Shown here: positions 1 to 64,000 of the stretch, piece by piece
Numbering within the stretch: position 1 is the first letter of the stretch
Layout of the letters: the number at the start of each line of letters is the position of its first letter
Assembly: GCA_947627995.1 (NCBI GenBank)
Contig: CANQYE010000001.1
Span: forward strand, 8,889-72,888
Reading direction: 5' to 3'
DNA: 64,000 nt
Source of the DNA: an uncultured Bacilli bacterium
Lineage (GTDB): Bacteria > Bacillota_I > Bacilli_A > RF39 > UBA660
Notes under the pieces: generated by a model
Seen by the model: the letters and a program-made list of their open reading frames with translations, nothing else
Databases searched by the model: none
What the model was told of the DNA's origin: nothing
Made by a program: the position numbers and the translations under genes

Positions 1-432
1 ATTTTTAGAGTAATTGTTCCTGAAACAAAAGAAGTTGAAGTAAAAGACGGAAAACAAAAAGAAAAAATTAAAAAGATGTTTCCAGGATATATATTGGTAG
101 AAATGATTATGAGTGATGAAGCTTGGTATATCGTCAGAAATACTCCAGGAGTTACTGGATTTATTGGATCAAGCGGTAAAGGAGCAAAACCGACACCATT
201 ATTACCTCAAGAAATTGACAGAATTTTATCATCAATTGGTATGAGTAGGGTAAATATAGAAACAGATTTAGTAGTAGGCAATAAAGTTAATATTATTGAT
301 GGTCCTTTCAAGGGAATGTCTGGAGTTATTGATAGTTTAGACCTTGAAAATAGTAGATTAAATGTGTTAATAGATTTATTTGGGCAAGAAACACCTGTTG
401 AAGTAGAAGTGTTTCAAGTAAGTAAAATGTAA
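1..432 (+). CDS. nusG: Transcription antiterminator NusG, C-terminal part (5' end lies before the window)
   Basis: The frame is open from nt 1. Translation IFRVIVPETKEV...GYILVEM...KVNIIDGPFKGMSGVIDS matches the NusG NGN/KOW region. It sits directly upstream of rplK-rplA. Confidence 0.85.
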   Translation: MFRVIVPETKEVEVKDGKQKEKIKKMFPGYILVEMIMSDEAWYIVRNTPGVTGFIGSSGKGAKPTPLLPQEIDRILSSIGMSRVNIETDLVVGNKVNIIDGPFKGMSGVIDSLDLENSRLNVLIDLFGQETPVEVEVFQVSKM

Positions 433-1142
433 TGAATAAAATAATAGATATAACTTCTTTGACAAAAAAAGAAACTAAAAATCAAAAAGTTGAAATGAAA
501 AATTCTAGTGTTTCTTACGATAATGATGAAAATCATTTTGATTTTAATGAAATGCTAGATAGATATTTCTCAGAAAATTTGAGGTTTTTTGAAAAACATA
601 GCGTTTCATTAAAATATAGTTTATGTTTAAAATTAACATCTTGTAGTCAAAAATATAATAATGAAATTAATGATTTAATAGTAGACGATAAAGATGAAAA
701 TAAAAATATTTACCAATTTATGGATAATTTAAACATAAATATAATTGAAAAAATTATTGATGAATTCTTTTTGAAATTAATAGAAATAGTAAAAAGCAAA
801 GCCTTTGATTTAAATAATCTAATTACAAAAGATAATATTTTACACATAATAAATAAGCTAAATGATGAAATAGATCAAATAACTAATCAAGCTAATGATC
901 AATATTTAATGAAATTTAACTCAATCAATTTAGAAACACTTATGAACAATTTGCAGAATATTTTTATAAAAACTTTTCAATTTTATGATGTAAATAAAGC
1001 ATCTAAAATATTTGCAAATTATCTTCATGAATTTTATTTATTATTAATTACTTCTTTAAAGAATTTAGAAGCTTCATATTATATAAATACTAGACAAAGT
1101 TTAAATTATTTAATGGATCAAAAAACAAACAAGAAATTTTAA
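432..1142 (+). CDS. Hypothetical N/K/I-rich protein (236 aa) inserted between nusG and rplK
   Basis: ORF start overlaps the nusG stop (ATGTAATG). No recognisable motif and no TM segment. Confidence 0.4.
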   Translation: MNKIIDITSLTKKETKNQKVEMKNSSVSYDNDENHFDFNEMLDRYFSENLRFFEKHSVSLKYSLCLKLTSCSQKYNNEINDLIVDDKDENKNIYQFMDNLNINIIEKIIDEFFLKLIEIVKSKAFDLNNLITKDNILHIINKLNDEIDQITNQANDQYLMKFNSINLETLMNNLQNIFIKTFQFYDVNKASKIFANYLHEFYLLLITSLKNLEASYYINTRQSLNYLMDQKTNKKF

Positions 1143-1280
1143 AAAAATTCTTGTTTTTTAATTTATTATGTGATAAGATTTTAGTTGCAGTTATATATTT
1201 TATATAGGTGTGTAAGTGGGAGGGAATGCGGATTTGCCCTATATACCACTTTCGCGAAAAATATTTTAGGAGGTGTTTTC

Positions 1281-1871
1281 GTGACAAAAGAAGTCATTAA
1301 GAAAATTAAATTGCAAATTCCTGCTGGTAAAGCAACGCCTGCTCCTCCAGTTGGAACAATTTTAGGACCTGCTGGATTAAATCTGCAAGAATTCTGTACT
1401 AGATTTAATGATGCAAGTAAAGATAAAATGGGCGATGTTGTTCCTGTAGAGATTAGTATCTACGAAGATAGATCTTACGATTTTGTAATAAAAACTTCTC
1501 CTGCAGCATTTTTACTTAAAAAGATTGCAAAAATTAATAAGGGAAGTGCTAAAGGAGCAAATCATATCGTAGCTACTATTTCAAAAGATGATTTAAGAAA
1601 AATTGCAGAAACTAAACTACCAGATTTAAATGCATATACTGTTGAAGAAGCTATGAAAATCATTGAAGGAACGGCTCGTAATATGGGAATTGCTATTGAA
1701 GGATTAAATGATGCTGAATTAAAAGAACAAGAAAAAGAAGCCGAAATAGCTGAAAAAGAAGCTGAAAAAAGAGCAGAACAATTAGAACAACTTGAAGCTG
1801 AAGCTAAAGAAATAAATGAAGCTAAAGACGTTGAACTAGTTGATGCAAAAGAAGAACAAACTGAAGAATAA
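1281..1871 (+). CDS. rplK: 50S ribosomal protein L11 with about 50 aa C-terminal E/K/A-rich extension
   Basis: GTG start with AGGAGG 7 nt upstream. [25 protein letters not shown] is the L11 signature. Tail [32 protein letters not shown] follows the normal L11 end. Confidence 0.9.
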
Positions 1872-1919
1872 AATTAAATATTAAACAAATCCGCTAATTA
1901 AATATAATTAGGAGGTAAT

Positions 1920-2618
1920 ATGAAAAAGTTAGGAAAAAAATACGTTGAAGCTTCAAAAAAAGTTGATAAAAATAAAGAATATTCAATTGAAGAAGCTATT
2001 AGTTTAGTAAAAGAAACATCTTATACTAAATTTGATGGAACTATTGAAGTAGCAATTAATTTAAATATTGATGCAAAAAAATCTGATCAACAAATTAGAA
2101 GCTCAGTAGTTTTACCTAAAGGAACAGGGAAAAATCGTAAAGTTTTAGTAATCGCTAAAGCAGATGCTGCAAAAGAAGCTGAAAATGCTGGTGCTGATTA
2201 TGTAGGTGCTGAAGAATTAATTGAAAAAATGGAAAAAGAAAATTGGTTCGACTTTGATGTTATCGTTGCAACACCTGATATGATGCCTAAACTTGGTAAG
2301 TTAGGTAAAGTTTTAGGACCAAAAGGTTTAATGCCTAACCCTAAAACAAAAACTGTTACACCAAATCCAGCTGCTACTGTTTTAGATATTAAAAAAGGTA
2401 TGATTGAATACAAAACAGATACTTATGGAAATATTCATAGTATTATAGGTAAAACTTCTTTTAGTAATGAAGATTTAAAAGAGAATTTAGAATATTTTGT
2501 AAAATTAATAATTGCTAACAAACCACAAGCGGTTAAAGGCAAGTTTATAAAAAATATATCTATTGCTTCTACTATGGGACCTGGAATTAAAATAGATCAA
2601 AATTGTTTTGACAAATAA
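1920..2618 (+). CDS. rplA: 50S ribosomal protein L1
   Basis: RBS AGGAGG present. Protein is L1-like (VDKNKEYSIEEAI..., GKVLGPKGLMPNPKTKTVT). Confidence 0.9.
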   Translation: MKKLGKKYVEASKKVDKNKEYSIEEAISLVKETSYTKFDGTIEVAINLNIDAKKSDQQIRSSVVLPKGTGKNRKVLVIAKADAAKEAENAGADYVGAEELIEKMEKENWFDFDVIVATPDMMPKLGKLGKVLGPKGLMPNPKTKTVTPNPAATVLDIKKGMIEYKTDTYGNIHSIIGKTSFSNEDLKENLEYFVKLIIANKPQAVKGKFIKNISIASTMGPGIKIDQNCFDK

Positions 2619-2624
2619 ATAAAA

Positions 2625-2760
2625 AAAAGATATACTAATATTAAATAAAAAGCGAGTACCAGAGACAGTAGGTATAAAAGTAAATCCTACCGAGGAAAAG
2701 TAAATGAAATTATAAAATAATTTTACTTTCCCTTGGGAAAGTTTTTAATTTATAAGGAGG
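2625..2760 (+). promoter_or_regulatory. Putative L10(L12) autoregulatory leader in the rplA-rplJ intergenic region
   Basis: 147-nt spacer with a hairpin (GTAGGTATAAAAGTAAATCCTAC). Its position matches the ribosomal-protein L10 leader of Firmicutes. Confidence 0.35.
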
Positions 2761-2765
2761 AAATT

Positions 2766-3260
2766 ATGGCAAGTGCAAAAATCATAAATCATAAAAAAGA
2801 TATTGTTAAAGAAATAGTTAATAATATCAAAAATAGCGAAGCTGTAATAGTGTTTACTTATCAAGGACTTGATGTATCTCAAATTAGTACATTAAGAAAT
2901 GAACTTAAATCTAAAGATGGTGAAGTAAAAATATATAAAAACACTTTAGTAAAAAGAGCTCTTGATGAATTAAATATTAGCTTAGATGGATTTATGGAAG
3001 GACCAAACGCTATAATGTTTGGTAAAGATATAATCGATTCAATTAAAATTTTAACTAAATTTGCTAAAGATAATAAGGTTTTAGATATTAAAACTGGAAT
3101 TATTTCTGGCGAAGTAGTTAATATAGATACAATCAATAAATATGCAACTATACCATCACTAGAGGGATTACTTACAATGTTTGCAGGTGGTTTAATGGAA
3201 CATGTTAGAAATGTTGCAATAGCATTAGATTTGTATGCCAAAAAATTAGAAGAAAAATAA
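2766..3260 (+). CDS. rplJ: 50S ribosomal protein L10
   Basis: ATG after [24 protein letters not shown]... is L10-like. Confidence 0.9.
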
Positions 3261-3276
3261 GAAAGGAAAGATAAAT

Positions 3277-3648
3277 ATGGCAAAATTAAAAACAAGTGAA
3301 ATTATTGACGCAATTAAGGAAATGAAAATTCTTGAAGTAAAAGAATTAGTTGATGCAATTAGTGAAGAATTTGGAGTTGATCCATCAGCTGTTGCAGTAG
3401 CTGCAGCACCAGTTGCTGGCGCTACAGAAGATGAAGGAAGTTCAACAAAAACAGTTGTTCTTAAAGATGCAGGAGCTGCTAAAATTCAAGTAATTAAAGC
3501 AATTAGAGATATTACTGGACTTGGACTAGTTGAAGCTAAAGGATTAGCTGATAATGGGGGAAATGTTAAAGAAAATATTCCTGCTGAAGAAGCTAATGAA
3601 ATTAAAGCTAAATTAGAAGAAGCTGGAGCAACTGTAGAATTAGCATAA
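3277..3648 (+). CDS. rplL: 50S ribosomal protein L7/L12
   Basis: Ala-rich hinge ([16 protein letters not shown]). C-terminal domain ends [13 protein letters not shown]. Confidence 0.9.
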
Positions 3649-3653
3649 TTAGG

Positions 3654-3681
3654 GATTACTATTTTTAGTAATCTTTTTTTT
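3654..3681 (+). terminator. Rho-independent terminator after rplL
   Basis: Stem GATTACTA / TAGTAATC followed by T8. Confidence 0.5.
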
Positions 3682-3698
3682 AAGTTAGGGGAAGTATT

Positions 3699-4151
3699 AT
3701 GGTAAAAGAAAATAGTAAATATAACGATAGTTTTATAGTTGAAATTTATCAAAAATTAAAATTAATGAATAATAAGGAATTAAAATTTTTAAAGGAATTT
3801 AAAGATTTATTCTTATTTAAAGATACTAAATATATAATATTATTAATAGAATATAAAACATTAAGTTCAATTATAATCAAACATTTAATGGCCGAAAAAA
3901 GCCTTGATTTTCATTTATTTATATATATGCACTATATAAGAAATTGTATAACTGATTTAAAACAAGGCAACATAAATCAAGCAATTAATAAGTATATAGA
4001 TATGATGGAATTTATAAAAGAAAAATACAACATAGAAAATATTACAATTGATTTATCACATTTAAGTTTAAATACTATTAGAACTGATGAATTAAATGAT
4101 GAATATGTTGAAGTTTTATGTAAAAAATTAATAGTACCAAAAAATAAATAG
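3699..4151 (+). CDS. Hypothetical protein (150 aa) where rpoB normally follows rplL
   Basis: ORF with upstream GGGGAAG. No recognisable motif. Confidence 0.4.
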   Translation: MVKENSKYNDSFIVEIYQKLKLMNNKELKFLKEFKDLFLFKDTKYIILLIEYKTLSSIIIKHLMAEKSLDFHLFIYMHYIRNCITDLKQGNINQAINKYIDMMEFIKEKYNIENITIDLSHLSLNTIRTDELNDEYVEVLCKKLIVPKNK

Positions 4152-4169
4152 AGCTTTAAAGCTCTTTTT
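4150..4169 (+). terminator. Rho-independent terminator
   Basis: Palindrome AGAGCT-TTAA-AGCTCT followed by TTTT. Confidence 0.5.
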
Positions 4170-4198
4170 AATTGTGTAGACAAAACATTTAATTTTTG

Positions 4199-4207
4199 AT
4201 ATAATTT
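4199..4207 (+). promoter_or_regulatory. Extended -10 element (TGaTATAAT) upstream of rnj
   Basis: TGATATAAT lies about 45 nt upstream of the rnj ATG. No clear -35. Confidence 0.35.
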
Positions 4208-4254
4208 TTTTAGCTTTTAAAACTTTTTATAAAATTAGAAAAGAGATGTTTATT

Positions 4255-5889
4255 ATGAGTAAGATAAAAATCATGGCTCTAGGTGGCTTAAATGAAAATG
4301 GAAAAAACACGTATGTTGTAGAGGTTGATGAATCAATATTTGTTTTTGATTGTGGTTTAAAATATGCTAATGAAAATTTATTTGGTATTGATTACATTAT
4401 TCCTGATTTTTCCTATTTGATTAAAAATCGTAAGAGAATAAAAGGGTTGTTTATAACTCATGGTCATAATGAAAATATGGGCGCTGTTTATGATTTGGTA
4501 AAAGATATTCCTCAATTAAAAATATATGCTACAAAATTTACTAAGTATATGTTAATAAATTTAGGAGTTAATTCTAAAAATATAATTGAGATATTACCCC
4601 ATAAAAAGATAAATTTTGGGACTTGTAGTATTTTTCCAATTAGTATTTCACACTCTGCACCAGATAGCGTAATGTATGTATTGAATACAAAAGATGGTGC
4701 TGTAGCATATACGGGAGATTTTATTATTGATCCTGCTATGATGGGACCATATGGAATGGATCTTGGTAAATTCGGTTATATTGGTAAGCAAGGAGTTTTA
4801 TGTTTATTATCTGAATCAGTTTTTTCAGAAAATCAAGGACATACTTCACCTAATCATCGCTTATTAAATTTCTTTAAAGATGCTGTTAATCATGCAGAAA
4901 ATCGTTTATTATTTTTAGTCCTACCTAATCATTTATATACAATTCAAGAAATATTTGATAGTTTAAAAAATTCTCATCGTAAAGTAGTTATAATGGGTAA
5001 GAAGTTGCAAAATATTATAGCTTTTGGTAAAGAAAACGGATATTTAAATTTTAAAGATGATATGCTTGGTGATCTTTCCAATATAAATGATAAAAATTCT
5101 GTTTTATTAATTGGGGAAACTCAAGAAAGGCCTTATGCATCTATTGATAAGATTTTAAATAATTATGATAAGTTTATTACTTTAAAGAAATCTGATACTG
5201 TTGTATTTGCACTGCCAAAAAGAGATGATACAGAAAAAAAATTAGTAAAAATATTAGATGAAATTGCCAGATGTGATGCAACATTTTTAGAAATCCCAAA
5301 AGATAAAAATATATTACATCATGCCTCTAGTGAAGATTTAATGCTAATGATACGTTTATTAAGTCCTAAATATTATATGCCGGTTAAAGGTGAATACCGA
5401 TATATGGTAAAAAATGCTGATATTGCTAATTCCCTAGGCATAAGTAAAGAAAATATTTTGTTAAAACAAAATGGAGATGTTATAAATATCGTTAATGGAA
5501 AATTAGAAGATAAGTTTGAAACGATTAAGGTTAATGATGTTTTGATTGATGGAAAAAGCAATGATGATGTGGGTGAGCTTGTTATAAAAGATCGTGAAAT
5601 GTTAAGCGAAAATGGAATTGTATTGATTAGTGCAACACTTAAAAAAAGAGGAAAAAATATTTTAGTTGGACCAGAAGTTACGACTAGAGGTTTTATCTAT
5701 ATTAAAGATTCTAAAGAAATTATTGATAAAATTAAAGAAATTTCTCATGAAATTATAATAAAAAATACTATTGATAATTATGTTGAGTATAGTAAAATAA
5801 AAGTAGAAATAAGGGAAGAATTAAGCAAATATTTGTTTGAAGAAACAGGATGTAAACCAATGATTATTGCTGTAATTCAAGAAATTTAA
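4255..5889 (+). CDS. rnj: Ribonuclease J (metallo-beta-lactamase / beta-CASP RNase)
   Basis: MSKIKIMALGGLNENGKN start. HGHNENMGA (HxHxDH-like) and the beta-CASP region are present. Length about 544 aa. Confidence 0.9.
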   Translation: MSKIKIMALGGLNENGKNTYVVEVDESIFVFDCGLKYANENLFGIDYIIPDFSYLIKNRKRIKGLFITHGHNENMGAVYDLVKDIPQLKIYATKFTKYMLINLGVNSKNIIEILPHKKINFGTCSIFPISISHSAPDSVMYVLNTKDGAVAYTGDFIIDPAMMGPYGMDLGKFGYIGKQGVLCLLSESVFSENQGHTSPNHRLLNFFKDAVNHAENRLLFLVLPNHLYTIQEIFDSLKNSHRKVVIMGKKLQNIIAFGKENGYLNFKDDMLGDLSNINDKNSVLLIGETQERPYASIDKILNNYDKFITLKKSDTVVFALPKRDDTEKKLVKILDEIARCDATFLEIPKDKNILHHASSEDLMLMIRLLSPKYYMPVKGEYRYMVKNADIANSLGISKENILLKQNGDVINIVNGKLEDKFETIKVNDVLIDGKSNDDVGELVIKDREMLSENGIVLISATLKKRGKNILVGPEVTTRGFIYIKDSKEIIDKIKEISHEIIIKNTIDNYVEYSKIKVEIREELSKYLFEETGCKPMIIAVIQEI

Positions 5890-5890
5890 T

Positions 5891-6838
5891 ATGAAAAAAA
5901 GAAAAAAGAAGCGTTTTAAATTAAAAAGAAGCATTAAATTTTTATTATTTTTAATAATTATAATAATTATTTTGTTTCCAAATTTTAAAAATAATGAAAA
6001 AAATATAACAAACAAATCGGATATTAAAACATGTTTAAATAATTATAAAGTAGATATGGAAGATGAAAAGCAAGAATTAGATAGTTATTTAAGTAATTAT
6101 AAAGTTTCTGTTTTATATCAAAATAAAGTAGATGATTTATCATATAAATATAATGAAGAAGAAGCATATTATTCAGCAAGTACAATTAAAATTATTGATG
6201 CCTTATATATTTATGAAAAAGCTGAAAAACAAGAAATTAATTTAGCTAGTCATATTAATAACTTAAATGATGTAAATAAGGCTAATAGTAAAATAATCAA
6301 TAGTAGTAATATTAAAGATTTAACAATTCGTGATTTAGTTAAATATTTAATAACTTTTTCAGACAATAGAGCACATATTTTACTTGTTAATAATTATGGT
6401 TTTAATACTTTAAGTAATTTTAATAAATCATTAGGAACTAATTATTATATTAAAAATTATGATTATTATACTACAATTAATTTACATGATGCTAATATTT
6501 ATTTAAATAGATTATATAAATATTTATCTAGTAATGGAAAATATAGTAACGAATTAAAAGAATATTTTGCTAATAAAAATGATAATTATATTAATTTGGA
6601 TGAAAGAAATATTGCTTCTTCTCATAAATTTGGTTATTATGGTACATATTTCCATGATATTGGTATTATTTATGATAATAATCCATATTTAATTGCTGTT
6701 TTAACAAAAGAAGCAAATAATGATTATGCTAATATTATACATAATATATCCTTAAAAATTAATGATTTTCATAAAAAATATTATATAAAAAAAGAATTAG
6801 GCTGTTTATTAAAAGAAGTAAAATCTTTTAATAAATAG
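5891..6838 (+). CDS. Membrane-anchored class A beta-lactamase-like serine hydrolase
   Basis: Polybasic N-terminus plus hydrophobic anchor. STIK (SxxK), FSDN (SDN), and KFG in place of KTG. Confidence 0.5.
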   Translation: MKKRKKKRFKLKRSIKFLLFLIIIIIILFPNFKNNEKNITNKSDIKTCLNNYKVDMEDEKQELDSYLSNYKVSVLYQNKVDDLSYKYNEEEAYYSASTIKIIDALYIYEKAEKQEINLASHINNLNDVNKANSKIINSSNIKDLTIRDLVKYLITFSDNRAHILLVNNYGFNTLSNFNKSLGTNYYIKNYDYYTTINLHDANIYLNRLYKYLSSNGKYSNELKEYFANKNDNYINLDERNIASSHKFGYYGTYFHDIGIIYDNNPYLIAVLTKEANNDYANIIHNISLKINDFHKKYYIKKELGCLLKEVKSFNK

Positions 6839-6842
6839 TTTT

Positions 6843-8078
6843 TTAATTCTTTTGAAATATTTTATTTAATTTATTAGATTTTAATAATGAATTATATGCT
6901 TTTTCATTAATTACTAAATCAGCTTCGCCAAAAAATTCAAATACTCGTGGATTAAAACCAAATTTGAATCTATTTAATCCATTATAAGGGTTTTCTTTAG
7001 AAAAGTCTCCTGTTAGGCCGTTTAAATCAGCAAATTTAAATTCGTCTTTATAATAATTTAAAATCTCATAATGAAGGAAATAATTTGGACAAAAGCTTTT
7101 ATATTTTTTATTATAGCCACTCATCGAAAAATAGATTCTATTTTCATATTTAATTACTAATGCACCCGCAATATACTCATTATTTCCTTCTTTTAAACCA
7201 TTAGTGGCTTTAATAATATTATTTTTAAGAATGGTAATAATTTTATCAGATTCCATTTTTTTATTAATATTTGTTTTAGTTGGTTTAGTTTTTATAATTT
7301 CATTATATTCATTATTTTTTTTCATTTCTTCATCATACAATGATTGCATGTTAATTAAATATTTTTCATAATTTATTTTGACTAAAAACAAATCTATTAA
7401 ATCATTTCTACTAAATACATTAAAATAATCTTTATAATAATTTACATCATTATTTCTTTTGCTTTTTACAAAATTATAAAATATATCAATTTTATCATAT
7501 GATACAACTTCTAACTCTAAACCTTTTTGATAACCTTTTCTTATTTTATTGCGTGTGTTTTTTAAACATTTTTCTAAAGAAAATTTTTGAAGGTTTATTA
7601 TCCCATTAAATCTTGGTATCAATGATTCAAAATGAGTAGATTGTTTTAAATATTTATAGCCTAAAGAATTTAAAGAATTAATTAAAGAAGTATTACTATT
7701 ATAAATAGTTTTGTAATTATCTTTATATTTAACTTCACCAATAGCAATTTCTGGATTTATTTTAATAAACACAAAATTTTTTTTAGAATAATATTCTCTT
7801 AAATCTTTAGTGAAATTATTTAATAAAGTATCATTAAAATAATCTAAAAGGAATCCACTAGGAGCGTAGCCATAAAAAGAATTCCAACCAATCTTTTTAT
7901 AAATAATTAAGCTCGCTGCAACTATTTTATCATTATAATCTACATAACCAATAAAATCATAATCAAAGCCTTGCTCACTCATTAATAAAGCGTAATTTGA
8001 TGTTTGACGATAATTTTTTAAAGGACTACTTTTAGCAAATTCATCAAATTCAAAAATAGTTAACTCTTTTATTTTCAT
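6843..8078 (-). CDS. FemAB-family aminoacyl-tRNA-dependent peptidoglycan interpeptide-bridge transferase
   Basis: Co-linear similarity to S. aureus FemA over the N-terminus (MKIKELTIFEFDEFAKSSPLKNYRQTSNYALL...). Length 411 aa. Confidence 0.8.
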   Translation of the reverse strand: MKIKELTIFEFDEFAKSSPLKNYRQTSNYALLMSEQGFDYDFIGYVDYNDKIVAASLIIYKKIGWNSFYGYAPSGFLLDYFNDTLLNNFTKDLREYYSKKNFVFIKINPEIAIGEVKYKDNYKTIYNSNTSLINSLNSLGYKYLKQSTHFESLIPRFNGIINLQKFSLEKCLKNTRNKIRKGYQKGLELEVVSYDKIDIFYNFVKSKRNNDVNYYKDYFNVFSRNDLIDLFLVKINYEKYLINMQSLYDEEMKKNNEYNEIIKTKPTKTNINKKMESDKIITILKNNIIKATNGLKEGNNEYIAGALVIKYENRIYFSMSGYNKKYKSFCPNYFLHYEILNYYKDEFKFADLNGLTGDFSKENPYNGLNRFKFGFNPRVFEFFGEADLVINEKAYNSLLKSNKLNKIFQKN

Positions 8079-8181
8079 AGCTTTCTCCTTTACTCAGTAT
8101 AGAAATTATATCATAAAATATAATATTATAGTAGTTAAAAAAGAATAATTTATGATATAATTGTAAAAAGGAAGTGATATT

Positions 8182-9759
8182 ATGCAAGATAATTCAAAAT
8201 TTTATATAACCACACCTATATATTATCCAAGTAATAAATTTACTTTAGGAAATTGTTATACTACAGTTGCTTGTGATGCAATTGCTAGATTTAATAGAAT
8301 GTTAGGAAGAGATGTTTTTTATTTAACAGGGACTGATGAACATGGCGAAAAAATAGCAAAGATTGCTAAAGAAAATAATAAAACTGAAATAGAGTATCTT
8401 GATGAGATGATAGCTGATGCAAAAGAGTTATGGAAGATTTTAAACATTTCATATGATGATTTTATTCGAACTACAGAAAAACGTCATGAAGTAGTTGTTA
8501 ATATGGTTATGAAAAAACTTTATGAAAAGGGAGAGATTTACAAATCTACATACAATGATTGGTATTGTACTCCTTGCGAGTCATTTTGGACTGAATCTCA
8601 ATTAATTGATGGAAAATGTCCCGATTGTGGAAGAGAAGTCCATGAAGAAAAAGAGGAAGCATACTTTTTTAGACTAAGTAATTATACTGATAAAATTTTA
8701 GATTTATATAAAAATAATGAAGATTTTTTATTACCTAAATCAAGAGTCCACGAAATGGTTAATAATTTTTTAAAAGATGGATTAAAAGATTTATGCGTTA
8801 GTAGAACTAGTGTTAAATGGGGTATACCGGTTGAATTCGATAAAAGTCATACAGTTTATGTTTGGGTAGATGCTTTAACTAATTATATCTCTGCGTTAGG
8901 TTATGGCTCAAATGATGATAAGTTTAATAAATATTGGCCTGCAGATGTGCATGTTGTTGGTAAAGAAATAGTTAGATTTCATGCTATTATTTGGCCTGCT
9001 TTACTTATGGCTTTAGATTTGCCGTTACCAAAACAAATACTTGGACATGGATGGTTATTATTTGGAGGAGATAAGCTTTCTAAAAGTAAAAAAAATACAT
9101 CAAAAGATGTTTTAGATCCAAGAATTTTAGTTAGTAGATATTCATCTGATGCGGTACGTTTATATCTATTAAAAGAAGTTCCATTTGGAAGTGATGGTAT
9201 TTATACACAAGAATTATTTCTGAATTCTTATAATGCAAATTTATCTAATACAATAGGCAATTTAGTATCTAGAACAATTTCAATGATAGAAAAATATAAC
9301 GAAGGTATAATTCCTTCTAAAAAGGAAATAATAGATTTAGATAGTAAATATATTGAAGATATTAAATCAAACATTAAAAATACTTTTGATTTTATGAAAA
9401 TATATGATATTTCTTCAGCATTAAATGAAGTTTTGAATATATTTAATAGATCTAATAAATATATTGATGAGACTACACCTTGGATATTAGCAAAGGAAAA
9501 TAATAAAGGACGTCTTGATTCGGTGTTATATAATTTATCAGAAGTAATTTTAAAAGGGGCTACTTTATTATTACCATTTTTAACTGAACAACCAAAAAAA
9601 ATATTTGAAGCTTTTGGCGTATTAGAAGTTAAAGATTTTAAAAATATATTAGACTTTGATATATTAGAATCTGGAATTAAAGTTAAACATATTAATGCTT
9701 TATATCAAAGGTTAGATATTAAAAAAGAAAATGAAGAATTGTGGGATTTAAATGTTTAA
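8182..9759 (+). CDS. metG: Methionyl-tRNA synthetase homolog (short form, 525 aa) with degenerate HIGH motif (TLGN)
   Basis: [26 protein letters not shown] aligns to B. subtilis [26 protein letters not shown]. Zinc knuckle CTPCES...CPDCG present. KLSKS stands in place of KMSKS. Confidence 0.8.
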   Translation: [525 protein letters not shown]

Positions 9760-10474
9760 AAAAGCAATTTTATTAATTCATGGTTTTGCAGGTGGCACTT
9801 ATGATTTAGAATATTTGGAACATTCTTTAGAAGTAGTTACTAATTACCATGTTTTTTCTTTTACTTTGCCAGGACATGCTAGCAGTGTACAAATTAAAGC
9901 AACTAAAGAAGATTGGATTAAAAGTACAGAAAAAAATATAGAATGGTTAATAAGCAATGGATATAAAAATATATATGTTGTAGGGCATAGTATGGGAGCA
10001 GTAATTGCTTGCCATATTGCAAGAAAATATAGTGAAGTAAAAAAATTAGTGCTATTATCACCAGCTTTCCGTTATTTTAAATTTAAAAACAATAAATTAG
10101 ATATTATAAGCAGTATAAAAAATAGTAAAGATATTTTAAGTGGGTATCCTAGAAATGAAGTAATATCTAGAATTATTTCTTCACCAGCCAGTAGTGTAAA
10201 AAATTTTATAAATTTAGTGAAAGAGCATTATGATGATCCTTTGTTTATAAATATTCCGACACTAATTATTCATGGGAATGATGATTTAATTGCTCCTTTT
10301 GAAAGTGCTTTATATGTTCATAATAATTTAAAATCAAAAATAAATATTTTAATTAATATTAAAGATATAAATCACTATGTTTTAGATGATGAACATAAGG
10401 AGCAAGTTTGTAACTTAGTAAAAAATTTTTTAAAAAACAATCTTACTAATAATAAAAAAATAATTAATATGTAG
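9752..10474 (+). CDS. Alpha/beta-hydrolase fold esterase (GHSMG nucleophile elbow)
   Basis: HGFAGG ... GHSMGAVIA ... HGNDD motifs. Length 240 aa. Confidence 0.6.
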   Translation: MFKKAILLIHGFAGGTYDLEYLEHSLEVVTNYHVFSFTLPGHASSVQIKATKEDWIKSTEKNIEWLISNGYKNIYVVGHSMGAVIACHIARKYSEVKKLVLLSPAFRYFKFKNNKLDIISSIKNSKDILSGYPRNEVISRIISSPASSVKNFINLVKEHYDDPLFINIPTLIIHGNDDLIAPFESALYVHNNLKSKINILINIKDINHYVLDDEHKEQVCNLVKNFLKNNLTNNKKIINM

Positions 10475-10482
10475 TAAGTGTA

Positions 10483-10510
10483 AAATTTCGTAAATATACG
10501 AAATTTTTTT
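10483..10510 (+). terminator. Rho-independent terminator after the esterase gene
   Basis: Stem AAATTTCGTA-aata-TACGAAATTT followed by T-run. Confidence 0.6.
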
Positions 10511-10529
10511 ATTTTTTTTGCTAGTTTCC

Positions 10530-10558
10530 TTGACTTTAATTATTTTATAAAGTATTAT
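10530..10558 (+). promoter_or_regulatory. Putative sigma-A promoter of the mraZ operon (TTGACT-17-TATTAT)
   Basis: Hexamers with 17-bp spacer upstream of mraZ. Confidence 0.4.
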
Positions 10559-10568
10559 TATGGTATGC

Positions 10569-10593
10569 AGTGGTGCAAAGTGGAAGAAAGTGG
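10569..10593 (+). promoter_or_regulatory. Three direct AGTGG repeats at 10-bp period in the mraZ 5' UTR (putative MraZ operator)
   Basis: AGTGGtgcaaAGTGGaagaaAGTGGggg lies immediately upstream of the mraZ ATG (10603). It resembles the GTGGG x3 MraZ-binding repeats. Confidence 0.5.
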
Positions 10594-10602
10594 GGGATAC
10601 TG

Positions 10603-11040
10603 ATGTTTATGGGTGAGTTTCATCATAATCTTGATGAAAAAAATAGAGTCATTATTCCTGCTAAATTACGTGCAAACCTTGGTGAAAGATTTATTATAAC
10701 TCAAGGACTTGAAGGATGTTTATTTGTTTATCCTTTAAAAGAATGGGATAAAATAACAAAAAAACTTAATGGTTTACCTTTTACCAAAAAAGATGCTCGT
10801 ACATTTTCTAGATTTTTTATTTCTGGAGCCACTGAGTGTATATTTGACAAAATGGGTCGAGTAAATATTCCTTATCCACTTATTAAATATGCGAATTTAA
10901 AAAGAGAACTTATTATTATTGGCGTTAATGATCGTATAGAATTGTGGAGTAAAGAGAGATGGGAAAAATATTTGGATGAAAATTCATCAACATTTGAGAC
11001 AATAGCAGAAAATTTATTTTTAGGTGACGAAGATGCATAA
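10603..11040 (+). CDS. mraZ: Transcriptional regulator MraZ
   Basis: MFMGEFHHNLDEKNRVIIPAKLR is the MraZ start. Two MraZ repeats. The ORF track starts earlier at a GTG. Confidence 0.85.
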   Translation: MFMGEFHHNLDEKNRVIIPAKLRANLGERFIITQGLEGCLFVYPLKEWDKITKKLNGLPFTKKDARTFSRFFISGATECIFDKMGRVNIPYPLIKYANLKRELIIIGVNDRIELWSKERWEKYLDENSSTFETIAENLFLGDEDA

Positions 11041-11953
11041 AAGCGTAATGTTGAATGAAACTATTTCAGCTCTAAACATCAAAGATGATGGAATATATGT
11101 TGATGCTACTTTAGGATATGCAGGTCATAGTAGTGAGATTTTAAAACGATTAAAAAGGGGTCGTTTATTCGCCTTTGATCAAGATGAAGAAGCAAGAAAT
11201 TATTCTTTTGAAAAATTAGCAAAAATAAATTCTCAATTTAAAATATTGCCTTATAATTTTGTAAATATGAAAAAAGCCTTACAAAAAGAAAAAATTGATT
11301 TAATAGACGGAATACTTTTTGATTTAGGTGTATCTAGTCCACAAATCGATAATAAGGAACGAGGATTTAGTTTTATGCAAGATGCACCTTTAGATATGCG
11401 TATGAATAAAAATAATGAAAAATCAGCTTTTGAAGTTATTAATTCATATTCGGAAAAGAAATTATTAGAAATATTTTTTAACTATGGTGAAGAAAGAAAA
11501 AGTAAAATTATAGCTGAAAAAATTATTCAAAAAAGATCTCAAAAAGAAATAAGAACGACGTTAGAATTAGTTGAAATTATTAGAAATAGTGTTGGAGAAA
11601 AATATTTTAACTTATATCATCCTGAAAGAAAAATTTTTCAAGCAATTAGAATTGAAGTAAATGATGAGTTAAACGTTATAAAACAAGTTTTGCCGGATGC
11701 AATATCATTATTAAAAAAAGGTGGAAGAATAGTTATTTTAACCTTTCATTCTTTGGAAGATAGAATAGTCAAACAAATATTTAAAAAATATAGCGATGTT
11801 CCTGAAATAGTAAAAGGATTGCCAGAAATTCCTGAGGAGTATAAGCCTCTTATAAAATTAGTTAATAAAAAGCCAATACTTCCTAGTATTGATGAAATAA
11901 ATAAAAATTCTCGTAGCAAAAGTGCAAAATTGAGAATTGTTGAAAGGATTTAG
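11024..11953 (+). CDS. rsmH: 16S rRNA (cytosine1402-N4)-methyltransferase RsmH
   Basis: DATLGYAGHS SAM motif. Position directly after mraZ. Confidence 0.85.
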   Translation: MTKMHKSVMLNETISALNIKDDGIYVDATLGYAGHSSEILKRLKRGRLFAFDQDEEARNYSFEKLAKINSQFKILPYNFVNMKKALQKEKIDLIDGILFDLGVSSPQIDNKERGFSFMQDAPLDMRMNKNNEKSAFEVINSYSEKKLLEIFFNYGEERKSKIIAEKIIQKRSQKEIRTTLELVEIIRNSVGEKYFNLYHPERKIFQAIRIEVNDELNVIKQVLPDAISLLKKGGRIVILTFHSLEDRIVKQIFKKYSDVPEIVKGLPEIPEEYKPLIKLVNKKPILPSIDEINKNSRSKSAKLRIVERI

Positions 11954-11958
11954 ATAAT

Positions 11959-12258
11959 ATGGTAAAAGCAAAAAAATCAAAAATTTTTAAGGGTGAAAAA
12001 ATAACTTATGTTATCTTATTATTTTTAATTATGCTTGCACCTATAATGATTGTTTTTTCTAAAGCAATGTTATCTAAAACAAATTTTGAGCTTAAAAGAA
12101 TGCAAAGTAAAATAAATGTTCAAGAAGATAAAAATGAAAGCCTTAGCATGAAAATTAATGAATTAGCATCACTTGATAAAATACAATCACTTGCAAAGGA
12201 ATTAGGTTTGTCTTATAATAATAATAATATTAAAGTAATAAATGAAACCAAAAATTAA
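11959..12258 (+). CDS. ftsL: Cell division protein FtsL-like (small bitopic, coiled coil)
   Basis: 99 aa with one TM then a coiled coil. Sits between rsmH and the PBP gene. Confidence 0.5.
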   Translation: MVKAKKSKIFKGEKITYVILLFLIMLAPIMIVFSKAMLSKTNFELKRMQSKINVQEDKNESLSMKINELASLDKIQSLAKELGLSYNNNNIKVINETKN

Positions 12259-12269
12259 GGAAGTGTAGC

Positions 12270-14372
12270 ATGAAAAATAAAAAAAGCACCATTAAAATTA
12301 ATAAATTGTTAATTTTTTGTTTGCTTTTTTTATTTGGTTTAATTATTATTAGAGTATTTTTAGTTGCATATACTGGTATAGTTGATGGTATAAATTTAAA
12401 ACAATTTGCAAAATCTAGAGATACATATAAAAGTACTATAAGAGCAAATAGAGGTAGCATTTATGATATTAATGGAGAAATACTTGCTCAAAATGTCAAT
12501 TCATATAATGTAATTGCTTATTTAGATGAAAAAAGAACAACAGATGAAAATAAGCCACGTCATGTAGTTGATAAAGAAAAGACAGCTGAGGAATTAAGCC
12601 CAATTTTAAATATGGAAAAAGATGCTATCTTAAATCTTTTAAATAAAGATGTTTATCAAGTCGAATTAGGGCCAGGAGGTCGAAATATAACTGAGCTTAT
12701 AAAAGAAAAAGTAGAAAAATTAAATTTACCTGGAATAGATTTTATTAAGAGTGATAAAAGATATTACAAAATGGGTAATTTTGCTTCTTATGTAATAGGA
12801 TATGCAAGAAAAAATGATAATGATCAAATCATTGGACAAATGGGTGTAGAAAAGACATTTAATGATGTTTTAAAGGGAACAGATGGATATTTAGAATATC
12901 AAAGAGATATATTTGGGTATCAAATACCAAATACTCCTTCTATTAGAGAAGAACCGAAAAATGGGAATGATATTTATTTAACTATAGATAATAATATACA
13001 AATTTTATTAGAAAATTCGCTAATAAATTTATATGATAAATCGAGATATACATGGGCAACATTTACAATTGCAGATGCCAAAACAGGTGCAATTGTAGGC
13101 AGTGCCTCTTATCCTAGTTTTGATCCAAATACTTTAGAAGGGATTAATAGCTATTTAAATCCTTTAACTCAGTATGCTTATGAACCTGGTTCTACAATGA
13201 AAACTTTTACCTATATGGCAGCAATGGAAAATGGAGTATATAATGGGGAGAATACTTTTACTAGTGGTGGTATAAGTATAGGAGAAGATAAGGTTACGGA
13301 TTTTAATGAGGTAGGATTTGGAGTTATTAGTTTTGATAAAGGTTTTGCATATTCTTCAAATGTTGGAGCAACTTTACTAGCTCAAAAAATTGGTAGGAAT
13401 AATTTAAAGGAATATTTTAATAGATTAGGTTTTGGTAAAAAAACAGGAATTGAATTGCCGGGTGAAGCGAATGGAACGCTTAATTTTAAATACGATATTG
13501 AATTAGCTACAGCATCTTTTGGGCAAGGTATTACTACAACTCCTATTCAAAATATTCAAGCATTAACGGCTTTAACTAATAATGGGATAATGCTTAAACC
13601 ATACATTGTAGATAAAATTATGGATTCAAATGGGATTACTATTGAAAAAGGAAAACGAACAGAGGTTGCTACAGTTGCATCCAAGGAAACAGTAGCAAAA
13701 ATGTTAGATTTAATGAAAAGCGTGGTCAATGATGGTTTGACATCAGCTAAATATTATCAAACAGAAAATGTAACATTAATTGGAAAAACAGGAACTGCAC
13801 AAATAGCAGATCCAAATGGTGGTTACTTAAAAGGAGATACAAATTATATTAGAAGTTTTGCTGGAATATTTCCTTACAACGATCCAAAGTATATAATTTA
13901 TATTTCTGTAAAACAGCTAAGTGGGTCAGTATCTGTAATGGCTAATGCTGTTAAAGGAGTAGTAGAAGAGGTTGCTAATTACAAAAATATAACAGAAACA
14001 GAAAATGCAATGGATGAAAGTAAAATTATAAAATTAACTACTTATATATCAAAAGATAAAGAAGAAGTTACAAATAATTTGTCTTTATTAAATTTAATAC
14101 CAGTTATAATTGGTGATGGGAATAAAATAGTAGATCAATATCCTAATAAAAATGCAACTCTAGTTTCTGGCAATAAGGTGTTTTTACTAACTGATGGACA
14201 AAACATTACTTTACAGAACATGAATGGCTGGTCAAGAAGTGATATAAAAAATTATTGTTCTCTTACAAAAATTAAATGTATTTTTGAGGGAAAAGGTAAA
14301 GCAAGCGAGATATCTTATCCAGAAGGAACAAATATTAAAGATATTGATGAATTAAAAATATTTTTACAATAA
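12270..14372 (+). CDS. pbpB: Class B penicillin-binding protein (PBP2B/FtsI) with C-terminal PASTA domains
   Basis: N-terminal TM. STMK, SSN and KTGT motifs. About 140 aa of C-terminal PASTA repeats. Confidence 0.85.
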   Translation: MKNKKSTIKINKLLIFCLLFLFGLIIIRVFLVAYTGIVDGINLKQFAKSRDTYKSTIRANRGSIYDINGEILAQNVNSYNVIAYLDEKRTTDENKPRHVVDKEKTAEELSPILNMEKDAILNLLNKDVYQVELGPGGRNITELIKEKVEKLNLPGIDFIKSDKRYYKMGNFASYVIGYARKNDNDQIIGQMGVEKTFNDVLKGTDGYLEYQRDIFGYQIPNTPSIREEPKNGNDIYLTIDNNIQILLENSLINLYDKSRYTWATFTIADAKTGAIVGSASYPSFDPNTLEGINSYLNPLTQYAYEPGSTMKTFTYMAAMENGVYNGENTFTSGGISIGEDKVTDFNEVGFGVISFDKGFAYSSNVGATLLAQKIGRNNLKEYFNRLGFGKKTGIELPGEANGTLNFKYDIELATASFGQGITTTPIQNIQALTALTNNGIMLKPYIVDKIMDSNGITIEKGKRTEVATVASKETVAKMLDLMKSVVNDGLTSAKYYQTENVTLIGKTGTAQIADPNGGYLKGDTNYIRSFAGIFPYNDPKYIIYISVKQLSGSVSVMANAVKGVVEEVANYKNITETENAMDESKIIKLTTYISKDKEEVTNNLSLLNLIPVIIGDGNKIVDQYPNKNATLVSGNKVFLLTDGQNITLQNMNGWSRSDIKNYCSLTKIKCIFEGKGKASEISYPEGTNIKDIDELKIFLQ

Positions 14373-14473
14373 AATGTATTAAAAAAATCAGAATATATTT
14401 CTGTTTTTTTTGTTTGTGTTGTGTTAAATTTACAACTTAATTTAAACGTGTTATACTTATTTCGGTGATTTTT

Positions 14474-15238
14474 ATGTTAAAAATTGAAAATTTAAGTATT
14501 AAAGTCTTAAATAAAGAAATATTAAATAATATAAATTTAACAATAAATGATGGTGAAATCCATGTAATTATGGGGCCTAATGGAATAGGCAAAAGTAGCT
14601 TATGCCATTGTATTATGGGAAATCCAGATTATGTTATTTCTAATGGTAATATTTTTTATGATAAAGAGAATTTAAATCTTCTAGATGTTGCAAAAAGAGC
14701 TAAATTAGGAATATACTATTTATTTCAAAACCCGCCAATGATTGAAGGTGTTACTAATTCAGCTATGATTAGAGCTGCTTTAACCTCCAAAACAGGGGAA
14801 CATATTGATATTTTTAAATTTAATAAAGAACTTAAAGAAGTTGCTAATAAATTAAATTTAGATCCTTCTTTTATACATCGAGAAGTTAATGTTAATATGA
14901 GTGGTGGAGAAAAGAAAAAAAATGAAATGTTGAATCTATGGATGCTTAAACCAAATTTTATAATGTTAGATGAACTAGATTCTGGTTTAGATGTGGATAG
15001 TATTAAAGTTGTTTTAAATAGTTTAAAAGAATATATTAAAAAATATAAAGCTTCTTTATTGATAATTACTCATAATACAAAAATATTTGATTATTTAAAG
15101 CCTGATTATATTCATATACTAAATAATAAAACGATAGTTAAAACTGGTAATATAAATTTAGCTTATGAAATTGAAAAAAATGGTTTTAATGAAATTTCTA
15201 AGTCATTTAAAATAAGCGAGAATAAATCTTATGAATAA
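14474..15238 (+). CDS. sufC: Fe-S cluster assembly ATPase SufC
   Basis: MLKIENLSIKV start. Walker A GPNGIGKSS and an ABC signature. The ORF track starts at an upstream GTG. Confidence 0.8.
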   Translation: MLKIENLSIKVLNKEILNNINLTINDGEIHVIMGPNGIGKSSLCHCIMGNPDYVISNGNIFYDKENLNLLDVAKRAKLGIYYLFQNPPMIEGVTNSAMIRAALTSKTGEHIDIFKFNKELKEVANKLNLDPSFIHREVNVNMSGGEKKKNEMLNLWMLKPNFIMLDELDSGLDVDSIKVVLNSLKEYIKKYKASLLIITHNTKIFDYLKPDYIHILNNKTIVKTGNINLAYEIEKNGFNEISKSFKISENKSYE

Positions 15239-15887
15239 AATAGTAGTAGATAAAGATAAATATTTATCTTTAGATAATAAAAAAGTAATTTTAGATGTTA
15301 GGTTAAATGAACTAGAGCTTAATATTACTGGAAATGTTGTCGTTTATGAAAAATTGACTATTGTTGGCGATTATAATTTAAAAATAAAAGTTAATGAAAA
15401 TAGTAGTTTAGAAATGTATATAATAAATTCTTTATCTTGCGGAAATGAAAATATTATTATTGAAAGTTTAGAAAATAGTAATTTATATTTAGAAGAGAAA
15501 ATACATTTAAAAGATAAATTAAATTATTCTATAGAAAACAATTTAAAATCTTCTAATATAAATAATGAAATTAAAGTTCATGTTGTGACTGAAAATAATG
15601 GAAAGATAAACGCTTGTATTAAATCTAGTGTTTTAAAAGATACTAAGAACAATTTTTTAAATGAGGAAATAAAAGTTTTAACTTTAAATAATGCTAAAAA
15701 TGTTATAAAGCCAGATTTATTAGTTAGCAGTAATGATATTATTGCTAATCATAGTGCAACTATAAGTAACATTAAACTTGGTGATTTATATTATTTACAA
15801 AGTAAGGGCATTAATGAAAAAGAAGCAAAAGAATTATTTAAAAATGGGTTTTTATATAACAAAAAAATAAATGAAGTTATAAATTAG
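15231..15887 (+). CDS. Miniature SufB/SufD-family protein (218 aa)
   Basis: C-terminus IKPDLLVSSNDIIANHSATISNIKLGDLYYLQSKGINEKEAKELFKNGF matches the conserved SufB/D C-terminal region. Overlaps the sufC stop. Confidence 0.55.
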   Translation: MNKIVVDKDKYLSLDNKKVILDVRLNELELNITGNVVVYEKLTIVGDYNLKIKVNENSSLEMYIINSLSCGNENIIIESLENSNLYLEEKIHLKDKLNYSIENNLKSSNINNEIKVHVVTENNGKINACIKSSVLKDTKNNFLNEEIKVLTLNNAKNVIKPDLLVSSNDIIANHSATISNIKLGDLYYLQSKGINEKEAKELFKNGFLYNKKINEVIN

Positions 15888-15899
15888 GGAGGTGATAAT

Positions 15900-17102
15900 T
15901 TGGATTTTACTAGAAAAGATTTTCCAATGTTAAATAGTGATATTATATATTTTGATAATGGAGCTACTACTTTTAAACCAGATTCTGTTATTCAAGCTAT
16001 TAGTGATTATTATAGTAATTATTGTGCAAATGCACATAGAGGAGATTATGATATCTCTTATAAAGTTGATTTAGAATATGAAGGAGCAAGAGATGCTGTA
16101 AAAGAATTTATAAATGCTGCTTCTCGTGATGAAATTATTTTTACATCTGGAGCAACTGAAGGCCTTAATATGATAGCAGATGGTTTTTTTAAAAACATTT
16201 TAGAGATAAATGATGAAATAATTATTAGTGATAGTGAACATGCTTCTAATGTTTTACCATGGTTTCGATTGGCTAAAACTAATGGATGCATTATCAAAAA
16301 GATTCCTTTAGATAAAGATTATAAAGTAACAATCGATGCTTTAAAAAGCGTTATTACACCTCAGACTAAAGTTATATCTCTTGCTCAAGTAACAAATGTT
16401 ATAGGAGATATTAGACCGATAAAAGAAATATGTGAATTTGCTCATCAATTAGGTATTTTTGTTGTTGTTGATGGATCTCAAAGTGTTCCACATATGAAAG
16501 TAAATGTTCAAGATTTAGATTGTGACTTTTTAGTTTTTTCTGGACATAAAATGTGTGGACCGACTGGTATTGGAATTTTATATGGCCAAAAGGAGTTATT
16601 GGAAGAAATGATACCAATAAATTTAGGTGGTGGAATGAATGAGTCTTTTGACACTATTGATTCTGTGATGCTTAAATCACTGCCACATAGGTTGGAAGCT
16701 GGGACTCCTAATATAGCAGGAGCGATTGGTCTTAAAAAAGCTATTGAGTATTTAAATAATCTTAAAATGGATAATATTCATAAATATGAACAAAATTTAA
16801 GAAAATATATGATAGATAGACTTATAAAAATTCCTCACGTTGATATAATTAATTTGAATAGTGAAAGTGGAATAATTACTATAAATGTTGATGGGATTTT
16901 TAGTCAGGATGTTGCTTATTATTTAAATAAATATAATATTTGTGTACGTGCTGGGAATCATTGTGCTAAAATATTAAAACAATCAATAGGTGTTAAAAAT
17001 ACACTTCGAATAAGTTTATATTTTTATAATACATATGAAGAAATTGATAATTTTATCGAGCTTATTTCTGATAAAGAAAAGATATTGAAAGAGATGATAT
17101 AA
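15900..17102 (+). CDS. sufS: Cysteine desulfurase SufS (class II)
   Basis: PLP-Lys in FSGHKMCGPTG. Active-site Cys in RAGNHCA. Confidence 0.85.
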   Translation: MDFTRKDFPMLNSDIIYFDNGATTFKPDSVIQAISDYYSNYCANAHRGDYDISYKVDLEYEGARDAVKEFINAASRDEIIFTSGATEGLNMIADGFFKNILEINDEIIISDSEHASNVLPWFRLAKTNGCIIKKIPLDKDYKVTIDALKSVITPQTKVISLAQVTNVIGDIRPIKEICEFAHQLGIFVVVDGSQSVPHMKVNVQDLDCDFLVFSGHKMCGPTGIGILYGQKELLEEMIPINLGGGMNESFDTIDSVMLKSLPHRLEAGTPNIAGAIGLKKAIEYLNNLKMDNIHKYEQNLRKYMIDRLIKIPHVDIINLNSESGIITINVDGIFSQDVAYYLNKYNICVRAGNHCAKILKQSIGVKNTLRISLYFYNTYEEIDNFIELISDKEKILKEMI

Positions 17103-17539
17103 TGGATGAAAATTTAAGAAGAGAAATCATTTTAGAAAATTATCAGAATCCGATTAATAGAGAGATAATAAAAGATAATAGATATATAAAAGTTAATTCT
17201 AACAATGAATCTTGTATTGATAATATTGATTTATTTATATTAATTGAAAATAATAAAATAAGAGATATAAAATTTGATGGAGAAGCTTGTGCAATAAGTA
17301 CTGCCAGTACGTCTTTAATGATTAAAAGTTTAATAGATAAAAGTTTGGATGAAGTTAAAGATATTTGTGAAAATTTTACAAAAATGATTAATGGTGATAG
17401 TAAATATGAAATATCCGGAGAACTATTATCTTTTAACGAAATTTATAAACAAGCGAATCGAAAGCATTGTGCTATTTTACCTTGGTTAGGTATAAAAAAA
17501 GCAATTGAAGAATATAAAAATCAAAATAACACAGATTAA
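17102..17539 (+). CDS. sufU: Sulfur-acceptor scaffold SufU
   Basis: Three conserved Cys (NESCID, GEACAIS, RKHCAIL). Confidence 0.75.
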   Translation: MDENLRREIILENYQNPINREIIKDNRYIKVNSNNESCIDNIDLFILIENNKIRDIKFDGEACAISTASTSLMIKSLIDKSLDEVKDICENFTKMINGDSKYEISGELLSFNEIYKQANRKHCAILPWLGIKKAIEEYKNQNNTD

Positions 17540-17606
17540 TGTGTTATTTTTTTTATTGAGTTATAATTTAAGTTTATGATATTATTTATTTGTAGAGGTG
17601 TGAAAT

Positions 17607-18302
17607 ATGAAGAAGACAATATTATTATTTATAATAATTAGTTTAGCATTTTTAAGTGTAGTTGGTTGTGCAAATAAAAAAAATCTAATTTCAAAGGATG
17701 CTATAAAATTTAAAGAAGAGTATGAAAGTTTAAATAATACTTCAAATTCAGATGAAAAAGTACATAGAAGTTTATCTATTTCTGAAAATAATCCGTTTGT
17801 TTATTCTAATGCAAAAGAGATTTTAAAAAAAATCGAAAATAAGGAAACTTTTTATATTTATTTTGGTTCATCTTATTGTCCATGGTGCAGAAGCGTTATA
17901 GAAAAAGTAATTGAAGTAGCTAAAAAAAATAATATAAGCACTATTTATTATATTGATATATGGAATGGAGATCATAATGAAATTTTAAGAGATACATACG
18001 AACTTGATGAAAATAATGAAATAAAGTTGGTTTCAAAAGGCGCAGAAGAATATCAAGATCTATTACGTTATTTAAATAACGTATTAGGAGAATATACATT
18101 AACAAGTAAAGATGGCCAAAAAATATTGGTTGGGGAGAAAAGAATCTTTGCTCCGAACTTTATTTATATTAAAGATGGAAAAGCTGTTAAATTAGAAAGT
18201 GGTAATTCAGATAAGCAAACAGATTCCAGAATGGACTTAACTGAAGAAATATTAAAAGACGAAGAAATTAAGTTCAATGAATTTTTTAAAAATGATAATT
18301 AA
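17607..18302 (+). CDS. Thioredoxin-fold lipoprotein (CPWC motif)
   Basis: Lipobox VVGC after a signal peptide. YFGSSYCPWCRSV. Confidence 0.55.
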   Translation: MKKTILLFIIISLAFLSVVGCANKKNLISKDAIKFKEEYESLNNTSNSDEKVHRSLSISENNPFVYSNAKEILKKIENKETFYIYFGSSYCPWCRSVIEKVIEVAKKNNISTIYYIDIWNGDHNEILRDTYELDENNEIKLVSKGAEEYQDLLRYLNNVLGEYTLTSKDGQKILVGEKRIFAPNFIYIKDGKAVKLESGNSDKQTDSRMDLTEEILKDEEIKFNEFFKNDN

Positions 18303-18329
18303 AACAAATCTAAAAAACGATTTGTTTTT
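18302..18329 (+). terminator. Rho-independent terminator
   Basis: Stem AAACAAATC ... GATTTGTTT then T-run. Confidence 0.45.
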
Positions 18330-18383
18330 AAATATTTTGTATAAAAAATGATAAATTATAAATTAAATTAGGAGTAATAAAAA

Positions 18384-19211
18384 ATGGAAAAATTTAAAGA
18401 AATAGAAAGAAGTATAATTAAAACTTATCGAAAAGAAATTTGGAGCAAATTTATAAAAGGAGTTAAAAATTATAAGTTAATTGAAGAACACGATAAAATA
18501 ATGGTATGTATAAGTGGAGGGAAAGACTCTTTTTTATTAGCTAAATGTATACAAGAATTAAAAAGACATTCTATAAAAAACTTTGATGTTTGTTATGTGG
18601 TAATGGATCCTGGTTATAGTAAGAATAATCGTAAACGTATCTTAGATAACGGAAAACTTTTAAATATACCAATTCAGATATTTAAAACAAATATATTTGA
18701 TGCAGTTGAAAATGTTTCATCAAGCCCCTGTTATTTATGTGCTAGAATGAGAAGAGGGTATTTATATAGTAAAGCGCAGGAATTAGGATGCAATAAAATA
18801 GCTTTGGGCCATCATTTTGATGATGTTATAGAAACAACCTTACTTTCAATGTTTTATGGTTCAGAAATAAAAACTATGATGCCAAAATTACATAGTGAAA
18901 ATTTTAAAGGTCTAGAATTAATAAGGCCATTATATTTAGTTAAGGAAAAATCTATCTTGGCTTGGTGTAATTTAAACAATTTACAATTTCTTAATTGTGC
19001 ATGTCATTTTACTGAAAACCATTTTTCAATTAATGATGGAACCAGTAAACGAAAAGAAATAAAAGAGTTAATCAAAAAATTGAAAGAAACTAATGACAAT
19101 GTTGATAATAATATTTTTAAATCATTGGATAATATTAATTTAAATTGTGTATTGGGAACAAAGAAAAATAGTAAATATAAAAGTTTTTTAGAAGATTATG
19201 ATAAAAAATAA
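18384..19211 (+). CDS. PP-loop ATPase, TtcA/TtuA-like tRNA thiolation enzyme
   Basis: SGGKDS PP-loop plus CxxC pairs (CYLCARMRRG, CACHF). Confidence 0.6.
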   Translation: MEKFKEIERSIIKTYRKEIWSKFIKGVKNYKLIEEHDKIMVCISGGKDSFLLAKCIQELKRHSIKNFDVCYVVMDPGYSKNNRKRILDNGKLLNIPIQIFKTNIFDAVENVSSSPCYLCARMRRGYLYSKAQELGCNKIALGHHFDDVIETTLLSMFYGSEIKTMMPKLHSENFKGLELIRPLYLVKEKSILAWCNLNNLQFLNCACHFTENHFSINDGTSKRKEIKELIKKLKETNDNVDNNIFKSLDNINLNCVLGTKKNSKYKSFLEDYDKK

Positions 19212-19260
19212 AATATATTAGAATTTTTTTGTTAAAAAATGTATATGATATAAAATATTC

Positions 19261-19292
19261 TTGACTTGCGGGGGGGGGTATTAGTTTATAAT
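19261..19292 (+). promoter_or_regulatory. Promoter TTGACT-(20 nt spacer containing G9)-TATAAT, candidate phase-variable
   Basis: TTGACT at 19261-19266. G9 at 19270-19278. TATAAT at 19287-19292. Spacer is 20 nt; 17-18 would be optimal. Confidence 0.5.
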
Positions 19293-19315
19293 ATCTTTAG
19301 AAAGGAAAGAATGAA

Positions 19316-20608
19316 GTGAAAAAGAAAAGTTTATTATTTACAATCATTGCTTTAGTGCTTTTTATACCAAAAGTATATGCAGTTGAAACAGTAGATTGCT
19401 CAAATGGAAGACCTAAAGCACAAGTCGGTACAAGTTGTTATTCATCATTAAATGATGCATTAGAAAGTGCTAATGAAGAAAATAACACAATTAAATTATT
19501 AGATGATGTTTCTAACTACACCATAAAGATTTCAAAAGATCAAACAATAGTACTAGATTTAAATACTCATAAAATAACTGCTCCTGATAATAGTTGGGCA
19601 ATTTACAATGAAGGAAATCTAACTATTACTAATGGAACAGTGTTAGGAAATAGCAAAAGTGCTGCTATTCGTAACAATGGAAAAAAATTAGTTGGTAAAT
19701 CATTAACTGTTCAATCTTCTTTTATAGCTATTATTAATAATGATGTAGTAGCAATAGATGGTGTTGAACAAGAAAGTGGTCGACCTACATTAATTTTAGA
19801 AGATAGTACAATTAATGGAAATGCAGGATTTAGTGGTTCCGGTTTACAATTAGGCGGAAACGCAAATGTTAAAAATGTGAAGTTTACGGCTACTAAAGGA
19901 AGTGCATTAATTCGTGTTTTCGACGGAAAAACAGAAACAGAAGTTGTACTTGATAATTTATCTACAACAAATAGAGGTCTTATTAATGCTGGGAAAAATA
20001 GCACTAATGATGAACATGGAATTAAAGTAGAAATTAAAAATATATCTGAAAATGATAAATCAAAATTGACACTATCTCCTGAAGGAGATGCTGTAATTAT
20101 TCCGGATAAAGAGTATGCAGACAAAGTTTTAAAATTTGCACTTAAAGGTTCAACAATTATTATTCCAGAAGGATTCTATATGGATAAAATTGATATACGT
20201 GAAGGTGTAAATATAAAGTTTGTTGATGGAAATAATGGAAAACAAATATTAGAAAAAAATGAAGATGGTACTTATAACATTGTTAAAAGAGCAGATTATT
20301 CAAAAATTGATAAATTACTAAATGAAATCGAAAAATTAAATAAAGATGATTATACAAAAGATACATGGGATGCATTAGAAAAAGCAATATTAGCTGTTGA
20401 TTATGATAAAACTGCAAAAGAACAAGATAAAGTTGATGCAATGGCTAGCGTAATTGAAAAAGCAATGAATAATCTTGTTAAAATAAAAAAAGAAAATACA
20501 ACTATAAATCCAAACACTGGTGATAGTTCTATAATTTATATAATAATTGGTGGAATATCAGTACTTGGAATAGTTACTAGCGTTTTATATTTAAAAAAGA
20601 ATAGATAA
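19316..20608 (+). CDS. Cell-wall-anchored surface protein with NPNTG sorting signal
   Basis: GTG start after AAAGGAAAG. Signal peptide. NG-rich repetitive core. C-terminal NPNTG + hydrophobic segment + KKNR. Confidence 0.6.
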   Translation: MKKKSLLFTIIALVLFIPKVYAVETVDCSNGRPKAQVGTSCYSSLNDALESANEENNTIKLLDDVSNYTIKISKDQTIVLDLNTHKITAPDNSWAIYNEGNLTITNGTVLGNSKSAAIRNNGKKLVGKSLTVQSSFIAIINNDVVAIDGVEQESGRPTLILEDSTINGNAGFSGSGLQLGGNANVKNVKFTATKGSALIRVFDGKTETEVVLDNLSTTNRGLINAGKNSTNDEHGIKVEIKNISENDKSKLTLSPEGDAVIIPDKEYADKVLKFALKGSTIIIPEGFYMDKIDIREGVNIKFVDGNNGKQILEKNEDGTYNIVKRADYSKIDKLLNEIEKLNKDDYTKDTWDALEKAILAVDYDKTAKEQDKVDAMASVIEKAMNNLVKIKKENTTINPNTGDSSIIYIIIGGISVLGIVTSVLYLKKNR

Positions 20609-20618
20609 TAAATTAATG

Positions 20619-20643
20619 GAAATAGGAAACTATTTCTTTTTTT
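20619..20643 (+). terminator. Rho-independent terminator
   Basis: Stem GAAATAG-gaaa-CTATTTC followed by T7. Confidence 0.55.
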
Positions 20644-20723
20644 ATGATTAAATAATTTCACAATTTTCTATTTTACTTTTTTCGAAAACTAGAGTATAAT
20701 TATGGATAATAGGAGTGAAACTT

Positions 20724-21968
20724 ATGAGAAAGATTATTGCTAGTATTGATTTAGGCTCTGATACCATTAAAATAATAGTTGGTGAAATATATAATAATAA
20801 ATTAAATATTTTAGCAATATCTGATACCCCTAGTAAGGGAATAAAAAAAGGCTTAGTAGTTAATCCCAATGAAATGATGAATTGTTTGAAGAAGGGATTA
20901 AAAAAGATTGAAGAATCACTAGATTTAAAAGTCAAAAAAGCTATTATAAACGTTTCTGCAATAGATGCTAATTTTATAAGTAGTGAAGGTACTTGCACTA
21001 TTAATAATGCAGATGGAATTGTTCGTGGGACGGATATAGTGCGTGCTTTGCAAGCTTCTACTTATAATAAAGTAGCATTAAATAAGGAATTAATAAATGT
21101 AATACCAGTGGATTATATTCTAGATGATGAACAAAAAGTTATAAATCCAAAGGGTTTAAAAGCAAATAGAATAGTAGCTCGTTCAATTTTAATCACAACT
21201 CCTAAAAAAAATATATATAATGTTTTATCGTGTTTCGATAAATTAGGAATTGAAATAATAGATATTTCCGTAGGAGCTATTGGAGACTATGAAACATTTA
21301 AAAATAATAAGATTTCCAATTCTATCGGAGCGATTATTAATATGGGTAGCAACACAACTACTATAAGTATATTCAATAAAGGTATTATGACAAATTCTGA
21401 AGTTATTGAATTGGGCAGCGAAAATATAGATAATGATATATCTTTTATATATAAGATTAATAAAGTAGAATCAAAAAGATTAAAAGAAAATTTAGCTTTA
21501 GGACATAAAAGATTGGCCTCTGCTACAGTAAGCGAAGAAATAAAAAATAAATTAGGAGATATTATAAAAATAAATCAGTATGAAATATCTGAAATTGTGA
21601 TGAGTAGAATAGCTGAAATTCTAAATAAAGTAAAAAAAGAAATTAACTACTTAACAAAACATGAAATTAGTTATATAATATTTACAGGAGGATTGACAGA
21701 AATAACTGATCTTTCGTTATTACTAGAAGAAATATTTGGAAAAAATGTTACTTTAGGTAAAATAGATATAATTGGTGCTAGAAATAGAAAGTATAGTTCA
21801 GCTATTGGAATGATTAAATATTTTAATAATAAATTGAAACTTAGAGATAAGGAGTTTTCTATATTTGATTTTGAAGAATTAGAATATTTGAGTAGTGCTA
21901 ATAAAAAAATGAATATTTCAAATGACACTATATTTGGTAAAATATTTGGATATTTTTTTGATAATTAA
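20724..21968 (+). CDS. ftsA: Cell division protein FtsA
   Basis: MRKIIASIDLGSDTIKI actin-like ATPase. Directly upstream of ftsZ. Confidence 0.85.
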   Translation: MRKIIASIDLGSDTIKIIVGEIYNNKLNILAISDTPSKGIKKGLVVNPNEMMNCLKKGLKKIEESLDLKVKKAIINVSAIDANFISSEGTCTINNADGIVRGTDIVRALQASTYNKVALNKELINVIPVDYILDDEQKVINPKGLKANRIVARSILITTPKKNIYNVLSCFDKLGIEIIDISVGAIGDYETFKNNKISNSIGAIINMGSNTTTISIFNKGIMTNSEVIELGSENIDNDISFIYKINKVESKRLKENLALGHKRLASATVSEEIKNKLGDIIKINQYEISEIVMSRIAEILNKVKKEINYLTKHEISYIIFTGGLTEITDLSLLLEEIFGKNVTLGKIDIIGARNRKYSSAIGMIKYFNNKLKLRDKEFSIFDFEELEYLSSANKKMNISNDTIFGKIFGYFFDN

Positions 21969-21983
21969 GGGAGAGTGTATTAT

Positions 21984-23060
21984 ATGAATTTAGAGATGGA
22001 TCAAATAGCTAAAATTAAAGTTATTGGTGTAGGTGGCGGTGGTTGTAATGCCGTTAATAGAATGATAGAGGCAGGAGTTAAGGGCGTTGAATTTATTGTA
22101 GCTAATACTGATTTACAAGTATTGAATGCTTCTCCAGCAGAAATAAAATTACAATTAGGTGAATCTATTACAGGTGGTTTAGGAGCAGGAGCAAATCCTA
22201 ATGTTGGTCGAGAAGCTGCCATGGAATCAAGAAGTGAAATAGAAGAAGTTTTACGTGGCGCTGATATGGTATTTGTTACATGCGGACTTGGTGGTGGTAC
22301 TGGAACTGGAGCAGCACCAATAATTGCAGAAATTGCTCAAAGCTTAAACGCATTAACTGTTGGAATAGTTACAAAGCCTTTTAAATTTGAAGGAAAAAAA
22401 CGTATGGAACAAGCATTACTTGGATTAGAGGAATTGAAAAAGAATGTCGATACTTTAATAGTAATTCCAAATGATCGTTTAAGAGATATTATTGATAAGT
22501 CTACGCCGATGGTCGATGCGTTCAAAGAAGTTGATAATGTATTACATAGAGGTGTACAATCAATAAGTGATTTAATTGCAGTATCAGGATTAGTTAACTT
22601 AGATTTTGCTGATGTTAAAGCTGTAATGGAAAAACGAGGTAATGCTTTAATAGGTATTGGACTTGGAATTGGTGAAAATAGAGCTATTGAAGCGGCAAAA
22701 CAAGCTGTTTCATCTCCTCTTTTAGAAACTTCAATTAATGGTGCTACTGATGCAATTATTAATATCACTGGTGGAAATTCATTAACTCTTTTTGAGGCCG
22801 AAGATGCAGCTGAAGTGGTAAGAGCTGCTGCTAATACGGATATAAATACTATTTTTGGTGCGGTAATTAATGAAAATTTAAATGATGAAGTAATTGTAAC
22901 AGTAATTGCAACAGGTTTTGATGATAATGACTCTGAAAGCTTATATCAAAAAGAAAATACAATATCTAGCGATGATCTGCCAAGACTTGATAGCGATGTA
23001 GAAGTTCTAGATAATGATATTGATATTCCATCATTTTTAAGAAACAGAGATAATTTTTAA
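21984..23060 (+). CDS. ftsZ: Cell division GTPase FtsZ
   Basis: [13 protein letters not shown] tubulin signature and GGGTGTG. Confidence 0.9.
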
Positions 23061-23078
23061 AAAAAAATTAATTTTTTC

Positions 23079-23112
23079 AAAGAAGTTTACTAAAGTAAAC
23101 TTCTTTTATTTT
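23079..23112 (+). terminator. Rho-independent terminator after ftsZ
   Basis: 12-bp stem AAAGAAGTTTAC-taaa-GTAAACTTCTTT then T-rich. Confidence 0.6.
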
Positions 23113-23126
23113 AAATAGGTGATTAT

Positions 23127-23786
23127 ATGCGAAAAAAAACAAAAAAAGAAGAAAAGGATATTGAAAGTTATATTTTTAAAATAAGAAAATTAAATAAAAA
23201 TAATAAATTGACTGAAGAAGATAAAATAAAATTTGAAAAATATTTATTAATGCAAAATGATATTTTAATTCCATCTATAGAATATTTGAATATTGTTGAT
23301 TGCCCCACAGAATATTTTATTAGTGAGTTAATAATAAAAGATAAATGGCATGATATTGTTGTGATCTCTAATCATGTCCCAAATTCAAGGTTCAAAATTA
23401 AATTTTCGGATTATATTGAAAAAAAACTTAGAGAAAAAATTCAAGAAGACCCGAATATTTATGGTAATTATTTTATTAAACTAGCTAAAAATATAGAATT
23501 AAAGGTAATGGATTATGAGTGTGTAATTTTACAAACAAAAAATTTAAATTTAATTGCTATGTTTGCAATCTATTATAATAATAATTTGATTTTTGAAATA
23601 TTTGATAATTATTTGAATTTGAAAATTTTTCTTGAAACAAATAAAAATAATGACGTAGAGCTTAATTTGGCTTATATAAGACTTTTAGAATTAATGAATG
23701 AAGATAAAAGAGTTGATACTCAATTGATTTTGAAAAATGTTGATAATAAACTTTTAAAATATTTTAATAAACTATCGATAATTTGA
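23127..23786 (+). CDS. Hypothetical protein (219 aa)
   Basis: ORF only. No motif recognised. Confidence 0.4.
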   Translation: MRKKTKKEEKDIESYIFKIRKLNKNNKLTEEDKIKFEKYLLMQNDILIPSIEYLNIVDCPTEYFISELIIKDKWHDIVVISNHVPNSRFKIKFSDYIEKKLREKIQEDPNIYGNYFIKLAKNIELKVMDYECVILQTKNLNLIAMFAIYYNNNLIFEIFDNYLNLKIFLETNKNNDVELNLAYIRLLELMNEDKRVDTQLILKNVDNKLLKYFNKLSII

Positions 23787-23842
23787 CAATTTTTCATATT
23801 ATTGTTAAAATATGTGACGTTTAAAGTGAAAGAGGGAATTTT

Positions 23843-24418
23843 ATGACTTGTTTAGAATGTAATGTAGAAAATAAAAATATAAATAATGAAAAAAATAATA
23901 CGATAAAAAAATTAGATATAATAAATTTAGCACTTAGAAAAATTAAAGAAAATAATTTGCCATTACAAGTATTATGGCAAGAAAGTGGTTATACGCCTGA
24001 AGTTAAAAATTTTATAAGAAAATTATATTCAATAGGATTTAAAGAAATCGAAATATATTATATATTACAAAGATATGCAAATTATGATGTTTTTGTAGAA
24101 TATATTCAAGAAAAATATGAAAAAAAAGGAAAATTTTCTGAAGAAACGATTCAAAATGCAGAATTAATAAATTTAGCTATACAAAGGTTAAATAAAAATG
24201 ATGTTACATTAGGTGTTTTATTGGGAGCTTTTGATTATACTAAAGAGATAGAAGAGTTTGTTGATAATTTAGAATTTATAGGTTTATCAGAAGAAGAAAT
24301 ATATTTAATTTTAAAAAAATACGCAAATGAAGGTATATTTACTGGTTATGCTAATTTTAATTATTCAAAATTACATCAAAGTGAAGAAATTAAAATACCT
24401 ATGTTACAATTAAAATAG
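23843..24418 (+). CDS. Hypothetical protein (191 aa) with two tandem internal repeats of about 65 aa
   Basis: Repeat 1 INLALRKIKENNLPLQVLW...IYYILQRYANY. Repeat 2 INLAIQRLNKNDVTLGVLL...IYLILKKYANE. Confidence 0.4.
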   Translation: MTCLECNVENKNINNEKNNTIKKLDIINLALRKIKENNLPLQVLWQESGYTPEVKNFIRKLYSIGFKEIEIYYILQRYANYDVFVEYIQEKYEKKGKFSEETIQNAELINLAIQRLNKNDVTLGVLLGAFDYTKEIEEFVDNLEFIGLSEEEIYLILKKYANEGIFTGYANFNYSKLHQSEEIKIPMLQLK

Positions 24419-24467
24419 AATATTTGCCATTAGGCATTTTTTTAATTTGTAAATAAAATAAAAAAAA

Positions 24468-24495
24468 TTAGCACTCATATATTGACAAGTGCTAA
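24468..24495 (+). promoter_or_regulatory. CIRCE operator (TTAGCACTC-N9-caAGTGCTAA)
   Basis: Near-perfect match to the HrcA-binding inverted repeat. Confidence 0.7.
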
Positions 24496-24514
24496 GCATA
24501 ATATTATAATGTAA

Positions 24515-24540
24515 TTAGCACTGAAAAAAAATTGTGCTAA
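24515..24540 (+). promoter_or_regulatory. Second CIRCE-like inverted repeat (TTAGCACTG-N9-TGTGCTAA)
   Basis: Degenerate copy 20 nt downstream of the first. Confidence 0.5.
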
Positions 24541-24544
24541 GAAG

Positions 24545-25549
24545 GTGATATATTTGGGTCCAAGACAGAAACAATTGCTTAAAGAAATTGTGGAAAGTTA
24601 TATAAAAACAGCTAAACCTATTGGATCAAAGGCTTTATGCATTAAATTTAAATGCTCAAGTGCAACTATCCGTAATGAAATGGTAGCTTTAGAAAATTTA
24701 GGTTTAATAACAAAAACGCATTTATCCTCAGGAAGAGTCCCTAGTGAGAAAGGGTATAGGTATTATGTTGAAAACTTAATGGTACCAAAAGAACTTTCTG
24801 GTGATGATATGTTAAAATTACAAACGATTTTCCATAATAATTCATTACAAGTAAATGATGCAATTAGTAAATGTGTAGAAATTATATCGGAAATTACAAA
24901 TTATACGTCAGTTGTTTTAGGAAAAAGTTCAAAAGATAATTTACTTAGTCAATTAAGTATTATTCCTATTACTGAAAATAAGATTGTAGCACTTGTTTGT
25001 ACTAATAAAGGCTTCGTGGAAAATAAACAATTTACTATACCAAAAGATATTTCAATTAATGAAGTTGTAAAAACAAGTGAAATGATTAATAAAATGTTAA
25101 TTGGTACGCCTGTAAATGAAATTAGTAGTAGAATGGAATTTGAAATAAAACCTATTATTGCTAAAAAAATAAAACAATATGAAGCAGTTTATAATATTTT
25201 CTATGATGCTTTTAATGATTTTACAAAGAGTAATATTATTTTTGGTGGAAAAACTAATATATTAAAACAACCTGAATATGATGATATTAATGAAGTAAAA
25301 AAAATTGTAGAAAAGTTAGAAGATGAAACTCTTGTGTCTCGTATAGAAACAAAAGAAAAAGGAATAAATATTTATATTGGTGACGAAACGGAGTTTGATC
25401 CTAATGTAACAATTATCAAAACCCATTACAACATAGATGGTGAAGAAGGAACTATTGCAATTGTTGGACCAAAAAGAATGGAGTACGATAAAGTAGTAGG
25501 ACTTTTAAATTATATTGAGAAAGAATTAAATGGTGAAAAAGATGACTAA
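24545..25549 (+). CDS. hrcA: Heat-inducible repressor HrcA
   Basis: RQKQLLKEIVESYIKTAKPIGSKAL. Start may be the TTG at 24554. Confidence 0.85.
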   Translation: MIYLGPRQKQLLKEIVESYIKTAKPIGSKALCIKFKCSSATIRNEMVALENLGLITKTHLSSGRVPSEKGYRYYVENLMVPKELSGDDMLKLQTIFHNNSLQVNDAISKCVEIISEITNYTSVVLGKSSKDNLLSQLSIIPITENKIVALVCTNKGFVENKQFTIPKDISINEVVKTSEMINKMLIGTPVNEISSRMEFEIKPIIAKKIKQYEAVYNIFYDAFNDFTKSNIIFGGKTNILKQPEYDDINEVKKIVEKLEDETLVSRIETKEKGINIYIGDETEFDPNVTIIKTHYNIDGEEGTIAIVGPKRMEYDKVVGLLNYIEKELNGEKDD

Positions 25550-26126
25550 GAAAGAAAACAAAGAAGAAATTAAAAAACAATCTTGTAATTGCGAACAAGA
25601 TTGTTCTTGTCAAACTGATCAAGAAAAAAAATGCGATTGTGAAAAAAAAGCACAGAAAAAAAATCCTAAAAATAAAGAAATCGAAAAATTGAAAGAAGAA
25701 AATAATGTTCTTCAAAATAAGATTTTGAGATTGAATGCAGAAATAGCTAATATAAAACGGCACAATGAAGAAGAGAGAATGCGATTAATAAAGTATGATG
25801 GAGAGAAAATAATTATAGATTTATTAGAAAGTTTAGATAATTTTGAGCGAGCTATTTCAATGGATGATGATAATTTAGAAGATGAAGTTAGTAAATTTTT
25901 AAGTGGTTTTAAAATGATTTATACTAATTTAGTAAATAAACTTAAAAATTTAGGCGTTGAAGAAATTAAAGCATCTGGTGAAGTATTTGATCCAAATATT
26001 ATGGAAGCAGTACTTACCGATAAAAATGAAAAATATGAATCTAATATTGTAACCGAAGTATTACAAAAAGGTTACAAATATAAAGATAAAGTTATAAGAC
26101 CAGCAATGGTTAAAGTAAATGAATAA
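25542..26126 (+). CDS. grpE: Nucleotide exchange factor GrpE with Cys-rich N-terminal tail
   Basis: GrpE coiled coil and C-terminal beta domain. N-terminus SCNCEQDCSCQTDQEKKCDCEKK. Confidence 0.85.
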   Translation: MTKKENKEEIKKQSCNCEQDCSCQTDQEKKCDCEKKAQKKNPKNKEIEKLKEENNVLQNKILRLNAEIANIKRHNEEERMRLIKYDGEKIIIDLLESLDNFERAISMDDDNLEDEVSKFLSGFKMIYTNLVNKLKNLGVEEIKASGEVFDPNIMEAVLTDKNEKYESNIVTEVLQKGYKYKDKVIRPAMVKVNE

Positions 26127-26133
26127 AAATTGA

Positions 26134-27990
<1,857 letters not shown>

Positions 27991-27999
27991 TAATTAATA

Positions 28000-28023
28000 A
28001 AAGTTCTAGGTTACTAGAACTTT
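28000..28023 (+). terminator. Hairpin / possible attenuator between dnaK and pepF
   Basis: Stem AAAGTTCTAG-gtta-CTAGAACTTT then a short T-run. Confidence 0.4.
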
Positions 28024-28047
28024 TAAATGATATTGGAAAGGTTAATT

Positions 28048-29853
28048 ATGCAAAATTATAATTATAAAAATAGAAATGAAGTGCCAGAAAAGTACAAATG
28101 TGATTTATCATCATTATTTAAAAATGAAGAGGAATTTAATGAATGCCTTTTAGAAACACAAAAAGAAATATCTGAATTAAAAAAATTTAAAGGATGTACA
28201 AAAGATTCAGTTTTACTTTTTGAATTTTTAAAAGAAGAAACAAAAGTTATTGCCAAATTAGATAATTTATATACATATGCATCCTTAATGAATGATGTGT
28301 TATTAGGTAATTCTGCTAATATTGAAAGAAAAAATAAAGTGGAAATTTTAAATAGTGAATTTACATTAAATACTTGTTTCTTTGTGCCAGAATTATTAAA
28401 ACTTTCCAAAAAAGAATATCAATCTTTATTTAATAATAACCCTAGATTAAAAGAGTTTAAAGCAGAATTAGATGATACTTATAGATACAAAGAATATGCT
28501 TTATCAGAATCTGAGGAAAAAATACTTTCGGATTTAGTGCTTGCAACTGATCATTACGAAGATATCTCATCTACTCTTTTAGATAATGTCCATAATTATG
28601 GGAAAATTAAATTGCAAAATGGTGAAAGTGTAATAATCACTTCTAACAATTATCGTACTTTGCTTAAAAATAAAGATAAAATTATAAGAAAAAAAATATA
28701 TAATTCATATAATAAAACTCTTGATCAATATGGAGCAATATCTGCTGGTTTATTAAATAATTATATTAGTATGAATAATTCATTATCAAAATCACATCAC
28801 TATAAAAATAGTTGGGATGAAAAATTGTTCAATTATAACTTAAGTGATAAAGTATTTATAACATTAGTTGATACTATAGAAAGTAATTTAAAAATTTTAC
28901 AAAAATTTTATCAATTAAAAAGAAAAATTTTAAATTTAGATACTTTGCATAGTTATGATTTATATTTAGAGCCTAAAAAATCGAATAAAAACTATACAAT
29001 CGAAGAAGCACAAAAAATTACTATAGAGTCTTTAAAAGTTTTAGGAAATGAATATAGCTTAAAATTAAAAAAAGTATTTAATGATAGACATATTGATTAT
29101 TGTTCTTATAAAGGCAAATGGTCTGGAGGATATTGTACTTCTCCAATTAACAATAGTAGTAGAATATTGATGAGTTATACTAATGATTTAAAGTCAATAT
29201 CAACTATTGTTCATGAATCTGGACATGATGTTCATAGCCAATTCATTAATGAATTTAATCCATTACATTATCGTTTTCCGCAAACAATTGTTTGTGAAGT
29301 AGCATCATTGGTTAACGAATGTTTACTTTCATATTATATTGCAGAAAATGGAAAAACTAAAGACGAAAGATTATCAGGTATATATAATATTTTATCTGTT
29401 ATTGCATCAAATTTATTTGACGCAGTTAGAGAAGGAAAAAATGAGCAAGATATGTATGAAAGAGTATTTTCGGGTGATTATTTAACGAAAGATTATTTAG
29501 ATAATTTGACATATAAGTCATTAGAAAAATATTATGGTGATTCTCTGAAACTGGATAAATATTCTAAAAATTCTTGGATAACAAGATCACATTATTTTAA
29601 TAATTTTTATCTATATAGTTATGCTATTTGTATAAGTGTTGCTTCAAACGTAGCTTCTAAAATATTATCTGGTGATACAAAAATGTTAAATAAGTATATT
29701 GAATTTTTAAAACAAGGATCTGATAAGTGTCCAAAGGAAGCATTTGCTGTTTTGGGTATAAATTTGGAAGATAAAAGTGTTTATGAAAATGTAATTAAAT
29801 ATTTTGATTCATTAATTTCAAAATATTATGAAATTCTTGAAAAGGAGGAGTAA
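28048..29853 (+). CDS. pepF: Oligoendopeptidase F (M3B family)
   Basis: HESGH zinc motif. About 600 aa. The PepF N-terminal pattern is present. Confidence 0.8.
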   Translation: MQNYNYKNRNEVPEKYKCDLSSLFKNEEEFNECLLETQKEISELKKFKGCTKDSVLLFEFLKEETKVIAKLDNLYTYASLMNDVLLGNSANIERKNKVEILNSEFTLNTCFFVPELLKLSKKEYQSLFNNNPRLKEFKAELDDTYRYKEYALSESEEKILSDLVLATDHYEDISSTLLDNVHNYGKIKLQNGESVIITSNNYRTLLKNKDKIIRKKIYNSYNKTLDQYGAISAGLLNNYISMNNSLSKSHHYKNSWDEKLFNYNLSDKVFITLVDTIESNLKILQKFYQLKRKILNLDTLHSYDLYLEPKKSNKNYTIEEAQKITIESLKVLGNEYSLKLKKVFNDRHIDYCSYKGKWSGGYCTSPINNSSRILMSYTNDLKSISTIVHESGHDVHSQFINEFNPLHYRFPQTIVCEVASLVNECLLSYYIAENGKTKDERLSGIYNILSVIASNLFDAVREGKNEQDMYERVFSGDYLTKDYLDNLTYKSLEKYYGDSLKLDKYSKNSWITRSHYFNNFYLYSYAICISVASNVASKILSGDTKMLNKYIEFLKQGSDKCPKEAFAVLGINLEDKSVYENVIKYFDSLISKYYEILEKEE

Positions 29854-29856
29854 GAC

Positions 29857-30960
29857 ATGCAAAAAAAAGATTATTATGAAATATTAGGTTTACAAAAAGG
29901 TGCTAGTGAAGCAGAAATAAAAAGTGCTTTTCGTAAACTTGCGAAAAAATATCATCCGGATATTAATAAAGAAACAGGAAGTGAAGAAAAGTTCAAAGAG
30001 ATTTCGGAGGCTTATTCAGTATTATCTGATCCAGAAAAAAAAGCTAATTATGATAGATTTGGCCATGAAGGTGCTAATTTTGGTGGAGGAGCTGGATTTA
30101 GTGGTTTCCAAGGAGGTTTCGGAGACATTGATTTAGATGATATTCTTGGTGATTTATTTAACTTTGGATTTGGGCGTAGTAATAGAAGAAATTCTTCAAA
30201 ACGTCCTATGCCAGGGGAAGATGTATTAGTATCAATGAAATTAACTTTTGAAGAAGCAGTTTTTGGTTGTAAAAAAGAACTTTCTTTGACTTTAGATGAA
30301 ACATGTAAAAAATGTTCTGGATTAGGTGGACACGAAAAAGAAGATTGTCCTAAATGTAACGGACGTGGAAGAGTTATTAGTGAACAACGTACTATTTTTG
30401 GTGTATTTCAAAGTGAAACTACTTGTCCTAATTGCCATGGAGATGGATATATTTTTAAAACAAAATGTAATGCTTGCAAAGGTTTAGGCCATGTAAAAGA
30501 GAATAAAGATATTTTGGTTAATGTTCCATCAGGTGTTAATACAGGAAGTCGTCTTAAAATATCCGGGAAAGGTCCAGCTGGTCAAAATGGTGGAGAAAAT
30601 GGTGATATTTATATAGAATTTAAGGTAGCATCACATCCATTATTTGAACGTAATGAAAATGATATATATTTAACTATTCCTTTAACTATTACAGAAGCAG
30701 TGCTAGGAACTAAAAAAGAAATTCCTACTATTTATGGAAACGTTTATTTAGATATAAAACCAGGAACAAATACTAATGATAAATATCGATTAAAAGGTAA
30801 AGGTGTAGAAGTAAAAGGAAATAAAGGAGATATGTATGTTATAGCTAATGTAATTATACCATCGAAATTAACTAAGAAACAAAAAGAAATATTTAATGAC
30901 TTGAATAATACTGAACTAGACAATGATAGTGTTTTTAAAGAATTTAATAAATATTTATAA
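29857..30960 (+). CDS. dnaJ: Chaperone DnaJ
   Basis: J domain with HPD. G/F region. Four CxxCxGxG repeats. Confidence 0.9.
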
Positions 30961-30969
30961 AAATACTTT

Positions 30970-31008
30970 CTCTAATAAATTTATTGTGTTACAATAAATT
31001 TATTAGAG
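30970..31008. terminator. Perfect 18-bp stem hairpin downstream of dnaJ
   Basis: CTCTAATAAATTTATTGT-gtt-ACAATAAATTTATTAGAG. T-run is weak. Confidence 0.45.
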
Positions 31009-31020
31009 GTTGATTTATTT

Positions 31021-31473
31021 ATGAATAATGTTATTAATAGTTTAAAAGGTGTAGCTACTTCGCTTACATGGATTGATATTGTATTTTTTTCTTTAATTAT
31101 TGTTTTAATACTTTCCTTTATTTTAATGATTTATTTTATGAAAATAAATAAAAAAATGCTTGAAGTAGAAATTGCAGAATCAGAAAAAAATGATACTAAA
31201 AATGCTAATACTTATTCTGATCCCGAGTATCAAAATATTGATTTAACAGAATATGAGCAAGCTCAAGAAGATGGTGCGGTAATCAGCTATAATGAACTTA
31301 TAAAAACAGTAAATAAAAAAGAAATTAAATATGATGAAAATTATAATTCATCATCTGATTTAGATATTAAAAAAATTAATATTGAAAATAATAGCGTAAA
31401 TGAAAAAAATCCTTATGAAAATGAAGAAAAATATTTAGAGTCTTTAATAGAATTGAATAAAAAATTAAATTAA
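31021..31473 (+). CDS. Hypothetical membrane protein (N-terminal TM, acidic tail)
   Basis: ORF of 150 aa. Hydrophobic segment at residues 20-40. Confidence 0.4.
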   Translation: MNNVINSLKGVATSLTWIDIVFFSLIIVLILSFILMIYFMKINKKMLEVEIAESEKNDTKNANTYSDPEYQNIDLTEYEQAQEDGAVISYNELIKTVNKKEIKYDENYNSSSDLDIKKINIENNSVNEKNPYENEEKYLESLIELNKKLN

Positions 31474-31546
31474 TAGCAAGTTACTTGCTTTTTTTCTTGA
31501 TAAAATATATTTTTACTTATAAAATATATAGGAAAAGGTGATTATT

Positions 31547-32845
31547 ATGAAAGTAAGTATAATTACTTTAGGTTGTAAAGTTAATATATATGAAAGTGAA
31601 ATGATTAAAAATAAATTTATTGATGCTGGTTATAAAATAGATGATGTTAATCCAGATATTATAATAATAAATACATGTTCGGTGACTAATAATGCAGATA
31701 GTAAAAGTAGAAAAATAATTAGAAGTAAAAGAAAACAATATGCTAATGCTATTTTGGTTGTATGTGGATGTATGAGTCAAAATCATCAGGAAATATTAAA
31801 TGATTTAAATATTGATATTTTAATTGGAAATAAAGATAAAAGTAATATTGTTTTATTTGTAGAAAAATTTAAAGAAAATAAAAAGAAATTAATTAATTTT
31901 GAAGATCCAAATAAATTTAGTTTTGAGGATATGCAAGTAGCAAAATTCCATAATAAGACAAGAGGTTTTGTCAAAATTCAAGATGGATGTAATAATTTTT
32001 GTTCATATTGTATCATACCATATTTACGCGGTAGGTGCCGTAGTAAAGATTTACATGTAGCTTTGAAAGAAATAGAAAATTTATGTAATAATAATCATCA
32101 AGAAATAGTATTAACTGGTATACATACAGGATTTTATGGTGAAGGGAAAGACTATAATCTTTCTATGTTAATGAATGAAGCATGCAAAATAAAAGAATTA
32201 AAACGTTTAAGAATTTCTAGTATTGAAATAACAGAGATAGATGATCAATTTTTAAATTGTTTAAAAGAAAATCCTAAAATATGTAATCATCTTCATATTC
32301 CTTTACAATCTGGAAGTGATAAAGTTTTAAAAGACATGAATCGCCGATATGATACCGCATATTTTTTAAATAAGCTTAATAAAATTAGACAGATAAGAAA
32401 AGATATTAATATTACTACTGATGTGATTGTTGGTTTTCCAACTGAAACAGATGAAAATTTTCATGAAACATTAAATTTTTGTAAAAAAGCAAAATTTTCT
32501 AAAATTCATGTTTTTCCTTATTCTAAAAGAAATGGTACAACTGCTGCTAATATAAAACCTATTTTAAATGAAAATGTTAAAAAGCAAAGGTCAAAAGAAT
32601 TACTTTTATTATCAGATAAGTTAGAAAAAAAATATAATGATCAATTTTTGAATAAAAATTTAATAGTATTAGTTGAACAAAATATTAATAATGAAACAAG
32701 TGTCGGACTAACTGATAATTATTTAAAAGTACATATTGATAGAAAAATAGAAACAAATAAAATGGTTGAGGTAAAAATATTAAGCGCTAAGTCTCATTAT
32801 GTAAATGCTAGATTTTCAAAAGAATTGATTAAATGCAATAATTAA
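31547..32845 (+). CDS. mtaB: MiaB-like radical-SAM tRNA methylthiotransferase (MtaB/YqeV type)
   Basis: UPF0004 N-domain Cys residues. CNNFCSYC radical-SAM motif. C-terminal TRAM-like region. Length about 430 aa. Context downstream of dnaJ. Confidence 0.65.
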   Translation: MKVSIITLGCKVNIYESEMIKNKFIDAGYKIDDVNPDIIIINTCSVTNNADSKSRKIIRSKRKQYANAILVVCGCMSQNHQEILNDLNIDILIGNKDKSNIVLFVEKFKENKKKLINFEDPNKFSFEDMQVAKFHNKTRGFVKIQDGCNNFCSYCIIPYLRGRCRSKDLHVALKEIENLCNNNHQEIVLTGIHTGFYGEGKDYNLSMLMNEACKIKELKRLRISSIEITEIDDQFLNCLKENPKICNHLHIPLQSGSDKVLKDMNRRYDTAYFLNKLNKIRQIRKDINITTDVIVGFPTETDENFHETLNFCKKAKFSKIHVFPYSKRNGTTAANIKPILNENVKKQRSKELLLLSDKLEKKYNDQFLNKNLIVLVEQNINNETSVGLTDNYLKVHIDRKIETNKMVEVKILSAKSHYVNARFSKELIKCNN

Positions 32846-32905
32846 AATATAATATCTATCTTGTAAAATTATTTAAAAATTTATATAATATTAATTGGTG
32901 ATAAT

Positions 32906-33367
32906 ATGAATCGCATTTTTATTCAAAACTATGAATGTAAATATGGTAAAGTAAAAGTAGATGCATCTAAATTCCCTTTAAACTTTAATAATATAAATTT
33001 TTCTCCCACTCAATATCAAATTTTATATTTGCATTTTGGAAAAATAAATCCGGATTTTTCTAATTACTTACAAAAAACGATTAATTTAGATTTATATAAT
33101 GTTGAAGAGTTAATTAATAATAAAAATTATAGCATTCTTGATAGCTTTATTAATAGGATTATACATGATTATGAAAATAATAGAGCTTTTATAGAAGCAA
33201 TTAATGGGCATTTAATTATAAAAGATAATTTAATTACTAATAATGCTCCAGTAAAAGATATTGCAAATGTTTATGCAGCTATTTTAGAAACAATAAAAAA
33301 ATATACAGATCAATCATTTACAATAGAAAGTATAGGTGATAATTATGAAATGCGAAAAATGTCATAG
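32906..33367 (+). CDS. Hypothetical protein (153 aa)
   Basis: ORF only. Confidence 0.35.
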   Translation: MNRIFIQNYECKYGKVKVDASKFPLNFNNINFSPTQYQILYLHFGKINPDFSNYLQKTINLDLYNVEELINNKNYSILDSFINRIIHDYENNRAFIEAINGHLIIKDNLITNNAPVKDIANVYAAILETIKKYTDQSFTIESIGDNYEMRKMS

Positions 33368-33608
33368 TATTATATCTAAAAATGATAAATTTTGTTCAAG
33401 TTGTGGATCAAAAATTAAGTTAAAAAATAATACAGAAACTCAAGTAGTAAAAAATAATACTCGTCCACTGTATATTTTAATTGCTATAATGGGAGGAATC
33501 ATTATTTTATTAACAATCATAGTATATATTTTAATTTTTAATACTTCGAGAGATGACACAAATTGTATAACTGATCGCTATATATATAATAATCCTTATG
33601 ATATATAA
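33336..33608 (+). CDS. Zinc-ribbon membrane protein (CxxC-x12-CxxC + TM)
   Basis: CEKCHSIISKNDKFCSSCGS followed by a hydrophobic helix. Overlaps the previous ORF. Confidence 0.4.
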   Translation: MIIMKCEKCHSIISKNDKFCSSCGSKIKLKNNTETQVVKNNTRPLYILIAIMGGIIILLTIIVYILIFNTSRDDTNCITDRYIYNNPYDI

Positions 33609-33630
33609 GGGTTTTTAAATAGGTGTTAAA

Positions 33631-35817
33631 GTGAATTACATAAAAGGCAAATTTAGAAATGTTATTTTTGAAAGTGAGAATGGCTATAAAATAGGTTTAT
33701 TTAGAATAAAAGAAACGAACGATGAAGAATTACGTGATTATATAAATAAAACTATTACTTTTACAGGGTATTTTGGTCAACTAAATGATAATGATACTTA
33801 TATTTTTTATGGAAAATTAAATAATCATCCTAAATATGGTATACAATATATAGTTAATAATTATGAAAAGGCTAAAATAGAAGGTAAAGATGCTGTAATT
33901 GAATTTTTATCAAGTTCTATAATAAAAGGCTGTGGGGAAAAAACAGCAATTAAAATTGTTGAAACTTTAGGTGAAAATGCAATAGAATTAATAAAAGAAA
34001 ATCCTCAAAATTTAATTTTAGTTTCTGGAATAAAATCTGATAAAGCAATGAAAATATATGATTCTATAATGAAATATGCTAGTACTGATGAGTTAATAAT
34101 TTATTTAAAAGGTTTAGGATTTTCAATGAAAGATTCTTTAAAATTAATTGAAAAATACAATGATAAAATAAAATCAATTATTGATGGGAATATATATGAA
34201 CTTGTAAATTTAATTGATTTTTCTAAACTAGATCATATTTATTTAAATTTTGGCCAACAAGATAGCGAGATAAGAATTTTAGCTTGTATTTTAGAAACTA
34301 TGAAAATAAAATCGAATGAAACAGGAGATACTTATTTTACTATTGATGAATTAAATAAATATTTAAAAAATTGTTTTAATATTGATATAAATATTAAAGT
34401 TTTTAAAAATTATTTGAGCAAATTAATAGAACAGAATAAAATAATAAATAGTGATGAGAAATACTTTTTATATGATTTATATTATTATGAAGTTAAAATT
34501 GCAGATAATTTAAAAAATATTTTTCAAAATCAATCTTTAAAGATTCCTTTTTTTGAAGAAACTTTAAAAACAATAGAAGAATTTTTACATATTAAATATA
34601 ATGATTTACAAAAAAAAGCAATTAAATCAGCTTTAGAGAATAATATCTCTATTATAACTGGTGGGCCAGGAACAGGGAAAACTACTATAATTGATGCAAT
34701 TGTAAAAGTTTATATAGAAATTAATAAGTTAAGTCATATTGATATACTAAATAATATTGCTTTATTAGCACCTACTGGTAGGGCAAGTAAACGATTAAGT
34801 GAAAAAACTAATCTTCCTGCAATGACTATTCATAGATTTTTAAAATGGAATAAAGAAAAAAATGAGTTTAAAATTAATAATGAAAATAAAAATTATCAAA
34901 GATTAGTCATTGTAGATGAAGTCAGTATGGTAGATACATTTTTAATGCATTCATTATTAGAAGGACTTACTAGTAATGTCAATCTAATATTTGTTGGGGA
35001 CGAAAATCAGTTGCCAAGTGTAGGATCAGGATTAATATTGGATGACTTAATTAAAAGTAATTTATTTAATCATGTAAGATTAGATTTAATATATCGTCAA
35101 AGTGTGAATTCTTATATACCATATCTTGCTAAAGAAATTAAAGAAAGAAAATTAACTGATTTTACTAAAATGGCAAGTGATTATAATTTTATTGAAGTAG
35201 ATAGTAGTAGTATTAAATTAATGATTGAAAAAATAATTAAAAAATCATTAGAAAAAGGGCTTAATGAAGATGATATCCAAGTGCTTATTCCAATGTATAA
35301 AGGAGAAAATGGAATTGATAATATAAATAAAGTTTTAAAAGAGTTATTTAATCCTAAAGATGAAAATACAAAAGAGTATGTTTATGGTGATATAACTTTT
35401 CGTATACACGATAAAGTCATTGAACTTTTAAATAAGCCAGATTGTAATATTTTTAATGGCGATATAGGTTATATTTGTAAAGTTTGGGAACAAAACAAAG
35501 ATAAATATGTAATTAGTGTTAATTTTGATGGTAATATTGTAGATTTAAAGAAAGATGATTTAAATACAATAAAACATGCTTATGCGATTACTATACATAA
35601 AAGTCAGGGTAGTGAATTTAAACATATTATATTTCCAATTGCTAAAGGATATAGCAGAATGCTTTATAATAAACTTATATATACAGGAGTTTCACGAGCA
35701 AAAAAATCATTGGTAATAATTGGAAAAAGTGATCTTTTTAAGGCCGCTGTTGATAATGATTATAGCGAGGTTAGAAAAACAGATTTACTTAATAAATTAT
35801 TGTATATTTTTAAATAA
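33631..35817 (+). CDS. recD2: RecD2-type ATP-dependent DNA helicase
   Basis: GTG start. Walker A GGPGTGKTT. RecD-like helicase motifs and an N-terminal OB-like domain. Confidence 0.8.
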   Translation: MNYIKGKFRNVIFESENGYKIGLFRIKETNDEELRDYINKTITFTGYFGQLNDNDTYIFYGKLNNHPKYGIQYIVNNYEKAKIEGKDAVIEFLSSSIIKGCGEKTAIKIVETLGENAIELIKENPQNLILVSGIKSDKAMKIYDSIMKYASTDELIIYLKGLGFSMKDSLKLIEKYNDKIKSIIDGNIYELVNLIDFSKLDHIYLNFGQQDSEIRILACILETMKIKSNETGDTYFTIDELNKYLKNCFNIDINIKVFKNYLSKLIEQNKIINSDEKYFLYDLYYYEVKIADNLKNIFQNQSLKIPFFEETLKTIEEFLHIKYNDLQKKAIKSALENNISIITGGPGTGKTTIIDAIVKVYIEINKLSHIDILNNIALLAPTGRASKRLSEKTNLPAMTIHRFLKWNKEKNEFKINNENKNYQRLVIVDEVSMVDTFLMHSLLEGLTSNVNLIFVGDENQLPSVGSGLILDDLIKSNLFNHVRLDLIYRQSVNSYIPYLAKEIKERKLTDFTKMASDYNFIEVDSSSIKLMIEKIIKKSLEKGLNEDDIQVLIPMYKGENGIDNINKVLKELFNPKDENTKEYVYGDITFRIHDKVIELLNKPDCNIFNGDIGYICKVWEQNKDKYVISVNFDGNIVDLKKDDLNTIKHAYAITIHKSQGSEFKHIIFPIAKGYSRMLYNKLIYTGVSRAKKSLVIIGKSDLFKAAVDNDYSEVRKTDLLNKLLYIFK

Positions 35818-35846
35818 TCAGGGGAAAATAATATTGAAGGAGTGAT

Positions 35847-36047
35847 ATGATGAAAGCAAGAACTTCAATAATGATGATGTTAAGTGGAATCGGTATAGGT
35901 GCTGCTTCTGCAACTTATTTAATGGCAAATAAGAATGTTAAAAACAAAGCATGTAAAGTTATGAACGATGCATTAGATCAAGTAGAAAATAAAATGACAC
36001 AAATGAATAATAAACAGGGGCAAAATAAAAATAAAAAAAGTAATTAA
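35847..36047 (+). CDS. Small membrane peptide (66 aa), basic Q/N/K-rich tail
   Basis: ORF with a TM segment. Own terminator downstream. Confidence 0.3.
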   Translation: MMKARTSIMMMLSGIGIGAASATYLMANKNVKNKACKVMNDALDQVENKMTQMNNKQGQNKNKKSN

Positions 36048-36060
36048 TAATATAAGTTTA

Positions 36061-36090
36061 AAATAGTATCTTAAAAGATACTATTTTAAT
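36061..36090 (+). terminator. Rho-independent terminator
   Basis: AAATAGTATCTT-aa-AAGATACTATTT then T-rich. Confidence 0.5.
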
Positions 36091-36188
36091 TTTATTACTA
36101 TTAATAAAATATATTTGTTCAATAAACAATAATTTAAATTTACTTTTTAATTTTTTTATTGTATATTTTAGTTATAAGGAATGATTTT

Positions 36189-37037
36189 ATGCGTGATATT
36201 TGGAATCCTTGGCATGGATGTAGAAAAAAATCATCTGGTTGTAAAAATTGTTATATGTATTATTTAGATAAAATTCATGGTTTGGATGGTTTTAATATAT
36301 ATAAAGTAAAAAGTAATTTTAATTATCCTATTCAGAAAGATATGCATGGAAATTATAAAGTCAAAAGCGGAGAAAAAATTAGAGTTTGCATGACTTCTGA
36401 TTTTTTTTTAGAAGAAGCTGATGAGTGGCGCAAAGATGCTTATGATATAATGGAAAAAAGAAAGGATGTAGTCTTTTGGCTACTTACAAAAAGACCAGAA
36501 AGGGTAAAAAATCATTTGCCTAAATATTTTGAAAATATTGCATTTAATGTAACTTGTGAAAATCAAGAAATGTGTGATGAAAGAATTCCTATATTACTTG
36601 ATTTACCATTTAAACATAAAGGTATCATGGTCGCACCATTTATTGGTAAAGTTGATATTTCGAAATATTTAAAAACTGGGAAAATTGAATATGTTTGTTG
36701 TGATGGCGAAAACTATGAAAATGCGCGCCCCTTGAATTATGAATGGGTTAAAAGTCTTTATGATCAATGTAAGAAATATGATGTTACTTTTGAATTTTTT
36801 GGAACAGGCAATATTTTTATTAAAAATAATAAAAAATATAGAATTTCTTCTGATCAACAAGGATTAATAGCTTATAAATCTGGACTACAATATCATGGTA
36901 AGAAAATAGTTTACGATTTAAAAATAAAAGAGCAAATGTCATTATTTTCTGAAAATGAAAATACTAATACAAAATGCAATACTTGTAATAGAAGATTTAC
37001 GTGTTCTAAAGAAAAAAATTGTGAAAAAACTATTTGA
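36189..37037 (+). CDS. DUF5131 (phage Gp37/Gp68 family) protein with C-terminal Cys-rich tail
   Basis: N-terminal MRDIWNPWHGCRKKSSGCKNCYM is the DUF5131 signature. C-terminal KCNTCNRRFTCSKEKNCEK. Confidence 0.6.
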   Translation: MRDIWNPWHGCRKKSSGCKNCYMYYLDKIHGLDGFNIYKVKSNFNYPIQKDMHGNYKVKSGEKIRVCMTSDFFLEEADEWRKDAYDIMEKRKDVVFWLLTKRPERVKNHLPKYFENIAFNVTCENQEMCDERIPILLDLPFKHKGIMVAPFIGKVDISKYLKTGKIEYVCCDGENYENARPLNYEWVKSLYDQCKKYDVTFEFFGTGNIFIKNNKKYRISSDQQGLIAYKSGLQYHGKKIVYDLKIKEQMSLFSENENTNTKCNTCNRRFTCSKEKNCEKTI

Positions 37038-37080
37038 GAAAAAAAATTATTTATAGTAAAATTATGATGAGGAGATAAGT

Positions 37081-37548
37081 ATGGAAATAGATGTAAGCAA
37101 GCTTAAATATGGAACAATTTCTAAAATAGCTATAAATGGTAGTTACAATATTCCAAAATTAATTATTAAACGCAAAGACATAATTGAAATTGCTGATGTC
37201 TTAGTTGATGGGTATTTAACTAATAACTATGATTTATATTTAAATGTTTCTACAACTATTAAAATGAATGACAGTCGTACATTAGAGCCAATTGATTTAA
37301 ATATTGATTTTTTAATTGATGAAAATATTGCTGAAAATGAAGAATATTTAAAAAATAATCAGAATAAACTTGATATTATAACCATTTTGTGGGAAAATAT
37401 TGTATTGGAAATTCCTATTCGTGTTGTTAGTGATGAAAATGAAGAATTCAAATTACAAGGTAATGGGTGGGAATTAACAGATGATAATAAGAAAATAGAT
37501 ACAAGATTAGCACCTCTTGCTGATTTGTTAAAAGAAAGGAAGGAGTGA
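37081..37548 (+). CDS. yceD: YceD/DUF177 family protein
   Basis: 155 aa acidic protein immediately upstream of rpmF, the conserved pairing. Confidence 0.7.
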   Translation: MEIDVSKLKYGTISKIAINGSYNIPKLIIKRKDIIEIADVLVDGYLTNNYDLYLNVSTTIKMNDSRTLEPIDLNIDFLIDENIAENEEYLKNNQNKLDIITILWENIVLEIPIRVVSDENEEFKLQGNGWELTDDNKKIDTRLAPLADLLKERKE

Positions 37549-37552
37549 TATT

Positions 37553-37795
37553 ATGGCAGTTCCTTTTAGAAGAACAAGTAAAACAAAAAAAAGAATGCGT
37601 CGTACACATTTAAAAAAAGATGAACCAACAGTTCTTTTATGTCCACAATGTAAAAGTCCGATAAAACCTCATCGTGCTTGTACAAAATGTGGCTACTATA
37701 AAGGCAAAAGTGTTATTAATACAGAAAATGCTGTAGTAGAAAATGCTAAGGAAGAAAAAGTAGAGAAAAAAAGTACTAAGAAAGCAGAAAAATAA
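37553..37795 (+). CDS. rpmF: 50S ribosomal protein L32 with Lys-rich C-terminal extension
   Basis: MAVPFRRTSKTKKRMRR and the CxxC...CxxC zinc ribbon. About 20 extra C-terminal residues. Confidence 0.85.
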   Translation: MAVPFRRTSKTKKRMRRTHLKKDEPTVLLCPQCKSPIKPHRACTKCGYYKGKSVINTENAVVENAKEEKVEKKSTKKAEK

Positions 37796-38040
37796 TTTTG
37801 CTTTTTTTAATGTTTTAATCCACTCGTTATTTTCAATTTTGAGTAATATAATATAGGAGATGGTAAATCTCTATGAAATTTTTAAAAAGTCTTCTTAGTA
37901 TAAAAACAATAATTAGTTTGCTTTTTAGCATTACAACTTGTATTTTAGCAATTAAAGGGTGCATAAAATCAGAAACTTTTCTTGCTATTATTATGGCTAT
38001 CATTACTTATTATTTTACTCGAAATAATAAAAGTGAGTAA

Positions 38041-38076
38041 GTTGTTAATCATATAGTTACGATTAACAACTTTTTT
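38041..38076 (+). terminator. Rho-independent terminator
   Basis: GTTGTTAATC-10 nt-GATTAACAAC then T6. Confidence 0.5.
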
Positions 38077-38128
38077 ATGGATTATAAATTATAAATAGTG
38101 TATAATAATAGTGTTTTAAGGTGATAAT

Positions 38129-39052
38129 ATGAAGAAATGTACTATTATATGTAATCCACAAAGTGGTCAAAATGATAAAAAACAAATGTTAAATGATTTT
38201 AAAGAAATATTAAATAAATATAACTATGAATTAAATTATATATTTACTGAATATAAAGGACATGCTACTAAAATAACAAAGGAATTACCAGATATTGATT
38301 TATTAATTGTAGCAGGCGGAGATGGAACATTAAATGAAGTCGTAGCAGGAAATTTACAAAGAACAAAACCTTTATTAATGGCTAACTTACCTTTAGGTAC
38401 TATAAATGATGTAGGGAAAATGTATGGTTATACTTCAGATAAAAATCATGATTTAGAAATGTTATTAAATGGCACAATTAAAAATATAGATACATGTTTG
38501 TTAAATGATAGAGCATTTGTATACGTAGCTGGTTTTGGCAATTATGTTGATGTTGCTTTCTCGACACCACGAGAATTAAAAGAAAAATATGGTAAATTGG
38601 CTTATATGTTTGAAGGATTAAAAAAAGTGCCTGCACCAGTTAAATCTTTTAAATTAAAATATAAAGTTGATAATAAAATTCATTATGGACAATATTCTTT
38701 TATATTTGTTACAAATACAACGAGAGTAGCAGGGATAGATAATATTTATCCTGATGCCAAACTAGATGATAATATGTTTGAAGTTATATTGAGCCCTTTA
38801 ACATCAAAAATTCAAATTTTAAAAACTATTACTATGTTTAAAACAACAGATTTAGACAAATTAGAAGGTGTAGAATATTATAGAACAAATAATTTTGAAA
38901 TCGAATTTGAAACCATTCCTGATGAATCTTGGTGTTTAGATGGTGAGGAATATACAATACATAACCAAAAATTGAAGTTTTCAATTAATAAAAAATTAAA
39001 TATGCTAGTACCTAAAGAAAATGTAAATAAGTTATTTATAGATAAGAAGTAG
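38129..39052 (+). CDS. dagK: Diacylglycerol kinase (DagK/YegS family catalytic domain)
   Basis: VAGGDGTLNEV DAGK_cat motif. Length 307 aa. Confidence 0.75.
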   Translation: MKKCTIICNPQSGQNDKKQMLNDFKEILNKYNYELNYIFTEYKGHATKITKELPDIDLLIVAGGDGTLNEVVAGNLQRTKPLLMANLPLGTINDVGKMYGYTSDKNHDLEMLLNGTIKNIDTCLLNDRAFVYVAGFGNYVDVAFSTPRELKEKYGKLAYMFEGLKKVPAPVKSFKLKYKVDNKIHYGQYSFIFVTNTTRVAGIDNIYPDAKLDDNMFEVILSPLTSKIQILKTITMFKTTDLDKLEGVEYYRTNNFEIEFETIPDESWCLDGEEYTIHNQKLKFSINKKLNMLVPKENVNKLFIDKK

Positions 39053-39061
39053 GAGTTTATC

Positions 39062-39742
39062 ATGATTTTAGCGAAGTTGTTTTTATTGTTTATAATTTAT
39101 TCTTTTATTGGTTGGGTTATTGAAATGATTTATTGTTATTGTCGATCTAAAAAGATTGTAAATAGAGGATTTTTGATTGGACCAATTTGTCCTATTTATG
39201 GTTTTGGAGCTATTTTAATTTATTTGCTTTTAAAAAATTTTGATAGTGACTTAATAACTATTTTTCTTAAAACTATGCTAATCTGTGGAGTTTTAGAATA
39301 TATTACAAGTTTTATTTTGGAAATAATTTTTAAAACTAAATGGTGGGATTATAGTGATCGAAAATTTAATATTAATGGAAGAATATGTTTAGAAACTTTA
39401 ATACCATTTGGAATACTTGGAATCATTTTTATAAAGCTCATAAATCCATTTTTTATGAATTTAGTTTCTAATATTAATAAACCATTTATTATATTTTTTT
39501 CTAGTATTCTATTTTTAACAATTATAGTAGATTTATTACTTTCCTTAGCAATTTTATTTAATATTAAAAATACAATTAATAAAATTAGTAAAAATAAAAA
39601 TAGAACTTTAAAATTTACAAAAAAAGTTATGAAAGCACTTAATAAAAAATCTATTTTCCATAAAAGAATTATTAAAGCTTTTCCAAATTTAACAAAAACT
39701 ATAAGGAAATTACGAAGAAAAATAAAAAATAAAGTGAATTAA
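39062..39742 (+). CDS. Polytopic membrane protein (CmpB/DUF1113-like)
   Basis: N-terminus FIIYSFIGWVIEMIY pattern. 5-6 TM segments. Confidence 0.4.
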   Translation: MILAKLFLLFIIYSFIGWVIEMIYCYCRSKKIVNRGFLIGPICPIYGFGAILIYLLLKNFDSDLITIFLKTMLICGVLEYITSFILEIIFKTKWWDYSDRKFNINGRICLETLIPFGILGIIFIKLINPFFMNLVSNINKPFIIFFSSILFLTIIVDLLLSLAILFNIKNTINKISKNKNRTLKFTKKVMKALNKKSIFHKRIIKAFPNLTKTIRKLRRKIKNKVN

Positions 39743-39817
39743 TGTGTAAATTTAAACATAAAATTTTAATAAGGTATTTAAAAATTTTTATTTTATGTTA
39801 TACTTAAATAGTATGAG

Positions 39818-40327
39818 GTGAAAAAACCAATGACAAAATTTCAAAAACATGAGTTTGATGATATTGTTCAAAATATAATTAATTTAAAAGAATATAATAA
39901 TTTAAAAAAAGAAATACATCATGGTATATCTAGGTATGATCATTCTATGCATGTAGCAAGATGTTCATATAAATTATGTAAAGTTTTTAAAATAGACTAT
40001 AAGGAAGCAACACGCTCTGCATTATTACATGATTTTTTTACTAATTCTGAGGTAAAAGATTATAATGCTATTAAAAGATATAGGATTCATCCTCAAATTG
40101 CTTTAAATCATAGTAGTAAATATTTTAACTTAACAGAAAAAGAAAAAGATGCAATATTAACACATATGTTTCCTTGGACTTTAACTATTCCGAAATATAA
40201 AGAAAGTTGGATAGTATCTTTAGCTGATAAAATTGTATCTATAAAAGAAGGATGTAATTCAAAATTATTTATGCCTTTAACAACACTATTTTTGTTTATT
40301 ATTAATATTATATCAATTCAAAAATAA
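39818..40327 (+). CDS. HD-domain phosphohydrolase
   Basis: H...HD motif (HSMHVARCS ... LLHDFF). Confidence 0.6.
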   Translation: MKKPMTKFQKHEFDDIVQNIINLKEYNNLKKEIHHGISRYDHSMHVARCSYKLCKVFKIDYKEATRSALLHDFFTNSEVKDYNAIKRYRIHPQIALNHSSKYFNLTEKEKDAILTHMFPWTLTIPKYKESWIVSLADKIVSIKEGCNSKLFMPLTTLFLFIINIISIQK

Positions 40328-40575
40328 TATAAGATTTAATCTTATATTTTTAAATTTATCTTTTTATCTTAGTTTGATAGAAATATCCTTCTAAAATTTT
40401 ATTACAATAAGGGATGTTTGGAAAATATTTGTTTTAAAGATAGATAATTTTAAAGAAATAAAAGACTAAAAAAAGTTGATTATAATGAAATAGATTAAAA
40501 AAAGAAATACTCAGTTTGATATATTTTACAAAAAAAGCTCTATTTAGAAATTATTTGTGTTAAAATAAAATATAT

Positions 40576-40652
40576 GTCCTCGTAGCACAACTGGAAAATG
40601 CAGTCGCCTCCTAAGCGACAGATTGGAGGTTCAAATCCTCTCGGGGACGCCA
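40576..40652 (+). tRNA. tRNA-Arg (anticodon CCU), CCA encoded
   Basis: Hand-folded cloverleaf. Acceptor GTCCTCG/CGGGGAC. Anticodon stem GTCGC/GCGAC with loop CTCCTAA. T-arm GGAGG-TTCAAAT-CCTCT. Length 77 nt. Confidence 0.9.
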
Positions 40653-40665
40653 TTTTAGTAATTAT

Positions 40666-40696
40666 AAAACTGATTTAAAAGTCAGTTTTTTATTTT
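40666..40696 (+). terminator. Rho-independent terminator after the tRNA
   Basis: AAAACTGA-8 nt-TCAGTTTT then T-run. Confidence 0.55.
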
Positions 40697-40788
40697 GAAT
40701 ATTAAAAAGAAAAAAATGAGTTTACTAGCCATTATCCATTTTTGTAAACTATAAAATTAAATAAACTGTAAATCGAAAAAAAATTATA

Positions 40789-40817
40789 TTGACATCGGGG
40801 GGGAATATTGTTATCTT
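40789..40817 (+). promoter_or_regulatory. Promoter TTGACA-(17 nt spacer containing G7)-TATCTT, candidate phase-variable
   Basis: TTGACA at 40789-40794. G7 at 40797-40803. Weak -10. Confidence 0.4.
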
Positions 40818-40844
40818 TAATATAGGAAGGAGAATAAGTGGAAA

Positions 40845-41711
40845 ATGAGTGAAAAATTTAAAAAAAGATATTTAATAATCGTAATGATTATGGTATTAGG
40901 TTTTATTATGATGCCTAATGTATTTGCTCTTGAAGGATTCGGTAGTGTTGAAGGATTAACAGGTACATCTAGTGTAGAAAATGAAAATTCTAATAATATA
41001 ACTTTAAAATTCGATGATGTAACACTAAATTGGGCTGCTGCTAATACTGGAATTGGAAGAGATAGAGATGGTTGGTGGTTAGGTGTTAAATTTACTGCAC
41101 CAACTGGTATTAATGAAGAAAATGTAGCAAATGCAAAAATAAAACGAGGCGGAGAGATAAAACCTTTTACTGATGTAAAAGATGGAAATTATTTCTTTAA
41201 TGCTTGGCTTTATGTTGATAATTTAACCGAAGAAAATGTTGGATCTTACGAATTTGACTGGGATGGTGATGGTGAATTTGAGCAAACAATAAACATCAAA
41301 ATATCTAAAGCTAAACTTAATTTAGTACAACCAGAAGGGGTCAAAAAAGTATACATTGAAGGTGATAATGGTAAAGTAGAATTTGCAACTAAAGTATCTA
41401 CTTTAAATGATTTAACTGATTATGAAAAAAAATTGCTTGAAAAAACTATTGCACCTAATGAAAATCGTGAATTTATAGGTTATAAAACAGACGATGGAAA
41501 TGACTTTGACTATACTTCTGGAGAATTAACTGACGGAATAAAATTGATTGCACAATATAAAGAAGTGCCAGTAGCTGTTCCAACAACAGAAGAAAAAGTA
41601 AAAGAAGAAACTAAAAATCCCGAAACTTCAGATGTAAATTTAATTTTATTGTTAGGACTAATCCTAATAAGTGGATGTGGATTAATTTATATAAAAAGAA
41701 AAATTAATTAA
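40845..41711 (+). CDS. Cell-wall-anchored surface protein with NPETS sorting signal
   Basis: Signal peptide. C-terminal KNPETSD + hydrophobic segment + KRKIN. Confidence 0.55.
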   Translation: MSEKFKKRYLIIVMIMVLGFIMMPNVFALEGFGSVEGLTGTSSVENENSNNITLKFDDVTLNWAAANTGIGRDRDGWWLGVKFTAPTGINEENVANAKIKRGGEIKPFTDVKDGNYFFNAWLYVDNLTEENVGSYEFDWDGDGEFEQTINIKISKAKLNLVQPEGVKKVYIEGDNGKVEFATKVSTLNDLTDYEKKLLEKTIAPNENREFIGYKTDDGNDFDYTSGELTDGIKLIAQYKEVPVAVPTTEEKVKEETKNPETSDVNLILLLGLILISGCGLIYIKRKIN

Positions 41712-41730
41712 AAAATAATTATATTATTAA

Positions 41731-41762
41731 AAAGTTCAAAGGTAATATTTGAACTTTTTTTT
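41731..41762 (+). terminator. Rho-independent terminator
   Basis: AAAGTTCAAA-7 nt-TTTGAACTTT then T8. Confidence 0.65.
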
Positions 41763-41827
41763 AATTAGTTAATATATTTTGATTTTTTAAATAATATAAA
41801 TAATCATAGTTAATTGTTTTTTGCTAA

Positions 41828-41856
41828 TTGACAAATATAAGAAATAATTTTAAAAT
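41828..41856 (+). promoter_or_regulatory. Sigma-A-type promoter (TTGACA-17-TAAAAT) of the tad-like operon
   Basis: Consensus -35, 17-bp spacer and 5/6 match at -10, about 30 nt upstream of the tadZ-like ATG. Confidence 0.5.
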
Positions 41857-41887
41857 TATTATATGATAGAGAATGGGAAGGGTTATT

Positions 41888-42658
41888 ATGGCGAAGACAA
41901 ATAGAGGTAAAACTATTGCTGTTTTTTCTGCAAAAGGCGGAGTTGGGAAAACGGTTTTTACTTTAAATTTAGCTGGAATATATAAACAACTTAATAAAAA
42001 AGTTTTAATAATAGATCTTGATTTAACAAATGGGGGTATAGCTTTATCATTGAATAGAAGAGTAGATAGAACAATCTATAATTTATTTGATGATTTAAAT
42101 AATAATCGTTATAAAGAATTTAAAGATTATGTAACAAACTATGAAAAAAATTTAGATTTTATTGCTTGTCCTAAAGATCCAAGAGATGCAAATAAAATTG
42201 ATGCAAAATATATCGATATTATTATCGAGCGAGCTTCGTATTTATATGACGCAGTAATTTTAGATACTTCTCATGTATTAAATGATATTAATTTAGTTGC
42301 TCTTGATAAAGTAGATAAAATTTTATTTTTAGTTACAAATGATCCTTTAGATTTAAAAAATGTTAAGTCTTTAATAAGTATATTTAAAAATTTAGATAAA
42401 ACAAATTATAAAATGATTTTAAATAATTCTTGCAATTTAAATAAAGATTATTTTTCATTATATGATATCAAAAATATTTTAAAAACAAATATTGATTATA
42501 TTTTAACTCAAAATTTTTATATCAAGAACATAGATATATTTCTTCTTAATGGGAAAATATTTATTATGGATAAGAAGATTGCTTCATCCAAAGATTATGG
42601 AGTAATGTTAACTATCGCAACTGATATATTTAAAGAAGGTGATGGAAAAAATGAGTAA
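41888..42658 (+). CDS. ParA/MinD-family ATPase, TadZ/CpaE-like
   Basis: Deviant Walker A AVFSAKGGVGKT. Sits upstream of the CpaF-type ATPase. Confidence 0.6.
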   Translation: MAKTNRGKTIAVFSAKGGVGKTVFTLNLAGIYKQLNKKVLIIDLDLTNGGIALSLNRRVDRTIYNLFDDLNNNRYKEFKDYVTNYEKNLDFIACPKDPRDANKIDAKYIDIIIERASYLYDAVILDTSHVLNDINLVALDKVDKILFLVTNDPLDLKNVKSLISIFKNLDKTNYKMILNNSCNLNKDYFSLYDIKNILKTNIDYILTQNFYIKNIDIFLLNGKIFIMDKKIASSKDYGVMLTIATDIFKEGDGKNE

Positions 42659-43973
42659 GTCTTTAATTGAAGAATTTAATGTTAAAGTAAATAAGCAAAA
42701 ACCTTATATAGTAAATGATTATGATATTTTTCCAGATAAAAATTTATTAGATGAATTACGTAATAAGATAATTGGTAATTTAATTGATAAAGAAATTCCT
42801 AAAGAAAAAATTAATGAGTTTATTGATGATGAAATAAATTTGGCTTTAGAGGGGCATAATTTAACCAATTTAGAAAGAAGTCATATATATAATTTAATTG
42901 ATAATGAAATAAATGGTTTTGGGCCTTTAAATGAAATTTTGAAAGATAATAATGTAACAGAAATAATGGTAAATAGTCCTAAAGAAATTTATATAGAAAC
43001 TGATGGAAAATTAGTTAGAGATGAAAGTATTTCATTTATTAATAATGAACATATTATTAGAACTATTCAAAGGCTTATCTCACCGATGGGTAAAACAATA
43101 AATACTAAAAATCCTATTGTTGACTCAAGGCTAATGGATGGTTCAAGGATTAATGCTGTAATCCCACCATTATCTATTAAAGGTCCAGTATTAACTATTC
43201 GTAAATTTAAGCCTTATTTAAATACAATTGATGATTTAATAAGATCTGGTTCTTTAACACCATATATGGCAAGATTTCTTGAAGCTGCTGTAATTGGTAA
43301 ATTGAACATTATTATTTGTGGTGGATCAGGAAGTGGAAAAACAACTCTTTTAAATATTTTAAGTAGTTTTATAAACGATAATGAAAGAATTATTACTATT
43401 GAAGATGCCGCAGAATTAAAATTAAAACAAAAACATGTATTATCCTTAGAAACACGTCCGAATAATTATGAAAATGAAGGAGAAATTACTATTCGTGATT
43501 TAGTAATCAATTCATTAAGAATGCGACCTGATAGAATTATTGTCGGTGAAGTTCGTGGGAAAGAAGCATTTGATATGATGCAAGCTATGAATACTGGACA
43601 TGATGGGTCAATTACTACTCTTCATGCTAATAGTCCTAAAGATGCTTTAAATAGGTTAGAGACAATGGTTATGATGAGTGATATGGGTCTTCCACTAAAT
43701 GCTGTAAAAGAATATATTTATAATGCAATAGATTTAGTTATAAATGTTGAACGATTAAGTGATGGTAGACGAAAAATAACAAGTATATGTGAAGTTGATA
43801 AAATAGAGGATAATGAAATAAAGTTAAAAGAGATATTTGCTTTTAAAATTAATGGATTATCTTCAAAAAATATGGTTACAGGAGAATATATTTTATATAA
43901 ATTTATTCCAAAAGTTTTTTATAAACTAAAGAAAAGAGGAATTACATCTTTAAGTGATATTTTTGAAAAATAA
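42651..43973 (+). CDS. CpaF/TadA-type (VirB11-like) secretion ATPase
   Basis: NVTEIMVNSPKEIYIE. Walker A GGSGSGKTTLLN. Walker B, His box and Asp box present. Confidence 0.8.
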   Translation: MSKSLIEEFNVKVNKQKPYIVNDYDIFPDKNLLDELRNKIIGNLIDKEIPKEKINEFIDDEINLALEGHNLTNLERSHIYNLIDNEINGFGPLNEILKDNNVTEIMVNSPKEIYIETDGKLVRDESISFINNEHIIRTIQRLISPMGKTINTKNPIVDSRLMDGSRINAVIPPLSIKGPVLTIRKFKPYLNTIDDLIRSGSLTPYMARFLEAAVIGKLNIIICGGSGSGKTTLLNILSSFINDNERIITIEDAAELKLKQKHVLSLETRPNNYENEGEITIRDLVINSLRMRPDRIIVGEVRGKEAFDMMQAMNTGHDGSITTLHANSPKDALNRLETMVMMSDMGLPLNAVKEYIYNAIDLVINVERLSDGRRKITSICEVDKIEDNEIKLKEIFAFKINGLSSKNMVTGEYILYKFIPKVFYKLKKRGITSLSDIFEK

Positions 43974-43987
43974 AAGAAGGTGATTAG

Positions 43988-45010
43988 GTGAAAAATATAA
44001 ATTGGGAATTATTAATTTTTCAAGTTATTATTGCAATAATTATTGTTTTTCTAATCATTTTTTTCATAAAAATAAAATCAAATTTAAAATTAGAAAAAAG
44101 ATTCTCATATTTTAGTTTAAATACATTAAATGAAGAAAAAGAGCTTTCATTCCTAGATTATATTTTTAATAAGTTATGGAAATTTGTTCATAATTATGCA
44201 AAATTTTTAAATCATTTTAAATGTTTTAGAAAATATGGGTTAAAATATGAGAAATACATTCCATCAAAAAATAAATTTAAAATTAATGGTACTGATTATG
44301 TTGTAATAAAATTTATAACTGGATTAATTGTTGTTTTAGTAGCAGTAATATATAATATTATTAATAGAAATAATATTAATTTCCTTATTTATGTTATTTT
44401 ATTTTTATTTAGTTATACAATTGTAGATATTTTACTAGATATAAAATTTAAAAGAAAAATAAAAAATGTAAAAAAAGATTTGTATAAAACTATTATTATC
44501 ATGAATAATTCTTTTAAATCTGGAAAAACAATATTAAAAGCGGTTGATAATGTAAGAAAATCTTTAAAAGGCGATATAGCAGATGAATATAATAAAATTT
44601 ATACAGATTTATGTTATGGACTTTCTATTGAATCAGCATTTCAAAGATTTTATGAGCGAGTTAAAATAGAACAAATAAAATATATTGTTCTTTCAATATC
44701 TATTTTAAATAAAAGTGGGTGCAATATTAATGAGATATTTAATTCAATTGAAAAAAATGATTTAGATGATCAAAAAATTAATAATACAATAAAAACACAA
44801 TTATTATCTAGTAAATTATTTTTTAATTGTGCTTTAAGTTTGCCAATAATTTTAGTAAGCATAATATTTATTATAAATAGAAATTACTTCAATCCTTTTA
44901 TTTTTACAATTGTAGGTGTTTTATTTTTGATCTTATTAATTAGTTTATATTTATTATATATAATTCTAATAAAAAAGATATTCGAGGTTGATATAGATGA
45001 AAGAGTTTAG
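43988..45010 (+). CDS. TadB-like inner-membrane platform protein (T2SS-F domain)
   Basis: GTG start. TM-flanked cytoplasmic domain in GspF-like topology. Position after the ATPase. Confidence 0.55.
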   Translation: MKNINWELLIFQVIIAIIIVFLIIFFIKIKSNLKLEKRFSYFSLNTLNEEKELSFLDYIFNKLWKFVHNYAKFLNHFKCFRKYGLKYEKYIPSKNKFKINGTDYVVIKFITGLIVVLVAVIYNIINRNNINFLIYVILFLFSYTIVDILLDIKFKRKIKNVKKDLYKTIIIMNNSFKSGKTILKAVDNVRKSLKGDIADEYNKIYTDLCYGLSIESAFQRFYERVKIEQIKYIVLSISILNKSGCNINEIFNSIEKNDLDDQKINNTIKTQLLSSKLFFNCALSLPIILVSIIFIINRNYFNPFIFTIVGVLFLILLISLYLLYIILIKKIFEVDIDERV

Positions 45011-45692
45011 TTTTACAAAAAAGATTTATCGAAAAAAAACTATTAATAGAATTAAGAATAAAATTAATTTATTAGGAAATTCTAAATACGATGTTAATAG
45101 TTTTTTAATAGTTCGGCTTATTTTAAGTTTAATTTTATTTTTTATTTTAGTTTTTTCTAAATCATTGATTATTTTGGCACCTATTATATCTATAATATTT
45201 TATTTTGCATATGAATATTTTTTATTAGATATCGCTATAAAAAGAAGAAGGGATTTATTAAATAGAGAAGCGGTATTCTTTTTCGAAGTTTTAAGTACTA
45301 CTTTAAAGACTACAAATAGTTTAAAAAAAGCATTAAGTTTAGTTGTTAAAAATATTAATAATGATTTGTCTTATGAATTTAGTAAAGCTTTAAAAGAAGT
45401 GGAGATTGGGAAAAGTTTTGCTTTGAGCTTAGAGGAAATGCAAAAAAGAATTCCGAGTGAAGAAATTAATAATTTAATTTTAAATATTTGTGAGGCAATG
45501 CGTTCCGGTAATGATATAGAAAATACTTTAAATATTGAAATAAATTCATTAAGAGAAAAAAGATTTTTAATTATTAAAAATAAACTATCAAAAATACCAT
45601 TAAAAGTTTTGATTTTAACTATTATTTTAATTGGTCCAATAATTGCCATAATTTTTTATGGGCCTACAATAATTGATTATATATTAAGTTGA
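44997..45692 (+). CDS. TadC-like inner-membrane platform protein (T2SS-F domain)
   Basis: Same architecture as the previous ORF. Overlapping start. Confidence 0.5.
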   Translation: MKEFSFTKKIYRKKTINRIKNKINLLGNSKYDVNSFLIVRLILSLILFFILVFSKSLIILAPIISIIFYFAYEYFLLDIAIKRRRDLLNREAVFFFEVLSTTLKTTNSLKKALSLVVKNINNDLSYEFSKALKEVEIGKSFALSLEEMQKRIPSEEINNLILNICEAMRSGNDIENTLNIEINSLREKRFLIIKNKLSKIPLKVLILTIILIGPIIAIIFYGPTIIDYILS

Positions 45693-46108
45693 TTTTCTTA
45701 ATTGAATCATATATAATTAGTGTAGATATTAAGGAGGAGTTTATGAAGTATTGTTCAAATTGCGGTAAAGAGTTAAAAGAAGGTGCAGATGTATGTTTAA
45801 ATTGTGGTAAAGCAATAAAAAAAATTCCTTCAACTACTGCAAATAATACAAAAAATGCAAAATCAAAAGTGACTGCGGGGATTTTAGCAATATTTTTTGG
45901 AGCATATGGAGTACATAATTTTTATTTAGGTTATACTGGAAAGGCTGTTGCTCAACTAATTCTAACAATTATCGGTTTTATTACATTTATTTTAATTATT
46001 GGAATTTTTTTGGTATTAGCAAGCTCTATTTGGGCATTTGTTGAAGCAATATTATTATTTACTGGTAGCATAAAAGTTGATGGGTATGGGAATAATTTAG
46101 GTGATTAA
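45689..46108 (+). CDS. Zinc-ribbon + TM2-domain membrane protein
   Basis: CSNCGKELKEGADVCLNCG. TM2-like GILAIFFGAYGVHNFYLGYTGKA. Confidence 0.5.
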   Translation: MIFLIESYIISVDIKEEFMKYCSNCGKELKEGADVCLNCGKAIKKIPSTTANNTKNAKSKVTAGILAIFFGAYGVHNFYLGYTGKAVAQLILTIIGFITFILIIGIFLVLASSIWAFVEAILLFTGSIKVDGYGNNLGD

Positions 46109-46109
46109 T

Positions 46110-46646
46110 ATGAATATAAATACAATTACAGAAAAAATGGATAAAGCAATTACTAATTTAGAAAATAAATTTTTAAATATTAGAGCTGGTAGAGCAAATC
46201 CTGCTATGTTAAATGGAATAATGGTAGAGTATTATGGTAATCCTACACCAATTCAATCGGTTGCTAATATTTCTGTGCCTGAAGCAAAACAAATTTTAAT
46301 TAAACCTTTTGATAAAGGGGTATTGAAAGATATTGAAAGATCTATCAATGAAGCTAATTTAGGGATTAGCCCTGTTAATAATGGTGAAATGATTATATTA
46401 GCAATTCCTGATTTAACTGAAGAAAAAAGAAAAGACTATGTTAAAATGGCTAAGTCTTGTGCTGAAGAAGCTAAAATAGCATTACGTAATATCAGACAAG
46501 ATGCAAATAATGATATTAAGAAAGAAGCATTGCCAGAAGATGAAGAAAAAAAAGAACTTGAAAATATTCAAGAATTAATAACTAAATATAATAAAATTGT
46601 TGATGAAAAGTTAAAAGAAAAAGAAAACGAATTAATGCAATTTTAA
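46110..46646 (+). CDS. frr: Ribosome recycling factor
   Basis: VRAGRANPAMLNGIMVEYYG. The ORF track starts 9 nt earlier at a GTG. Confidence 0.85.
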   Translation: MNINTITEKMDKAITNLENKFLNIRAGRANPAMLNGIMVEYYGNPTPIQSVANISVPEAKQILIKPFDKGVLKDIERSINEANLGISPVNNGEMIILAIPDLTEEKRKDYVKMAKSCAEEAKIALRNIRQDANNDIKKEALPEDEEKKELENIQELITKYNKIVDEKLKEKENELMQF

Positions 46647-46647
46647 A

Positions 46648-46677
46648 AAATCACTTAAAATTATAGTGATTTTTTTA
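46648..46677. terminator. Bidirectional terminator between convergent frr and the cysteine desulfurase gene
   Basis: A-run, AAATCACT-9 nt-AGTGATTT, T-run. Confidence 0.6.
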
Positions 46678-47799
46678 TTTAAGAGAAATTAATTTTTCAT
46701 ATATTTCATTAAAATATGTATTAAATTTTTTTATTTCTTCATTTGTAGATAAGTGAGAAATACTGATTCTTAAAGTACTATTAGCTCTTTTAGAATCATT
46801 GTATAAAGACATTACAGCAATTGACTCATTCCCTTTTGAGCAAGCGGTTGAAGTACTTACATATATTTCATGTTCTTCTAAAGCATGAACAAAAGTTTCG
46901 CTTTTTATATCCATTAAACTAATATTTAAAATATGTGGGATAGAATATTTTGTTTTATTAATTAAAATATTTGGGAATTTTTTTAGATTGTCACATATTT
47001 TTTCATTTAATTTATGGACATAAATTTCTTTTTTATCTAAATCATTTAATGCTATTCTTATTGCTTTACTCATAGATACTAATAGTGGTAAAGGTGGTGT
47101 CCCTGGTCTATATTCTTCATATTTTGTACTACCTATTAATAATGGTTTAATTTTTACTTTCTTATTTTTGTATAAAAATCCAATACCTTTTGGGCCATAT
47201 ATTTTATGAGCAGACATACTTGCTAAATCAACGCTTCTTAAATTTATATTAACTTTTCCAATTGCTTGAGTGATATCAGAATGAAATAATACATTTTTAT
47301 TTTGTTTATTAATTATTTGCCGTATTGTTTGCAATGGTTGTCTTATTCCAAGTTCACTATTAACAGCACATATACTAACTAATAATGTTTTATCATTAAC
47401 TTTATTTTTTAAATCTTCAAAATCAATAACGCCTTCAGATGTATTTTCAACATAGATGATTTTGTATCCTTCATTTTTTAAATAATCACATATTTTATAA
47501 ATACTAGGATGCTCTAATTTAGAAACAATTATTTCTCCTTTTTTATTTAATGCCTCTATTGTTTTTATCAAAGCTAAATTATTTGCTTCAGTAGCCCCAG
47601 AAGTTAAGATTATTTCTTCGATATCAATTTTTAATAAATCAGCGATTTGTTTTTTCGCACTTTGATACAGTTCTTTAGATTTTACTCCTAAGCTATGAAT
47701 AGAATTAACATTTCCAATATATGTTTTAGTTGTTTTATTATATGAGTCTAAAACATCATGTAAAACAGGAGTAGTTGCACTATAATCTAAATATACCAT
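46675..47799 (-). CDS. Cysteine desulfurase, class I (IscS/NifS-like)
   Basis: PLP-Lys SAHKIYGPKGIGFLY. Cys loop TACSKG. Length 374 aa. Confidence 0.8.
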   Translation of the reverse strand: MVYLDYSATTPVLHDVLDSYNKTTKTYIGNVNSIHSLGVKSKELYQSAKKQIADLLKIDIEEIILTSGATEANNLALIKTIEALNKKGEIIVSKLEHPSIYKICDYLKNEGYKIIYVENTSEGVIDFEDLKNKVNDKTLLVSICAVNSELGIRQPLQTIRQIINKQNKNVLFHSDITQAIGKVNINLRSVDLASMSAHKIYGPKGIGFLYKNKKVKIKPLLIGSTKYEEYRPGTPPLPLLVSMSKAIRIALNDLDKKEIYVHKLNEKICDNLKKFPNILINKTKYSIPHILNISLMDIKSETFVHALEEHEIYVSTSTACSKGNESIAVMSLYNDSKRANSTLRISISHLSTNEEIKKFNTYFNEIYEKLISLK

Positions 47800-47930
47800 T
47801 GATAATCACCTATAATAAATATATCAAATATGATTTTAATTATCAATATTTACATATATTTACAGCTTGCTATTTTTTTCTTTAATGATAAATAAATAAT
47901 TTGTTATAATTATAATAGAGGTGACTAGCA

Positions 47931-48182
47931 ATGAATAATAAATTTGTTATAAAAGATGAGTCTAATAAAGAAATTGAATGTGAATTACTTTTTACTTTTA
48001 AAGATACTAAAACAAATCGCGATTTTGTAGTGTTTAGATACAAAAAAGAAAATAATAAAGAATCAATAAGTGCAGGGATAGTTAATACTGATGGAGAAAC
48101 AATGGATATTACTTTAGTATCAAATGATGATGACTGGGATTTAGTTGATGAAAAATTAAAAGAAAAGTATGGTGATAAGTAA
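47931..48182 (+). CDS. DUF1292 (YrzB-like) small acidic protein
   Basis: 83 aa with an acidic C-terminus and a YrzB-like pattern. Confidence 0.5.
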   Translation: MNNKFVIKDESNKEIECELLFTFKDTKTNRDFVVFRYKKENNKESISAGIVNTDGETMDITLVSNDDDWDLVDEKLKEKYGDK

Positions 48183-49474
48183 TGGAAAAATTAGTTATTG
48201 AAAGAAGTAGCAAAGACAAATTAGGAGTTCATTTGAATGGAGAATATACTAATATCGAAAAGGATGTTGATGCTATTTTAAATCAAATAAAAAAAATTTA
48301 TGAAAAAGATCATTTAAATATTATGCAAATTGGCAAAGATTTGTATTTAACTAATGAAAAAATTTCGATTCAATTTAGTGATTTTGATGGAATTAGAAAA
48401 ATACCAAATTATACAGAACAATTAAAATTTATAACAGATGAGATAGATAAAAAATTCGTAATTGAAAATGGTACAATTAAAGAAGTTGAAACCGAAAAAC
48501 CTTTAAAAGCTGATAGAACTTATAATCCTCTTAAAGCTCAAGTGGTTTTAGGGGTATCTATAATTGCTATGTCAATTACAGCAGGAATATTTATAAAATC
48601 AAATGATAATATTGAAGAGTATAAAAGTAATATTAGATATAATAATAATTATGCGTATTCTAGTATTACCGATGAACAGATGGAAGCTAAAAAAATTTAT
48701 GATCAAAATAATAAAAGTGATTATGAAATTTTTCTTGATAATAAATTTTTAAATCAATATACTTGTTTTGATGATAAAAATCTTTCTATTGCAAATGATA
48801 ATACAAGTTTTGAAGCTGATGAAGAAAAATTTAATATAACAAAAAATAATTATGGAAATATTATTTCTAAATATTCACATATTTATGGTTTAGATGAGAA
48901 TATTATGTTAGCAATTGCTACTCAAGAAAGTGGTAAGCATACAGAGATTGAAAATAATGGTGGAATAGGTTTATTTCAAATTGATACTAAAACTTGGATT
49001 AATAAGGAAATTACTGCATATAATTTTGAAACGCAAACTTATGAAACAGAGTTTATAACCGAAGAAAAATTAAAAAATTTAGATTTTAATATTAAATTTG
49101 CTTGTATGTTTTTTCAAAATAATTTATATTATTCAAATAATAATATTCCAGTTTCTATTCAAATGTTTAATTATGGTATGGGGAATATGAATACTATATT
49201 TGATTATATGGCTAAAGAACAAAACTGTTCTATAATTGATTTTTATAATAATCCAATGAATTTATCTTGGCTAAATTATACTAACATTATTAATGGTGGC
49301 GATAAAGAACGAGGCGATGATGAATATTTAAAACATGTGTTAGCTTATATTGATAAAAATGAAATATTATCTTTTAAAGATAGTGATGGTAATGCTATAA
49401 CAATGCCTGTTTCATATATTAATGATGAAATAGAAAAATACCAAATAGGAGAAAATAAATCAATTAAATTATAA
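48182..49474 (+). CDS. Membrane-anchored protein with C-terminal lytic transglycosylase (SLT-like) domain
   Basis: LAIATQESGKH...GGIGLFQI matches the SLT catalytic Glu motif. One TM near residue 120. Confidence 0.55.
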   Translation: MEKLVIERSSKDKLGVHLNGEYTNIEKDVDAILNQIKKIYEKDHLNIMQIGKDLYLTNEKISIQFSDFDGIRKIPNYTEQLKFITDEIDKKFVIENGTIKEVETEKPLKADRTYNPLKAQVVLGVSIIAMSITAGIFIKSNDNIEEYKSNIRYNNNYAYSSITDEQMEAKKIYDQNNKSDYEIFLDNKFLNQYTCFDDKNLSIANDNTSFEADEEKFNITKNNYGNIISKYSHIYGLDENIMLAIATQESGKHTEIENNGGIGLFQIDTKTWINKEITAYNFETQTYETEFITEEKLKNLDFNIKFACMFFQNNLYYSNNNIPVSIQMFNYGMGNMNTIFDYMAKEQNCSIIDFYNNPMNLSWLNYTNIINGGDKERGDDEYLKHVLAYIDKNEILSFKDSDGNAITMPVSYINDEIEKYQIGENKSIKL

Positions 49475-49486
49475 AAATACTTGCAA

Positions 49487-49513
49487 AATACACCAATTTG
49501 GTGTATTCTTTTT
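49487..49513 (+). terminator. Rho-independent terminator
   Basis: AATACACC-aattt-GGTGTATT then T-run. Confidence 0.55.
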
Positions 49514-49535
49514 AAGTGCGAAAAGAGTGGTAAAA

Positions 49536-51347
49536 ATGAATAAAATAATTAATATTGCTGTCGTTGCTCATGTTGATGCTGGAAAATCAACCTTAGTTGA
49601 TGCTTTACTTAAACAAAATGGTGTTTTTAGAGAAAATGAAAATGTTGTTGATTGTGTAATGGATTCTAACACTTTAGAGCGTGAAAGAGGTATTACCATT
49701 ACTGCTAAGAACTGTGCAATTAATTATAAAGATTATAAAATAAATATTGTTGATACTCCTGGACATGCAGATTTTTCATCTGAAATTGAACGAATTATTA
49801 AAACTGTTGATAGCGTAGTTTTATTAGTCGATTCTGCTGAAGGTCCAATGCCACAAACCAGATTTGTATTAAAAGAAGCATTGAAAAATAATTTAAAACC
49901 AATACTCTTTATAAATAAAATAGATAAAAAAGATGCTAGACCTGAAGAAGTAGTTGATATGTGTTTTGATTTATTCTTGGAGTTAGGAGCAACTGATGAA
50001 CAATTAGATTTTAAAATAATATATGGAATTGCCAAAGAAGGTATAGCAGTAACTGATTTAAACGACAAAGGAAAAAATATTTCTCCTTTACTTGATACTA
50101 TAATTAATGAAGTAAAACCTTTTTCAGGTGATATAAACGATAATTTACAAATGCAAATATCTTCTTTAGATTATGATGATTATATTGGTCGACTTGGTAT
50201 TGGCCGCGTTAACAAAGGGATAGTAAAGTCAGGTGAAACAGTTTCTTTAATTAAAAATAATGGAGAAGTAACATCTTTTAGAATATCTAAACTTTTTGTA
50301 AATGAAGGAATTAAAAAAGTTGAAGTTAAAGAAGCATATTTTGGGGATATTGTTACGATTGCTGGTTGTAATGATATTTCTATAGGTGATACAATATGTA
50401 CAAAAGATGTTATCGAACCATTACCAAAAATTGAAATTGAAAAGCCAACCTTATCAATGAACTTTTTAGTAAATTCATCTCCCTTTGCTGGCAAATGTAA
50501 AAATTCTAAATTTTTAACATCACGTCATTTAAAGGATAGATTAGAACGAGAATTATGGACCAATGTTGGTTTAGAAGTTGAAGAATTAAAAGATAATGAT
50601 GGTTTTAAAGTTTCTGGAAGAGGAGAGCTTCATTTATCAATATTACTTGAAAATATGCGCCGCGAAGGATATGAATTAAATGTATCAAAACCTGAAGTTA
50701 TTTTTAAAGAAATAGATGGTAAAAAGTACGAGCCTTTTGAAAAAGTAATTATAAGTACGCCTTCGGATTATTCTGGGACTATTATTAGTGATTTAAATGA
50801 AAGAAAAGGAATTTTGGAATCTATAACTAACGAGGAAGATGGTTATGTTAGATTGGAATTTTCTTGCCCAACTAGAGGATTAATTGGTTATAGAAGTAGC
50901 TTTATTACTAATACAAAGGGTGAAGGTATAATGGTTAGAAGTTTTGATACTTATAAACCATATGCAGGCGAGATTTCACATCGAAAAAATGGTGTTCTAG
51001 TTTCAATGGTAAATGGAACAACTTTTGGTTATTCTTTATGGAATTTAGAAGATCGGGGAGAAATGTTAGTTGAACCTTCAACAGAGGTTTATATTGGAAT
51101 GATTATCGGTATACATAATAGAGATAATGATTTAGATGTTAATCCATGTAAAAATAAGCAGCTTACAAATACTCGTTCATCTGGTGCAGATGAGGCTATA
51201 TCACTGACTAAAGTAAGAACATTTACATTAGAAGAAGCACTGGAATTCATTGAAAATGATGAATATGTAGAAATAACACCAGATGCTATTAGATTGCGTA
51301 AAAAAGAATTAGATCCTAAAGAAAGGTATCGTCAAAATAGAAAATAA
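49536..51347 (+). CDS. typA: Translational GTPase TypA/BipA
   Basis: AHVDAGKST, DTPGHADF, NKID G-motifs. Length about 600 aa. Confidence 0.9.
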   Translation: MNKIINIAVVAHVDAGKSTLVDALLKQNGVFRENENVVDCVMDSNTLERERGITITAKNCAINYKDYKINIVDTPGHADFSSEIERIIKTVDSVVLLVDSAEGPMPQTRFVLKEALKNNLKPILFINKIDKKDARPEEVVDMCFDLFLELGATDEQLDFKIIYGIAKEGIAVTDLNDKGKNISPLLDTIINEVKPFSGDINDNLQMQISSLDYDDYIGRLGIGRVNKGIVKSGETVSLIKNNGEVTSFRISKLFVNEGIKKVEVKEAYFGDIVTIAGCNDISIGDTICTKDVIEPLPKIEIEKPTLSMNFLVNSSPFAGKCKNSKFLTSRHLKDRLERELWTNVGLEVEELKDNDGFKVSGRGELHLSILLENMRREGYELNVSKPEVIFKEIDGKKYEPFEKVIISTPSDYSGTIISDLNERKGILESITNEEDGYVRLEFSCPTRGLIGYRSSFITNTKGEGIMVRSFDTYKPYAGEISHRKNGVLVSMVNGTTFGYSLWNLEDRGEMLVEPSTEVYIGMIIGIHNRDNDLDVNPCKNKQLTNTRSSGADEAISLTKVRTFTLEEALEFIENDEYVEITPDAIRLRKKELDPKERYRQNRK

Positions 51348-51350
51348 AAA

Positions 51351-51382
51351 AAATTGTTAAATATTATTTTAACAATTTTTTT
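51351..51382. terminator. Bidirectional terminator between typA and the convergent hypothetical gene
   Basis: 11-bp stem AAATTGTTAAA-6 nt-TTTAACAATTT flanked by A- and T-runs. Confidence 0.6.
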
Positions 51383-52056
51383 CTATTATTTTTATTTAAA
51401 GAATCAATAAATTCACTATATTTTAATTCGTTAGAATATCTCATTTCATAATCATGATGTTGAATGTCTAAATTTACATCATTAAATGGTGGGAAATCTA
51501 TATAATCAGTTTCATAATAATAAACCCCTGATTTATAATATGAAGCTTGGTCAGTTGCTACAATTTTGTTCTTAACTGCTTGCTTTTTATCATTGACATA
51601 AATTTCAGTTTGTATATATGAACTGGTATAAGGACATGATACATTAAAAGTTTCTGAGTTAATTTCCTTTAAATAAATTAATTCATTATTATGATATGAT
51701 TTTAATGATAAATATCTTTTAATTCCTAAGTTCTCATCATATGTATCTAAAGCATATTTAGTGAATTTTGAATATGTAACTGTTATATTTTTATCATTAA
51801 ATTGCATGCTTCTATATTCACTTTCATTATTGCTAATATATTCTGTTGTAATAGAATCTTGATTAATTGATAAAATGAATATATCATTGTTTGAATATTG
51901 TATTAAACAACTATTTTTTGTTATTTTAGCTATTCGATTTGTTTCATTTATTTTATCTAATTTATTAAAAATATCATTTAATATTTCTTTATTAGGAATT
52001 AATTTACTTATTTTTCTTTTTAAATAATTAGATAATTTTTGTTTGTCTTTTGACAT
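51364..52056 (-). CDS. Hypothetical protein (230 aa)
   Basis: ORF only. Confidence 0.35.
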   Translation of the reverse strand: MSKDKQKLSNYLKRKISKLIPNKEILNDIFNKLDKINETNRIAKITKNSCLIQYSNNDIFILSINQDSITTEYISNNESEYRSMQFNDKNITVTYSKFTKYALDTYDENLGIKRYLSLKSYHNNELIYLKEINSETFNVSCPYTSSYIQTEIYVNDKKQAVKNKIVATDQASYYKSGVYYYETDYIDFPPFNDVNLDIQHHDYEMRYSNELKYSEFIDSLNKNNRKKLLK

Positions 52057-52092
52057 TAAAATCTCTCCTTCATTAAAAAATTATTGTAAAAT

Positions 52093-52917
52093 TTACAAAA
52101 TAAATAATGTAAATAATCCTATTATAATACAATAAATTGCAAATTTCCATAGTTTACCACGTTTTACTATATCAAAGAACCATTTAGAAGAAAAATAAGT
52201 AACTATCGTAGCTGCGATTAAACCAGCCAAATAAGATATTATTAAATTAGTAGAAATGCCTGCTTTAAATATATCTATTATGCTTAATAGTAAAGAAGCA
52301 ATACTAATTGGAAAATACAATATAAAACTAAATTTTATAGCTGTATCACGTTTAAAATCACGTAGTAAACATCCTACTAAAGTAGATCCACTTCTTGAAA
52401 GACCTGGTACAATCGCAAAAGCTTGTAAAATACCAATTATTAAAGAATCTTTAAATGAAATATCTTTATCTTCTTTTTTGCCTTTAATATTCTTTACTAC
52501 AAATAACGATAAGGCTGTGATTAAAAAAGCAATCCCAACTATTTTAACGTTATTTAAAGCCTTTTCTAAAGGATTTTTAAAAATTAATCCAATTATTCCA
52601 GCAGGAATTGTCGCAACTATAATCATTAGGCAATATTTAAAATTAGCTTTTATTTTTGGGCTGTTTTTACTTTCTGTATTAGTAAGATATTTAAAAAAAC
52701 TTGTAATTAATTCAATTATATCTTTTCTAAAAATAAATAAAATTGCTAAAAAAGAACCAAAATTAACAATAATTTCAAAATTAAGATCATTAAATATATT
52801 AGTATTAAATAAATTTCTAAAAACTAGCAAATGTCCACTAGAAGAAATAGGTAAAGGTTCTGTAAAGCCTTGAATAATACCTAAAAAAATATAAATTATT
52901 AAATTCAATTTTATCAC
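52093..52917 (-). CDS. uppP: Undecaprenyl-diphosphatase UppP/BacA
   Basis: GIIQGFTEPLPISSSGHL signature. Eight TM segments. Confidence 0.85.
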   Translation of the reverse strand: MIKLNLIIYIFLGIIQGFTEPLPISSSGHLLVFRNLFNTNIFNDLNFEIIVNFGSFLAILFIFRKDIIELITSFFKYLTNTESKNSPKIKANFKYCLMIIVATIPAGIIGLIFKNPLEKALNNVKIVGIAFLITALSLFVVKNIKGKKEDKDISFKDSLIIGILQAFAIVPGLSRSGSTLVGCLLRDFKRDTAIKFSFILYFPISIASLLLSIIDIFKAGISTNLIISYLAGLIAATIVTYFSSKWFFDIVKRGKLWKFAIYCIIIGLFTLFIL

Positions 52918-52976
52918 CTATTAAATTATATAATATTTTTCTAAAATAATAAATAAAATAAAATAAAGGAGTATCA

Positions 52977-53177
52977 ATGAAAAAAATATTGTTATTGATA
53001 TTAGGAATTTTTTTATCCAGTTTAGGATTATTTTTTACAATTTTATATATGACATTATTAAATAATGGGTATAGTTTTTTTGAATTTGTTAAATTTATTA
53101 TATGTAGATACGAGTGCTTATTATTGCCAATAGGTTTAATTTTTTTATTTATTTTATTTAGAAAGGAAAATATATGA
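52977..53177 (+). CDS. Small membrane protein (66 aa)
   Basis: ORF with two hydrophobic helices. Confidence 0.25.
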   Translation: MKKILLLILGIFLSSLGLFFTILYMTLLNNGYSFFEFVKFIICRYECLLLPIGLIFLFILFRKENI

Positions 53178-53827
53178 AATATATTTATGATATTGAACTT
53201 AATTTTTTTGATGATAAACTTTTAGAATTTTATGAGTGGGAAGAAAATGATTTATTAGATATTATTAAAAAAATACCTATATTTAAAGTATCACATCAAA
53301 CTTTGTATGACTTTATTTTATTCAATCCAATAGTAAATGAAGAATTTTTAGACTGTATATACAAAAAATGTGAAATTTATAATAAAAATAGTGTTGGTTT
53401 TATAGATTATGCAATAATTTTATGTGATGAAACTTCTGCTATAGCTGTTGAATTTAATTCGGATGGGAAAACAATTGCGAAAAGTAAATTACCAATTGAT
53501 AGTGAATTAAATGTTATTGAAATAGCAAATACTTATAAAGAAAGCAATATCATATATAAAAAAAATAAGATTAAAAATGTTATTAGAAAAGAGCTTAGAA
53601 AAGAAGAAAAAATAAAAAAGATTATAAAAACTGAAATAAAAAATTTATATGAAAAAAAGTTTTCTGAAAAATTAGAGTATATCTATTATGAATGGAAAAA
53701 TAAATATGAAGAAGATATTGAAAAAATTTATAAAGAGTTAATGGAAATAGTAGAAAAATGTGAATTAGATGAAAATGTAATTAAAATTTATAATTTAATT
53801 AATTTGTCTTATAAAAAAAATAGATAA
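53174..53827 (+). CDS. Hypothetical protein (217 aa)
   Basis: ORF only. K/E-rich C-terminal half. Confidence 0.35.
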   Translation: MKYIYDIELNFFDDKLLEFYEWEENDLLDIIKKIPIFKVSHQTLYDFILFNPIVNEEFLDCIYKKCEIYNKNSVGFIDYAIILCDETSAIAVEFNSDGKTIAKSKLPIDSELNVIEIANTYKESNIIYKKNKIKNVIRKELRKEEKIKKIIKTEIKNLYEKKFSEKLEYIYYEWKNKYEEDIEKIYKELMEIVEKCELDENVIKIYNLINLSYKKNR

Positions 53828-53907
53828 TTTGTTAATATAATTATTTTTTTTAACTTTTTTAATTTTTAAATTAATGATATACTACTTATTAGTAGGGGTG
53901 AAAATTA

Positions 53908-54495
53908 ATGAAGTTATATATTGACACACATTCTAAGATATTAACTATTGCTTTATTAAATAATGAAACATTAATTATAAAGAAAAATATAGATTGCGAT
54001 AATAAGTTAAGTACATTAACTATTAATTCAATAAAAAAAACTTTGGAAGAAATTAATGTAAATAAAAAAGATATTAAGGAAATTATTGTAGTTAATGGGC
54101 CTGGAAGTTTTACGGGAATTAGAATAGGGGTAACTATAGCAAAAACTTGGGCATTTTCGTTAAATATAAAGATTAAAGCAGTTGACTTTTTATATTTAAG
54201 TGCTCTTAGCGTAGATAGTTCTAATAAAAAGATAGTTAGTGTCAAGGATCCTAAAGGATATTATCTTGGATATTTTAATGAAGATAATATTAAACTAGAG
54301 GATTATGTTTATATTAAAGAAAAAGATTTAGAATCATATTTAAATACACACGAAGGACAATTTTATAATGAAATTGAAAATATCGATTTTTTAAAATTAA
54401 TTAAAAATATTGATAAAATAAAAAATGTTACTGCTCATGAAGTTAATCCATTATATATAAAAAAAATAGAGGTAGAAAATGGTAAGAGAAGCTAA
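53908..54495 (+). CDS. tsaB: tRNA t6A37 biosynthesis protein TsaB
   Basis: MKLYIDTHSKILTIALL...NGPGSFTGIRIG. Confidence 0.75.
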   Translation: MKLYIDTHSKILTIALLNNETLIIKKNIDCDNKLSTLTINSIKKTLEEINVNKKDIKEIIVVNGPGSFTGIRIGVTIAKTWAFSLNIKIKAVDFLYLSALSVDSSNKKIVSVKDPKGYYLGYFNEDNIKLEDYVYIKEKDLESYLNTHEGQFYNEIENIDFLKLIKNIDKIKNVTAHEVNPLYIKKIEVENGKRS

Positions 54496-54904
54496 TATTT
54501 ATGATATAAATTATATTAATGATTTGGGTTTGAAATTAAATAATAAATTTATAAAATTATTTAATATGAAAGAAATTTTAAAAGAAGAAATTTCCACTGT
54601 TTATGTTTATGAAGATAAAAATGAAATTAAAGGATTTTTACATATAACAAAATTATATGAAATAATTGATATAGTAAATATAGTGGTTGATGAAAATGTA
54701 AGAAATAAAGGAATAGGTACTATATTACTTGACTATTTATTTTCAGGATTAAATAAAGATATAAAATTAATAACTTTAGAAGTTGCGGTAGATAATAAAC
54801 CGGCAATAGCATTATATAAAAAATTTGGTTTTCAAATATATAATGAACGCAAGCACTATTATCGTAATAAGAATGCTTATGTAATGGGGAGACGTTTTGA
54901 ATGA
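54479..54904 (+). CDS. rimI: GNAT acetyltransferase, RimI-like
   Basis: GNAT motif A RNKGIGTILL. Sits between tsaB and tsaD. Confidence 0.65.
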   Translation: MVREANIYDINYINDLGLKLNNKFIKLFNMKEILKEEISTVYVYEDKNEIKGFLHITKLYEIIDIVNIVVDENVRNKGIGTILLDYLFSGLNKDIKLITLEVAVDNKPAIALYKKFGFQIYNERKHYYRNKNAYVMGRRFE

Positions 54905-55908
54905 AAGATATATTTATTTTAGGAATTGAAAGTTCATGCGATGAAACAAGCATGGCAATAATTAAAAACGGAAAAGAATGTGTTTCTTTAACGATTGCTA
55001 CTCAAATGGAAATACATGCGAAATATGGTGGAGTAGTTCCGGAAGTAGCATCAAGAATGCATACTGAAAGTATTACTTTAGTTTTAGAAGAAACATTAAA
55101 AAAAGCTAATATGAAGATCCAAGATCTTGATGCAATTGCAGTTACTTATGCACCTGGACTAGTTGGAAGTTTATTAATTGGTATTGAATGTGCTAAAACT
55201 TTAAGTTATTTGTTTGATATACCATTAATTAAAGTAAATCATATTGCTGGTCATATTTACGCTAATAATTTAACTAATCCTATAAATTACCCTAGTCTTG
55301 CTTTAATAGTTAGTGGCGGACATTCTGATTTAGTTATTATGAAAAAAGACTATGATTTCCAAGTTTTGGGAAAGACATTAGATGACGCAATTGGAGAAGC
55401 TTATGATAAAGTAGCTAGAGTTTTAGGTCTTAATTATCCTGGGGGTCCAAACGTAGAAAAACTCGCAAAAAAAGGGAAAAATTTTTATAACCTGCCTATA
55501 CCTCTTTTAGATGATGATAGTTATAATTTTTCATTTAGTGGGTTAAAAAGCAGTGTTATTAATTTAGTTAATAATTATAAAATGAAAAATATTAAAATAA
55601 ATAAATCTGATTTGGCATGTAGTTTTCAAACGGTAGCTATTAAAAGTATAATAAAAAAAGTTGAGTTGGCATTAAAAAATTATAATTTAAAAAATTTAAT
55701 TGTTGCTGGAGGAGTTTCAGCTAATTCATTTTTGCGAGAAGAATTAAATAATTTAGTAAAAAAATATGATGTTAATTTATCTGTTCCAGATATTATATAT
55801 TGTACAGATAATGCCGCTATGATTGGTGCTGCTGCTTATCCATTATTTTTGAAAAAAGAATTTTCTGATTTTTCATTAAATCCACAAAGTCGTTTGGAAA
55901 TTTTTTAA
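54901..55908 (+). CDS. tsaD: tRNA N6-adenosine threonylcarbamoyltransferase TsaD
   Basis: ILGIESSCDET. HIAGH metal site. GGVSAN. Confidence 0.9.
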   Translation: MKDIFILGIESSCDETSMAIIKNGKECVSLTIATQMEIHAKYGGVVPEVASRMHTESITLVLEETLKKANMKIQDLDAIAVTYAPGLVGSLLIGIECAKTLSYLFDIPLIKVNHIAGHIYANNLTNPINYPSLALIVSGGHSDLVIMKKDYDFQVLGKTLDDAIGEAYDKVARVLGLNYPGGPNVEKLAKKGKNFYNLPIPLLDDDSYNFSFSGLKSSVINLVNNYKMKNIKINKSDLACSFQTVAIKSIIKKVELALKNYNLKNLIVAGGVSANSFLREELNNLVKKYDVNLSVPDIIYCTDNAAMIGAAAYPLFLKKEFSDFSLNPQSRLEIF

Positions 55909-55960
55909 TATTGATAATATTTTAACTTTGATGTAGAATAGTTTATGATAGGTGATTTAG

Positions 55961-56560
55961 ATGAAAATTAAAAGATTGTTAGTTTTAATGATTATTATTG
56001 CTTTTATCTCAACTTTTAATATTTTTGTTTCACATAGCTATCTAACAACTATAATTAGTGGAACTGGTAATAATAATAAATTAACGACTAAAAGTGATTT
56101 TAATATAAGTTTTAATACAACTGATAATATATCAATGACTGATTCACCATTAATTTTGGATACAAAAAGAAAAAATTACGATAATATTACTAAGTTTGAT
56201 ATTGAGCTTAGTGATACGACGATTTCATCAGCTAAATTTAGTATATATTTAAATGAACTAACTTTAACTAATAATTATTTATCTAAATATGTTAAGTGGG
56301 AATTAGTTCCAATTTCTAATGGAGTTGAACAAACTGCTATAGCAAGTGGTAATTTTGCCAATTGTAATACATGCTCAGGCGGCAAATTAGTATTAAAATC
56401 AGATTTAACAATTTCTAAAGGATCAACTTTATCTTACGGCGTTCGAATTTGGCTAAGTGAGGATTCTTCAGCTAATACACTTACTAATAATCAAAACTCA
56501 CTAATGAATGGTTCATTAAGTGCTAAAGTTGGAATAGAAGCCCAATTTACTAAAAATTAG
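55961..56560 (+). CDS. Secreted hypothetical protein (signal peptide)
   Basis: N-terminal signal sequence. S/T/N-rich. Confidence 0.35.
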   Translation: MKIKRLLVLMIIIAFISTFNIFVSHSYLTTIISGTGNNNKLTTKSDFNISFNTTDNISMTDSPLILDTKRKNYDNITKFDIELSDTTISSAKFSIYLNELTLTNNYLSKYVKWELVPISNGVEQTAIASGNFANCNTCSGGKLVLKSDLTISKGSTLSYGVRIWLSEDSSANTLTNNQNSLMNGSLSAKVGIEAQFTKN

Positions 56561-56571
56561 GATGTGATTTA

Positions 56572-57324
56572 ATGGGTTTATTAATAACTGCATTAGCAGG
56601 TTTTTTCTTTGCAATTGGAGTAATAATTTCTTTTATTTTTAAAACTAATAAAAACATGTATGTTTTTTCTTTAACATTAGCATTAATGACTTTATTAGGT
56701 TTAATATTTTTTGATTTAATTCCTGAATTATTCGAATTAAAAAATCATATTTTTTATGGGAATAGTATTATAATATTAAGTATAATTATTGGATTTTTAT
56801 TACTTAAAATATTAGATGCTTTTATACCATCCCATAGTCATAAACACCGCGAAAAAAACGATAATCATAAAGAACATAATTTGCATTTACTTCATATTGG
56901 TTTTATTACTGCTATTTCATTATTTATACATAATTTTATTGAGGGAGCTTCGATTTATTCTGTATCGTTAGCTGATATTAAATCTTCGCTTATAATGACA
57001 TTAGGAGTTGGATTGCATAATATCCCTTTAGGAATTGAAATTTCTCAAACATTTAATAATTTTAAAAATAATAAAATTAAAAGTTTTACTTTACTTTTAT
57101 TGTTGATTATTTCAACTTTTTTAGGTGGATTTACTATTTTTTTATTTAATAATATTATTAATGAATTCGTAGTTGTAATTTTAATATCAATAACTTTAGG
57201 TATGACATTATATTTAATATTTGTAGAAATTCTTAAAGAATTATTTAATTATTCACTAACTAAACCAATATTTTATGGTATAATTATGGGGATGATTTTG
57301 ATAACATTGAGTTTATTTTTATAG
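56572..57324 (+). CDS. ZIP-family metal (zinc) transporter
   Basis: His-rich loop HSHKHREKNDNHKEHNLH. HNFIEGASI ZIP signature. Confidence 0.65.
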   Translation: MGLLITALAGFFFAIGVIISFIFKTNKNMYVFSLTLALMTLLGLIFFDLIPELFELKNHIFYGNSIIILSIIIGFLLLKILDAFIPSHSHKHREKNDNHKEHNLHLLHIGFITAISLFIHNFIEGASIYSVSLADIKSSLIMTLGVGLHNIPLGIEISQTFNNFKNNKIKSFTLLLLLIISTFLGGFTIFLFNNIINEFVVVILISITLGMTLYLIFVEILKELFNYSLTKPIFYGIIMGMILITLSLFL

Positions 57325-57333
57325 GAGGAGTTT

Positions 57334-58278
57334 ATGAAAAAAATTTTAGTTATTGGAGCGGGAGGTACAATTGGTTTACAAGTAATAAAATTTTTGTTAT
57401 CTGAAAGTAAATATGATATAACCGCATTTGATTTGAAAAATAAAAGAAATTTAAATATTTTTAAAAAATACCATAATAGAATTAATATAGTATATGGTGA
57501 TTTAAATTCACAAGAGCAAATTGAATTTTTGCTTCGTAATCAAGATGTCGTAATACATTTAAGTGGATTAATGCCGCCATTATCCACTTTAAATGAAAAG
57601 TTAAACAAAAAATTAAACTACGATGCTTCTGTGACTCTTATTGAGTCTATAAAAAAGATTAATCCTAAAATTCATTTACTTTATGCTTCTTCTAGCTTTA
57701 TTTATGGCAAACATGAAGAAAATGTAAGTGTAAAAACAAAAATAAAAGAAGAAAATTTGGATGCATTTTCTAAAAATTTATATAAAATTGAAACAATTAT
57801 AAAAAAAGATTTACAAAATTTTACTATTTTTAGATTACCTTTAGTCTTAACTGATAAACCTAATAAAAATATGTTTTATAATCTTGAAAAAGAAAGTAAA
57901 ATTGAATTTATTACTTTAGAAGATGCGGCATATGCCTTTGTATCTGCTGTAGATAATTTATCAAAAATTAATAAAAAAACATATAATGTTGGTGGTGGAG
58001 AAAAATGTGTTTGTACTTATCAAGAATTTTTAAATAAAATGTATAAATATTATGGCATCAATATTAAAATTATAAATGATAAGTTAATTAGCAGTAATCT
58101 ATTTTATCCTAATTATTTTAAAGATAGTTATATATTAAATGATATTTTAAATTTTCAAACTGATACAATTGATAGTTATTTTTCTAAATTAAAAAATAAA
58201 AATCGTAAAGTATGTATAACTATGTCAAAACCATTTATAAAGAGGGGCAAGAATGTTAAAAAAAATTCAAAAAAATAA
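57334..58278 (+). CDS. NAD-dependent epimerase/dehydratase-family protein
   Basis: Rossmann VIGAGGTIG N-terminus. Confidence 0.5.
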   Translation: MKKILVIGAGGTIGLQVIKFLLSESKYDITAFDLKNKRNLNIFKKYHNRINIVYGDLNSQEQIEFLLRNQDVVIHLSGLMPPLSTLNEKLNKKLNYDASVTLIESIKKINPKIHLLYASSSFIYGKHEENVSVKTKIKEENLDAFSKNLYKIETIIKKDLQNFTIFRLPLVLTDKPNKNMFYNLEKESKIEFITLEDAAYAFVSAVDNLSKINKKTYNVGGGEKCVCTYQEFLNKMYKYYGINIKIINDKLISSNLFYPNYFKDSYILNDILNFQTDTIDSYFSKLKNKNRKVCITMSKPFIKRGKNVKKNSKK

Positions 58279-58873
58279 AAAATTAATTTATCCTATTATT
58301 TTATTTGTATTTTTAATAATGCTTTTAACTTGTTTGGTATGTTTAAATCAAACACAAAATTTTGATGAAAATATTTTATTAACTATATCTACTTGGCGCA
58401 ATGAATCATTAACAAAGATTATGATTTTAGTATCAGAATTATCAGGGTATTTTTTTGTAACTTTTCTAACTATTTTTTTAAGTTTAGTTTTTTGGAAAAA
58501 AAGATATTATTTATATTTTTTAATTAATTCATTAGGGGTTATTATTGTGAATAATATTTTTAAATTATTAGTAAACCGAACAAGACCATTAATGTTTATG
58601 ATTATTGAAGAAAAAGGAAAAAGTTTTCCAAGCGGGCATGCAATGATAAGTTTAGCTTTTTTTGGCTTTTTAGGATATCTTTGCTATCAAAAATTTAATA
58701 ACAAATATTTAAAAGTATTTTCATTAATTTTTTCTTTTCTTTTGATTTTACTTGTGGGATTTTCTAGATTGTATTTAGGAGTTCATTATTTAACAGATGT
58801 CGTGACAGGTTACTTAGTTAGTGGTATAATACTTTTAATTGAATTAAATTATTTTTTCAAAGGAGGAAACTAA
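58253..58873 (+). CDS. PAP2-family phosphatase (BcrC/YbjG-like)
   Basis: KSFPSGHAM and SRLYLGVHYLTDV PAP2 motifs. Confidence 0.65.
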   Translation: MLKKIQKNKKLIYPIILFVFLIMLLTCLVCLNQTQNFDENILLTISTWRNESLTKIMILVSELSGYFFVTFLTIFLSLVFWKKRYYLYFLINSLGVIIVNNIFKLLVNRTRPLMFMIIEEKGKSFPSGHAMISLAFFGFLGYLCYQKFNNKYLKVFSLIFSFLLILLVGFSRLYLGVHYLTDVVTGYLVSGIILLIELNYFFKGGN

Positions 58874-58874
58874 T

Positions 58875-59591
58875 ATGGGGAGAGCATATGAAGTAAGGAA
58901 AGCCAGTATTCAGAAAACTGGTGCTCAAAAAGCGAAATTATATTCTAATTTTTCAAAAGAAATTTATCAAGCAGCAAAAAGTGGGATACCAGATCCAGAT
59001 AGTAATATTGCTTTAAAAAGAATTATGGAAAAAGCTAAAAGAAGTCAAGTTCCTAGCGATATTATAAATCGTGCTGTAGAAAAAGCCAAAAGTTCAGGTG
59101 GAGAAGACTATAAAGAGGTTATATACGAAGGATTTGGCCCCAATAATTCTACTTTAATGATAAAGTGCTTAACAGATAATGTTAATAGAACAGTAGCTAA
59201 TGTCCGTGAGGCATTTAATAAAACAAAAAACAAAATAGGGGTTAGTAATTCTGTTTCTTATAATTATGATCATTTAGCTATTATTGGAATTAAATCAAAT
59301 GATGAAGAAAAAATAATGGATATGTTACTAAATGAAGGTATAGAAATTAAGGATATTGAATCTGAAGAAGGTATAGTAATTATTACATCATCTTTTCATG
59401 ATGCTTCAGCAATTAAAGATTGTCTTGAAAAAAATATATCAAATGTATCATATGAAATTGATGAAGTAGGATTATATCCAAAAGAAAAAATTAAATTGAG
59501 CGGTGAAAGTTTAGATAATTTTACTAAACTTTTAGATATGCTTGATAATATTGATGACGTAACGGATGTTTACCATAATGTCGAATTATAA
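58875..59591 (+). CDS. yebC: YebC/PmpR-family transcriptional regulator
   Basis: MGRAYEVRKASIQKTGAQKAKLYS is the family-typical start. Confidence 0.85.
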   Translation: MGRAYEVRKASIQKTGAQKAKLYSNFSKEIYQAAKSGIPDPDSNIALKRIMEKAKRSQVPSDIINRAVEKAKSSGGEDYKEVIYEGFGPNNSTLMIKCLTDNVNRTVANVREAFNKTKNKIGVSNSVSYNYDHLAIIGIKSNDEEKIMDMLLNEGIEIKDIESEEGIVIITSSFHDASAIKDCLEKNISNVSYEIDEVGLYPKEKIKLSGESLDNFTKLLDMLDNIDDVTDVYHNVEL

Positions 59592-59616
59592 AAAGTTCTA
59601 TAATATAGAACTTTTT
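59591..59616. terminator. Bidirectional terminator between yebC and convergent lexA
   Basis: AAAAGTTCTAT-aat-ATAGAACTTTT. Confidence 0.55.
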
Positions 59617-60241
59617 ATAATTTACGATATAAACCAATTGCAATTCCAAGGATTTTAATGTTTTTAAAAATAAATGGCTCCATTGTATCATTTTCTGGTT
59701 GAAGTCTAATATAATCTTTTTCTTTATAAAAAGTTTTTAATGTTACTTCATTATCTTCTGTTAAGGCTACAACTATATCTCCATTGTGGGCGACATTTTG
59801 TTTTTTAACAATTACTAAATCCCCATCATATATTCCTTTGTTTATCATACTTTCACCACTAACCTCTAATGTAAAAACATTAGCTGTTTTTGGGACCAGA
59901 AATGAAGGTAATGAGAAATATTCATTAGGTCTTTCTATAGCTTCGATTGGATTCCCAGCAGTGATTTTACCTAAAAGTGGGACTTTAATCACATCTTCAT
60001 TTTTATCTTTAAATTCATTATCTACTAAAACTTCTATTGTTCTAAATTTTTGGTCAGTTTTTCTAATCAAACCAGCTGCTTCTAATTTTTTTAAATGTGT
60101 ATGAACAGTAGCTGGTGAAGATAATCCTAAACCTTTTCCTATTTCTCTAACAGCTGGAGGATATCCATTTTTAACAATGTATTTTTTTATAAAAGTAAGA
60201 ACTTCTTCTTGCTTTTTTGTTATGCTATTCATTAAAATCAC
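59615..60241 (-). CDS. lexA: SOS repressor LexA
   Basis: Winged HTH N-domain. S24 peptidase SGESM ... VVKKQ catalytic dyad. Confidence 0.85.
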   Translation of the reverse strand: MILMNSITKKQEEVLTFIKKYIVKNGYPPAVREIGKGLGLSSPATVHTHLKKLEAAGLIRKTDQKFRTIEVLVDNEFKDKNEDVIKVPLLGKITAGNPIEAIERPNEYFSLPSFLVPKTANVFTLEVSGESMINKGIYDGDLVIVKKQNVAHNGDIVVALTEDNEVTLKTFYKEKDYIRLQPENDTMEPFIFKNIKILGIAIGLYRKL

Positions 60242-60279
60242 ATCCTAATTAAATATTAGCATAAACATTTTATGAAGTC

Positions 60280-60291
60280 AAACAAATGTTT
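60280..60291. promoter_or_regulatory. Candidate degenerate LexA box (AAAC-N4-GTTT) upstream of lexA
   Basis: AAACAAATGTTT compared with the Gram-positive GAAC-N4-GTTC. A second half-palindrome AAACATTT lies 17 nt upstream. Confidence 0.3.
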
Positions 60292-60370
60292 TATATAGTT
60301 CTATTATATTTTTGTTAATAAAATTATATGTTATGACTATATGCATTATATTTGACATAGAATTTATTGG

Positions 60371-60619
60371 GTGGTTGTAATGCATATTGCAAGTAATATC
60401 AAATCTTTTTTATATGATGAAGATTATTTTGTGACGTATTATAAAAATAATGTTTATGTCTATAATTATCAAAAGTTAAATATTTTTACTAATAATGTTA
60501 TAGAGTTATTAATGGATAATTTCTCTTTAATTATAAAAGGGTCTAATTTAAAAATAATTAAAATGGAGTCCAAAGAAATTATGATTAGTGGAAAAATAGA
60601 AAGTATAGGTTTAAAATGA
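60371..60619 (+). CDS. yqfC: YqfC/YabP-family sporulation protein
   Basis: Beta-rich pattern NLKIIKMESKEIMISGKIESIG typical of YabP/YqfC. Followed by a YqfD-like gene. Confidence 0.5.
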   Translation: MVVMHIASNIKSFLYDEDYFVTYYKNNVYVYNYQKLNIFTNNVIELLMDNFSLIIKGSNLKIIKMESKEIMISGKIESIGLK

Positions 60620-61791
60620 AAAATATTATTGATGAAAATAAAAAACATTATGTTACTATAAATATAAAAGGGAAAAATTTAAAAAATTTAATTTTAAATT
60701 TAGTTAATAAAAATATTCCACTAAAAAAAATTAATGAGGATAAAGATGAATTAACATTAACAATATTAGAAAATGATTATAAAAATATAAAAAAAGATTA
60801 TAAAAATTATAAAATTAGAAAAATAAATGATGTTGGAATTTATAAGATAAAAGATTTCTTCAATAAATATAATCTTTTTATTTTAATGATTGTTTTAGGA
60901 TTAATATTATTATTTTTTTTATCTAATATTATTATTAGTGTTAAAGTTATTCATAATGATAAATATTTAAGAAATTTAGTTTTAAATGAATTAGAAGATT
61001 CAGGCATTAAAAAATTTAGTTTTAAAAAAAATTATGATGAAATAAATAAAATAAAAAATCGTATTATTAATAAGTATCCAGATAATATTGAATGGTTAGA
61101 AATAGAAATAAAAGGAATGAAAGTTATTGTACATTTAGAAGAAAGAATTCTTAATAAGAATTCTTCTAAAGAAAATGATTGTGATATTGTAGCAAAAAAA
61201 GATGCTATAATTACAAAAATAACTGCTTCTAAAGGAGAGATAAAAAAGGATGAATTTGATTTTGTAAAAGCTGGCGATGTTATAATTACAGGTAATATTG
61301 CTGTAAATGAAGAAACTAAAAAATTATTATGTGCAAAAGGAAAAGTTTATGGAGAAGTATGGTATAGCGCAAAAATTTCTTTACCATTAAATTATTATAA
61401 AAAGGTTTATACTGGCAAAAAAAGAATGAATATTGGAATTGGGATTAAAAAGCCTAAGTCAATTTTTAAAATAAAATATGATAATTATGATATTAAAAGA
61501 AAAAAAATCTTTAATTTATTTAATTGGAAAATTTATTCAGAAGAAATAAAAGAAGTGAAATTACAAAAAGAAAAATATACCGAAAAAGAGGCAATGGAGA
61601 AAGTAATTGCAATAATACTTGAAAAATTTGATATTAAATTATCTAATGGTGAATATATTATTTCTCAAAAAGTTTTGAAAAAAGAAATAATTAATAGTAC
61701 AATAAATGTAGAAGTGTTTATAGCAGTTAATGAAAGAATTGATTCATTAGCTTATATTCAAAAAGAAAAAGAGGAAAAAAAGATTGAATAA
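60616..61791 (+). CDS. yqfD: YqfD-like stage IV sporulation membrane protein
   Basis: 391 aa with a single TM near residue 95. Position yqfC-yqfD-...-ybeY-dgkA as in Bacillus. Confidence 0.5.
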   Translation: MKNIIDENKKHYVTINIKGKNLKNLILNLVNKNIPLKKINEDKDELTLTILENDYKNIKKDYKNYKIRKINDVGIYKIKDFFNKYNLFILMIVLGLILLFFLSNIIISVKVIHNDKYLRNLVLNELEDSGIKKFSFKKNYDEINKIKNRIINKYPDNIEWLEIEIKGMKVIVHLEERILNKNSSKENDCDIVAKKDAIITKITASKGEIKKDEFDFVKAGDVIITGNIAVNEETKKLLCAKGKVYGEVWYSAKISLPLNYYKKVYTGKKRMNIGIGIKKPKSIFKIKYDNYDIKRKKIFNLFNWKIYSEEIKEVKLQKEKYTEKEAMEKVIAIILEKFDIKLSNGEYIISQKVLKKEIINSTINVEVFIAVNERIDSLAYIQKEKEEKKIE

Positions 61792-61806
61792 ATTGGAGGA
61801 GTATAT

Positions 61807-62427
61807 ATGACAAATACCATTTTTGATTTAATTAAAAATATATGGCCAACTTTAGTAATATTTATAATTGTTTTAATTACAGTAAGATTATATTATTTTA
61901 AACTTAATGGTGGCAAAATTGTTTTTTATAAGGAATTTTTAAATTTAATTTTTTTAATTTATATATTATTGCTATTCGAATTAGTAACAAATAGAGAACT
62001 TGGCTATGGTGGAGTTAATTTAGTCCCTTTTACAGAGATATTTAGATATAAAATAGGAAGTTATTTATTTTATCAAAATGTTTTTGGCAATATAGCATTA
62101 TTTATTCCTTTTGGTTATTTTATTTCTAGGTATATAAATTCAAAAAAAACTATACATATTTTTATTATATCCTTAATAACTTCTTTAACCATTGAACTTG
62201 TCCAACTAAAAATTGGAAGATCTATGGATATAGATGATATTATGCTAAATATTATAGGTGGAATATCAGGTTATTTAATTTACGTTGGTCTTTCCGCAAT
62301 TAAAAAAAGATTACCACAATTTTTGCAAAAAGATATAATTTATAATATAATCAGCATAGTTTTAATAATTATTATATTACTTTATTTTTTAGATTTTATG
62401 GGATTTGTTAATATTGGGTGGTTATAA
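61807..62427 (+). CDS. VanZ-family membrane protein
   Basis: GGVNLVPF motif. Four TM segments. Confidence 0.55.
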   Translation: MTNTIFDLIKNIWPTLVIFIIVLITVRLYYFKLNGGKIVFYKEFLNLIFLIYILLLFELVTNRELGYGGVNLVPFTEIFRYKIGSYLFYQNVFGNIALFIPFGYFISRYINSKKTIHIFIISLITSLTIELVQLKIGRSMDIDDIMLNIIGGISGYLIYVGLSAIKKRLPQFLQKDIIYNIISIVLIIIILLYFLDFMGFVNIGWL

Positions 62428-62850
62428 ATGAATGATTATGTTATAGTAAATGAATATGATAATAAAGAATATGCTTTTATTAATAAAGTTATTAAAAAAG
62501 CTTTAAATTACTTGAATATTGAAAAAAGTGTTTTTTCTGTAGTTTTGATAAATGATGAGAAGATTCAATTTTTAAATAAGAAATATCGTAATATTGATAA
62601 AGTTACAGATGTATTATCTTTTGCATTTGAAGATAATTCTAATATCAAAAATAATGAAATAAGAGTTTTAGGTGATATTTTTATCTCAATACCGCAAATG
62701 GAACGTCAAGCTGCTGAATATGATAATACAATTGAAGAAGAGCTTTCCTTTTTAGTAGTACATGGATTATTACACTTACTTGGTTATGATCATATGACTA
62801 AAGATGAGGAAATTAAAATGTTTGCTATCCAAAAGGAGATATTAAAATGA
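62428..62850 (+). CDS. ybeY: rRNA maturation endoribonuclease YbeY
   Basis: HGLLHLLGYDH metal site. Confidence 0.85.
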   Translation: MNDYVIVNEYDNKEYAFINKVIKKALNYLNIEKSVFSVVLINDEKIQFLNKKYRNIDKVTDVLSFAFEDNSNIKNNEIRVLGDIFISIPQMERQAAEYDNTIEEELSFLVVHGLLHLLGYDHMTKDEEIKMFAIQKEILK

Positions 62851-63242
62851 GTAGTATAGATCGAATAAAATTAAAAAAAAGGGGTATAAAAAGATTTATA
62901 AAAAGTTTTTCTTTTGCTATAGATGGATTAAAATATGCTTTTATTTACGAACAAAATTTTTTAGTACATTTTATTGCTATTTTTTTAGTAATACCTTTAG
63001 GGATTTTTTTTAAAATCAAACTTATAGAATGGTTATTTGTTTTGCTTGCAATAGCTTTAGTAATATTTGCAGAATTAATAAATACAGCTATTGAAGCAGT
63101 GGTAGATTTATATACATTAAAGATAAATCCATTAGCTAAAATCGCTAAAGATACTGCAAGTGCTGCTGTCTTTATTTTAGCACTATTTGCATTAATTGTT
63201 GGATTAATAGTTTTCTTGCCGTACATCTTGAATTTATTTTAA
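62847..63242 (+). CDS. dgkA: Diacylglycerol/undecaprenol kinase DgkA (small membrane kinase)
   Basis: 131 aa with three TM. Conserved position after ybeY. Confidence 0.7.
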   Translation: MSSIDRIKLKKRGIKRFIKSFSFAIDGLKYAFIYEQNFLVHFIAIFLVIPLGIFFKIKLIEWLFVLLAIALVIFAELINTAIEAVVDLYTLKINPLAKIAKDTASAAVFILALFALIVGLIVFLPYILNLF

Positions 63243-63295
63243 ATCACATATGTGATTTTTTTATATAATGTTAGACTTGTTTAAATTTATAATTA

Positions 63296-63577
63296 ATGGT
63301 ACAATTATATAAGTTAAGAGGTGATTTTATGGATAAAACAACACTTTTTGATATTTCAATTATAAAAAATGAATTAATTGCTAAAACTTTAAACGAAGTA
63401 TTCGAAGCTTTAAAAGAAAAAGGTTATCATCCAGTAAACCAATTAGTAGGTTATTTAATAAGTGGAGATCCTGGGTATATTTCTTCTTATAAAAATGCTC
63501 GTAGTAAAATATTAGAATTGGATCGCACTGAAATTATACAAATTCTTTTAGAGTTTTATTTAGAAAATAAAAAATGA
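63296..63577 (+). CDS. DUF965 (YrzL-like) protein
   Basis: 93 aa upstream of ruvX, as in the B. subtilis yrzL-yrrK arrangement. Confidence 0.5.
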   Translation: MVQLYKLRGDFMDKTTLFDISIIKNELIAKTLNEVFEALKEKGYHPVNQLVGYLISGDPGYISSYKNARSKILELDRTEIIQILLEFYLENKK

Positions 63578-63993
63578 GATATCTTGGTCTTGATTTAGGT
63601 ACTAAAACTTTAGGTGTTGCTATTTCTGATAAAACTGGACTTATTTCATCTCCTTTAAAAACAATAGTTTATCAATCATATGATGAATTAATTGAAAAAT
63701 TGAAATTAATAATTAAACAATATGACATAAAAAAAATTATATTAGGGTTACCGAAAAATATGAATAATACCAATGGTATTCGTGCAACATCAACAATTTT
63801 ATTTAAAGAACAATTAGAAAAAGAAACTAATCTTGAAGTGATATTAATTGATGAAAGATTATCTACTGTAGAAGCGGAAAATGTTTTAATTCAAGCTGAT
63901 ATGTCACGAAAAAAAAGAAAAAAGGTAGTGGATAATTTAGCTGCAAGCATTATATTAGATACATATTTAAGGAGGAAAGAAAATGGAAAATAG
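63574..63993 (+). CDS. ruvX: Holliday-junction resolvase-like RNase RuvX/YqgF
   Basis: MRYLGLDLGTKTLGVAISD. Confidence 0.8.
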   Translation: MRYLGLDLGTKTLGVAISDKTGLISSPLKTIVYQSYDELIEKLKLIIKQYDIKKIILGLPKNMNNTNGIRATSTILFKEQLEKETNLEVILIDERLSTVEAENVLIQADMSRKKRKKVVDNLAASIILDTYLRRKENGK

Positions 63994-64000
63994 TAAGAAT

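Follow-up and report, generated by a model that had tools for sequence, protein, structure and literature searches.

A clade-wide TLGN variant of the HIGH signature in a predicted working methionyl-tRNA synthetase of uncultured Clostridia

The metG gene of the window, the 64-kb (64,000-nucleotide) stretch of DNA analysed here, encodes a MetRS1-type methionyl-tRNA synthetase (MetRS) that carries TLGN in place of the HIGH signature and KLSKS in place of KMSKS. It is most probably a working housekeeping MetRS, an orthologue of the MetRS1 of Clostridia and Christensenellales in which a TrpRS-like T-x-G-N motif has arisen by convergence. On this reading HIGH has been exchanged for T-[L/I]-G-N and KMSKS for KLSKS, and the C-terminal tRNA-binding domain lost, in a clade related to the Christensenellales. 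In class I synthetases the HIGH histidines are usually described as the hallmark contacts to ATP and the transition state. The clade, which is under purifying selection, may thus be regarded as a natural experiment on the extent to which a class Ia enzyme depends on the signature.

The reading frame of metG is intact and begins with ATG (Table 1). The protein scores 711.3 bits against the NCBIfam MetRS equivalog NF008900 (cut-off 598, 113 bits over) and 490 bits against a second equivalog, TIGR00398 (cut-off 336.35), matches the MetRS family PF09334 (tRNA-synt_1g) of Pfam at 1.8e-102 and has its best solved-structure match in the S. aureus MetRS 7wpi (563 bits). In the HMMER alignment with the S. 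aureus enzyme residues 21-24, encoded by ACT TTA GGA AAT, lie opposite HIGH, and KLSKS lies opposite KMSKS and is followed by a four-residue insertion, which confirms the two replacements that the first-pass annotation had described. TLGN retains the Gly alone of the H-x-G-H signature. It is read as a variant of that signature and not as grounds for excluding the protein from the MetRS family, because the fourth motif position varies naturally in the family. The zinc knuckle and the anticodon-binding region, both thought at first to be kept, are indeed present: each of the four knuckle cysteines reaches a conservation of 95% or more in TxGN and canonical sequences alike, and PF19303 (Anticodon_3) matches residues 377-521 with 30.9 bits (cut-off 23.5). 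The match to NF008900 ends at position 518 of the 648 positions of the profile; the C-terminal tRNA-binding domain is therefore absent, as had also been noted, and no stand-alone tRNA-binding domain was found within the 64-kb window.

Table 1. Features of the metG locus in the window
Feature	Position	Strand	Basis
FemAB-family transferase, divergent neighbour	6843..8078	-	PF02388, 205.8 bits
Ribosome-binding site AGGAAGTG, 5 nt before the metG ATG	8169..8176	+	read from sequence
metG, MetRS1-type methionyl-tRNA synthetase, 525 aa	8182..9759	+	NCBIfam, Pfam, structure match, AF2 model
TLGN at the HIGH-signature position, N-terminus of the first Rossmann helix	8242..8253 (residues 21-24)	+	alignment, model
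Zn-knuckle CxxC...CxxC in the connective-peptide domain (C129, C132, C146, C149)	8566..8628	+	column conservation
KLSKS, the KMSKS-signature loop	9073..9087 (residues 298-302)	+	alignment, conservation
Insertion of 4-5 residues, KNTSK, directly after KLSKSK	9091..9105	+	alignment; KMSKS-type MetRS1 lack it
Helical anticodon-binding domain	9310..9744	+	Pfam PF19303 Anticodon_3; model
Alpha/beta-hydrolase gene, ATG overlapping the metG stop codon	9752..10474	+	Pfam Abhydrolase_1, Hydrolase_4

The full-length MetRS1 fold is predicted for the window protein, with a Rossmann core, a CP domain with one knuckle, a stem-contact fold and a helical anticodon domain. The AlphaFold2 (AF2) model has a mean pLDDT of 89.8 and a pTM of 0.90 and can be superimposed onto 7wpi with a TM of 0.92 and an rmsd of 2.1 Å; across S. 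aureus MetRS structures Foldseek gives TM values of 0.92-0.93 and rmsd values of 1.5-2.1 Å. The first Rossmann helix of the model starts at residue 22 and the anticodon domain is helical with a pLDDT above 90. Low pLDDT is confined to the KLSKS loop, as is to be expected because the KMSKS loop is mobile.

Conservation was computed over 192 aligned sequences, comprising TxGN and canonical MetRS, with a threshold of 95% per column. In both groups 138 columns reach this threshold, D52 being among the conserved columns, and K298, S300, K301 and S302 of the KLSKS loop are conserved in at least 95% of the 192 sequences. Only 14 columns are clade-specific, and the motif itself accounts for three of them. 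The methionine pocket of S. aureus MetRS is formed by P11, W237, A240, L241, Y244, I273, F276 and H277 (PMC9071491), and the counterparts in the window protein, P12, W228, A231, L232, Y235, I263, F266 and H267, are identical. Overall, bacterial MetRS1 such as S. aureus 7wpi and B. subtilis MetS match the protein in domain order, in the methionine-pocket residues and in the KxSKS lysines, with about 51% identity across the whole catalytic core. The window protein differs from them in its two signatures, in the post-loop insertion of 4-5 residues and in the missing C-terminal tRNA-binding domain. Unlike S. aureus MetRS, in which the zinc motif is lost, it retains the Zn knuckle.

TLGN is not peculiar to the window. 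Among the 120 closest 90%-identity clusters, which are 59-100% identical to the window protein, the HIGH position reads TLGN in 113, TIGN in four, TLGH in two and HIGH in one, so that 117 of the 120 carry TLGN or TIGN; KLSKS is found in every one. In a neighbour-joining tree of 192 sequences (the 120 clusters and the MetRS from the best 80 GTDB loci listed) all TxGN sequences group together in a single clade of at least 124 members, with a short stem (0.039) and with the two TLGH sequences nested inside it. All proteins of the clade are about 510-545 aa long. The first-pass annotation had considered a paralog among its options and had named the presence of the motif in close relatives as part of its counter-test, and the recurrence of TLGN in a clade of the MetRS families as a point to check; both were found, the first in the closest clusters and the second as this monophyletic group of TxGN and TLGH sequences. 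Every GTDB carrier of TxGN among the matches listed is an uncultured MAG, under the label Clostridia, Catabacter or Firmicutes, and the window MetRS falls within a clade of uncultured Clostridia that are mostly of gut origin.

In the tree this clade has a sister group of ten proteins, 639-670 aa long and with the C-terminal domain, several of them from MAGs that bear the names Christensenellaceae, Christensenella or Christensenellales. Its motif pairs are HIGH/KLSKS, HLGT/KISKS, HIGT/KMSKS, HIGH/KMSKS and HLGH/KMSKS. These Christensenellales-type enzymes include HIGH/KLSKS proteins (P0094, L012, L013 and L017) and HIGT or HLGT proteins (L014-L016 and L059), and differ from the window clade in that the first His and a PF01588-type C-terminal domain are kept (640-660 aa). 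In the alignment the four HIGH/KLSKS members share with the window clade both KLSKS and a Lys-containing insertion of 4-5 residues after the loop. The presence of the insertion in sisters that still bear HIGH implies that it predates the change from HIGH to TLGN. It is therefore likely, judging from these alignments, that KLSKS and the insertion came first and that TLGN followed together with the loss of the C-terminal domain. Identity to Bacillus-type MetRS is 52% for the TxGN clade against 57% for the sister group. This divergence suggests a mild acceleration and not a collapse of the kind seen in a true paralog; it stands as a counterpoint to the reading of the gene as a working MetRS.

The motif has proved to be real. 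The same gene, with identical motif codons, is present on six independent metagenome contigs; two of these copies are identical to the window metG, and the other four differ from it by four third-position changes, all of which are synonymous (4 vs 0). TLGN is therefore not a sequencing error, in line with the earlier argument that a single-base error could not account for it. That the gene might be a sequencing or assembly artefact or a pseudogene has nothing in its favour but the odd motif itself, and the chance of it is virtually nil: the frame is intact, the six contigs agree codon for codon at the motif, and more than 120 related clusters have the motif in common. This reading is already refuted by the relatives and the independent contigs.

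A drift towards AT-rich codons was also considered as the cause of TLGN and rejected. The motif codons were compared between the window and five GTDB TxGN loci, and the lineages use several synonymous codons for each residue (ACT, ACA or ACG for Thr, TTA, CTT or TTG for Leu, GGA, GGT or GGC for Gly, AAT or AAC for Asn) at loci whose GC content ranges from 24 to 41%. Furthermore, in a relative at 71% identity a CysRS gene lies near the TLGN metG, and its product has retained HLGH and KMSKS; the change of signature is therefore specific to MetRS.

How unusual the two signatures are was judged from 150 representatives of 50%-identity MetRS1 clusters, about 140 of which have a readable motif. The fourth HIGH position is N, T, S or F in about one third of them. 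The second KMSKS position may be M, I, L, V or F, and KLSKS is for that reason a trivial variant. The short C-terminus is likewise nothing unusual: lengths of 500-530 aa are frequent among MetRS representatives and solved structures. Replacement of the first His is another matter: it was seen in one of the roughly 140 readable representatives (SIGH) and also in the locus L029. Two cultured species among the GTDB matches listed, Clostridium ihumii AP5 and Youngiibacter multivorans DSM 6139, have a MetRS with HIGN, and one Clostridia MAG of 65% GC has TIGH. By this comparison of sequences KLSKS, Asn at the fourth position and the short C-terminus are ordinary, and it is Thr at the first position that is rare. 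The near invariance of the first His in other MetRS1 is a second counterpoint to the reading as a working enzyme. In many MAGs of gut Clostridia these presumably essential genes would be flagged in error by motif-based annotation or by pseudogene filters that demand H-x-G-H.

Active enzymes with comparable signatures are known outside bacterial MetRS. TIGN is the equivalent of HIGH in TrpRS (PMC10201369, PMC3684856), and HIGN together with KFSKS is found in the active human cytosolic MetRS (PMC8216282). The first-pass annotation had taken the replacement of both histidines to mean that catalysis may be lost; these two precedents, and the variation of the fourth position in about a third of MetRS1, speak against that step. 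The likeness to TrpRS (E. coli 8i1w and the B. stearothermophilus enzyme) extends to the pattern P-S-x-x-x-T-[I/L]-G-N-x-Y, which in E. coli TrpRS reads PSGELTIGNY. TrpRS, however, is a dimeric enzyme of about 330 aa that belongs to subclass Ic, and no TrpRS model is among the NCBIfam or Pfam matches of the window protein. The resemblance is convergence at this one motif only. Human cytosolic MetRS resembles the window protein in its Asn at the fourth position and in a second KMSKS residue other than Met; it differs as a eukaryotic, MetRS2-type enzyme that keeps the first His and has extra appended domains. No description of TLGN in a MetRS was found in the literature searched, where the single paper to pair TLGN with aminoacyl-tRNA concerns a RecA inhibitor. 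The TLGN MetRS gives no pointer to a new system or pathway and matters mainly to synthetase enzymologists and annotators.

The contacts that TLGN would have to replace have been described for the 18-HVGH-21 motif of M. tuberculosis MetRS, in which His18 forms a hydrogen bond with adenine N7 and His21 with the alpha-phosphate (PMC6038951; bioRxiv 10.1101/2025.06.06.658285). The H21A substitution, at the fourth motif position, abolishes ATP-PPi exchange in that enzyme (PMC6038951); the residue at this position is thus important, and Asn or Thr might serve less well in its place. It is proposed that both the activation of methionine with ATP and the charging of tRNAMet would proceed normally in the window MetRS. 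Asn24 could supply the alpha-phosphate hydrogen bond of the second His, and Asn occupies this position in human MetRS and TrpRS as well. Thr21 may stand in for the adenine (N7) or phosphate contact of the first His, either in direct contact or via a water molecule, as in TrpRS. The KLSKS lysines, together with the Lys-bearing insertion of 4-5 residues, which would already have been in place before HIGH changed, might carry phosphate and transition-state stabilisation.

A sole MetRS with altered catalysis is an unlikely alternative to such normal function. It could have a weaker affinity for ATP or a slower adenylation step that is tolerated in slow-growing gut anaerobes, or a changed geometry of the ATP site that results in a different sensitivity to natural MetRS or ATP-site inhibitors. 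It would fit with the great rarity of first-His replacement in the family, with the mildly accelerated divergence and with the coupling of the change to the loss of the C-terminal tRNA-binding domain, a domain that lowers the Km for tRNA in other MetRS. Moreover, even in its wild-type form the MetRS of M. tuberculosis falls far behind that of E. coli in speed (PMC6038951), and wide kinetic variation among natural MetRS is thus tolerated. On the other hand, normal catalysis is supported by TIGN in TrpRS and by HIGN in human MetRS, and strong purifying selection holds T-[L/I]-G-N across the clade, which argues for an optimised rather than a decayed solution. A further-reaching version, which is quite unlikely, is that the chemistry of the ATP site has truly changed, stabilisation of the transition state having moved from the HIGH histidines to the KLSKS loop and its Lys-bearing insertion, with different kinetics or inhibitor sensitivity, or, more radically, that the protein has a second, non-translational MetRS-like function beside an undetected canonical metG.

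The first-pass annotation had left the choice between an inactive or unusual paralog and an atypical sole MetRS, and it is the second that is favoured, given a motif common to the at least 124 sequences of the clade. An inactive or neofunctionalised paralog, with a canonical metG at some other place in the genome, is very unlikely, and this applies equally to particular forms of the idea, such as a protein that binds tRNAMet or methionine without adenylation or one that feeds an aminoacyl-tRNA-dependent process like that of FemAB. The replacement of both HIGH histidines would agree with it, as would the inactivity of H21A M. tuberculosis MetRS (PMC6038951), the FemAB gene that adjoins metG in the window and the fact that MetRS paralogs do occur in Clostridia (L026). 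Set against these are the score of the window protein far above the equivalog cut-off, the conservation of all other catalytic, Zn, methionine-pocket and anticodon residues, and the short stem of a clade that is sister to Christensenellales-type MetRS. In addition, a tblastn search with the protein against all 64 kb matched only the gene itself, and there is thus no second MetRS within the window, and FemAB no longer adjoins metG in the relatives examined at 69% identity or in more distant ones.

The one real paralog seen is far more degenerate. It is encoded at 8025-9401 of L026, a locus from a Clostridium sp. MAG, directly after a normal metG. Like the window protein it is derived from a class I MetRS and has a non-canonical signature (HLGR), but it shows only about 25% identity, lacks both KMSKS and the Zn knuckle and scores 303 bits against TIGR00398, below the cut-off of 336, whereas the window protein lies above the cut-offs. 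The window MetRS shows none of these signs of decay.

The gene neighbourhood also bears on the choice. The GTDB scan for MetRS covers the best 80 loci of at least 600 pattern rows, and the window's own species is not among these 80. In one TLGN locus, L007, metG lies beside spmB, spmA, tatD and ksgA, and the HIGH-bearing sister locus L012 has the order spmB-spmA-metG-tatD-ksgA. This is the classical metG neighbourhood of Firmicutes. The agreement between the two loci therefore indicates positional orthology and places one TLGN gene in the canonical metG-tatD-ksgA locus, which argues against a paralog. The canonical-locus synteny comes from this single TLGN lineage; the window metG sits elsewhere, next to the dcw cluster, and other TLGN metG genes are found among housekeeping genes, namely those of ribosomal proteins, gyrB/gyrA, dnaB and the dcw cluster. 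None of the window neighbours FemAB, hydrolase, mraZ and rsmH is conserved around metG among the best 80 GTDB loci, and synteny is informative solely for L007 compared with L012 and for close relatives. The reading of the window gene as a working MetRS draws on the equivalog scores, the fold, the conserved residues, the clade-wide motif, the synteny of L007 and the precedents of active enzymes.

Immediately upstream of metG lies the divergent FemAB gene, which had been recognised correctly at the outset (Table 1). The functional link hinted at for the pair was not upheld: among the relatives examined FemAB adjoins metG only in the closest one (73% identity), and it is not beside metG in a 69%-identity relative or in the other TLGN loci examined. 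The association looks incidental because the adjacency is not conserved, and a functional link to FemAB was rejected. The upstream region is AT-rich (24% GC), and a promoter scan of it returned 21 sites where 21.5 are expected in shuffled sequence; no promoter is claimed, since the sites are no more numerous than in shuffled sequence. No T-box or other leader was found as an Rfam match near metG, and the intergenic gap of 103 nt is too short for a T-box leader, which was rejected. Downstream, the pairing of metG with the alpha/beta-hydrolase gene is kept in the relatives at 73% and 69% identity, and the two genes are probably co-transcribed.

The insertion that directly follows the KLSKSK sequence of the window MetRS, which is 4-5 residues long and includes a conserved lysine, is common to the TxGN clade and to its HIGH-bearing sister sequences P0094, L012, L013 and L017. 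It is therefore older than the change from HIGH to TLGN, and its prior presence may have made this change possible. The first histidine of HIGH also looks to have been lost separately in two otherwise KMSKS-type MetRS1 proteins, L029 (TIGH) and P0285 (SIGH).

A degenerate paralog of the type envisaged in the first-pass annotation is exemplified by a MetRS-like gene in another locus, L026, which lies immediately 3' of a normal 653-aa metG with HIGN and KMSKS. The paralog carries HLGR at the HIGH position and LEGKDFSTN in place of the missing KMSKS loop, is devoid of the Zn knuckle and scores 303 bits against TIGR00398, below the cut-off of 336.

The metG of the window species is inserted into a cell-wall gene neighbourhood, in which a FemAB-family transferase gene adjoins a gene for a Beta-lactamase2/D-Ala-D-Ala-carboxypeptidase-like protein, this pair lying a short way upstream of the mraZ-rsmH-ftsL-pbp (dcw) cluster. 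The metG stop codon is overlapped by the ATG of an alpha/beta-hydrolase gene, and the metG-hydrolase pair is kept in the relatives L091 and L092 (73% and 69% MetRS identity, respectively). An NCBIfam search assigned the hydrolase to no specific family at or above cut-off.

Two 430-aa ORFs in the window (19316-20608 and 48182-49474, both +) are without an NCBIfam match at E <= 1e-10. The window has a GC content of 24.4%, and beyond the features tabulated it holds housekeeping genes (dnaK, ftsA, typA, recD2, mtaB).

Locations of the features in the window and in the comparison loci
Feature	Location	Strand	Remarks
Beta-lactamase2/D-Ala-D-Ala-carboxypeptidase-like protein	window 5891-6838	+	
FemAB-family transferase	window 6843-8078	-	
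Post-KLSKSK insertion	window 9091-9105		
Alpha/beta-hydrolase, 240 aa	window 9752-10474	+	Abhydrolase_1/Hydrolase_4
L10 leader	window 2641-2757	+	Rfam RF00557
tRNA-Arg(CCT)	window 40576-40652	+	
TadA/VirB11-type secretion ATPase	window 42639-43973	+	
Sporulation protein YqfD, weak match	window 60616-61791	+	below cut-off (183 vs 257 bits)
MetRS-like paralog, 458 aa	L026 8025-9401	+	Clostridium sp. MAG S30M_St_27, NZ_JAUNLM010000002.1
MetRS1 with TIGH	L029 6001-7581		65%-GC Clostridia MAG
MetRS1 with SIGH	protein P0285

Follow-up and report, generated by a model that had tools for sequence, protein, structure and literature searches.

A suf operon without sufB in a clade of uncultured gut Bacilli points to a possible SufB-independent SufC-SufD module

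Can Fe-S clusters be assembled by a SUF machinery that has no SufB? To our knowledge, current models treat SufB as indispensable in every SUF-type machinery: SufBC forms the minimal core, SufD counts as an accessory paralogue, and SufC2D2 is taken for an artefact. The question is raised by a 64-kb stretch of DNA (the window) from an uncultured gut bacterium of the Bacilli, an organism that also carries cell wall and sporulation genes. Profile matches place sufC, a gene for a miniature SufD (SufD*), sufS and sufU at 14474-17539 of the window, the same four-gene set that an initial annotation had read from the sequence:

14474-15238, + strand: sufC, 254 aa from the ATG at 14474; TIGR01978 278.7 bits (cutoff 212.8)
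15231-15887, + strand: mini-sufD, encoding SufD* (218 aa); PF01458 SUFBD_core 50.1 bits (cutoff 27)
15900-17102, + strand: sufS, class II cysteine desulfurase; PF00266 447.6 bits, TIGR01979 463.7 bits (cutoff 475.1)
17102-17539, + strand: sufU, zinc-type sulfur-transfer protein; TIGR01994 106.8 bits (cutoff 92.5)
14429..14457, + strand: promoter-like site upstream of sufC, TTTACA-17 nt-(TG)TATACT; sigma-70-like, 10/12, extended -10 TG
17523..17557, + strand: intrinsic terminator-like hairpin with U-run, 11-bp stem and 6-nt loop; overlaps the sufU stop codon
18384..19211, + strand: ttcA (tRNA 2-thiocytidine synthetase, provisional name), two genes downstream; PF01171 67 bits (cutoff 27)

The signals around these genes delimit a compact unit. 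The promoter-like site is the top sigma-70-like match upstream of sufC, in a region where the number of such matches equals the shuffle expectation, and as a real promoter it is only suggestive. For sufC, a GTG at 14465, upstream of the ATG, offers an alternative start; sufS begins with a TTG after the ribosome-binding site GGGAGGTG, and the sufS/sufU junction is a TAATG overlap. The hairpin after sufU was found by direct folding (-10.5 kcal/mol, z = -3.7; none of 200 shuffles folds as well), whereas a consensus terminator scan of the region gave no match because the stem is AT-rich. Judged by this layout, sufC, sufD*, sufS and sufU form a single, translationally coupled transcription unit, predicted to end at the terminator after sufU. 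The claim that the operon lacks sufB was borne out as well: the terminator hairpin, and no sufB, follows sufU, and when every six-frame ORF in the window was compared by phmmer with the SufB and SufD sequences of E. coli, no other SufB/SufD-like ORF was detected.

SufC has all of its ATPase motifs (Walker A GPNGIGKS, the Q-loop Gln, the signature MSGGEKK, Walker B LDELD and the H-loop ITH), and its only cysteines are Cys44 and Cys46 beside Walker A, leaving the C-terminus free of Cys. The catalytic motifs RAGNHC and SGHK were found in SufS, which scores just under its TIGR01979 cutoff and, like the M. penetrans enzyme, carries Gln at the position of B. subtilis His342, the residue of zinc-ligand swapping with SufU. 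In SufU, the zinc/persulfide residues (Cys-x-Asp, Cys, Arg-x-x-Cys) are at least 90% conserved among 63 homologues. Within the clade described below, conservation does not extend to the Lys that precedes the third Cys. The idea that SufU had turned back into an IscU-like scaffold, with His before the third Cys, was dropped as a feature of the clade, as this His occurs in only 2 of 29 clade members.

The fourth product, encoded between sufC and sufS as in Bacillota suf operons, is harder to place by sequence profiles. The proposed HMM comparison of the 218-aa protein with SufB and SufD matched the SUFBD core above the gathering score, over residues 150-207 only, and missed the curated cutoffs of TIGR01981 for SufD (59.4 bits, cutoff 222; the last ~100 residues alone align) and TIGR01980 for SufB (28.8 bits, cutoff 346), as well as those of NF008194 (31.4 bits, cutoff 489) and the SmsB profile NF052511 (23.8 bits, cutoff 650). 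The motif ANHSATISNIKLGDLYYLQSKGINEKEAKELF, cited in the initial annotation, is indeed present; the conclusion drawn there, that the protein keeps only the C-terminal SufB/D segment, has to be given up, since this segment is just what sequence HMMs detect. An AlphaFold model (pLDDT 89) displays a 15-strand beta-helix plus the C-terminal helical domain, and its superposition on E. coli SufD covers 210 of the 218 residues at 2.2 A. What it lacks is the N-terminal helical domain, the first beta-strand beginning at residue 2, together with ~1.5 turns of helix and a portion of the C-terminal helices. The model thus shows SufD* as a miniaturised yet, by prediction, structurally complete SufD.

Its residues point the same way. 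P347, H360, Y374, R378, G379, A385 and F393 are the conserved SufD residues (PMC6006206), and H360 was the sole essential residue found by mutagenesis (PMC5571166). SufD* P161 and H174 correspond to the E. coli dimer-interface residues P347 and H360, and Y188, K192, G193, A199 and F207 to Y374, R378, G379, A385 and F393, with Lys192 at the Arg378 position in the sufB-less clade; the SufC-binding C-terminal residues are kept. At the SufB ligand sites, SufD* has Ile in place of Cys405 and Ser in place of Glu434, no equivalent of SufB Cys254, Cys405 or Glu434 was found, and the family alignment holds no conserved Cys at all. Of the earlier designation "mini SufB/D", the SufD part therefore stands, SufD also being the best-matching profile, while likeness to SufB does not.

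The arrangement recurs well beyond the window. A sufC-sufD*-sufS-sufU operon with no sufB in the operon or its flanks was found in 28 further species representatives, which form with the window a monophyletic clade of uncultured gut Bacilli (bootstraps 99-100/100), its other members all being metagenome-assembled genomes. In sister lineages (33 related species), SufD is likewise short, at 221-259 aa, but a full-length sufB follows sufU, so that half size by itself, contrary to what had been supposed, is no sign of a minimal scaffold. A second clade, clade C, has an operon that also lacks sufB; neither sufU nor sufB adjoins its sufS. The SufD* family comprises 298 clusters at 50% identity (E<=1e-30), and among the best 150 of these, 84 bear the signature of the sufB-less clade, with a median length of 220 aa. 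The dN/dS values of 0.09-0.3 for sufD*, similar to those of sufC (0.04-0.19), show the gene to be under purifying selection. Together with the intact fold model and the conserved family, this upholds the earlier reading of the 218-aa ORF as a real gene rather than a decayed fragment.

The search for sufB was extended as far as the available loci permitted. Around the window, flanks out to contig positions 14061-97635 (84 kb of the 185-kb contig) contain no further PF01458 gene. In 30 loci of the sufB-less clade, with ~20 kb covered for each relative, neither sufB nor a remnant was found within 10 kb. A tblastn search over 500 kb of loci from clades B and C, with 8 SufB queries, likewise detected no sufB or pseudogene remnant outside sufD*. 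A SufB profile built from 11 neighbouring sequences was also run against a database of 5.8 billion proteins, where other lineages filled the 8000 candidates considered; the 120 matches listed are all group-A-like SufB of 435 aa and have no bearing on the sufB-less clade. Literature on sufB-less sufCDSU operons, shortened SufD, 'SufCD' and SUF in RF39/Mollicutes was searched and turned up no account of such an arrangement.

Conserved columns are replaced in the sufB-less clade at 10 of 88 positions in SufC and SufD, compared with 2 of 119 for the SufS-SufU pair (Fisher p=0.005). This p-value overstates how independent the changes are, since all of those specific to the clade go back to one ancestral branch and amount to a single event. 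The exchanged SufC and SufD residues are invariant elsewhere, from E. coli through to the nearest relatives; among them are F98, F146, Q158, Y204 and G222 of SufC, and in SufD H290, S297 and a Gln replaced by Glu. In E. coli numbering, the clade-specific SufC substitutions are S44C, F98M, F146M, A/K160W, Y204N and G222K; NMSGGE replaces GFSGGE in the signature, and the H-loop His is followed by Asn rather than Tyr. New residues have meanwhile become fixed, W160 and M98 in SufC as well as, on the strand next to H174, E145 and N141 in SufD* (each in 30/30 members). Clade C, which retains the canonical SufC and SufD residues, serves as an internal control. The remodelling thus appears specific to the partners of SufB and points indirectly toward its absence. 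Cys44 of SufC occurs in 25 of the 30 clade members but in none of the relatives that have sufB. The example of SmsC raised the thought that it might be a new cluster ligand, which was set aside: elsewhere the position takes Ser, Ala or Thr, one subclade has no Cys there, and this SufC lacks the C-terminal extension that houses the SmsC ligands.

The organism evidently still needs Fe-S clusters, because it encodes MtaB (above its curated cutoff), a sub-cutoff match to TtcA (NF007972, 194.5 bits, curated cutoff 272) that keeps the CxxC-x-R-x-RRG motif, and a Radical_SAM/HemN_C gene whose beginning just falls within the flanking locus, at its edge; TtcA we take to be a [4Fe-4S]-dependent client enzyme. 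These clients, and the intact ATPase motifs of SufC, are difficult to reconcile with sufC and the 218-aa ORF being decaying leftovers on the way to the Mycoplasma state of SufS and SufU alone. Such a state does exist in related genome-reduced Mollicutes (PMC13066941), and the Gln in SufS is Mycoplasma-like, but a reading frame that stays intact in 28 species and at least 84 clusters, low dN/dS in both genes and newly invariant residues leave decay barely conceivable; the selection data have, in effect, already refuted it. Very improbable, too, is a minimal SMS-like system of the SmsC-SmsB type, in which the 218-aa protein would be a scaffold of ancestral, SufB*-like type that was acquired independently. 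Its SmsB score is far below the cutoff and SufD is its best profile, while alignments suggest a place inside SufD, next to group A proteins. Gene order and trees run on without a break into those of neighbouring sufCDSUB operons, as vertical descent from SufD would have it. Moreover, SmsC holds its cluster by C-terminal Cys218, Cys239 and Cys242, for which this SufC has no counterpart, and SMS runs on sulfide without a desulfurase, whereas SufS and SufU are both encoded here. We consider the locus best explained as a functional, streamlined SUF operon.

Whether such an operon works with or without SufB is the closer call. A real possibility is that the SUF system is an ordinary one whose operon has been split: sufB would have been relocated within the ancestral genome of the clade, and a SufB-SufC2-SufD* scaffold would still be built. 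A short SufD works beside full-length SufB in the sister lineages, and among the relatives sufB lies 1.8 kb from sufU in one, L049, with gaps of 350-450 bp in several others. A class II SufS normally needs SufU, and the clade C sufS without sufU nearby suggests that relocation happens in this group. The Fe-S enzymes encoded by the organism and the status of SufB as the otherwise universal core of SUF (PMC6006206) favour this reading as well. It has to contend, however, with the failure to find sufB or a remnant in any of the 30 loci or in the 84 kb of this genome, and it leaves unexplained why invariant SufC and SufD residues changed in this clade alone, when its SufS and SufU remained canonical and clade C shows no such changes. 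Over relocation we favour, tentatively and by a small margin, a SufC-SufD module that has become independent of SufB. Against it stand the fact that all SUF and SMS systems characterised so far use SufB as their scaffold, the view of E. coli SufC2D2 as non-physiological (PMC6006206) and the lack of a conserved Cys in SufD*, as a site of His and Glu only would be unusual. The absence of sufB, moreover, is established over ~20 kb around the operon of each relative and over 84 kb in the present genome, and the split suf operons of clade C make relocation plausible.

In a SufB-independent module, SufS and SufU would mobilise sulfur from cysteine, as in Bacillus, while SufD* would form a homodimer via its beta-helix ends, like E. 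coli SufD, and bind two SufC. The resulting SufC2-SufD*2 ATPase complex would be equivalent to E. coli SufC2D2 and would do its work without SufB in this clade. The nascent cluster could be assembled at the D*-D* interface, by the invariant H174 and the clade-invariant E145 and N141, or on SufU, with iron and ATP-driven release provided by SufC-D*. A single loss of sufB in the clade ancestor, at which point the SufC-SufD module was remodelled, would account for the origin of this system. A radiation of gut Bacilli, of at least 84 clusters at 50% identity, may then conduct Fe-S biogenesis without any SufB, a SufC2-(mini-SufD)2 complex fed by SufS-SufU replacing SufBC2D, though we put this forward with less than even confidence.

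A widespread, selected operon with SufC and SufD but no SufB would directly test the view of SufB as indispensable. If the reading is true, the SufD paralogue, not SufB, is the surviving beta-helix subunit, a mirror image of archaeal SMS, and the 'non-physiological' SufC2D2 complex gains a physiological role; at 218 and 254 aa, its very small size would also make it suited to separating the contributions of SufD and of the SufC ATPase, for example to iron entry or cluster release. Should sufB sit elsewhere, a SufD cut to about half its size, without the N-terminal helical domain, would still serve a SufBC2D-type system and would retain some value for structure-function work.

Among known systems, the sufCDSUB operons of Bacillus and Enterococcus, in which SufS-SufU feeds a SufBC2D scaffold, are the closest. 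They belong to the same phylum and share the order sufC-sufD-sufS-sufU, a zinc SufU rather than SufE, the SufC ATPase motifs and the equivalent of SufD His360. They differ in having sufB, not a terminator, after sufU, and a SufD of ~420-440 aa with the N-terminal helical domain, and in lacking both the clade-specific replacements at otherwise invariant SufC and SufD sites and the Gln at the His342 position of SufS. E. coli forms a SufC2D2 complex (PDB 2ZU0) and a SufD homodimer (1VH4); it has SufB, and its SufC2D2 is considered a by-product without physiological role, whereas here the corresponding assembly would be the sole SufC-containing complex if sufB is truly absent. The SmsC2B2 complex (PDB 9H78) of archaea and some anaerobes is built on a SufB-like SmsB instead of a SufD-like subunit, carries a [4Fe-4S] cluster on C-terminal SmsC cysteines that this SufC does not have, and is fed by sulfide without SufS and SufU, both of which the present operon inherited from a sufCDSUB ancestor. 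With the SufS-SufU-only state of Mycoplasma, finally, it shares the reductive evolution of SUF in low-GC Bacillota and the exchange of the zinc-swapping His for Gln in SufS, but it has retained SufC and SufD under selection, in an organism with Fe-S enzymes, a cell wall and sporulation genes.

The four genes at 14474-17539, all in the same direction, matched protein profiles as follows.

Operon genes in the window and their profile scores
Gene 1: sufC; TIGR01978, 278.7 bits (cutoff 212.8)
Gene 2, 15231-15887: 218-aa ORF (mini-sufD, product SufD*); PF01458, 50.1 bits; TIGR01981 sufD, 59 bits (cutoff 222); sufB, 28.8; SmsB, 23.8
Gene 3, 15900-17102: sufS; PF00266, 447 bits; TIGR01979, 463.7 (cutoff 475.1)
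Gene 4: sufU; TIGR01994, 106.8 bits (cutoff 92.5)

SufD* was recognized by the SUFBD core profile, but stayed far below the sufD cutoff and scored lower still with sufB; at the sequence level only the final ~60-100 residues of the SufB/SufD core are matched. The genes lie close together, with mini-sufD starting within the final sufC codons (ATGAATAA), sufS using a TTG start behind the ribosome-binding site GGGAGGTG, and the sufS stop overlapping sufU (TAATG). Upstream of sufC, the region's top promoter-like match (TTTACA-17-TG-TATACT, 14429-14457) is only suggestive of a candidate promoter. Directly 3' of sufU lies an 11-bp hairpin with a U-run (-10.5 kcal/mol, z = -3.7, 0 of 200 shuffles as good), and the transcription unit therefore stops where Bacillus-type operons go on to sufB. 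With E. coli SufB and SufD (NC_000913) as phmmer queries, the 218-aa ORF alone matched among all six-frame ORFs of the 64-kb window, which belongs to a 185-kb contig (ena:ERZ27249276 NODE_5), and no other PF01458 gene was seen in the window and its flanks (contig positions 14061-97635). Together with the profile matches, these searches confirm the reduced sufC-mini SufB/D-sufS-sufU operon, free of full-length sufB or sufD, that the initial annotation had described.

The operon lies within a stretch that would usually be the division/cell-wall (dcw) cluster (10570-23060), in the order mraZ, rsmH, ftsL, PBP2B (12270-14372), sufC-D*-S-U, a thioredoxin-like lipoprotein, a ttcA-like gene, a 430-aa secreted protein, and ftsA and ftsZ (20715-23060); mur, mraY and ftsW are absent between the PBP gene and ftsA. 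The lipoprotein (17607-18302, 231 aa), between the suf terminator and the ttcA-like gene, shows weak similarity to PedC/BrcD disulfide isomerases; besides a signal peptide with a VVGC lipobox it contains the thioredoxin-like motif YCPWC.

Far from being a fragment, the 218-aa protein is a whole SufD in miniature. Its AlphaFold model, built from 16 homologues (pLDDT 89, pTM 0.85), has 15 beta-strands spanning residues 2-180, followed by three helices, and profile-profile alignment equates its H174 with E. coli SufD His360 and SufB His433. Systematic mutagenesis singled out His360 as the sole essential residue of SufD (PMC5571166). According to PMC6006206, SufD conserves Pro347 and His360 at the dimer interface and, in the C-terminal domain that binds SufC, Tyr374, Arg378, Gly379, Ala385 and Phe393. 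Their counterparts in SufD*, P161, H174, Y188, K192, G193, A199 and F207, vary little or not at all across the family, and the earlier statement that only the C-terminal SufB/D segment is kept does not hold. Lost are the N-terminal helical domain, about 1.5 of nine helix turns, loops and some C-terminal helix. SufB-specific ligands are missing, with Ile at the Cys405 and Ser at the Glu434 position, and the family alignment contains no conserved cysteine.

One scan of GTDB species-representative genomes yielded 70 loci, whose source organisms are without exception uncultured Bacilli of the gut or rumen, labelled Candidatus Coprovivens or uncultured Tenericutes, Mollicutes, Bacilli or Erysipelotrichaceae. 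Typing of all their ORFs by phmmer and hmmsearch, with measured lengths, gave three arrangements.

Operon arrangements among the related loci
Group A (33 loci and two cut by contig ends): sufC, sufD (221-259 aa), sufS, sufU, full-length sufB (435 to ~500 aa)
Clade B (28 species representatives, the window and one extra contig): sufC, mini-sufD (188-242 aa), sufS, sufU; no sufB in the flanks examined
Clade C (6 loci: L027, L033, L034, L044, L046, L075): sufC, sufD (~265 aa), sufS, then unrelated genes (mutL, proS, pheST); neither sufU nor sufB within 10 kb

A sufB-less sufCDSU operon is thus the rule across a whole clade, not a peculiarity of the window, and when eight SufB proteins from neighbouring lineages were run by tblastn against the clade B and C loci (500 kb), no match fell outside sufD. 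In neighbour-joining gene trees of SUF proteins, clade B is monophyletic (bootstrap 99/100 for SufS, 100/100 for SufC and for both combined), so that the change happened once. In group A, sufB mostly follows sufU immediately (1.8 kb off in one case). Since a short SufD accompanies a normal SufB there, it is a lineage-wide trait, and size alone is no sign of a minimal scaffold; the initial interpretation is supported in part, by a real, selected SufD-type protein and by the operon without sufB, while the argument from size falls. Group A SufB is compact too (435-436 aa in L037, L038, L041 and others; 495 in E. coli), both beta-helix subunits being trimmed in these lineages, and some of these proteins are encoded on 1.2-1.3 Mb contigs. 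Clade C is a second monophyletic clade, with canonical residues kept in SufC and SufD. The operon's surroundings vary in other clade B members, for example after frr in locus L005.

Decay of the 218-aa ORF, part of the case named as refuting the annotation, is effectively excluded. Nei-Gojobori dN/dS between moderately diverged species pairs is 0.09-0.3 for mini-sufD, 0.04-0.19 for sufC and 0.03-0.12 for sufS, and the family is large: 44 homologues (195-264 aa) came from a word-indexed search, and when 1.84 billion representatives were searched exhaustively, 298 clusters at 50% identity matched with E<=1e-30, the top 150 of them all 127-273 aa long. The clade B signature, Glu145 together with Lys192, occurs in 84 of these 150 (median 220 aa). 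On one metagenome contig of a species with a 195-aa SufD (L007, 2785-3565), sufC is broken into ORFs of 190 and 80 aa by a frameshift or assembly error; it is intact in other contigs of that species.

Clade B was compared column by column with the remaining loci, the E. coli proteins serving as reference and for numbering; E145 and position 141 are numbered in SufD*. Clade B SufC replaces residues that do not vary among group A, clade C and E. coli.

Replacements in clade B
SufC F98M: 30/30
SufC F146M, inside the ABC signature (GFSGGE to NMSGGE): 28/30
SufC Q158H: 29/30
SufC residue 160 to Trp: 30/30
SufC Y204 to N/H/Q, right after H-loop His203
SufC R206K, G222K, Y241F
SufC S44C, beside Walker A: 25/30
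SufD His290 equivalent (33/34 group A, 6/6 clade C): hydrophobic residues
SufD Ser297 to Thr or Asn
SufD Gln, invariant in group A (34/34), to invariant Glu (E145): 30/30; on the strand matching that of Cys405 in SufB
SufD Asn at 141: fixed, invariant
SufD G365S, R378K

Columns at least 90% conserved outside clade B but replaced in it number 10/88 in SufC and SufD against 2/119 in SufS and SufU (Fisher p = 0.005), all clade B substitutions mapping to one ancestral branch, a single historical event. The shift is specific to SufC and SufD, the usual partners of SufB, and does not occur in clade C, where sufB is likewise missing from the operon. The Cys of S44C lies two residues past Walker A GKS(T/S), giving GKSTIC in most of clade B (L005, L008-L022 and other loci) and LCHC (context GKSSLCHC) at residues 43-46 in the window (14600-14611); in E. 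coli and in every relative with sufB the residue is Ser or Ala, and in one clade B subclade Thr or Ser.

SufS of the window carries Gln in its FSQDVAYY motif where B. subtilis SufS has His342, as in 28/29 clade B, 6/6 clade C and 21/34 group A proteins; His342 swaps onto the SufU zinc, and Gln there is reported to lower Mycoplasma penetrans SufS activity (PMC13066941). A second, class I (IscS/NifS-like) desulfurase of 374 aa (46675-47799, minus strand) stands alone beside frr, and its neighbourhood contains no gene resembling IscU or NifU; the enzyme probably serves thio-cofactor synthesis or tRNA thiolation, and a partner scaffold may lie elsewhere in the genome.

Judging by its visible genes, the organism needs Fe-S clusters. 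The window encodes the radical-SAM methylthiotransferase MtaB (TIGR01579, 442 bits, cutoff 357) and a TtcA-like protein with its CxxC motif kept (NF007972, 194.5 bits, under the curated cutoff of 272). A flank gene with Radical_SAM and weak HemN_C matches runs off the locus end, and the contig flanks (L079, L081) also carry genes for Fur, rubrerythrin and a flavin reductase-rubredoxin fusion. Because such client genes are present, some scaffold must exist. SpoVA, SpoIIP, YabP, YqfD, GPR and a penicillin-binding protein show a walled spore-former, not a mycoplasma; the organism, at ~25% GC, is anaerobic and forms spores, and is not the wall-less 'Tenericutes' that the labels of related MAGs suggest. 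At 41873-45692 lies a Tad/type II-IV secretion-like set (a ParA/CpaE-like ATPase, a T2SSE ATPase, two T2SSF membrane proteins), followed by a TM2/zinc-ribbon protein.

What this scaffold might be can be read in two ways. We give not quite an even chance to the loss of sufB in the clade, with a remodelled SufC2-SufD*2 complex functioning without SufB; loss would account for the remodelling being limited to SufB's partners and for the difference from clade C. A merely relocated sufB, whose product would assemble with SufC2 and SufD* as in group A, is a serious possibility, if short of probable: it is biochemically simpler, and clade C illustrates that operon splitting does occur in the group. 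The case is of moderate interest at present, and of high interest if sufB is truly absent genome-wide.

Our literature search found no description of a sufCDSU operon lacking sufB or of a SufD of half the usual size. If sufB was lost, SufC2-SufD*2 would be the same assembly as E. coli SufC2D2, which is probably non-physiological (PMC6006206), and the cluster might be built where the two SufD* subunits meet (H174, E145) or on SufU. An SMS-like origin of SufC-SufD* is very improbable: SmsC holds its cluster through C-terminal Cys218, Cys239 and Cys242 (PMC12192291), which the window SufC lacks, while profiles, gene order and trees link SufD* to SufD.

Follow-up and report, generated by a model that had tools for sequence, protein, structure and literature searches.

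Sigma-70/sigma-A promoters perform best with a spacer of 17 +/- 1 nt, whereas a spacer of 20 nt leaves them very weak. In the vlp genes of Mycoplasma hyorhinis, a poly-A tract in the promoter spacer is associated with combinatorial ON/OFF states. Among low-GC lineages, these poly-A spacers of the Vlp system, which is cited in PMC11868660, appear to be the closest analogue of the arrangement described here. Poly-G tracts between the -35 and -10 elements are found in tp0126 of T. pallidum, where the optimum is 17 nt, in the tpr genes and in porA of N. meningitidis (PMC7864442). In these Gram-negative or spirochaete pathogens, a homopolymer of about 7-11 G resides in the sigma-70-type spacer of genes for surface or outer-membrane proteins and its length sets the spacing and hence transcription at several loci per genome (PMC7864442), as was proven by fragment-length analysis and GFP reporters. 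In Campylobacter and Helicobacter, G/C tracts constitute contingency loci in AT-rich genomes (PMC8355987, PMC2823697), where homopolymers of at least 8 nt are concentrated in genes for surface structures, mostly as intragenic frameshift switches with some of them in intergenic positions.

The DNA investigated in this study, a stretch of 64 kb to which we refer as the window, contains two genes for proteins with an anchor-type C-terminus, A and B, each preceded by a promoter with a G run in its spacer, and we consider it probable, at roughly 0.65, that these tracts act as a slipped-strand (simple-sequence-repeat) promoter switch for surface-protein genes. The arrangement resembles porA, tp0126 and the tpr genes in the placement of a G homopolymer in the sigma-70-type spacer of a surface gene, whereas the host is an uncultured spore-forming Bacillota bacterium of 24% GC and the targets are NPxTG cell-wall-anchored or TasA-like secreted proteins. 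With the vlp genes it shares the Bacillota-related low-GC lineage, the presence of several surface genes whose promoters each contain a spacer homopolymer and, in the metagenome family L128/L131/L076 described below, a conserved cassette of promoter and signal peptide on divergent protein bodies. In contrast to the vlp genes, the tract is poly-G instead of poly-A, and since runs of A7-9 are found everywhere in the genome, the G tract is uniquely unstable and unambiguous. The proteins also differ from the vlp lipoproteins in being wall-anchored or secreted, in an organism that contains genes for a cell wall and for sporulation. The concentration of long G runs at surface genes of an AT-rich genome is in turn reminiscent of Campylobacter and Helicobacter, although both tracts reside in promoters and no run of at least 6 G was found in coding sequence of the window. 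The type of switch is most likely already known and involves no new mechanism, and what is new is its occurrence in an uncultured, spore-forming Bacillota lineage and its target class of NPxTG-anchored and TasA-like proteins.

The earlier note had placed a G9 run between TTGACT and TATAAT in a spacer of 20 nt, and upon re-reading all coordinates turned out to be correct (Table 1). The region of promoter A reads, in this order, TATTC, TTGACT, TGC, GGGGGGGGG, TATTAGTT, TATAAT, ATCTTTAGAAAGGAAAGAATGAA and GTG, with the promoter located 24 nt 5' of the start codon of gene A. Its hexamers match the consensus at 11 of 12 positions, and the pattern TTGACW-N15-21-TATAAT is found at two sites in the whole window, one of which is promoter A. 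At a GC content of 24.4% (G 15.3%, C 9.1%), the number of runs of at least nine G expected in the window amounts to 0.0025 in a base-composition iid model and to 0.008 in a first-order Markov model, and the combination TTGACW-N0-3-G7 occurs twice in the window compared to none in 100 dinucleotide-preserving shuffles. Both the geometry and the rarity of the tract at promoter A are thus established, and the two hexamers are predicted to be the promoter in use for gene A. The absence of promoter A from the list of a consensus promoter scanner is a consequence of the accepted spacer lengths of 16-18 nt only. A search in Rfam revealed no RNA family at locus A or locus B, and a structured RNA in the promoter and leader was rejected in light of a folding z of -1.3.

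Table 1. Features of loci A and B in the window and alleles of the locus A tract in assemblies.
Feature	Position	Strand	Basis or remark
-35 hexamer TTGACT, promoter A	19261-19266	+	direct reading
TGC, 5' part of promoter A spacer	19267-19269	+	direct reading
G9 homopolymer, promoter A	19270-19278	+	within 20-nt spacer 19267-19286
TATTAGTT, spacer part 3' of G9	19279-19286	+	direct reading
T/C SNP, 3 nt 3' of G9	19281	+	T with G9 or G8; C with G7 or G8
-10 hexamer TATAAT, promoter A	19287-19292	+	direct reading
Purine-rich Shine-Dalgarno-like stretch GAAAGGAAAG	19300-19309	+	6 nt 5' of GTG; direct reading
Gene A, 430-aa secreted protein, GTG start	19316-20608	+	ORF reading, profile search
Rho-independent terminator, gene A	20618-20643	+	8-bp stem, GAAA loop, U run; -8.8 kcal/mol, z -3.6
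-35 hexamer TTGACA, promoter B	40789-40794	+	pattern match
G7 homopolymer in promoter B spacer	40797-40803	+	2 nt after TTGACA
Probable -10 TATCTT, preceded by TGT (extended -10-like)	40812-40817	+	sequence reading, putative assignment
Gene B, 288-aa secreted protein	40845-41711	+	signal peptide; NPETSD, hydrophobic/TM segment and KRKIN tail
Rho-independent terminator, gene B	41729-41762	+	-12.5 kcal/mol, z -5.3
Locus A allele G9 + TATTAG			window; L003 (ERZ27249283); L004/L012 (ERZ27249541)
Locus A allele G8 + TATTAG			L013 (ERZ27249530)
Locus A allele G8 + TACTAG			L011 (ERZ27249519)
Locus A allele G7 + TACTAG			L001/L009 (ERZ27249276, 88x coverage); L002, L010, L005 (ERR10663722, -23, -25)

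At its N-terminus, the product of gene A has the signal-peptide-like sequence MKKKSLLFTIIALVLFIPKVYA, and at its C-terminus NPNTGD is followed by a hydrophobic segment and KKNR; it thus possesses a signal peptide as well as a sorting signal composed of motif, hydrophobic segment and basic tail. It matches the NCBIfam profile TIGR01167 of the LPXTG cell-wall anchor domain with 20.0 bits at a cut-off of 15.9, stays below the threshold of Gram_pos_anchor from Pfam and shows no other family match. The description of the protein as sortase-anchored in the earlier note thus stands with respect to the TIGR01167 match, but the sorting motif is NPNTG instead of LPXTG and the window contains no sortase gene in a search of its ORFs for the TLxTC signature, where the sole match, an ORF of 608 aa (28027-29850), was rejected as too long for a sortase. 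The canonical LPXTG pentapeptide is also replaced in the product of gene B (NPETS) and in P0002 (NPNTS), the sole close relative of the gene A product with 60% identity. Variant motifs of the NPxTG type are used by some class B-type sortases. More distant matches share just a helical repeat close to the C-terminus. For the 430-aa protein, an AlphaFold model computed from the single sequence was of poor quality (pLDDT 45) and for that reason left out of a fold search, and we note only its layout with a beta-rich N-terminal and a helical C-terminal part. Since gene A carries its own terminator, it is predicted to be monocistronic; it is followed by ftsA, which has a promoter of its own.

The tract of promoter B is the only other run of at least six G or C in the 64-kb window. 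Its -10 hexamer is weak, and the spacer has a length of 17 nt in case of G7 and of 18 nt in case of G8. The product of gene B scores 15.6 bits against TIGR01167, slightly under the cut-off of 15.9. In a motif scan of all window ORFs, anchor-type C-termini were found in the products of genes A and B only, and since both long G runs precede these two genes, the runs appear to mark them. Gene B, too, has a terminator of its own and is monocistronic, and the strength of this terminator led us to reject a co-transcription with the Tad-like pilus cluster located downstream. On its 5' side, promoter B is preceded by a tRNA gene, behind which a short hairpin with a T run (40670-40692) resembles a terminator by sequence reading.

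The same loci were recovered from independent ENA and Logan assemblies by exact-protein look-ups, which permitted a comparison of tract lengths as consensus assembly sequences. In the earlier note, a uniform length between isolates would have counted against the proposed switch, but the comparison revealed that the length is not uniform, with G7, G8 and G9 found in independent assemblies at locus A, resulting in spacers of 18, 19 and 20 nt, whereas the flanks are otherwise identical over more than 100 nt. The earlier note had expected a loss of two to three G to shorten the spacer to 17-18 nt, and the natural G7 allele has a spacer of 18 nt. An overlap in reads between the window and one of the assemblies containing G9 is possible. 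Over 7.3 kb, the strain type containing G7 shares 99.4% identity with the window, and the two G8 contigs are 99.95% (L011) and 99.91% (L013) identical to it, with the deletion of a single G in the tract as sole indel. Both alleles of the SNP at position 19281 are found with G8, in calls from contigs with a coverage of no more than 2.7-3x, which suggests that slippage has taken place more than once and hints at recurrence. At locus B, the window type (window, L006, L007) has G7, whereas the other type has G8, as seen in five assemblies from three projects (L022-L026, including DRR848749 and DRR849030); this difference is the only indel at the locus, with one length per strain type. Counting A/T runs of at least 7 and G/C runs of at least 5 nt, 37 long homopolymers of the window are covered by other assemblies, and the two of variable length are the G tracts of both promoters. 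Runs of 7-9 A/T, 34 in number and several of them intergenic, are constant across assemblies, and the single further indel between assemblies is an intergenic insertion of 12 nt at 17588. A search of JGI metagenome contigs for the exact flanks with a variable tract gave no match, indicating that the organism is absent there, and an exact look-up of the FtsA of the window for more strains returned no record.

P0002 is encoded in GCA_947627975.1 on contigs that show 8-15x coverage in samples where contigs of the window type are found at about 3x, and we infer from this difference that it originates from a different, sister organism. Its promoter reads CTTGACT-G8-TAGTATTATTA-TATAAT, with a spacer of 19 nt. 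The next two genes encode TasA/camelysin-like proteins with Peptidase_M73 and Laminin_G_3 domains and SipW-type signals, each with a promoter of the form CTTGACT-G8-TAGTATTA-TATAAT and a spacer of 16 nt. All three tracts of this organism are G8 in each of four assemblies and show no variation. An alignment of the promoters from both organisms shows TTGAC, G run and -10 element in common between diverged flanks; TTGAC with the subsequent G run is conserved in five paralogous or orthologous promoters, whose spacers range from 16 to 20 nt. On contig NODE_5, the flanks of the window were covered over about 20 kb and contain no run of at least 6 G, so that in a total of about 84 kb such runs are restricted to two promoters. 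The flanks encode SpoVA, SpoIIP, YqfD, YabP, GPR, the peptidoglycan-related FemAB and MraZ, which identifies the host as a spore-forming, walled Bacillota bacterium. In GTDB representative genomes, FtsA has only distant relatives with 45-56% identity (best 56%), which were rejected as a source of an orthologous promoter because the neighbourhood is not syntenic.

In the mechanism that we propose, each anchor-type gene would be driven by its own sigma-A-type promoter with a run of G7-G9 right after the -35 hexamer. Slippage during replication would add or remove G's, thereby changing the distance between -35 and -10 to 18, 19 or 20 nt in gene A and to 17 or 18 nt in gene B. In light of the spacer optimum of sigma-A promoters, tract length should set transcription in a range from high to very low, and the change in spacing would translate via promoter strength into a level of transcription that is heritable and in principle reversible. 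Such switching may be frequent and reversible within a population. On the other hand, the occurrence of G7 and of G9 in several samples each, together with their SNP linkage, means that the length differences could in large part be stable between-strain polymorphism and not fast switching, and locus B and the sister organism likewise show constant lengths within a strain type or among assemblies. Since the spacers of the five promoters span 16 to 20 nt, an assignment of states amounts to a guess, by which gene A of the window (G9, 20 nt) would be low or OFF, gene A of the other strain (G7, 18 nt) ON and gene B of the window (17 nt) ON; in the other strain, promoters A and B both have an 18-nt spacer. 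The earlier note had regarded the tract of promoter A as candidate for phase variation, and as a candidate this reading is supported and further strengthened by the natural G7, G8 and G9 alleles, the variable locus B and the equivalent layout in the sister organism. If the switch is real, a very AT-rich spore-former would vary its wall-anchored proteins stochastically and gene by gene, in the manner of Neisseria, Treponema and Mycoplasma. Phase variation by promoter spacers would thereby include, in Bacillota, substrates of sortase type and matrix proteins resembling TasA. As the consensus of a metagenome-assembled genome at such tracts would be a snapshot of the population, the state of expression is unreadable from a single assembly.

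Several other explanations have to be weighed against such a slippage switch. The G tracts could be hypermutable but functionally neutral, with their lengths as passive strain markers. This would agree with the presence of G7 and G9 each in several samples and their linkage to the SNP, and also with the sister organism, where G8 is invariant at three promoters in four assemblies. We still regard neutrality as unlikely, since a neutral run of 7-9 G should decay fast in a genome of 24% GC, whereas the position of the run has been kept in five promoters of two organisms despite their diverged flanks, and since runs of this kind are tied to genes of secreted or surface proteins and found nowhere else in about 84 kb. 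A slightly lower probability is attributed to the G run being a sequence-specific element of a surface-protein regulon, such as a site for a repressor or activator protein or for a special contact of sigma factor or RNA polymerase, where the length would be incidental. The element TTGAC[TA]-(0-3 nt)-G7-9 is indeed common to several functionally related genes, and poly-C tracts of the opc type are assumed to exert part of their effect via a regulator (PMC7864442). However, the offset from the -35 hexamer (0, 2 or 3 nt), the length (7-9) and the sequence on the 3' side all vary among the promoters, and the appearance of the layout, among the matches listed, in unrelated lineages of 23-65% GC fits better to convergent selection for mutability than to a single DNA-binding protein conserved among them.

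There is a still smaller chance that the tract is part of a 5' leader, with gene A transcribed mainly by read-through from the gene of a PP-loop ATPase (18384-19211), the 5' neighbour of promoter A, or from the site TTGTTA-16-TAAAAT (19229-19256). No terminator was found between the PP-loop gene and promoter A (19211-19261), so that read-through could add basal transcription, which in turn could convert the switch into a volume control, and the alternative site resembles a promoter at 9 of 12 positions. Matches of this quality are nevertheless at chance level in AT-rich DNA (19 found, 20.3 expected), for which reason those reported by the promoter scanner near locus A were rejected as real promoters, whereas the hexamers TTGACT and TATAAT, with 11 of 12 positions, are those that are kept in homologous promoters. 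Read-through is also at odds with promoter B, which is insulated by the tRNA gene and the terminator-like element upstream. Finally, an origin of the length differences in sequencing or assembly, by homopolymer errors of Illumina reads, is hardly plausible. The coverage of about 3x in both G8 contigs would be compatible with such errors, but G7 is supported by an assembly of 88x coverage as well as by three separate Logan runs, G9 by the window and at least two ENA assemblies, and G8 of locus B by five assemblies from three projects; moreover, the alleles co-segregate with the SNP and the 34 A/T runs of 7-9 nt are constant in the same contigs. None of the four explanations fits the combined evidence as well as the slippage switch.

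The combination of TTGAC, at least seven G and TATAAT provides a simple signature of candidate phase-variable surface genes in metagenomes. A scan with the pattern TTGACW-N0-3-G>=7-N5-12-TATAAT identified at least 120 metagenomic loci, which hints at a widespread signature. As promoter-like sites are selected by the pattern itself, information is to be gained only from the genes downstream and from differences between paralogues. Among the matches listed, which are not independent of each other, 39 of 67 downstream ORFs (58%) have signal- or TM-like N-termini by a crude N-terminal heuristic, compared to 115 of 699 other ORFs of the same loci that served as background (16%), corresponding to an odds ratio of 7 (p 5e-13). 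We consider it possible, though with the balance tilted somewhat against it, that poly-G spacer-switch promoters are a general, undescribed diversifier of secreted and wall-anchored proteins in uncultured Bacillota and other gut and environmental bacteria. If true, this would constitute a poly-G counterpart of the Vlp system in walled spore-formers, with a cassette attached to divergent bodies and several independently switching loci per genome, and it would add a further mode to phase variation in gut commensals, which is currently viewed mainly in terms of invertible promoters.

Among the matches listed, the layout is found in unrelated lineages with a GC content ranging from 23 to 65%, where recurrent promoter families are located 5' of genes of secreted proteins. 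In a family of low GC content (23-31%) found among these matches, the promoter with its tract of G8 or G9, the leader and the first ~60 residues are kept, whereas the protein bodies are unrelated, as illustrated by its members L128 and L076, where an identity of 91% is limited to 58 residues; together with L131 they display the conserved cassette of promoter and signal peptide on divergent bodies. The matches listed also include a lipoprotein family on contigs of 52-63% GC with the promoter TTGACACC-G7/8/9-TATGCTATAAT, a family from the human gut with proteins of about 1000 aa and the promoter TTGACT-G7-9-ACATAGTGCTATAAT, and tracts of G11 located 5' of genes that encode surface proteins of 1530 and 2649 aa.

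A promoter with a G tract in its spacer is found repeatedly in the sister organism, where three genes in a row on contig CANQYB010000009.1 (L018) of GCA_947627975.1 are each preceded by a promoter of the form CTTGACT-G8-...-TATAAT, with a tract length of G8 throughout in the four of four assemblies seen. One of these genes is a homologue of gene A with 60% identity, while the other two code for TasA/camelysin-like proteins with Peptidase_M73 and Laminin_G_3 domains that share 77% identity.

Equivalent promoters also occur in gene families in metagenomes. In the low-GC cassette family, the promoter is conserved among the matches listed as TTGACAT-G8/9-TATATTA-TATAAT and is followed by a conserved leader of 44 nt and then by a signal region, likewise conserved, of about 60 residues (MKKIISFLKTDIKIINSY...YALFSFTKTS), with this entire cassette being fused to mature protein bodies that bear no relation to one another, a layout which resembles the variable surface protein families of Mycoplasma. 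At least two more multigene families with poly-G in the promoter spacer are found among the matches listed: MKLKKIASLMLAGVMAVSMLAGC lipoproteins with promoters of the form TTGACACC-G7/8/9-TATGCTATAAT and MKSNKALARKILCGLLAAGVVGVSGSALA proteins of about 1000 residues with TTGACT-G7-9-ACATAGTGCTATAAT. The paralogues of both families are unequal in tract length.

Features of the window, of the sister-organism contig L018 and of metagenome contigs (other L handles)
Feature	Location	Remarks
Ribosomal protein L10 leader	window 2641-2757	Rfam match
TTGACA-17-TATAAT promoter	window 24482-24510	upstream of hrcA (24545-25549), then grpE
tRNA	window 40576-40649	Rfam match
G8 tracts	L018 749-756, 2184-2191, 3415-3422	sister-organism promoters
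Low-GC cassette family	L128, L131, L076, L052, L043, L073, L129	metagenome contigs, 23-31% GC, among matches listed
MKLKKIASLMLAGVMAVSMLAGC lipoprotein family	L034, L035, L063, L067, L104, L116, L137, L145	52-63% GC
MKSNKALARKILCGLLAAGVVGVSGSALA protein family (~1000 aa)	L041, L050, L055, L070, L094, L117	39-47% GC, human gut

Between strains, a T/C polymorphism is located at window position 19281, 3 nt downstream of the G tract. The C allele was seen together with G7 on the 99.4%-identical strain type and also with G8 on L011, a contig otherwise identical to the window across 4.4 kb, and this shared occurrence reflects either homoplasy adjoining the tract or recombination over a very short patch. 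The sole between-strain indel found besides the G tracts is a 12-nt insertion (ATATGTGAATAA) in the other strain type at the intergenic position 17588, upstream of a thioredoxin-like lipoprotein gene (17607-18302).

Immediately 3' of gene B resides a Tad/Flp-like pilus assembly cluster (41873-45692), which is made up of genes for a ParA/CpaE-like protein, a CpaF-like T2SSE ATPase and a pair of possibly TadB/C-like membrane proteins. A strong terminator is located between gene B and this cluster, and a promoter-like TTGACA site belonging to the cluster is found near 41829. On the other side, a short hairpin followed by a T run (40670-40692), terminator-like in appearance, is found downstream of the tRNA gene and may insulate promoter B.

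The window displays a strong strand asymmetry, with 15.3% G vs 9.1% C on the plus strand, which is the coding strand and probably also the leading strand. Long open reading frames in the stretches examined are mostly on this strand, as are all runs of at least five G in the whole window, where no C run of this length was found.

The flanks of the window (L147, L151; NODE_5_length_184983, ERZ27249276) contain the sporulation genes spoVAC/D/E, spoIIP, yqfD, yabP and gpr and the cell-wall genes femAB and mraZ, a gene content that identifies the organism as a walled spore-former. This assignment stands despite the label 'uncultured Tenericutes' carried by the closest GTDB genome by FtsA (56% identity). 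Finally, the site preceding hrcA is the only other full-consensus promoter of its type in the window and likely serves a heat-shock operon.

Follow-up and report, generated by a model that had tools for sequence, protein, structure and literature searches.

A stand-alone chromosomal DUF5131 protein of a Cys-tailed clade, with a predicted radical-SAM-like fold, at a single-gene indel upstream of yceD-rpmF

Results

A stand-alone DUF5131 gene between recD2 and yceD-rpmF

The window, a 64,000-nucleotide stretch of DNA from an uncultured Bacilli bacterium, contains a stand-alone chromosomal DUF5131 gene whose product belongs to a clade with a Cys-rich C-terminal tail and carries CX6CX2C, the motif of its subgroup, in place of CX3CX2C. 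Predicted models give the protein a radical-SAM-like partial barrel, and the position of the gene next to ribosomal genes appears to be incidental. Taken jointly, this identity, fold class, stand-alone status and incidental position form a reading that we consider likely.

The interval 35847-37037 resolved in the ORF listing into two separate plus-strand ORFs, and profile searches yielded the gene order recD2, 66-aa ORF, DUF5131 gene, yceD, rpmF (Table 1). The window has a GC content of 24.4% and reads well with genetic code 11; the DUF5131 gene has a GC3 of 0.145, the same as its neighbours (0.10-0.16). We assigned its start to the ATG at 36189, which is preceded by AAGGA and is consistent with the family; the TTG start at 36159 proposed by the ORF finder (292 aa) is an upstream extension of the same ORF.

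Table 1. Features of the recD2-rpmF region, in window coordinates
Feature	Position	Strand	Evidence and remarks
Small protein, 66 aa	35847..36047	+	ORF listing; one hydrophobic Gly/Ala-rich segment
973-bp segment without counterpart in the closest relative (54 bp there)	36051..37023	.	blastn, alignment
Terminator-like hairpin closing the recD2/small-peptide unit	36058..36089	+	14-bp AT-rich stem, 4-nt loop, then AAUUUUAUU
Weak promoter-like TTTACT-N17-TATATT 5' of the DUF5131 gene	36139..36167	+	9/12 positions
DUF5131 (PF07505) CDS, 282 aa, stop TGA	36189..37037	+	
Codons for Cys11-x6-Cys18-x2-Cys21, presumed SAM-binding [4Fe-4S] motif	36219..36251	+	Invariance in alignments
Reduced C-terminal Cys motif Cys263-x2-Cys266-x5-Cys272-x5-Cys278	36975..37022	+	Homolog alignment
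Promoter-like TTGAGA-N17-TAAAAT 5' of yceD	37034..37062	+	10/12 positions; present also in L111
yceD, large-subunit rRNA accumulation protein family	37081..37548	+	PF02620, E 6.4e-12
rpmF, ribosomal protein L32	37553..37795	+	PF01783, E 6.1e-22
Terminator-like hairpin and U-run closing yceD-rpmF	37780..37808	+	-10.6 kcal/mol, 10-bp stem, then UUU

The 66-aa peptide has its hydrophobic segment at residues 8-26 (Kyte-Doolittle 1.54 in a 19-residue window) and obtained no match in Pfam or NCBIfam. Homologs of it lie directly 3' of recD2 on three contigs without DUF5131, namely L102 (49% identity), L104 (38%) and L111; on the first two, recD2 and the peptide homolog are followed by unrelated genes. 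The hairpin downstream of the peptide forms a perfect 14-bp stem (-15.8 kcal/mol, z -6.0, none of 200 shuffles as good) and is followed by a U-rich stretch; a consensus terminator scanner missed it since the stem holds fewer than three G-C pairs. It is a credible terminator of the recD2/small-peptide unit. The small membrane peptide with its own terminator that the preliminary description had reported beside the DUF5131 gene is therefore borne out by the hydrophobic segment and the hairpin, but it follows recD2 in relatives and is not a companion of DUF5131. We concluded that the peptide belongs with recD2, is unrelated to DUF5131 and is a neighbour only. The nearest RecD2 is 62% identical, and sequences labelled 'Bacilli bacterium' and 'Ca. 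Coprovivens' are among the RecD2 relatives at 55-58%; the RecD2 relatives place the organism among poorly sampled low-GC Bacilli.

The protein is a DUF5131 member with a reduced Cys tail

The 282-aa protein matched PF07505 with an E-value of 2.3e-37 and 129.2 bits (gathering cut-off 28.9) over profile positions 9-221 of 243, confirming by HMM the family assignment that had been made from the WNPWHGC...GCKNCY N-terminus. This N-terminus, IWNPWHGC-x6-C-x2-CY, is invariant among the aligned homologs; the window protein begins with MRDIWNPWHGC and the clade consensus with MHDIWNPWHGC. The three Cys residues in C11-x6-C18-x2-C21 are invariant in both alignments and in 72/72 diverse representatives, which comprised groups with at least four and with at most one tail Cys. 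Conserved throughout the family, in tailed and tail-less members alike, are further C67, D71, K101/R102, E124/Q126, E174, R180 and C194, and the window protein keeps every one of them, K101, R102, E124 and Q126 included, together with C11, C18 and C21.

The family is large: 15,917 representative clusters (50% identity) match the window protein at E <= 1e-3. Its 120 best homologs, of about 291 aa, are 55-63% identical to it at a query coverage of 96-100% (99% in nearly all), and public records label clade members 'DUF5131 family protein' or 'phage Gp37/Gp68 family protein'. Judged by its sequence, the window protein is a genuine DUF5131 member, placed by descent in a large, already annotated and uncharacterised clade. 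The statement that the function of the family is unknown stood up as well: a literature search on DUF5131, PF07505 and Gp37 Gp68 returned the RadicalSAM.org classification and bare annotations, and no biochemistry for any member.

The preliminary description had taken the Cys-rich tail for an addition in this copy. The tail is instead clade-wide, with Cx2Cx5Cx2Cx2Cx2C present in 118 of the 120 best homologs, and the window protein, as one of the two exceptions, has it reduced from six to four Cys. C263, C266, C272 and C278 correspond to tail Cys 1, 2, 3 and 5 and leave Cx2Cx5Cx5C, while Cys 4 is replaced by Glu and Cys 6 by Thr. Because the protein is otherwise 56-64% identical to the clade over 99% of its length, the alignments place it by descent within the Cys-tailed clade, its motif having degenerated. 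Among diverse full-length representatives of the wider family, 55/79 have no or one Cys in the last 45 residues, and Cys-rich tails occur in a minority of clades; two such proteins (P0294 and P0304) have Cx2Cx5C plus one further Cys, the same four-Cys pattern that is left in the window protein.

We scanned the C-terminal 95-130 residues of ten tailed proteins against Pfam at E <= 10 and obtained no SPASM match and a single insignificant match to Fer4_2 (E 0.41); the HMMs thus lend no support to a SPASM or ferredoxin identity of the tail. C67 and C194 were considered as extra auxiliary-cluster ligands co-varying with the tail and were rejected, both being conserved in tail-less members too.

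The closest relative carries an empty site

The closest YceD (74% identity) is encoded on contig L111, where recD2, a 64-aa peptide, yceD and rpmF follow one another without DUF5131. By blastn, positions 20-1632 of L111 correspond to window positions 34435-36050 (82.6% identity) and positions 1687-2471 to 37024-37807 (82.9% identity), and the intervening segment listed in Table 1 comprises the AT-rich spacer and the DUF5131 gene minus its last four codons and stop. Homology with L111 resumes right after the Cys278 codon (37020-37022), and the last four codons (EKTI) together with the TGA stop lie in DNA that is intergenic in L111. The sixth tail Cys would have been lost because the 3' end of the gene was clipped at this junction. 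At the borders of the indel, we found no meaningful repeats, direct or inverted, of the kind that mobile elements show.

None of the other relatives examined has DUF5131 beside its recD2 or yceD flank, and in more distant relatives yceD is preceded by other genes. Since no examined relative has the gene at either flank and the distribution of the clade is patchy, parsimony favours a gain in the lineage of the window, and a loss in that of L111 is the less likely alternative. In either case, its absence from an otherwise collinear site in the closest relative means that the gene is not core to the lineage, and the preliminary description withstands the objection of a widespread core gene that it had itself raised. 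The gene would have arrived, or been retained, as a single-gene segment of ~0.95 kb placed downstream of the terminator that closes the recD2/small-peptide unit and upstream of a pre-existing yceD-rpmF promoter, with its 3' end clipped at the junction.

The clipped 3' end raises the possibility of a decaying, non-functional remnant that has lost two tail Cys and drifts in a reduced, AT-rich genome. At columns that are otherwise invariant, the protein departs uniquely in eight cases, more than any other sequence in the alignment, among them C275E, C281T and W85Y, and a four-residue deletion of the WGDG segment removes a near-invariant Trp; its last four codons lie in DNA homologous to intergenic DNA of the relative, and its tail is modelled with a pLDDT below 50, compared with 79-90 for the tail of the six-Cys homolog P0046, a gap to which differing alignment depths may add. 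Against decay, the full-length ORF is uninterrupted and has the same sequence in five or more independent assemblies, it has a good ribosome-binding site, and about 100 invariant core positions are kept, including all five family-wide Cys. Its identity to the clade resembles that among other clade members, and four-Cys tails occur in other, presumably functional, clades. We consider decay unlikely. Because its four Cys match the minimal pattern of other DUF5131 clades, the window protein is probably still functional, and because it has the most unique deviations, it may at the same time be impaired or weakened.

A predicted radical-SAM-like barrel

DUF5131 is an SFLD radical-SAM subgroup and forms Megacluster-5-2 of RadicalSAM.org, for which CX6CX2C is stated as a variant cluster motif, the superfamily admitting variant Cys spacings; spore photoproduct lyase is placed in Megacluster-5 along with it, as Megacluster-5-3 (PMC9477430). 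The window protein, with CX6CX2C and not the canonical CX3CX2C, obtained no match to the general Radical_SAM model PF04055 at E <= 0.01, and a sequence search returned no solved homolog at E <= 1. AlphaFold models were obtained for the window protein (pLDDT 76.5) and for P0046 (pLDDT 90.5). Foldseek against the PDB gave weak matches only, and the best structural matches of both models were consistently radical SAM enzymes, with RlmN among the structural matches. The predicted models thus show a radical-SAM-like partial (beta/alpha)6 barrel in which the cluster loop follows beta-1.

A protein of TIM-barrel-like fold that binds Fe-S or Zn without radical SAM chemistry, such as a hydrolase or lyase whose metal site is structural, is improbable: the top structural matches are radical SAM enzymes for two models, the three-Cys motif is N-terminal and follows beta-1 as in the superfamily, two curated resources (SFLD and RadicalSAM.org) treat DUF5131 as a radical SAM subgroup, and NCBIfam gives a weak match to radical SAM mobile pair protein A (3e-05). 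By analogy with the superfamily, it is quite likely that the DUF5131 protein uses radical-SAM chemistry. The three N-terminal Cys would ligate a [4Fe-4S] cluster, with SAM bound at its unique iron; on reduction, SAM would be cleaved to a 5'-deoxyadenosyl radical, which would then abstract a substrate hydrogen atom. An auxiliary metal centre, most likely one [4Fe-4S] cluster and less likely Zn, would be bound by the C-terminal Cx2Cx5C...C module and serve electron transfer or substrate positioning. For the window copy, with its four Cys, we give a functional auxiliary site an even chance.

The substrate may be a nucleic acid or nucleotide-derived, a low-confidence guess to which we were led by the common membership of DUF5131 and spore photoproduct lyase in Megacluster-5 and by occasional DNA-related neighbours of the homologs (YjbR, an RNase T-type exonuclease, an MGMT-type DNA-binding domain protein). 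Equally tentative is the wider proposal that members of the tailed clade are radical SAM enzymes that bear an auxiliary Fe-S tail and carry out an undescribed housekeeping or repair reaction, such as nucleic-acid lesion reversal of the kind performed by the related spore photoproduct lyase.

Chromosomal distribution without a conserved partner gene

Among the matches listed, the tailed clade occurs in metagenome-assembled genomes and isolates, whose proteins typically share 52-62% identity with that of the window. Its hosts among these matches are Clostridia (Ruminococcus, Lachnospiraceae, Oscillospiraceae, Christensenella), gut Alphaproteobacteria, Selenomonas and Erysipelotrichaceae, together with single bins labelled Synergistaceae and Bacteroidales; cultured carriers are Lachnospira multipara ATCC 19207, Ruminococcus flavefaciens FD-1 and Selenomonas ruminis. 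This patchy, gut- and rumen-centred spread suggests lateral transfer. We clustered all ORFs from 80 genome loci among the matches listed, the best of which reach 60-62% identity and none of which comes from the species of the window, and assigned Pfam families to the immediate neighbours. The 125 immediate neighbours, from ~66 of the genomes listed, fell into 124 Pfam families, the commonest being YjbR (n=4), and neither the clustering of the 80 loci listed nor the Pfam tally revealed a conserved partner gene; the partners that the preliminary description had suggested looking for in other genomes did not emerge from the ~66 homolog genomes listed. A YjbR-family fusion protein upstream (4-7 loci) and flavodoxin-like genes (some loci) were tried as partners and are too infrequent. 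The tailed clade is chromosomal, scattered and lacks a conserved partner gene.

According to the NCBIfam description of TcmP, typical DUF5131 members often occur in prophages next to a TcmP-like partner, and the gene could belong to, or be left over from, a phage-derived or anti-phage system such as this DUF5131/TcmP 'three-Cys-motif' pair or the PDC-M30/PDC-M41 systems. The family is named after phage proteins, the window protein matches PHROG 2045 (unknown function), and PADLOC models PDC-M30B (7e-32) and PDC-M41B (2e-30) match its residues 4-212. The PADLOC PDC systems are themselves candidates only, and a literature search on TcmP and PDC-M30 returned annotations and no mechanism. At the locus, neither the adjacent peptide nor RecD2 matched a PADLOC A component, so that the two components of PDC-M30/PDC-M41 are not assembled here, and no TcmP-like gene adjoins the DUF5131 gene, its neighbours by Pfam and NCBIfam being the 66-aa peptide and YceD. 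No phage genes, integrase or repeats were found within +/-8 kb, although the preliminary description had assumed a phage origin and proposed a search for flanking remnants. Within ~8 kb lie dnaK, dnaJ, a MiaB-like methylthiotransferase gene, recD2, yceD, rpmF, a DAG kinase gene and Tad-pilus genes; with such housekeeping flanks, a single-gene indel and neither mobility genes nor target-site duplication nor terminal repeats, the locus does not look like prophage or mobile cargo. The tailed clade is also nearly absent from viral contigs: 2.9 million of them held 16 loci, 14 of which lie within 3 kb of a contig end, as is expected of host flanks in prophage calls. With no conserved neighbour in the ~66 genomes listed, a component or relic of a phage or defence system is, in our view, very improbable.

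Transcription signals and the adjacency to yceD-rpmF

The preliminary description had noted a long AT-rich leader in front of the DUF5131 gene. A 141-nt spacer (36048-36188) with a GC content of 10.6% is indeed present, but it consists mostly of the upstream terminator and possible promoter space, for which reason the 5' UTR of the DUF5131 gene may be short. Rfam returned nothing on the spacer at the gathering threshold or at E <= 1; a riboswitch or leader RNA was accordingly rejected, the structure found there being the upstream terminator.

Promoter-like matches were overall at chance level, with 53 sites in the region versus 58 expected in shuffles of this AT-rich DNA. The element 5' of yceD, whose -35 hexamer contains the TGA stop of the DUF5131 gene, recurs in L111, where DUF5131 is missing, with both hexamers and their spacing unchanged. 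Because the element is conserved across the border of the indel, a stronger argument than the motif match itself, yceD-rpmF probably keeps its own promoter. No hairpin was found in the 43-nt gap that separates the DUF5131 stop (37037) from the start of yceD (37081), in agreement with the lack of a terminator reported earlier, and read-through is therefore possible. Co-transcription of DUF5131 and yceD, if any, would be such read-through and not a designed operon; comparison with the relatives contradicts the idea of a ribosomal operon. We regard the adjacency as a positional accident.

A gene tied to the ribosome, co-transcribed with yceD-rpmF and modifying rRNA or a ribosomal protein in the manner of RlmN/Cfr or RimO, would suit the terminator-free gap and the presence of RlmN among the structural matches and is nevertheless highly improbable, as the adjacency occurs in this species only (yceD, rpmF or recD2 near the DUF5131 homolog in 0/80 loci listed), the closest relative has yceD-rpmF without DUF5131, yceD of more distant relatives is preceded by different genes, translation does not emerge as a theme from the neighbour tally, and conservation of the promoter-like element 5' of yceD does not depend on the gene.

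Discussion

DUF5131 is one of the large radical-SAM subgroups without an assigned reaction. Its tailed clade comprises thousands of sequences from anaerobes of the gut and rumen that belong to at least five phyla, likewise with no reaction assigned, and the conserved six-Cys C-terminal module of this big chromosomal clade is covered by no domain model. The locus described here clears away three misleading cues, namely phage origin, the small peptide as a partner and a ribosomal operon, and the empty-site comparison provides a clean example of a single-gene indel against a ribosomal-protein promoter. It further reveals a clade without a partner gene and a naturally occurring four-Cys variant of the tail; otherwise, it does not make the function of the family more tractable. 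As there is no obligatory partner gene, the tailed clade should be assayable as a single protein. If the clade is an enzyme with an auxiliary Fe-S tail, the 3'-clipped four-Cys variant of the window would represent a natural experiment on dispensable tail Cys.

Comparison with known systems

In the candidate systems PDC-M30 and PDC-M41, an A and a B component occur together. The B-component HMMs match the barrel region of the window protein (~1e-30 to 1e-32) and end at residue 212, whereas the window locus is without an A component. Spore photoproduct lyase has no sequence-level match to the window protein, the identity being only 12-15%; it has CX3CX2C and a DNA-binding beta-hairpin region, whereas DUF5131 has CX6CX2C. 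SPASM/twitch enzymes such as SuiB and anSME have CX2CX5CX3C, compared with Cx2Cx5Cx2Cx2Cx2C in the tailed DUF5131 clade, whose module is much shorter than a SPASM/twitch domain and binds a cluster only putatively. We infer an auxiliary metal site analogous to those of twitch/SPASM domains, an analogy in which homology is not demonstrable. With the DUF5131/PF07505 family, finally, the window protein shares the full HMM match, the CX6CX2C motif and the family-wide conserved residues; typical members have ~240-260 aa and no Cys-rich tail, whereas the clade of the window protein is longer (~291 aa), partner-less, chromosomal and Cys-tailed.

Sequence features of the DUF5131 protein and the promoter-like element 5' of yceD

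In an alignment of homologs, the number of unique deviations per sequence was highest in the DUF5131 protein of the window (gene 36189-37037). At residues 111-113 a four-residue deletion converts the consensus DWGDGW to K----YF, by which a near-invariant Trp is lost, and a second Trp is changed as well (W85Y). The promoter-like element upstream of yceD is common to the window and L111, the contig of the closest relative, and is conserved across the border of the indel between the two loci. In the window, its -35 hexamer contains the DUF5131 stop codon TGA.

Coordinates of features in the window and in related loci (L012, L027, L028 and L043 carry DUF5131 homologs; L102 and L104, relatives with recD2 followed by the small-protein gene)
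Feature	Position	Remark
YjbR-domain protein, 5' of DUF5131 homologs	L027 5247-5996; L028 5247-5996; L012 4677-5438; L043 1235-2044	
Two overlapping small ORFs, 5' of recD2	window 32906-33367 and 33336-33608	both called as genes in ENA contig
RecD2, housekeeping-type	window 33631-35817	domains OB_YrrC, HHH_RecD2, SH3_13
Small protein adjoining recD2	window 35847-36047; L102 7216-7380; L104 7211-7351; L111 1435-1629	
Promoter-like TTGAGA-N17-TAAAAT, 5' of yceD	window 37034-37062; L111 about 1697-1725	
dnaK-dnaJ region	window 26140-30960	608-aa ORF at 28027-29853 between dnaK and dnaJ
tRNA gene	window 40576-40649	
Tad/type IV pilus-like cluster	window 41873-45010	CpaE/ParA-like ATPase, T2SSE ATPase, T2SSF membrane protein

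Genomic neighbourhood of DUF5131 homologs

Among the 80 homolog loci compared, the only recurrent neighbour of DUF5131 homologs was a YjbR-domain protein of about 250 aa, encoded immediately 5' on the same strand in four to seven Ruminococcus/Clostridia loci; in L012, an RNase T-type exonuclease gene intervenes. This protein combines an N-terminal YjbR (MmcQ-like DNA-binding) domain with a C-terminal half of about 130 aa lacking an assigned domain. Fourteen of the 16 viral-contig loci (IMG/VR) with a relative of the DUF5131 gene lie less than 3 kb from a contig end, suggesting that these copies represent host flanking DNA caught in prophage predictions and not true phage cargo.

Other genes in the window

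Conserved directly 3' of recD2 in several low-GC Bacilli, the small protein (46-66 aa) combines a hydrophobic, Gly/Ala-rich segment at its N-terminus with a tail rich in Lys and Asn. Neither Pfam nor NCBIfam returned a family for it, and a weak match to PHROG 736 (E 9e-4) was the sole family-level match. Of the two overlapping ORFs upstream of recD2, the first (153 aa, 32906-33367) had no family match, and the second (90 aa, 33336-33608) encodes a zinc ribbon (PF13240) at the N-terminus, with a hydrophobic segment after it. The sole domain match of the 608-aa ORF was the oligopeptidase F N-terminal domain. The Tad/type IV pilus-like cluster lies downstream of the tRNA gene. RecD2 scored strongly against PADLOC helicase models (typeIV_RecD, 3e-68; also PDC-S68), which looks like helicase-to-helicase homology rather than evidence of a defence system.

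Follow-up and report, generated by a model that had tools for sequence, protein, structure and literature searches.

A tadZ-tadA-tadB-tadC operon without adjacent pilin genes in an uncultured Bacilli bacterium

Gene Content and Transcriptional Organization

The window, a 64-kb stretch of one contig from an uncultured Bacilli bacterium, carries a tightly packed operon, tadZ-tadA-tadB-tadC (positions 41888-45692), which encodes the core, cytoplasmic and membrane-bound, of a Gram-positive pilus machine of the Tad (type IVc, Flp) type (Table 1). A preliminary description of this DNA had named the elements of the region (tRNA, surface-protein gene, tad genes, zinc-ribbon/TM2 gene, and frr), each of which was found in its place, and had recognized a Tad-type core, which domain matches bear out for the ATPase in the TadZ position, TadA/CpaF, TadB, and TadC.

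Table 1. Genes and signals of the tad region, in window coordinates.
Feature	Position	Strand	Evidence or remarks
tRNA-Arg(CCU), anticodon CCT in DNA	40576..40652	+	ARAGORN; neighbour, not part of the system
Promoter-like site of surface-protein gene, TTGACA-17-TATCTT	40789..40817	+	10/12 positions, TG extension
Secreted surface protein, 288 aa	40845..41711	+	N-terminal Sec signal peptide; C-terminal NPETS, hydrophobic stretch, KRK tail
Intrinsic terminator, 12-bp stem then T8	41729..41762	+	-11.1 kcal/mol, z = -4.81
tad operon promoter, sigma-70-type, TTGACA-17-TAAAAT	41828..41856	+	11/12 consensus positions
TadZ-position gene, single-domain MinD/ParA-like ATPase, 256 aa, KGGVGKT	41888..42658	+	Pfam AAA_31 5.5e-16, CbiA, ParA
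tadA/cpaF, hexameric secretion ATPase, 440 aa	42651..43973	+	T2SSE 2.8e-59, TIGR03819 3e-93
tadB, GspF-domain inner-membrane platform protein, 340 aa	43988..45010	+	T2SSF 4.9e-07
tadC, second GspF-domain platform protein, 231 aa	44997..45692	+	T2SSF 4.8e-16
Zinc-ribbon and TM2-domain (ZnR-TM2) membrane protein, 121 aa	45743..46108	+	TM2 4.8e-14, Zn_Ribbon_1 6e-07
frr, ribosome recycling factor, housekeeping	46110..46646	+	RRF 1.2e-57
Hairpin and T-run	46645..46676	+	-8.9 kcal/mol, z = -2.5

Classical TadZ carries an N-terminal receiver-like domain that the product of the TadZ-position gene does not possess. Among solved structures, this product matches MinD best (1.6e-16), and none of the solved chains named TadZ matches it at E ≤ 0.001. 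The gene nevertheless takes the place of tadZ/cpaE, encoding a ParA/MinD-superfamily ATPase directly upstream of tadA, and its product is 45-60% identical to that of the gene preceding tadA in all relatives. TadA matches Caulobacter CpaF structures (6e-103) and displays the Walker A (GGSGSGKTT), Asp box, Walker B, and His box motifs of a secretion ATPase, while its score against TIGR03819 (312.7 bits) lies under the equivalog cut-off of 373. TadB and TadC contain one GspF domain each, are encoded beside the ATPase gene, and are orthologous to the TadB and TadC of relatives.

Successive genes of the operon overlap or nearly abut (tadZ/tadA overlap, 8 nt; tadA-tadB gap, 14 nt; tadB/tadC overlap, 14 nt) and are preceded by a near-consensus promoter whose score no plus-strand match in a 9-kb scan exceeded, in agreement with the earlier claim of a single operon with its own promoter. 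The promoter hexamers, their spacing, and a GGAAGGG ribosome-binding site are all kept in the nearest relative, L092. Upstream, the strong terminator noted in the preliminary description is present as a hairpin with a T-run, equalled in folding by 0 of 200 shuffled sequences, and isolates the tad operon from the surface-protein gene. Downstream, the first terminator-like hairpin lies at the end of frr, with none between tadC and frr, and is likely to mark the end of a tadZABC-ZnR/TM2-frr transcription unit. The ZnR-TM2 gene, past whose stop frr starts after 1 nt, is probably co-transcribed with the tad operon. It follows tadC in no relative, only two weak zinc-ribbon matches being found elsewhere, and its product is not a conserved Tad component. 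Three of the starts in Table 1 are those of public gene callers; the longest open reading frames would begin at 41873 rather than 41888 for tadZ, at 42639 rather than 42651 for tadA, and at 45689 rather than 45743 for the ZnR-TM2 gene.

The 288-aa surface-protein gene is a separate transcription unit outside the tad operon. Its product has no Pfam match, a weak LPXTG-tail match to NF053819, and no homologue in any related tad locus. A poly-G tract (40797-40803) sits in the spacer of its promoter-like site, with seven residues in the window and in two further contigs (L001 and L003) and eight in a fourth (L002); no other indel interrupts the 9.1 kb of DNA compared, which is 99.87% identical. 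The tract of this gene, called phase-variable in the preliminary description, does vary between samples.

Clade-wide Arrangement and the Missing Pilin Genes

The tad module is found clade-wide: among species-representative genomes, 543 loci were confirmed. More than 70 related gut Bacilli, examples of which are Clostridium sp. CAG:302, CAG:762, Candidatus Ventrenecus, and 'Bacilli bacterium' MAGs, have TadA homologues with 60-72% identity to that of the window, and the corresponding identities are 31-41% for TadB and 38-48% for TadC. In each of the 69 related loci whose upstream sequence extends for at least 1.3 kb, tadE (N-terminus NKGQALVEF) and tadE2 (NNKGQ[ST]LV.F) precede tadZ by about 720 and 400 nt, respectively. 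The flp gene (KGQALVEY) lies inside the locus in only 10 of the 69, the nearest relatives among these, and PilD is encoded within 10 kb of the locus in only one. From the tadE/tadE2 arrangement, joined by flp in the nearest relatives, it follows that the machine is a bona fide Tad pilus system in this clade, in which an unlinked major pilin is usual and an unlinked peptidase the norm. Type IV-type pilin genes are situated near the tad loci of two relatives (L015 and L057), and a PilC/PilD/PilT set is present in another (L004).

An Flp prepilin gene was not found in the window or in 93,264 bp stitched from the same contig, and this 93 kb likewise yielded no TadE/TadE2 pseudopilin gene (tblastn, phmmer, clade HMMs, and regular expressions) and no A24 prepilin peptidase homologue. 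The searches employed tblastn with the Flp, TadE, TadE2, PilD, and PilC proteins of relatives, phmmer, clade-specific profile HMMs, and regular expressions for class-III signal peptides, and positive controls were recovered at E = 1e-38 to 1e-49. The best TadE-type HMM match in the 93 kb (E 0.0015) is a non-pilin membrane anchor. Around the operon, 51 kb upstream and 38 kb downstream are free of pilin and pseudopilin genes, and flp and tadE have not been left behind at the lepA-hemN site, where the tad locus of relative L007 is located. The preliminary description had seen neither pilin nor peptidase in the window, as all searches there now affirm; the possibility it raised of an ordinary locus, with these genes just beyond the window, was pursued through the 93 kb and none were encountered.

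The MacSyFinder Tad model accepts the peptidase as a 'loner' gene (PMC6668835), the encoding of tadV away from the locus is a documented rule in Bifidobacterium (PMC13091076), and only 1 of the 69 relatives has a peptidase gene nearby; its absence here is therefore not disqualifying. The secretin RcpA/CpaC and the TadD lipoprotein are diderm-specific and are not expected in monoderm Bacilli (PMC6668835). The real anomaly is not the missing peptidase but the loss of tadE and tadE2 in front of tadZ, and the small pilin genes missing here must be either encoded elsewhere or lost.

A pilin-less layout is common to two species, that of the window and L092, whose TadA proteins are 76% identical. L092 is also without tadE and tadE2 and has the same promoter. 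Both species carry a terminator and a dedicated promoter where relatives have tadE/tadE2; the promoter-tadZ junction of L092 follows an unrelated gene, and there is no tRNA on the 3.4-kb contig of this relative.

The core is intact, all four reading frames being full length. It is also under purifying selection, with dN/dS relative to L092 of 0.10 for tadZ, 0.15 for tadA, and 0.25 for the N-terminus of tadB (dS about 1). At clade-invariant columns, defined as those at least 95% conserved in 74-78 relatives, TadA keeps 180 of 188 residues, the eight changes being conservative, and TadZ keeps 42 of 45. TadB deviates at 10/42 (24%) and TadC at 14/38 (37%), where the median relative deviates nowhere, making them the strongest or second-strongest outliers, and their identities fall 5-10 points below those of other pairs at equal TadA identity. 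Such divergence could stem from a relaxation of constraint and not from an adaptation to pilins that have moved.

Origin and Function of the Core

The preliminary description had considered the operon accessory-like and inserted downstream of tRNA-Arg, a view that is not supported. The tad locus does lie about 1.2 kb downstream of the tRNA gene, the module occupies differing genomic neighbourhoods across genera, and transfer of Tad loci from one bacterium to another is frequent (PMC6668835). However, an attL/attR-like direct repeat of the tRNA 3′ end was not found, the gene tables hold no integrase or transposase, and GC content is close to that of the flanks (22.0% for the operon against 24.0% for 93 kb of surroundings). 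Synteny at the tRNA, proposed as a check, offers no link either: tRNA-Arg(CCT) stands beside the tad operon in 0 of 33 related loci, that of relative L041 being about 9 kb away on the opposite strand, and the tadZ junction of L092, described above, is likewise free of a tRNA. The module is clade-wide, its closest homologues all belong to the same Bacilli clade, and TadA identity tracks that of a housekeeping protein (72% for TadA and 79% for LepA between the window and L007), a pattern compatible with vertical descent. That the locus arrived by horizontal transfer, as an island integrated at tRNA-Arg(CCU), is very improbable.

The best explanation, to which we assign a probability of roughly 0.6, is a working Tad motor and platform, inherited vertically within a clade of very low-GC gut Bacilli and supplied in trans with its pilins and peptidase. 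In the TadZ position, the MinD-like ATPase would scaffold or position the machine, and the CpaF/TadA hexamer would hydrolyse ATP and, via the TadB/TadC platform, lift processed pilin subunits from the membrane and add them to the growing fibre. In the lineage of the window, tadE, tadE2, and flp would have been removed from in front of tadZ, leaving the four core genes under a sigma-70 promoter of their own, with transcription probably running on into the small membrane-protein gene and frr, and an Flp-type pilin, TadE-like minor pilins, and a PilD/ComC-type prepilin peptidase would be supplied from elsewhere in the genome. We infer both the existence of pilin genes elsewhere and the assembly of a pilus. 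Given that none of these genes occurs in the 93 kb examined, supply in trans is an assumption, and the description of scattered Tad loci as very rare counts against it (PMC6668835).

The absence of tadE/tadE2 where 69 of 69 relatives have them, the lack of pilin and pseudopilin genes in 93 kb, and the outlying position of TadB and TadC at clade-invariant sites would also suit an orphan relic, a core without a substrate whose pilin and pseudopilin genes were deleted and not moved. Its persistence would then be owed to a fairly recent deletion or to a position upstream of essential frr in one transcription unit, with which the terminator-free tadC-frr interval agrees. Such decay is at odds with four full-length reading frames, with the uniformly conservative nature of the TadA changes, and with dN/dS of 0.10-0.25, at dS of about 1, between the species of the window and L092, which have the promoter and the pilin-less layout in common; nor are unused genes expected to stay intact in a small streamlined genome. 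We consider a relic unlikely. Less probable again is a repurposed motor, in which the TadZ/A/B/C core assembles or exports a non-Flp substrate; candidates would be a non-pilin, or pilins of the Com or type IVa type (KGFTLIE class) whose genes lie elsewhere. The selective divergence of the substrate-contacting platform proteins, not shared by the ATPase and TadZ, is what such a change might produce, and the type IV-type pilin genes of L015 and L057 and the PilC/PilD/PilT set of L004 also speak for it. However, the operon neither contains nor adjoins a candidate substrate gene. The 288-aa protein encoded upstream carries a Sec signal peptide and a cell-wall-sorting-like tail, its gene has a promoter and a terminator to itself, and the ZnR-TM2 protein has no class-III leader. 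We know of no precedent for a Tad core handling non-Flp substrates. It is similarly doubtful that the two-species lineage lost all Flp/TadE-type pilins and that a motor kept by selection was recruited to another substrate or role; were this so, the selective divergence of TadB and TadC would be the footprint of a substrate switch.

Comparison with Known Tad Systems

Tad pili serve in adhesion and colonisation. Recent attention has turned to the pili of uncultured gut clades with reduced genomes, among them a TANB77 pilin for which a link to immunotherapy response has been described (PMC11680825). The present analysis shows a conserved Gram-positive Tad module, (flp)-tadE-tadE2-tadZABC, across a large clade of uncultured gut Bacilli, one lineage of which has uncoupled the Tad motor from its pilin genes. 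Locus-based detectors would call such a pilin-less system incomplete, which bears on annotation, and the lineage offers a small natural experiment on the evolution of platform proteins once pilin genes have moved or been lost.

In comparison with Caulobacter crescentus Cpa and Aggregatibacter actinomycetemcomitans Tad, the locus shares CpaF/TadA, a split TadB/TadC platform, and a ParA/MinD-family ATPase. It differs in the bare MinD-like form of the TadZ-position protein, in having no flp, tadE/F, or tadV in the locus, and probably in being without RcpA/CpaC, TadD, TadG, and CpaB, as expected for a monoderm. The Tad systems of Bifidobacterium (tad2003 of B. breve UCC2003 and the genus-wide T4cP locus) are likewise monoderm, with a tadZ-tadA-tadB-tadC core block and no secretin, and their tadV is outside the locus or, in some species, undetectable (PMC13091076). 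In Bifidobacterium, however, an flp-tadE-tadF cluster is associated with the core, whereas none occurs here over the distances searched, and the hosts differ, Bifidobacterium being an actinobacterium and the host of the window a Bacilli bacterium of roughly 24% GC with sporulation genes. The loci of related gut Bacilli, (flp)-tadE-tadE2-tadZ-tadA-tadB-tadC, have tadE/tadE2 directly before tadZ in every locus assessed, unlike the window, but agree with it in the order and sizes of the core genes and in usually having no peptidase gene at the locus. The locus of the window opens no new class of system and, apart from the missing pilin genes, is an ordinary Tad operon.

Layout and neighbourhood of the tad operon

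The genome is very AT-rich, with a GC content of about 24% throughout the window, which corresponds to positions 23,630-87,629 of a 184,983-bp metagenomic contig (ENA ERZ27249276 NODE_5). All of the elements named in a preliminary description of the locus, made from the sequence by eye, were found to be present between positions 40576 and 46646.

Features of the tad locus, in window coordinates, with profile matches and E-values
Feature	Position	Characteristics
tRNA-Arg(CCT)	40576-40652	
Secreted protein gene, 288 aa	40845-41711	Sec signal peptide; cell-wall-sorting-like C-terminus
Terminator	41729-41762	AT-rich but strong hairpin followed by T8; z = -4.8
tad operon promoter	41828-41856	TTGACA-17-TAAAAT; 11/12 positions matched
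MinD/ParA-like ATPase, 256 aa		TadZ position; AAA_31, 5.5e-16
CpaF/TadA ATPase, 440 aa		T2SSE, 2.8e-59; TIGR03819, 3e-93
TadB, 340 aa		Single-domain GspF-type; T2SSF, 4.9e-07
TadC, 231 aa		Single-domain GspF-type; T2SSF, 4.8e-16
Zinc-ribbon and TM2-domain membrane protein gene	45743-46108	Between tadC (50-nt gap) and frr (1-nt gap)
First hairpin downstream of the tad operon	46645-46676	

The four tad genes are tightly packed and are followed by the zinc-ribbon/TM2 gene and then by frr. The best solved homologues of TadA are the Caulobacter CpaF structures (6e-103); the start of tadA as called is the ATG at 42651, the longest open reading frame beginning instead with a GTG. No terminator was found between tadC and frr, nor on either side of the zinc-ribbon/TM2 gene. 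Transcription from the tad operon therefore probably runs through that gene into frr, such that an essential translation-factor gene would share a transcript with the pilus genes. The zinc-ribbon/TM2 gene could also be transcribed independently, from promoter-like sites at 45643-45670 and 45689-45717. This gene is associated with tad in no relative, and its product is not counted here as a Tad component.

The secreted-protein gene upstream has a TTGACA/TATCTT promoter (40789-40817) whose 17-nt spacer contains a G tract (40797-40803). The gene had been proposed to be phase-variable, and a comparison across samples supports this: of four metagenomic contigs, three (that of the window included) have G7 and one has G8. 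The DNA compared is 99.87% identical over 9.1 kb and shows no other indel. Such a change is consistent with slipped-strand phase variation of promoter strength, although it could instead be a homopolymer assembly error. Elsewhere in the window, positions 55961-56560 encode a secreted protein of 199 aa without a Pfam match, whose N-terminus (MKIKRLLVLMIIIAFISTFNIFVSHSYLTTIISGTG) we take to resemble TasA/camelysin-type signal peptides. The sporulation genes yabP and yqfD lie at 60371-61791, and spoVAC/AD/AE, gpr (Peptidase_A25) and spoIIP are found in the sequences flanking the window on the same contig (L096 4886-6625; L099 5965-7755). These genes indicate that the organism, which has a small genome of 24% GC and relatives often labelled Tenericutes or Mollicutes, may be an endospore former.

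Pilin and peptidase genes in relatives and in the contig

Thousands of close TadA homologues, 60-72% identical to that of the window, occur in uncultured gut "Bacilli bacterium" MAGs, Clostridium sp. CAG:302 and CAG:762, Candidatus Ventrenecus and similar genomes. Two pseudopilin genes, with the N-termini NKGQALVEF (a Pfam TadE match) and NNKGQ[ST]LV.F, precede tadZ by approximately 720 and 400 nt in every one of the 69 species-representative loci whose upstream sequence was long enough; 10 of the 69, the window's nearest relatives among them, also have a canonical flp (KGQALVEY, 63-79 aa) alongside. In this clade the module is thus a genuine Tad pilus locus of the Gram-positive type, organised as (flp)-tadE-tadE2-tadZ-tadA-tadB-tadC. 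The operon in the remaining 59 loci begins with tadE-tadE2, with no recognisable flp within the fetched flanks (L011-L086); either the major pilin is encoded apart from the locus in most of the clade, or the TadE-like protein of 110-120 aa is the main subunit. One of these loci, L045 (8480-9213), has a tadE that looks frameshifted, the TadE HMM matching two overlapping ORFs.

A prepilin peptidase is encoded within 10 kb of just one of the 69 loci, so that its absence from the window represents the norm for the clade. Bifidobacterium likewise encodes tadV away from the locus in every case (PMC13091076), and the MacSyFinder Tad model permits tadV as a "loner" (PMC6668835). In the homologous locus L004, a second type IV filament set consisting of a 575-aa PilC, a PilD A24 peptidase and a PilB/PilT-like ATPase (13966-17751) begins less than 1 kb after the tad operon, which shows that Tad systems of this clade can draw on a shared peptidase. 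The apparent second-closest TadA, P0003, proved uninformative, being a 775-aa tandem double CpaF in an unrelated context. This unusual fused secretion ATPase, with two CpaF/TadA units, is encoded beside a STAND/PD40 protein on a JGI metagenome contig (L091 3740-6067) unrelated to the window organism.

Probes for pilins and peptidase were sequences of the organism's own relatives rather than generic patterns. One relative's Flp, TadE, TadE2, PilD, PilC and PilT served as tblastn queries, and profile HMMs were built from 12 Flp, 73 TadE and 66 TadE2 sequences of related loci; phmmer and class-III leader regular expressions were also used. In keeping with the preliminary description, all searches of the 64-kb window for a pilin or peptidase gene were negative. 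That description had also raised the prospect of such genes lying just beyond the window. Starting from proteins encoded at the window ends, and continuing from a GH25 protein in the flank, the sequence was extended on both sides to 93,264 bp of contig, from 51 kb before the tad operon to 38 kb beyond it; no pilin or peptidase was found there either. The positive control for the pilin HMMs scored 1e-38 to 1e-49, and the few weak matches were membrane anchors of unrelated proteins.

Several candidates were rejected individually. A 55-aa ORF at 37873-38040, matching a loose G-x4-E expression, has a hydrophobic N-terminus with no short charged leader, is not called by public gene callers and matched no HMM. 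The best weak TadE match, ORF 11959-12258, is merely a membrane anchor; its position between ORF 11024-11953, which corresponds to a PF01795 methyltransferase gene called there in L096, and a 700-aa ORF (12270-14372), presumably a penicillin-binding protein, suggests that it may be FtsL. A 110-aa protein encoded after spoIIP (L093 16683-17015; TadE2 HMM E = 0.007) lacks the G-Q-x-L-V motif. In L007, a relative with tad near lepA-hemN, flp and tadE follow that site. No pilins have been left behind there in the window species, in which the contig, walked through the GH25 protein, has genes for a 152-aa protein, RadC, MreC and a 136-aa membrane protein, probably MreD, after hemN.

Conservation, inheritance and function of the operon

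The only other locus without tadE and tadE2 is L092, from the closest relative that is not of the same species (TadA 76%, TadZ 80%), in which an unrelated gene, a terminator, a TTGACA-17-TAAAAT promoter and a GGAAGGG ribosome-binding site precede tadZ in that order. Because this junction is the same in both, the pilin-less, self-promoted operon predates the split of the two species. Between them, dN/dS is 0.10 for tadZ, 0.15 for tadA and 0.25 for the available part of tadB, with dS about 1. All four tad ORFs are full length. Of 188 TadA residues with 95% or higher conservation across 78 relatives, 180 are retained and the other eight are changed conservatively; TadZ retains 42 of 45 conserved residues.

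The platform proteins are more divergent. The window's TadB differs at 10 of 42 columns that are nearly invariant, and its TadC at 14 of 38. The median relative shows no such departures, and the window is the top outlier bar one misaligned sequence; the identities of both are 5-10 points below those of other pairs at equal TadA identity. It is a modest signal. In a relative-rate comparison with L092, neither TadZ nor the TadB N-terminus had evolved faster in the window, and TadA had evolved faster in L092; the divergence of TadB and TadC can consequently be dated neither before nor after the split. One invariant site, TadB G142, could be compared between the two: the glycine is retained in L092 and replaced by serine in the window.

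The best-supported reading, with a probability of about 0.6, is that the operon supplies the motor and membrane platform for assembling a Tad pilus, with pilins and peptidase encoded elsewhere. The MinD-like protein would serve as scaffold or localiser and the CpaF/TadA hexamer as ATP-driven motor, while TadB and TadC would form a membrane platform from which processed pilins pass into the fibre. The pilins, of the Flp and TadE types, and a PilD/ComC-type peptidase would be supplied in trans, and a pilus would indeed be formed. Of this model, the sequence comparisons establish the gene identities, the architecture, the conservation and the selection, whereas supply in trans and the making of a pilus are inferred. 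An orphan relic, bereft of pilins, would also look pilin-less across the contig, but the low dN/dS, intact ORFs and residue conservation argue that the core still works and is not in decay, and we consider a relic unlikely. Less likely still is a motor repurposed for another substrate.

The preliminary description favoured an accessory-like insertion downstream of tRNA-Arg, where the operon does lie. An inserted island is highly improbable: operon GC is 22.0% versus 24.0% for the surrounding 93 kb, no repeat of the tRNA 3' end was found, and integrases and transposases are absent from the gene tables. Moreover, among 33 related loci none has tRNA-Arg(CCT) beside the tad operon (in one, L041, it is encoded on the opposite strand at a distance of about 9 kb), and TadA identity to L007 (72%) is in line with that of LepA (79%). 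The tad neighbourhoods differ by genus, comprising ruvAB, sepF/divIVA or a pilC/pilD set, and we read these varied housekeeping surroundings as genome rearrangement rather than mobility.

Relationship to known Tad systems

The locus possesses the motor and platform of the Tad family and a protein in the TadZ position, albeit one that is a bare MinD-like domain; Flp and TadE/F are lacking at the level of the locus. Scattered Tad loci have been described as very rare (PMC6668835), but are recognised as possible. The uncoupling of motor from pilins and the divergence of the platform would be worth a look given a full genome. The machine itself is known and would not surprise a specialist; what is unusual is its derived gene arrangement.
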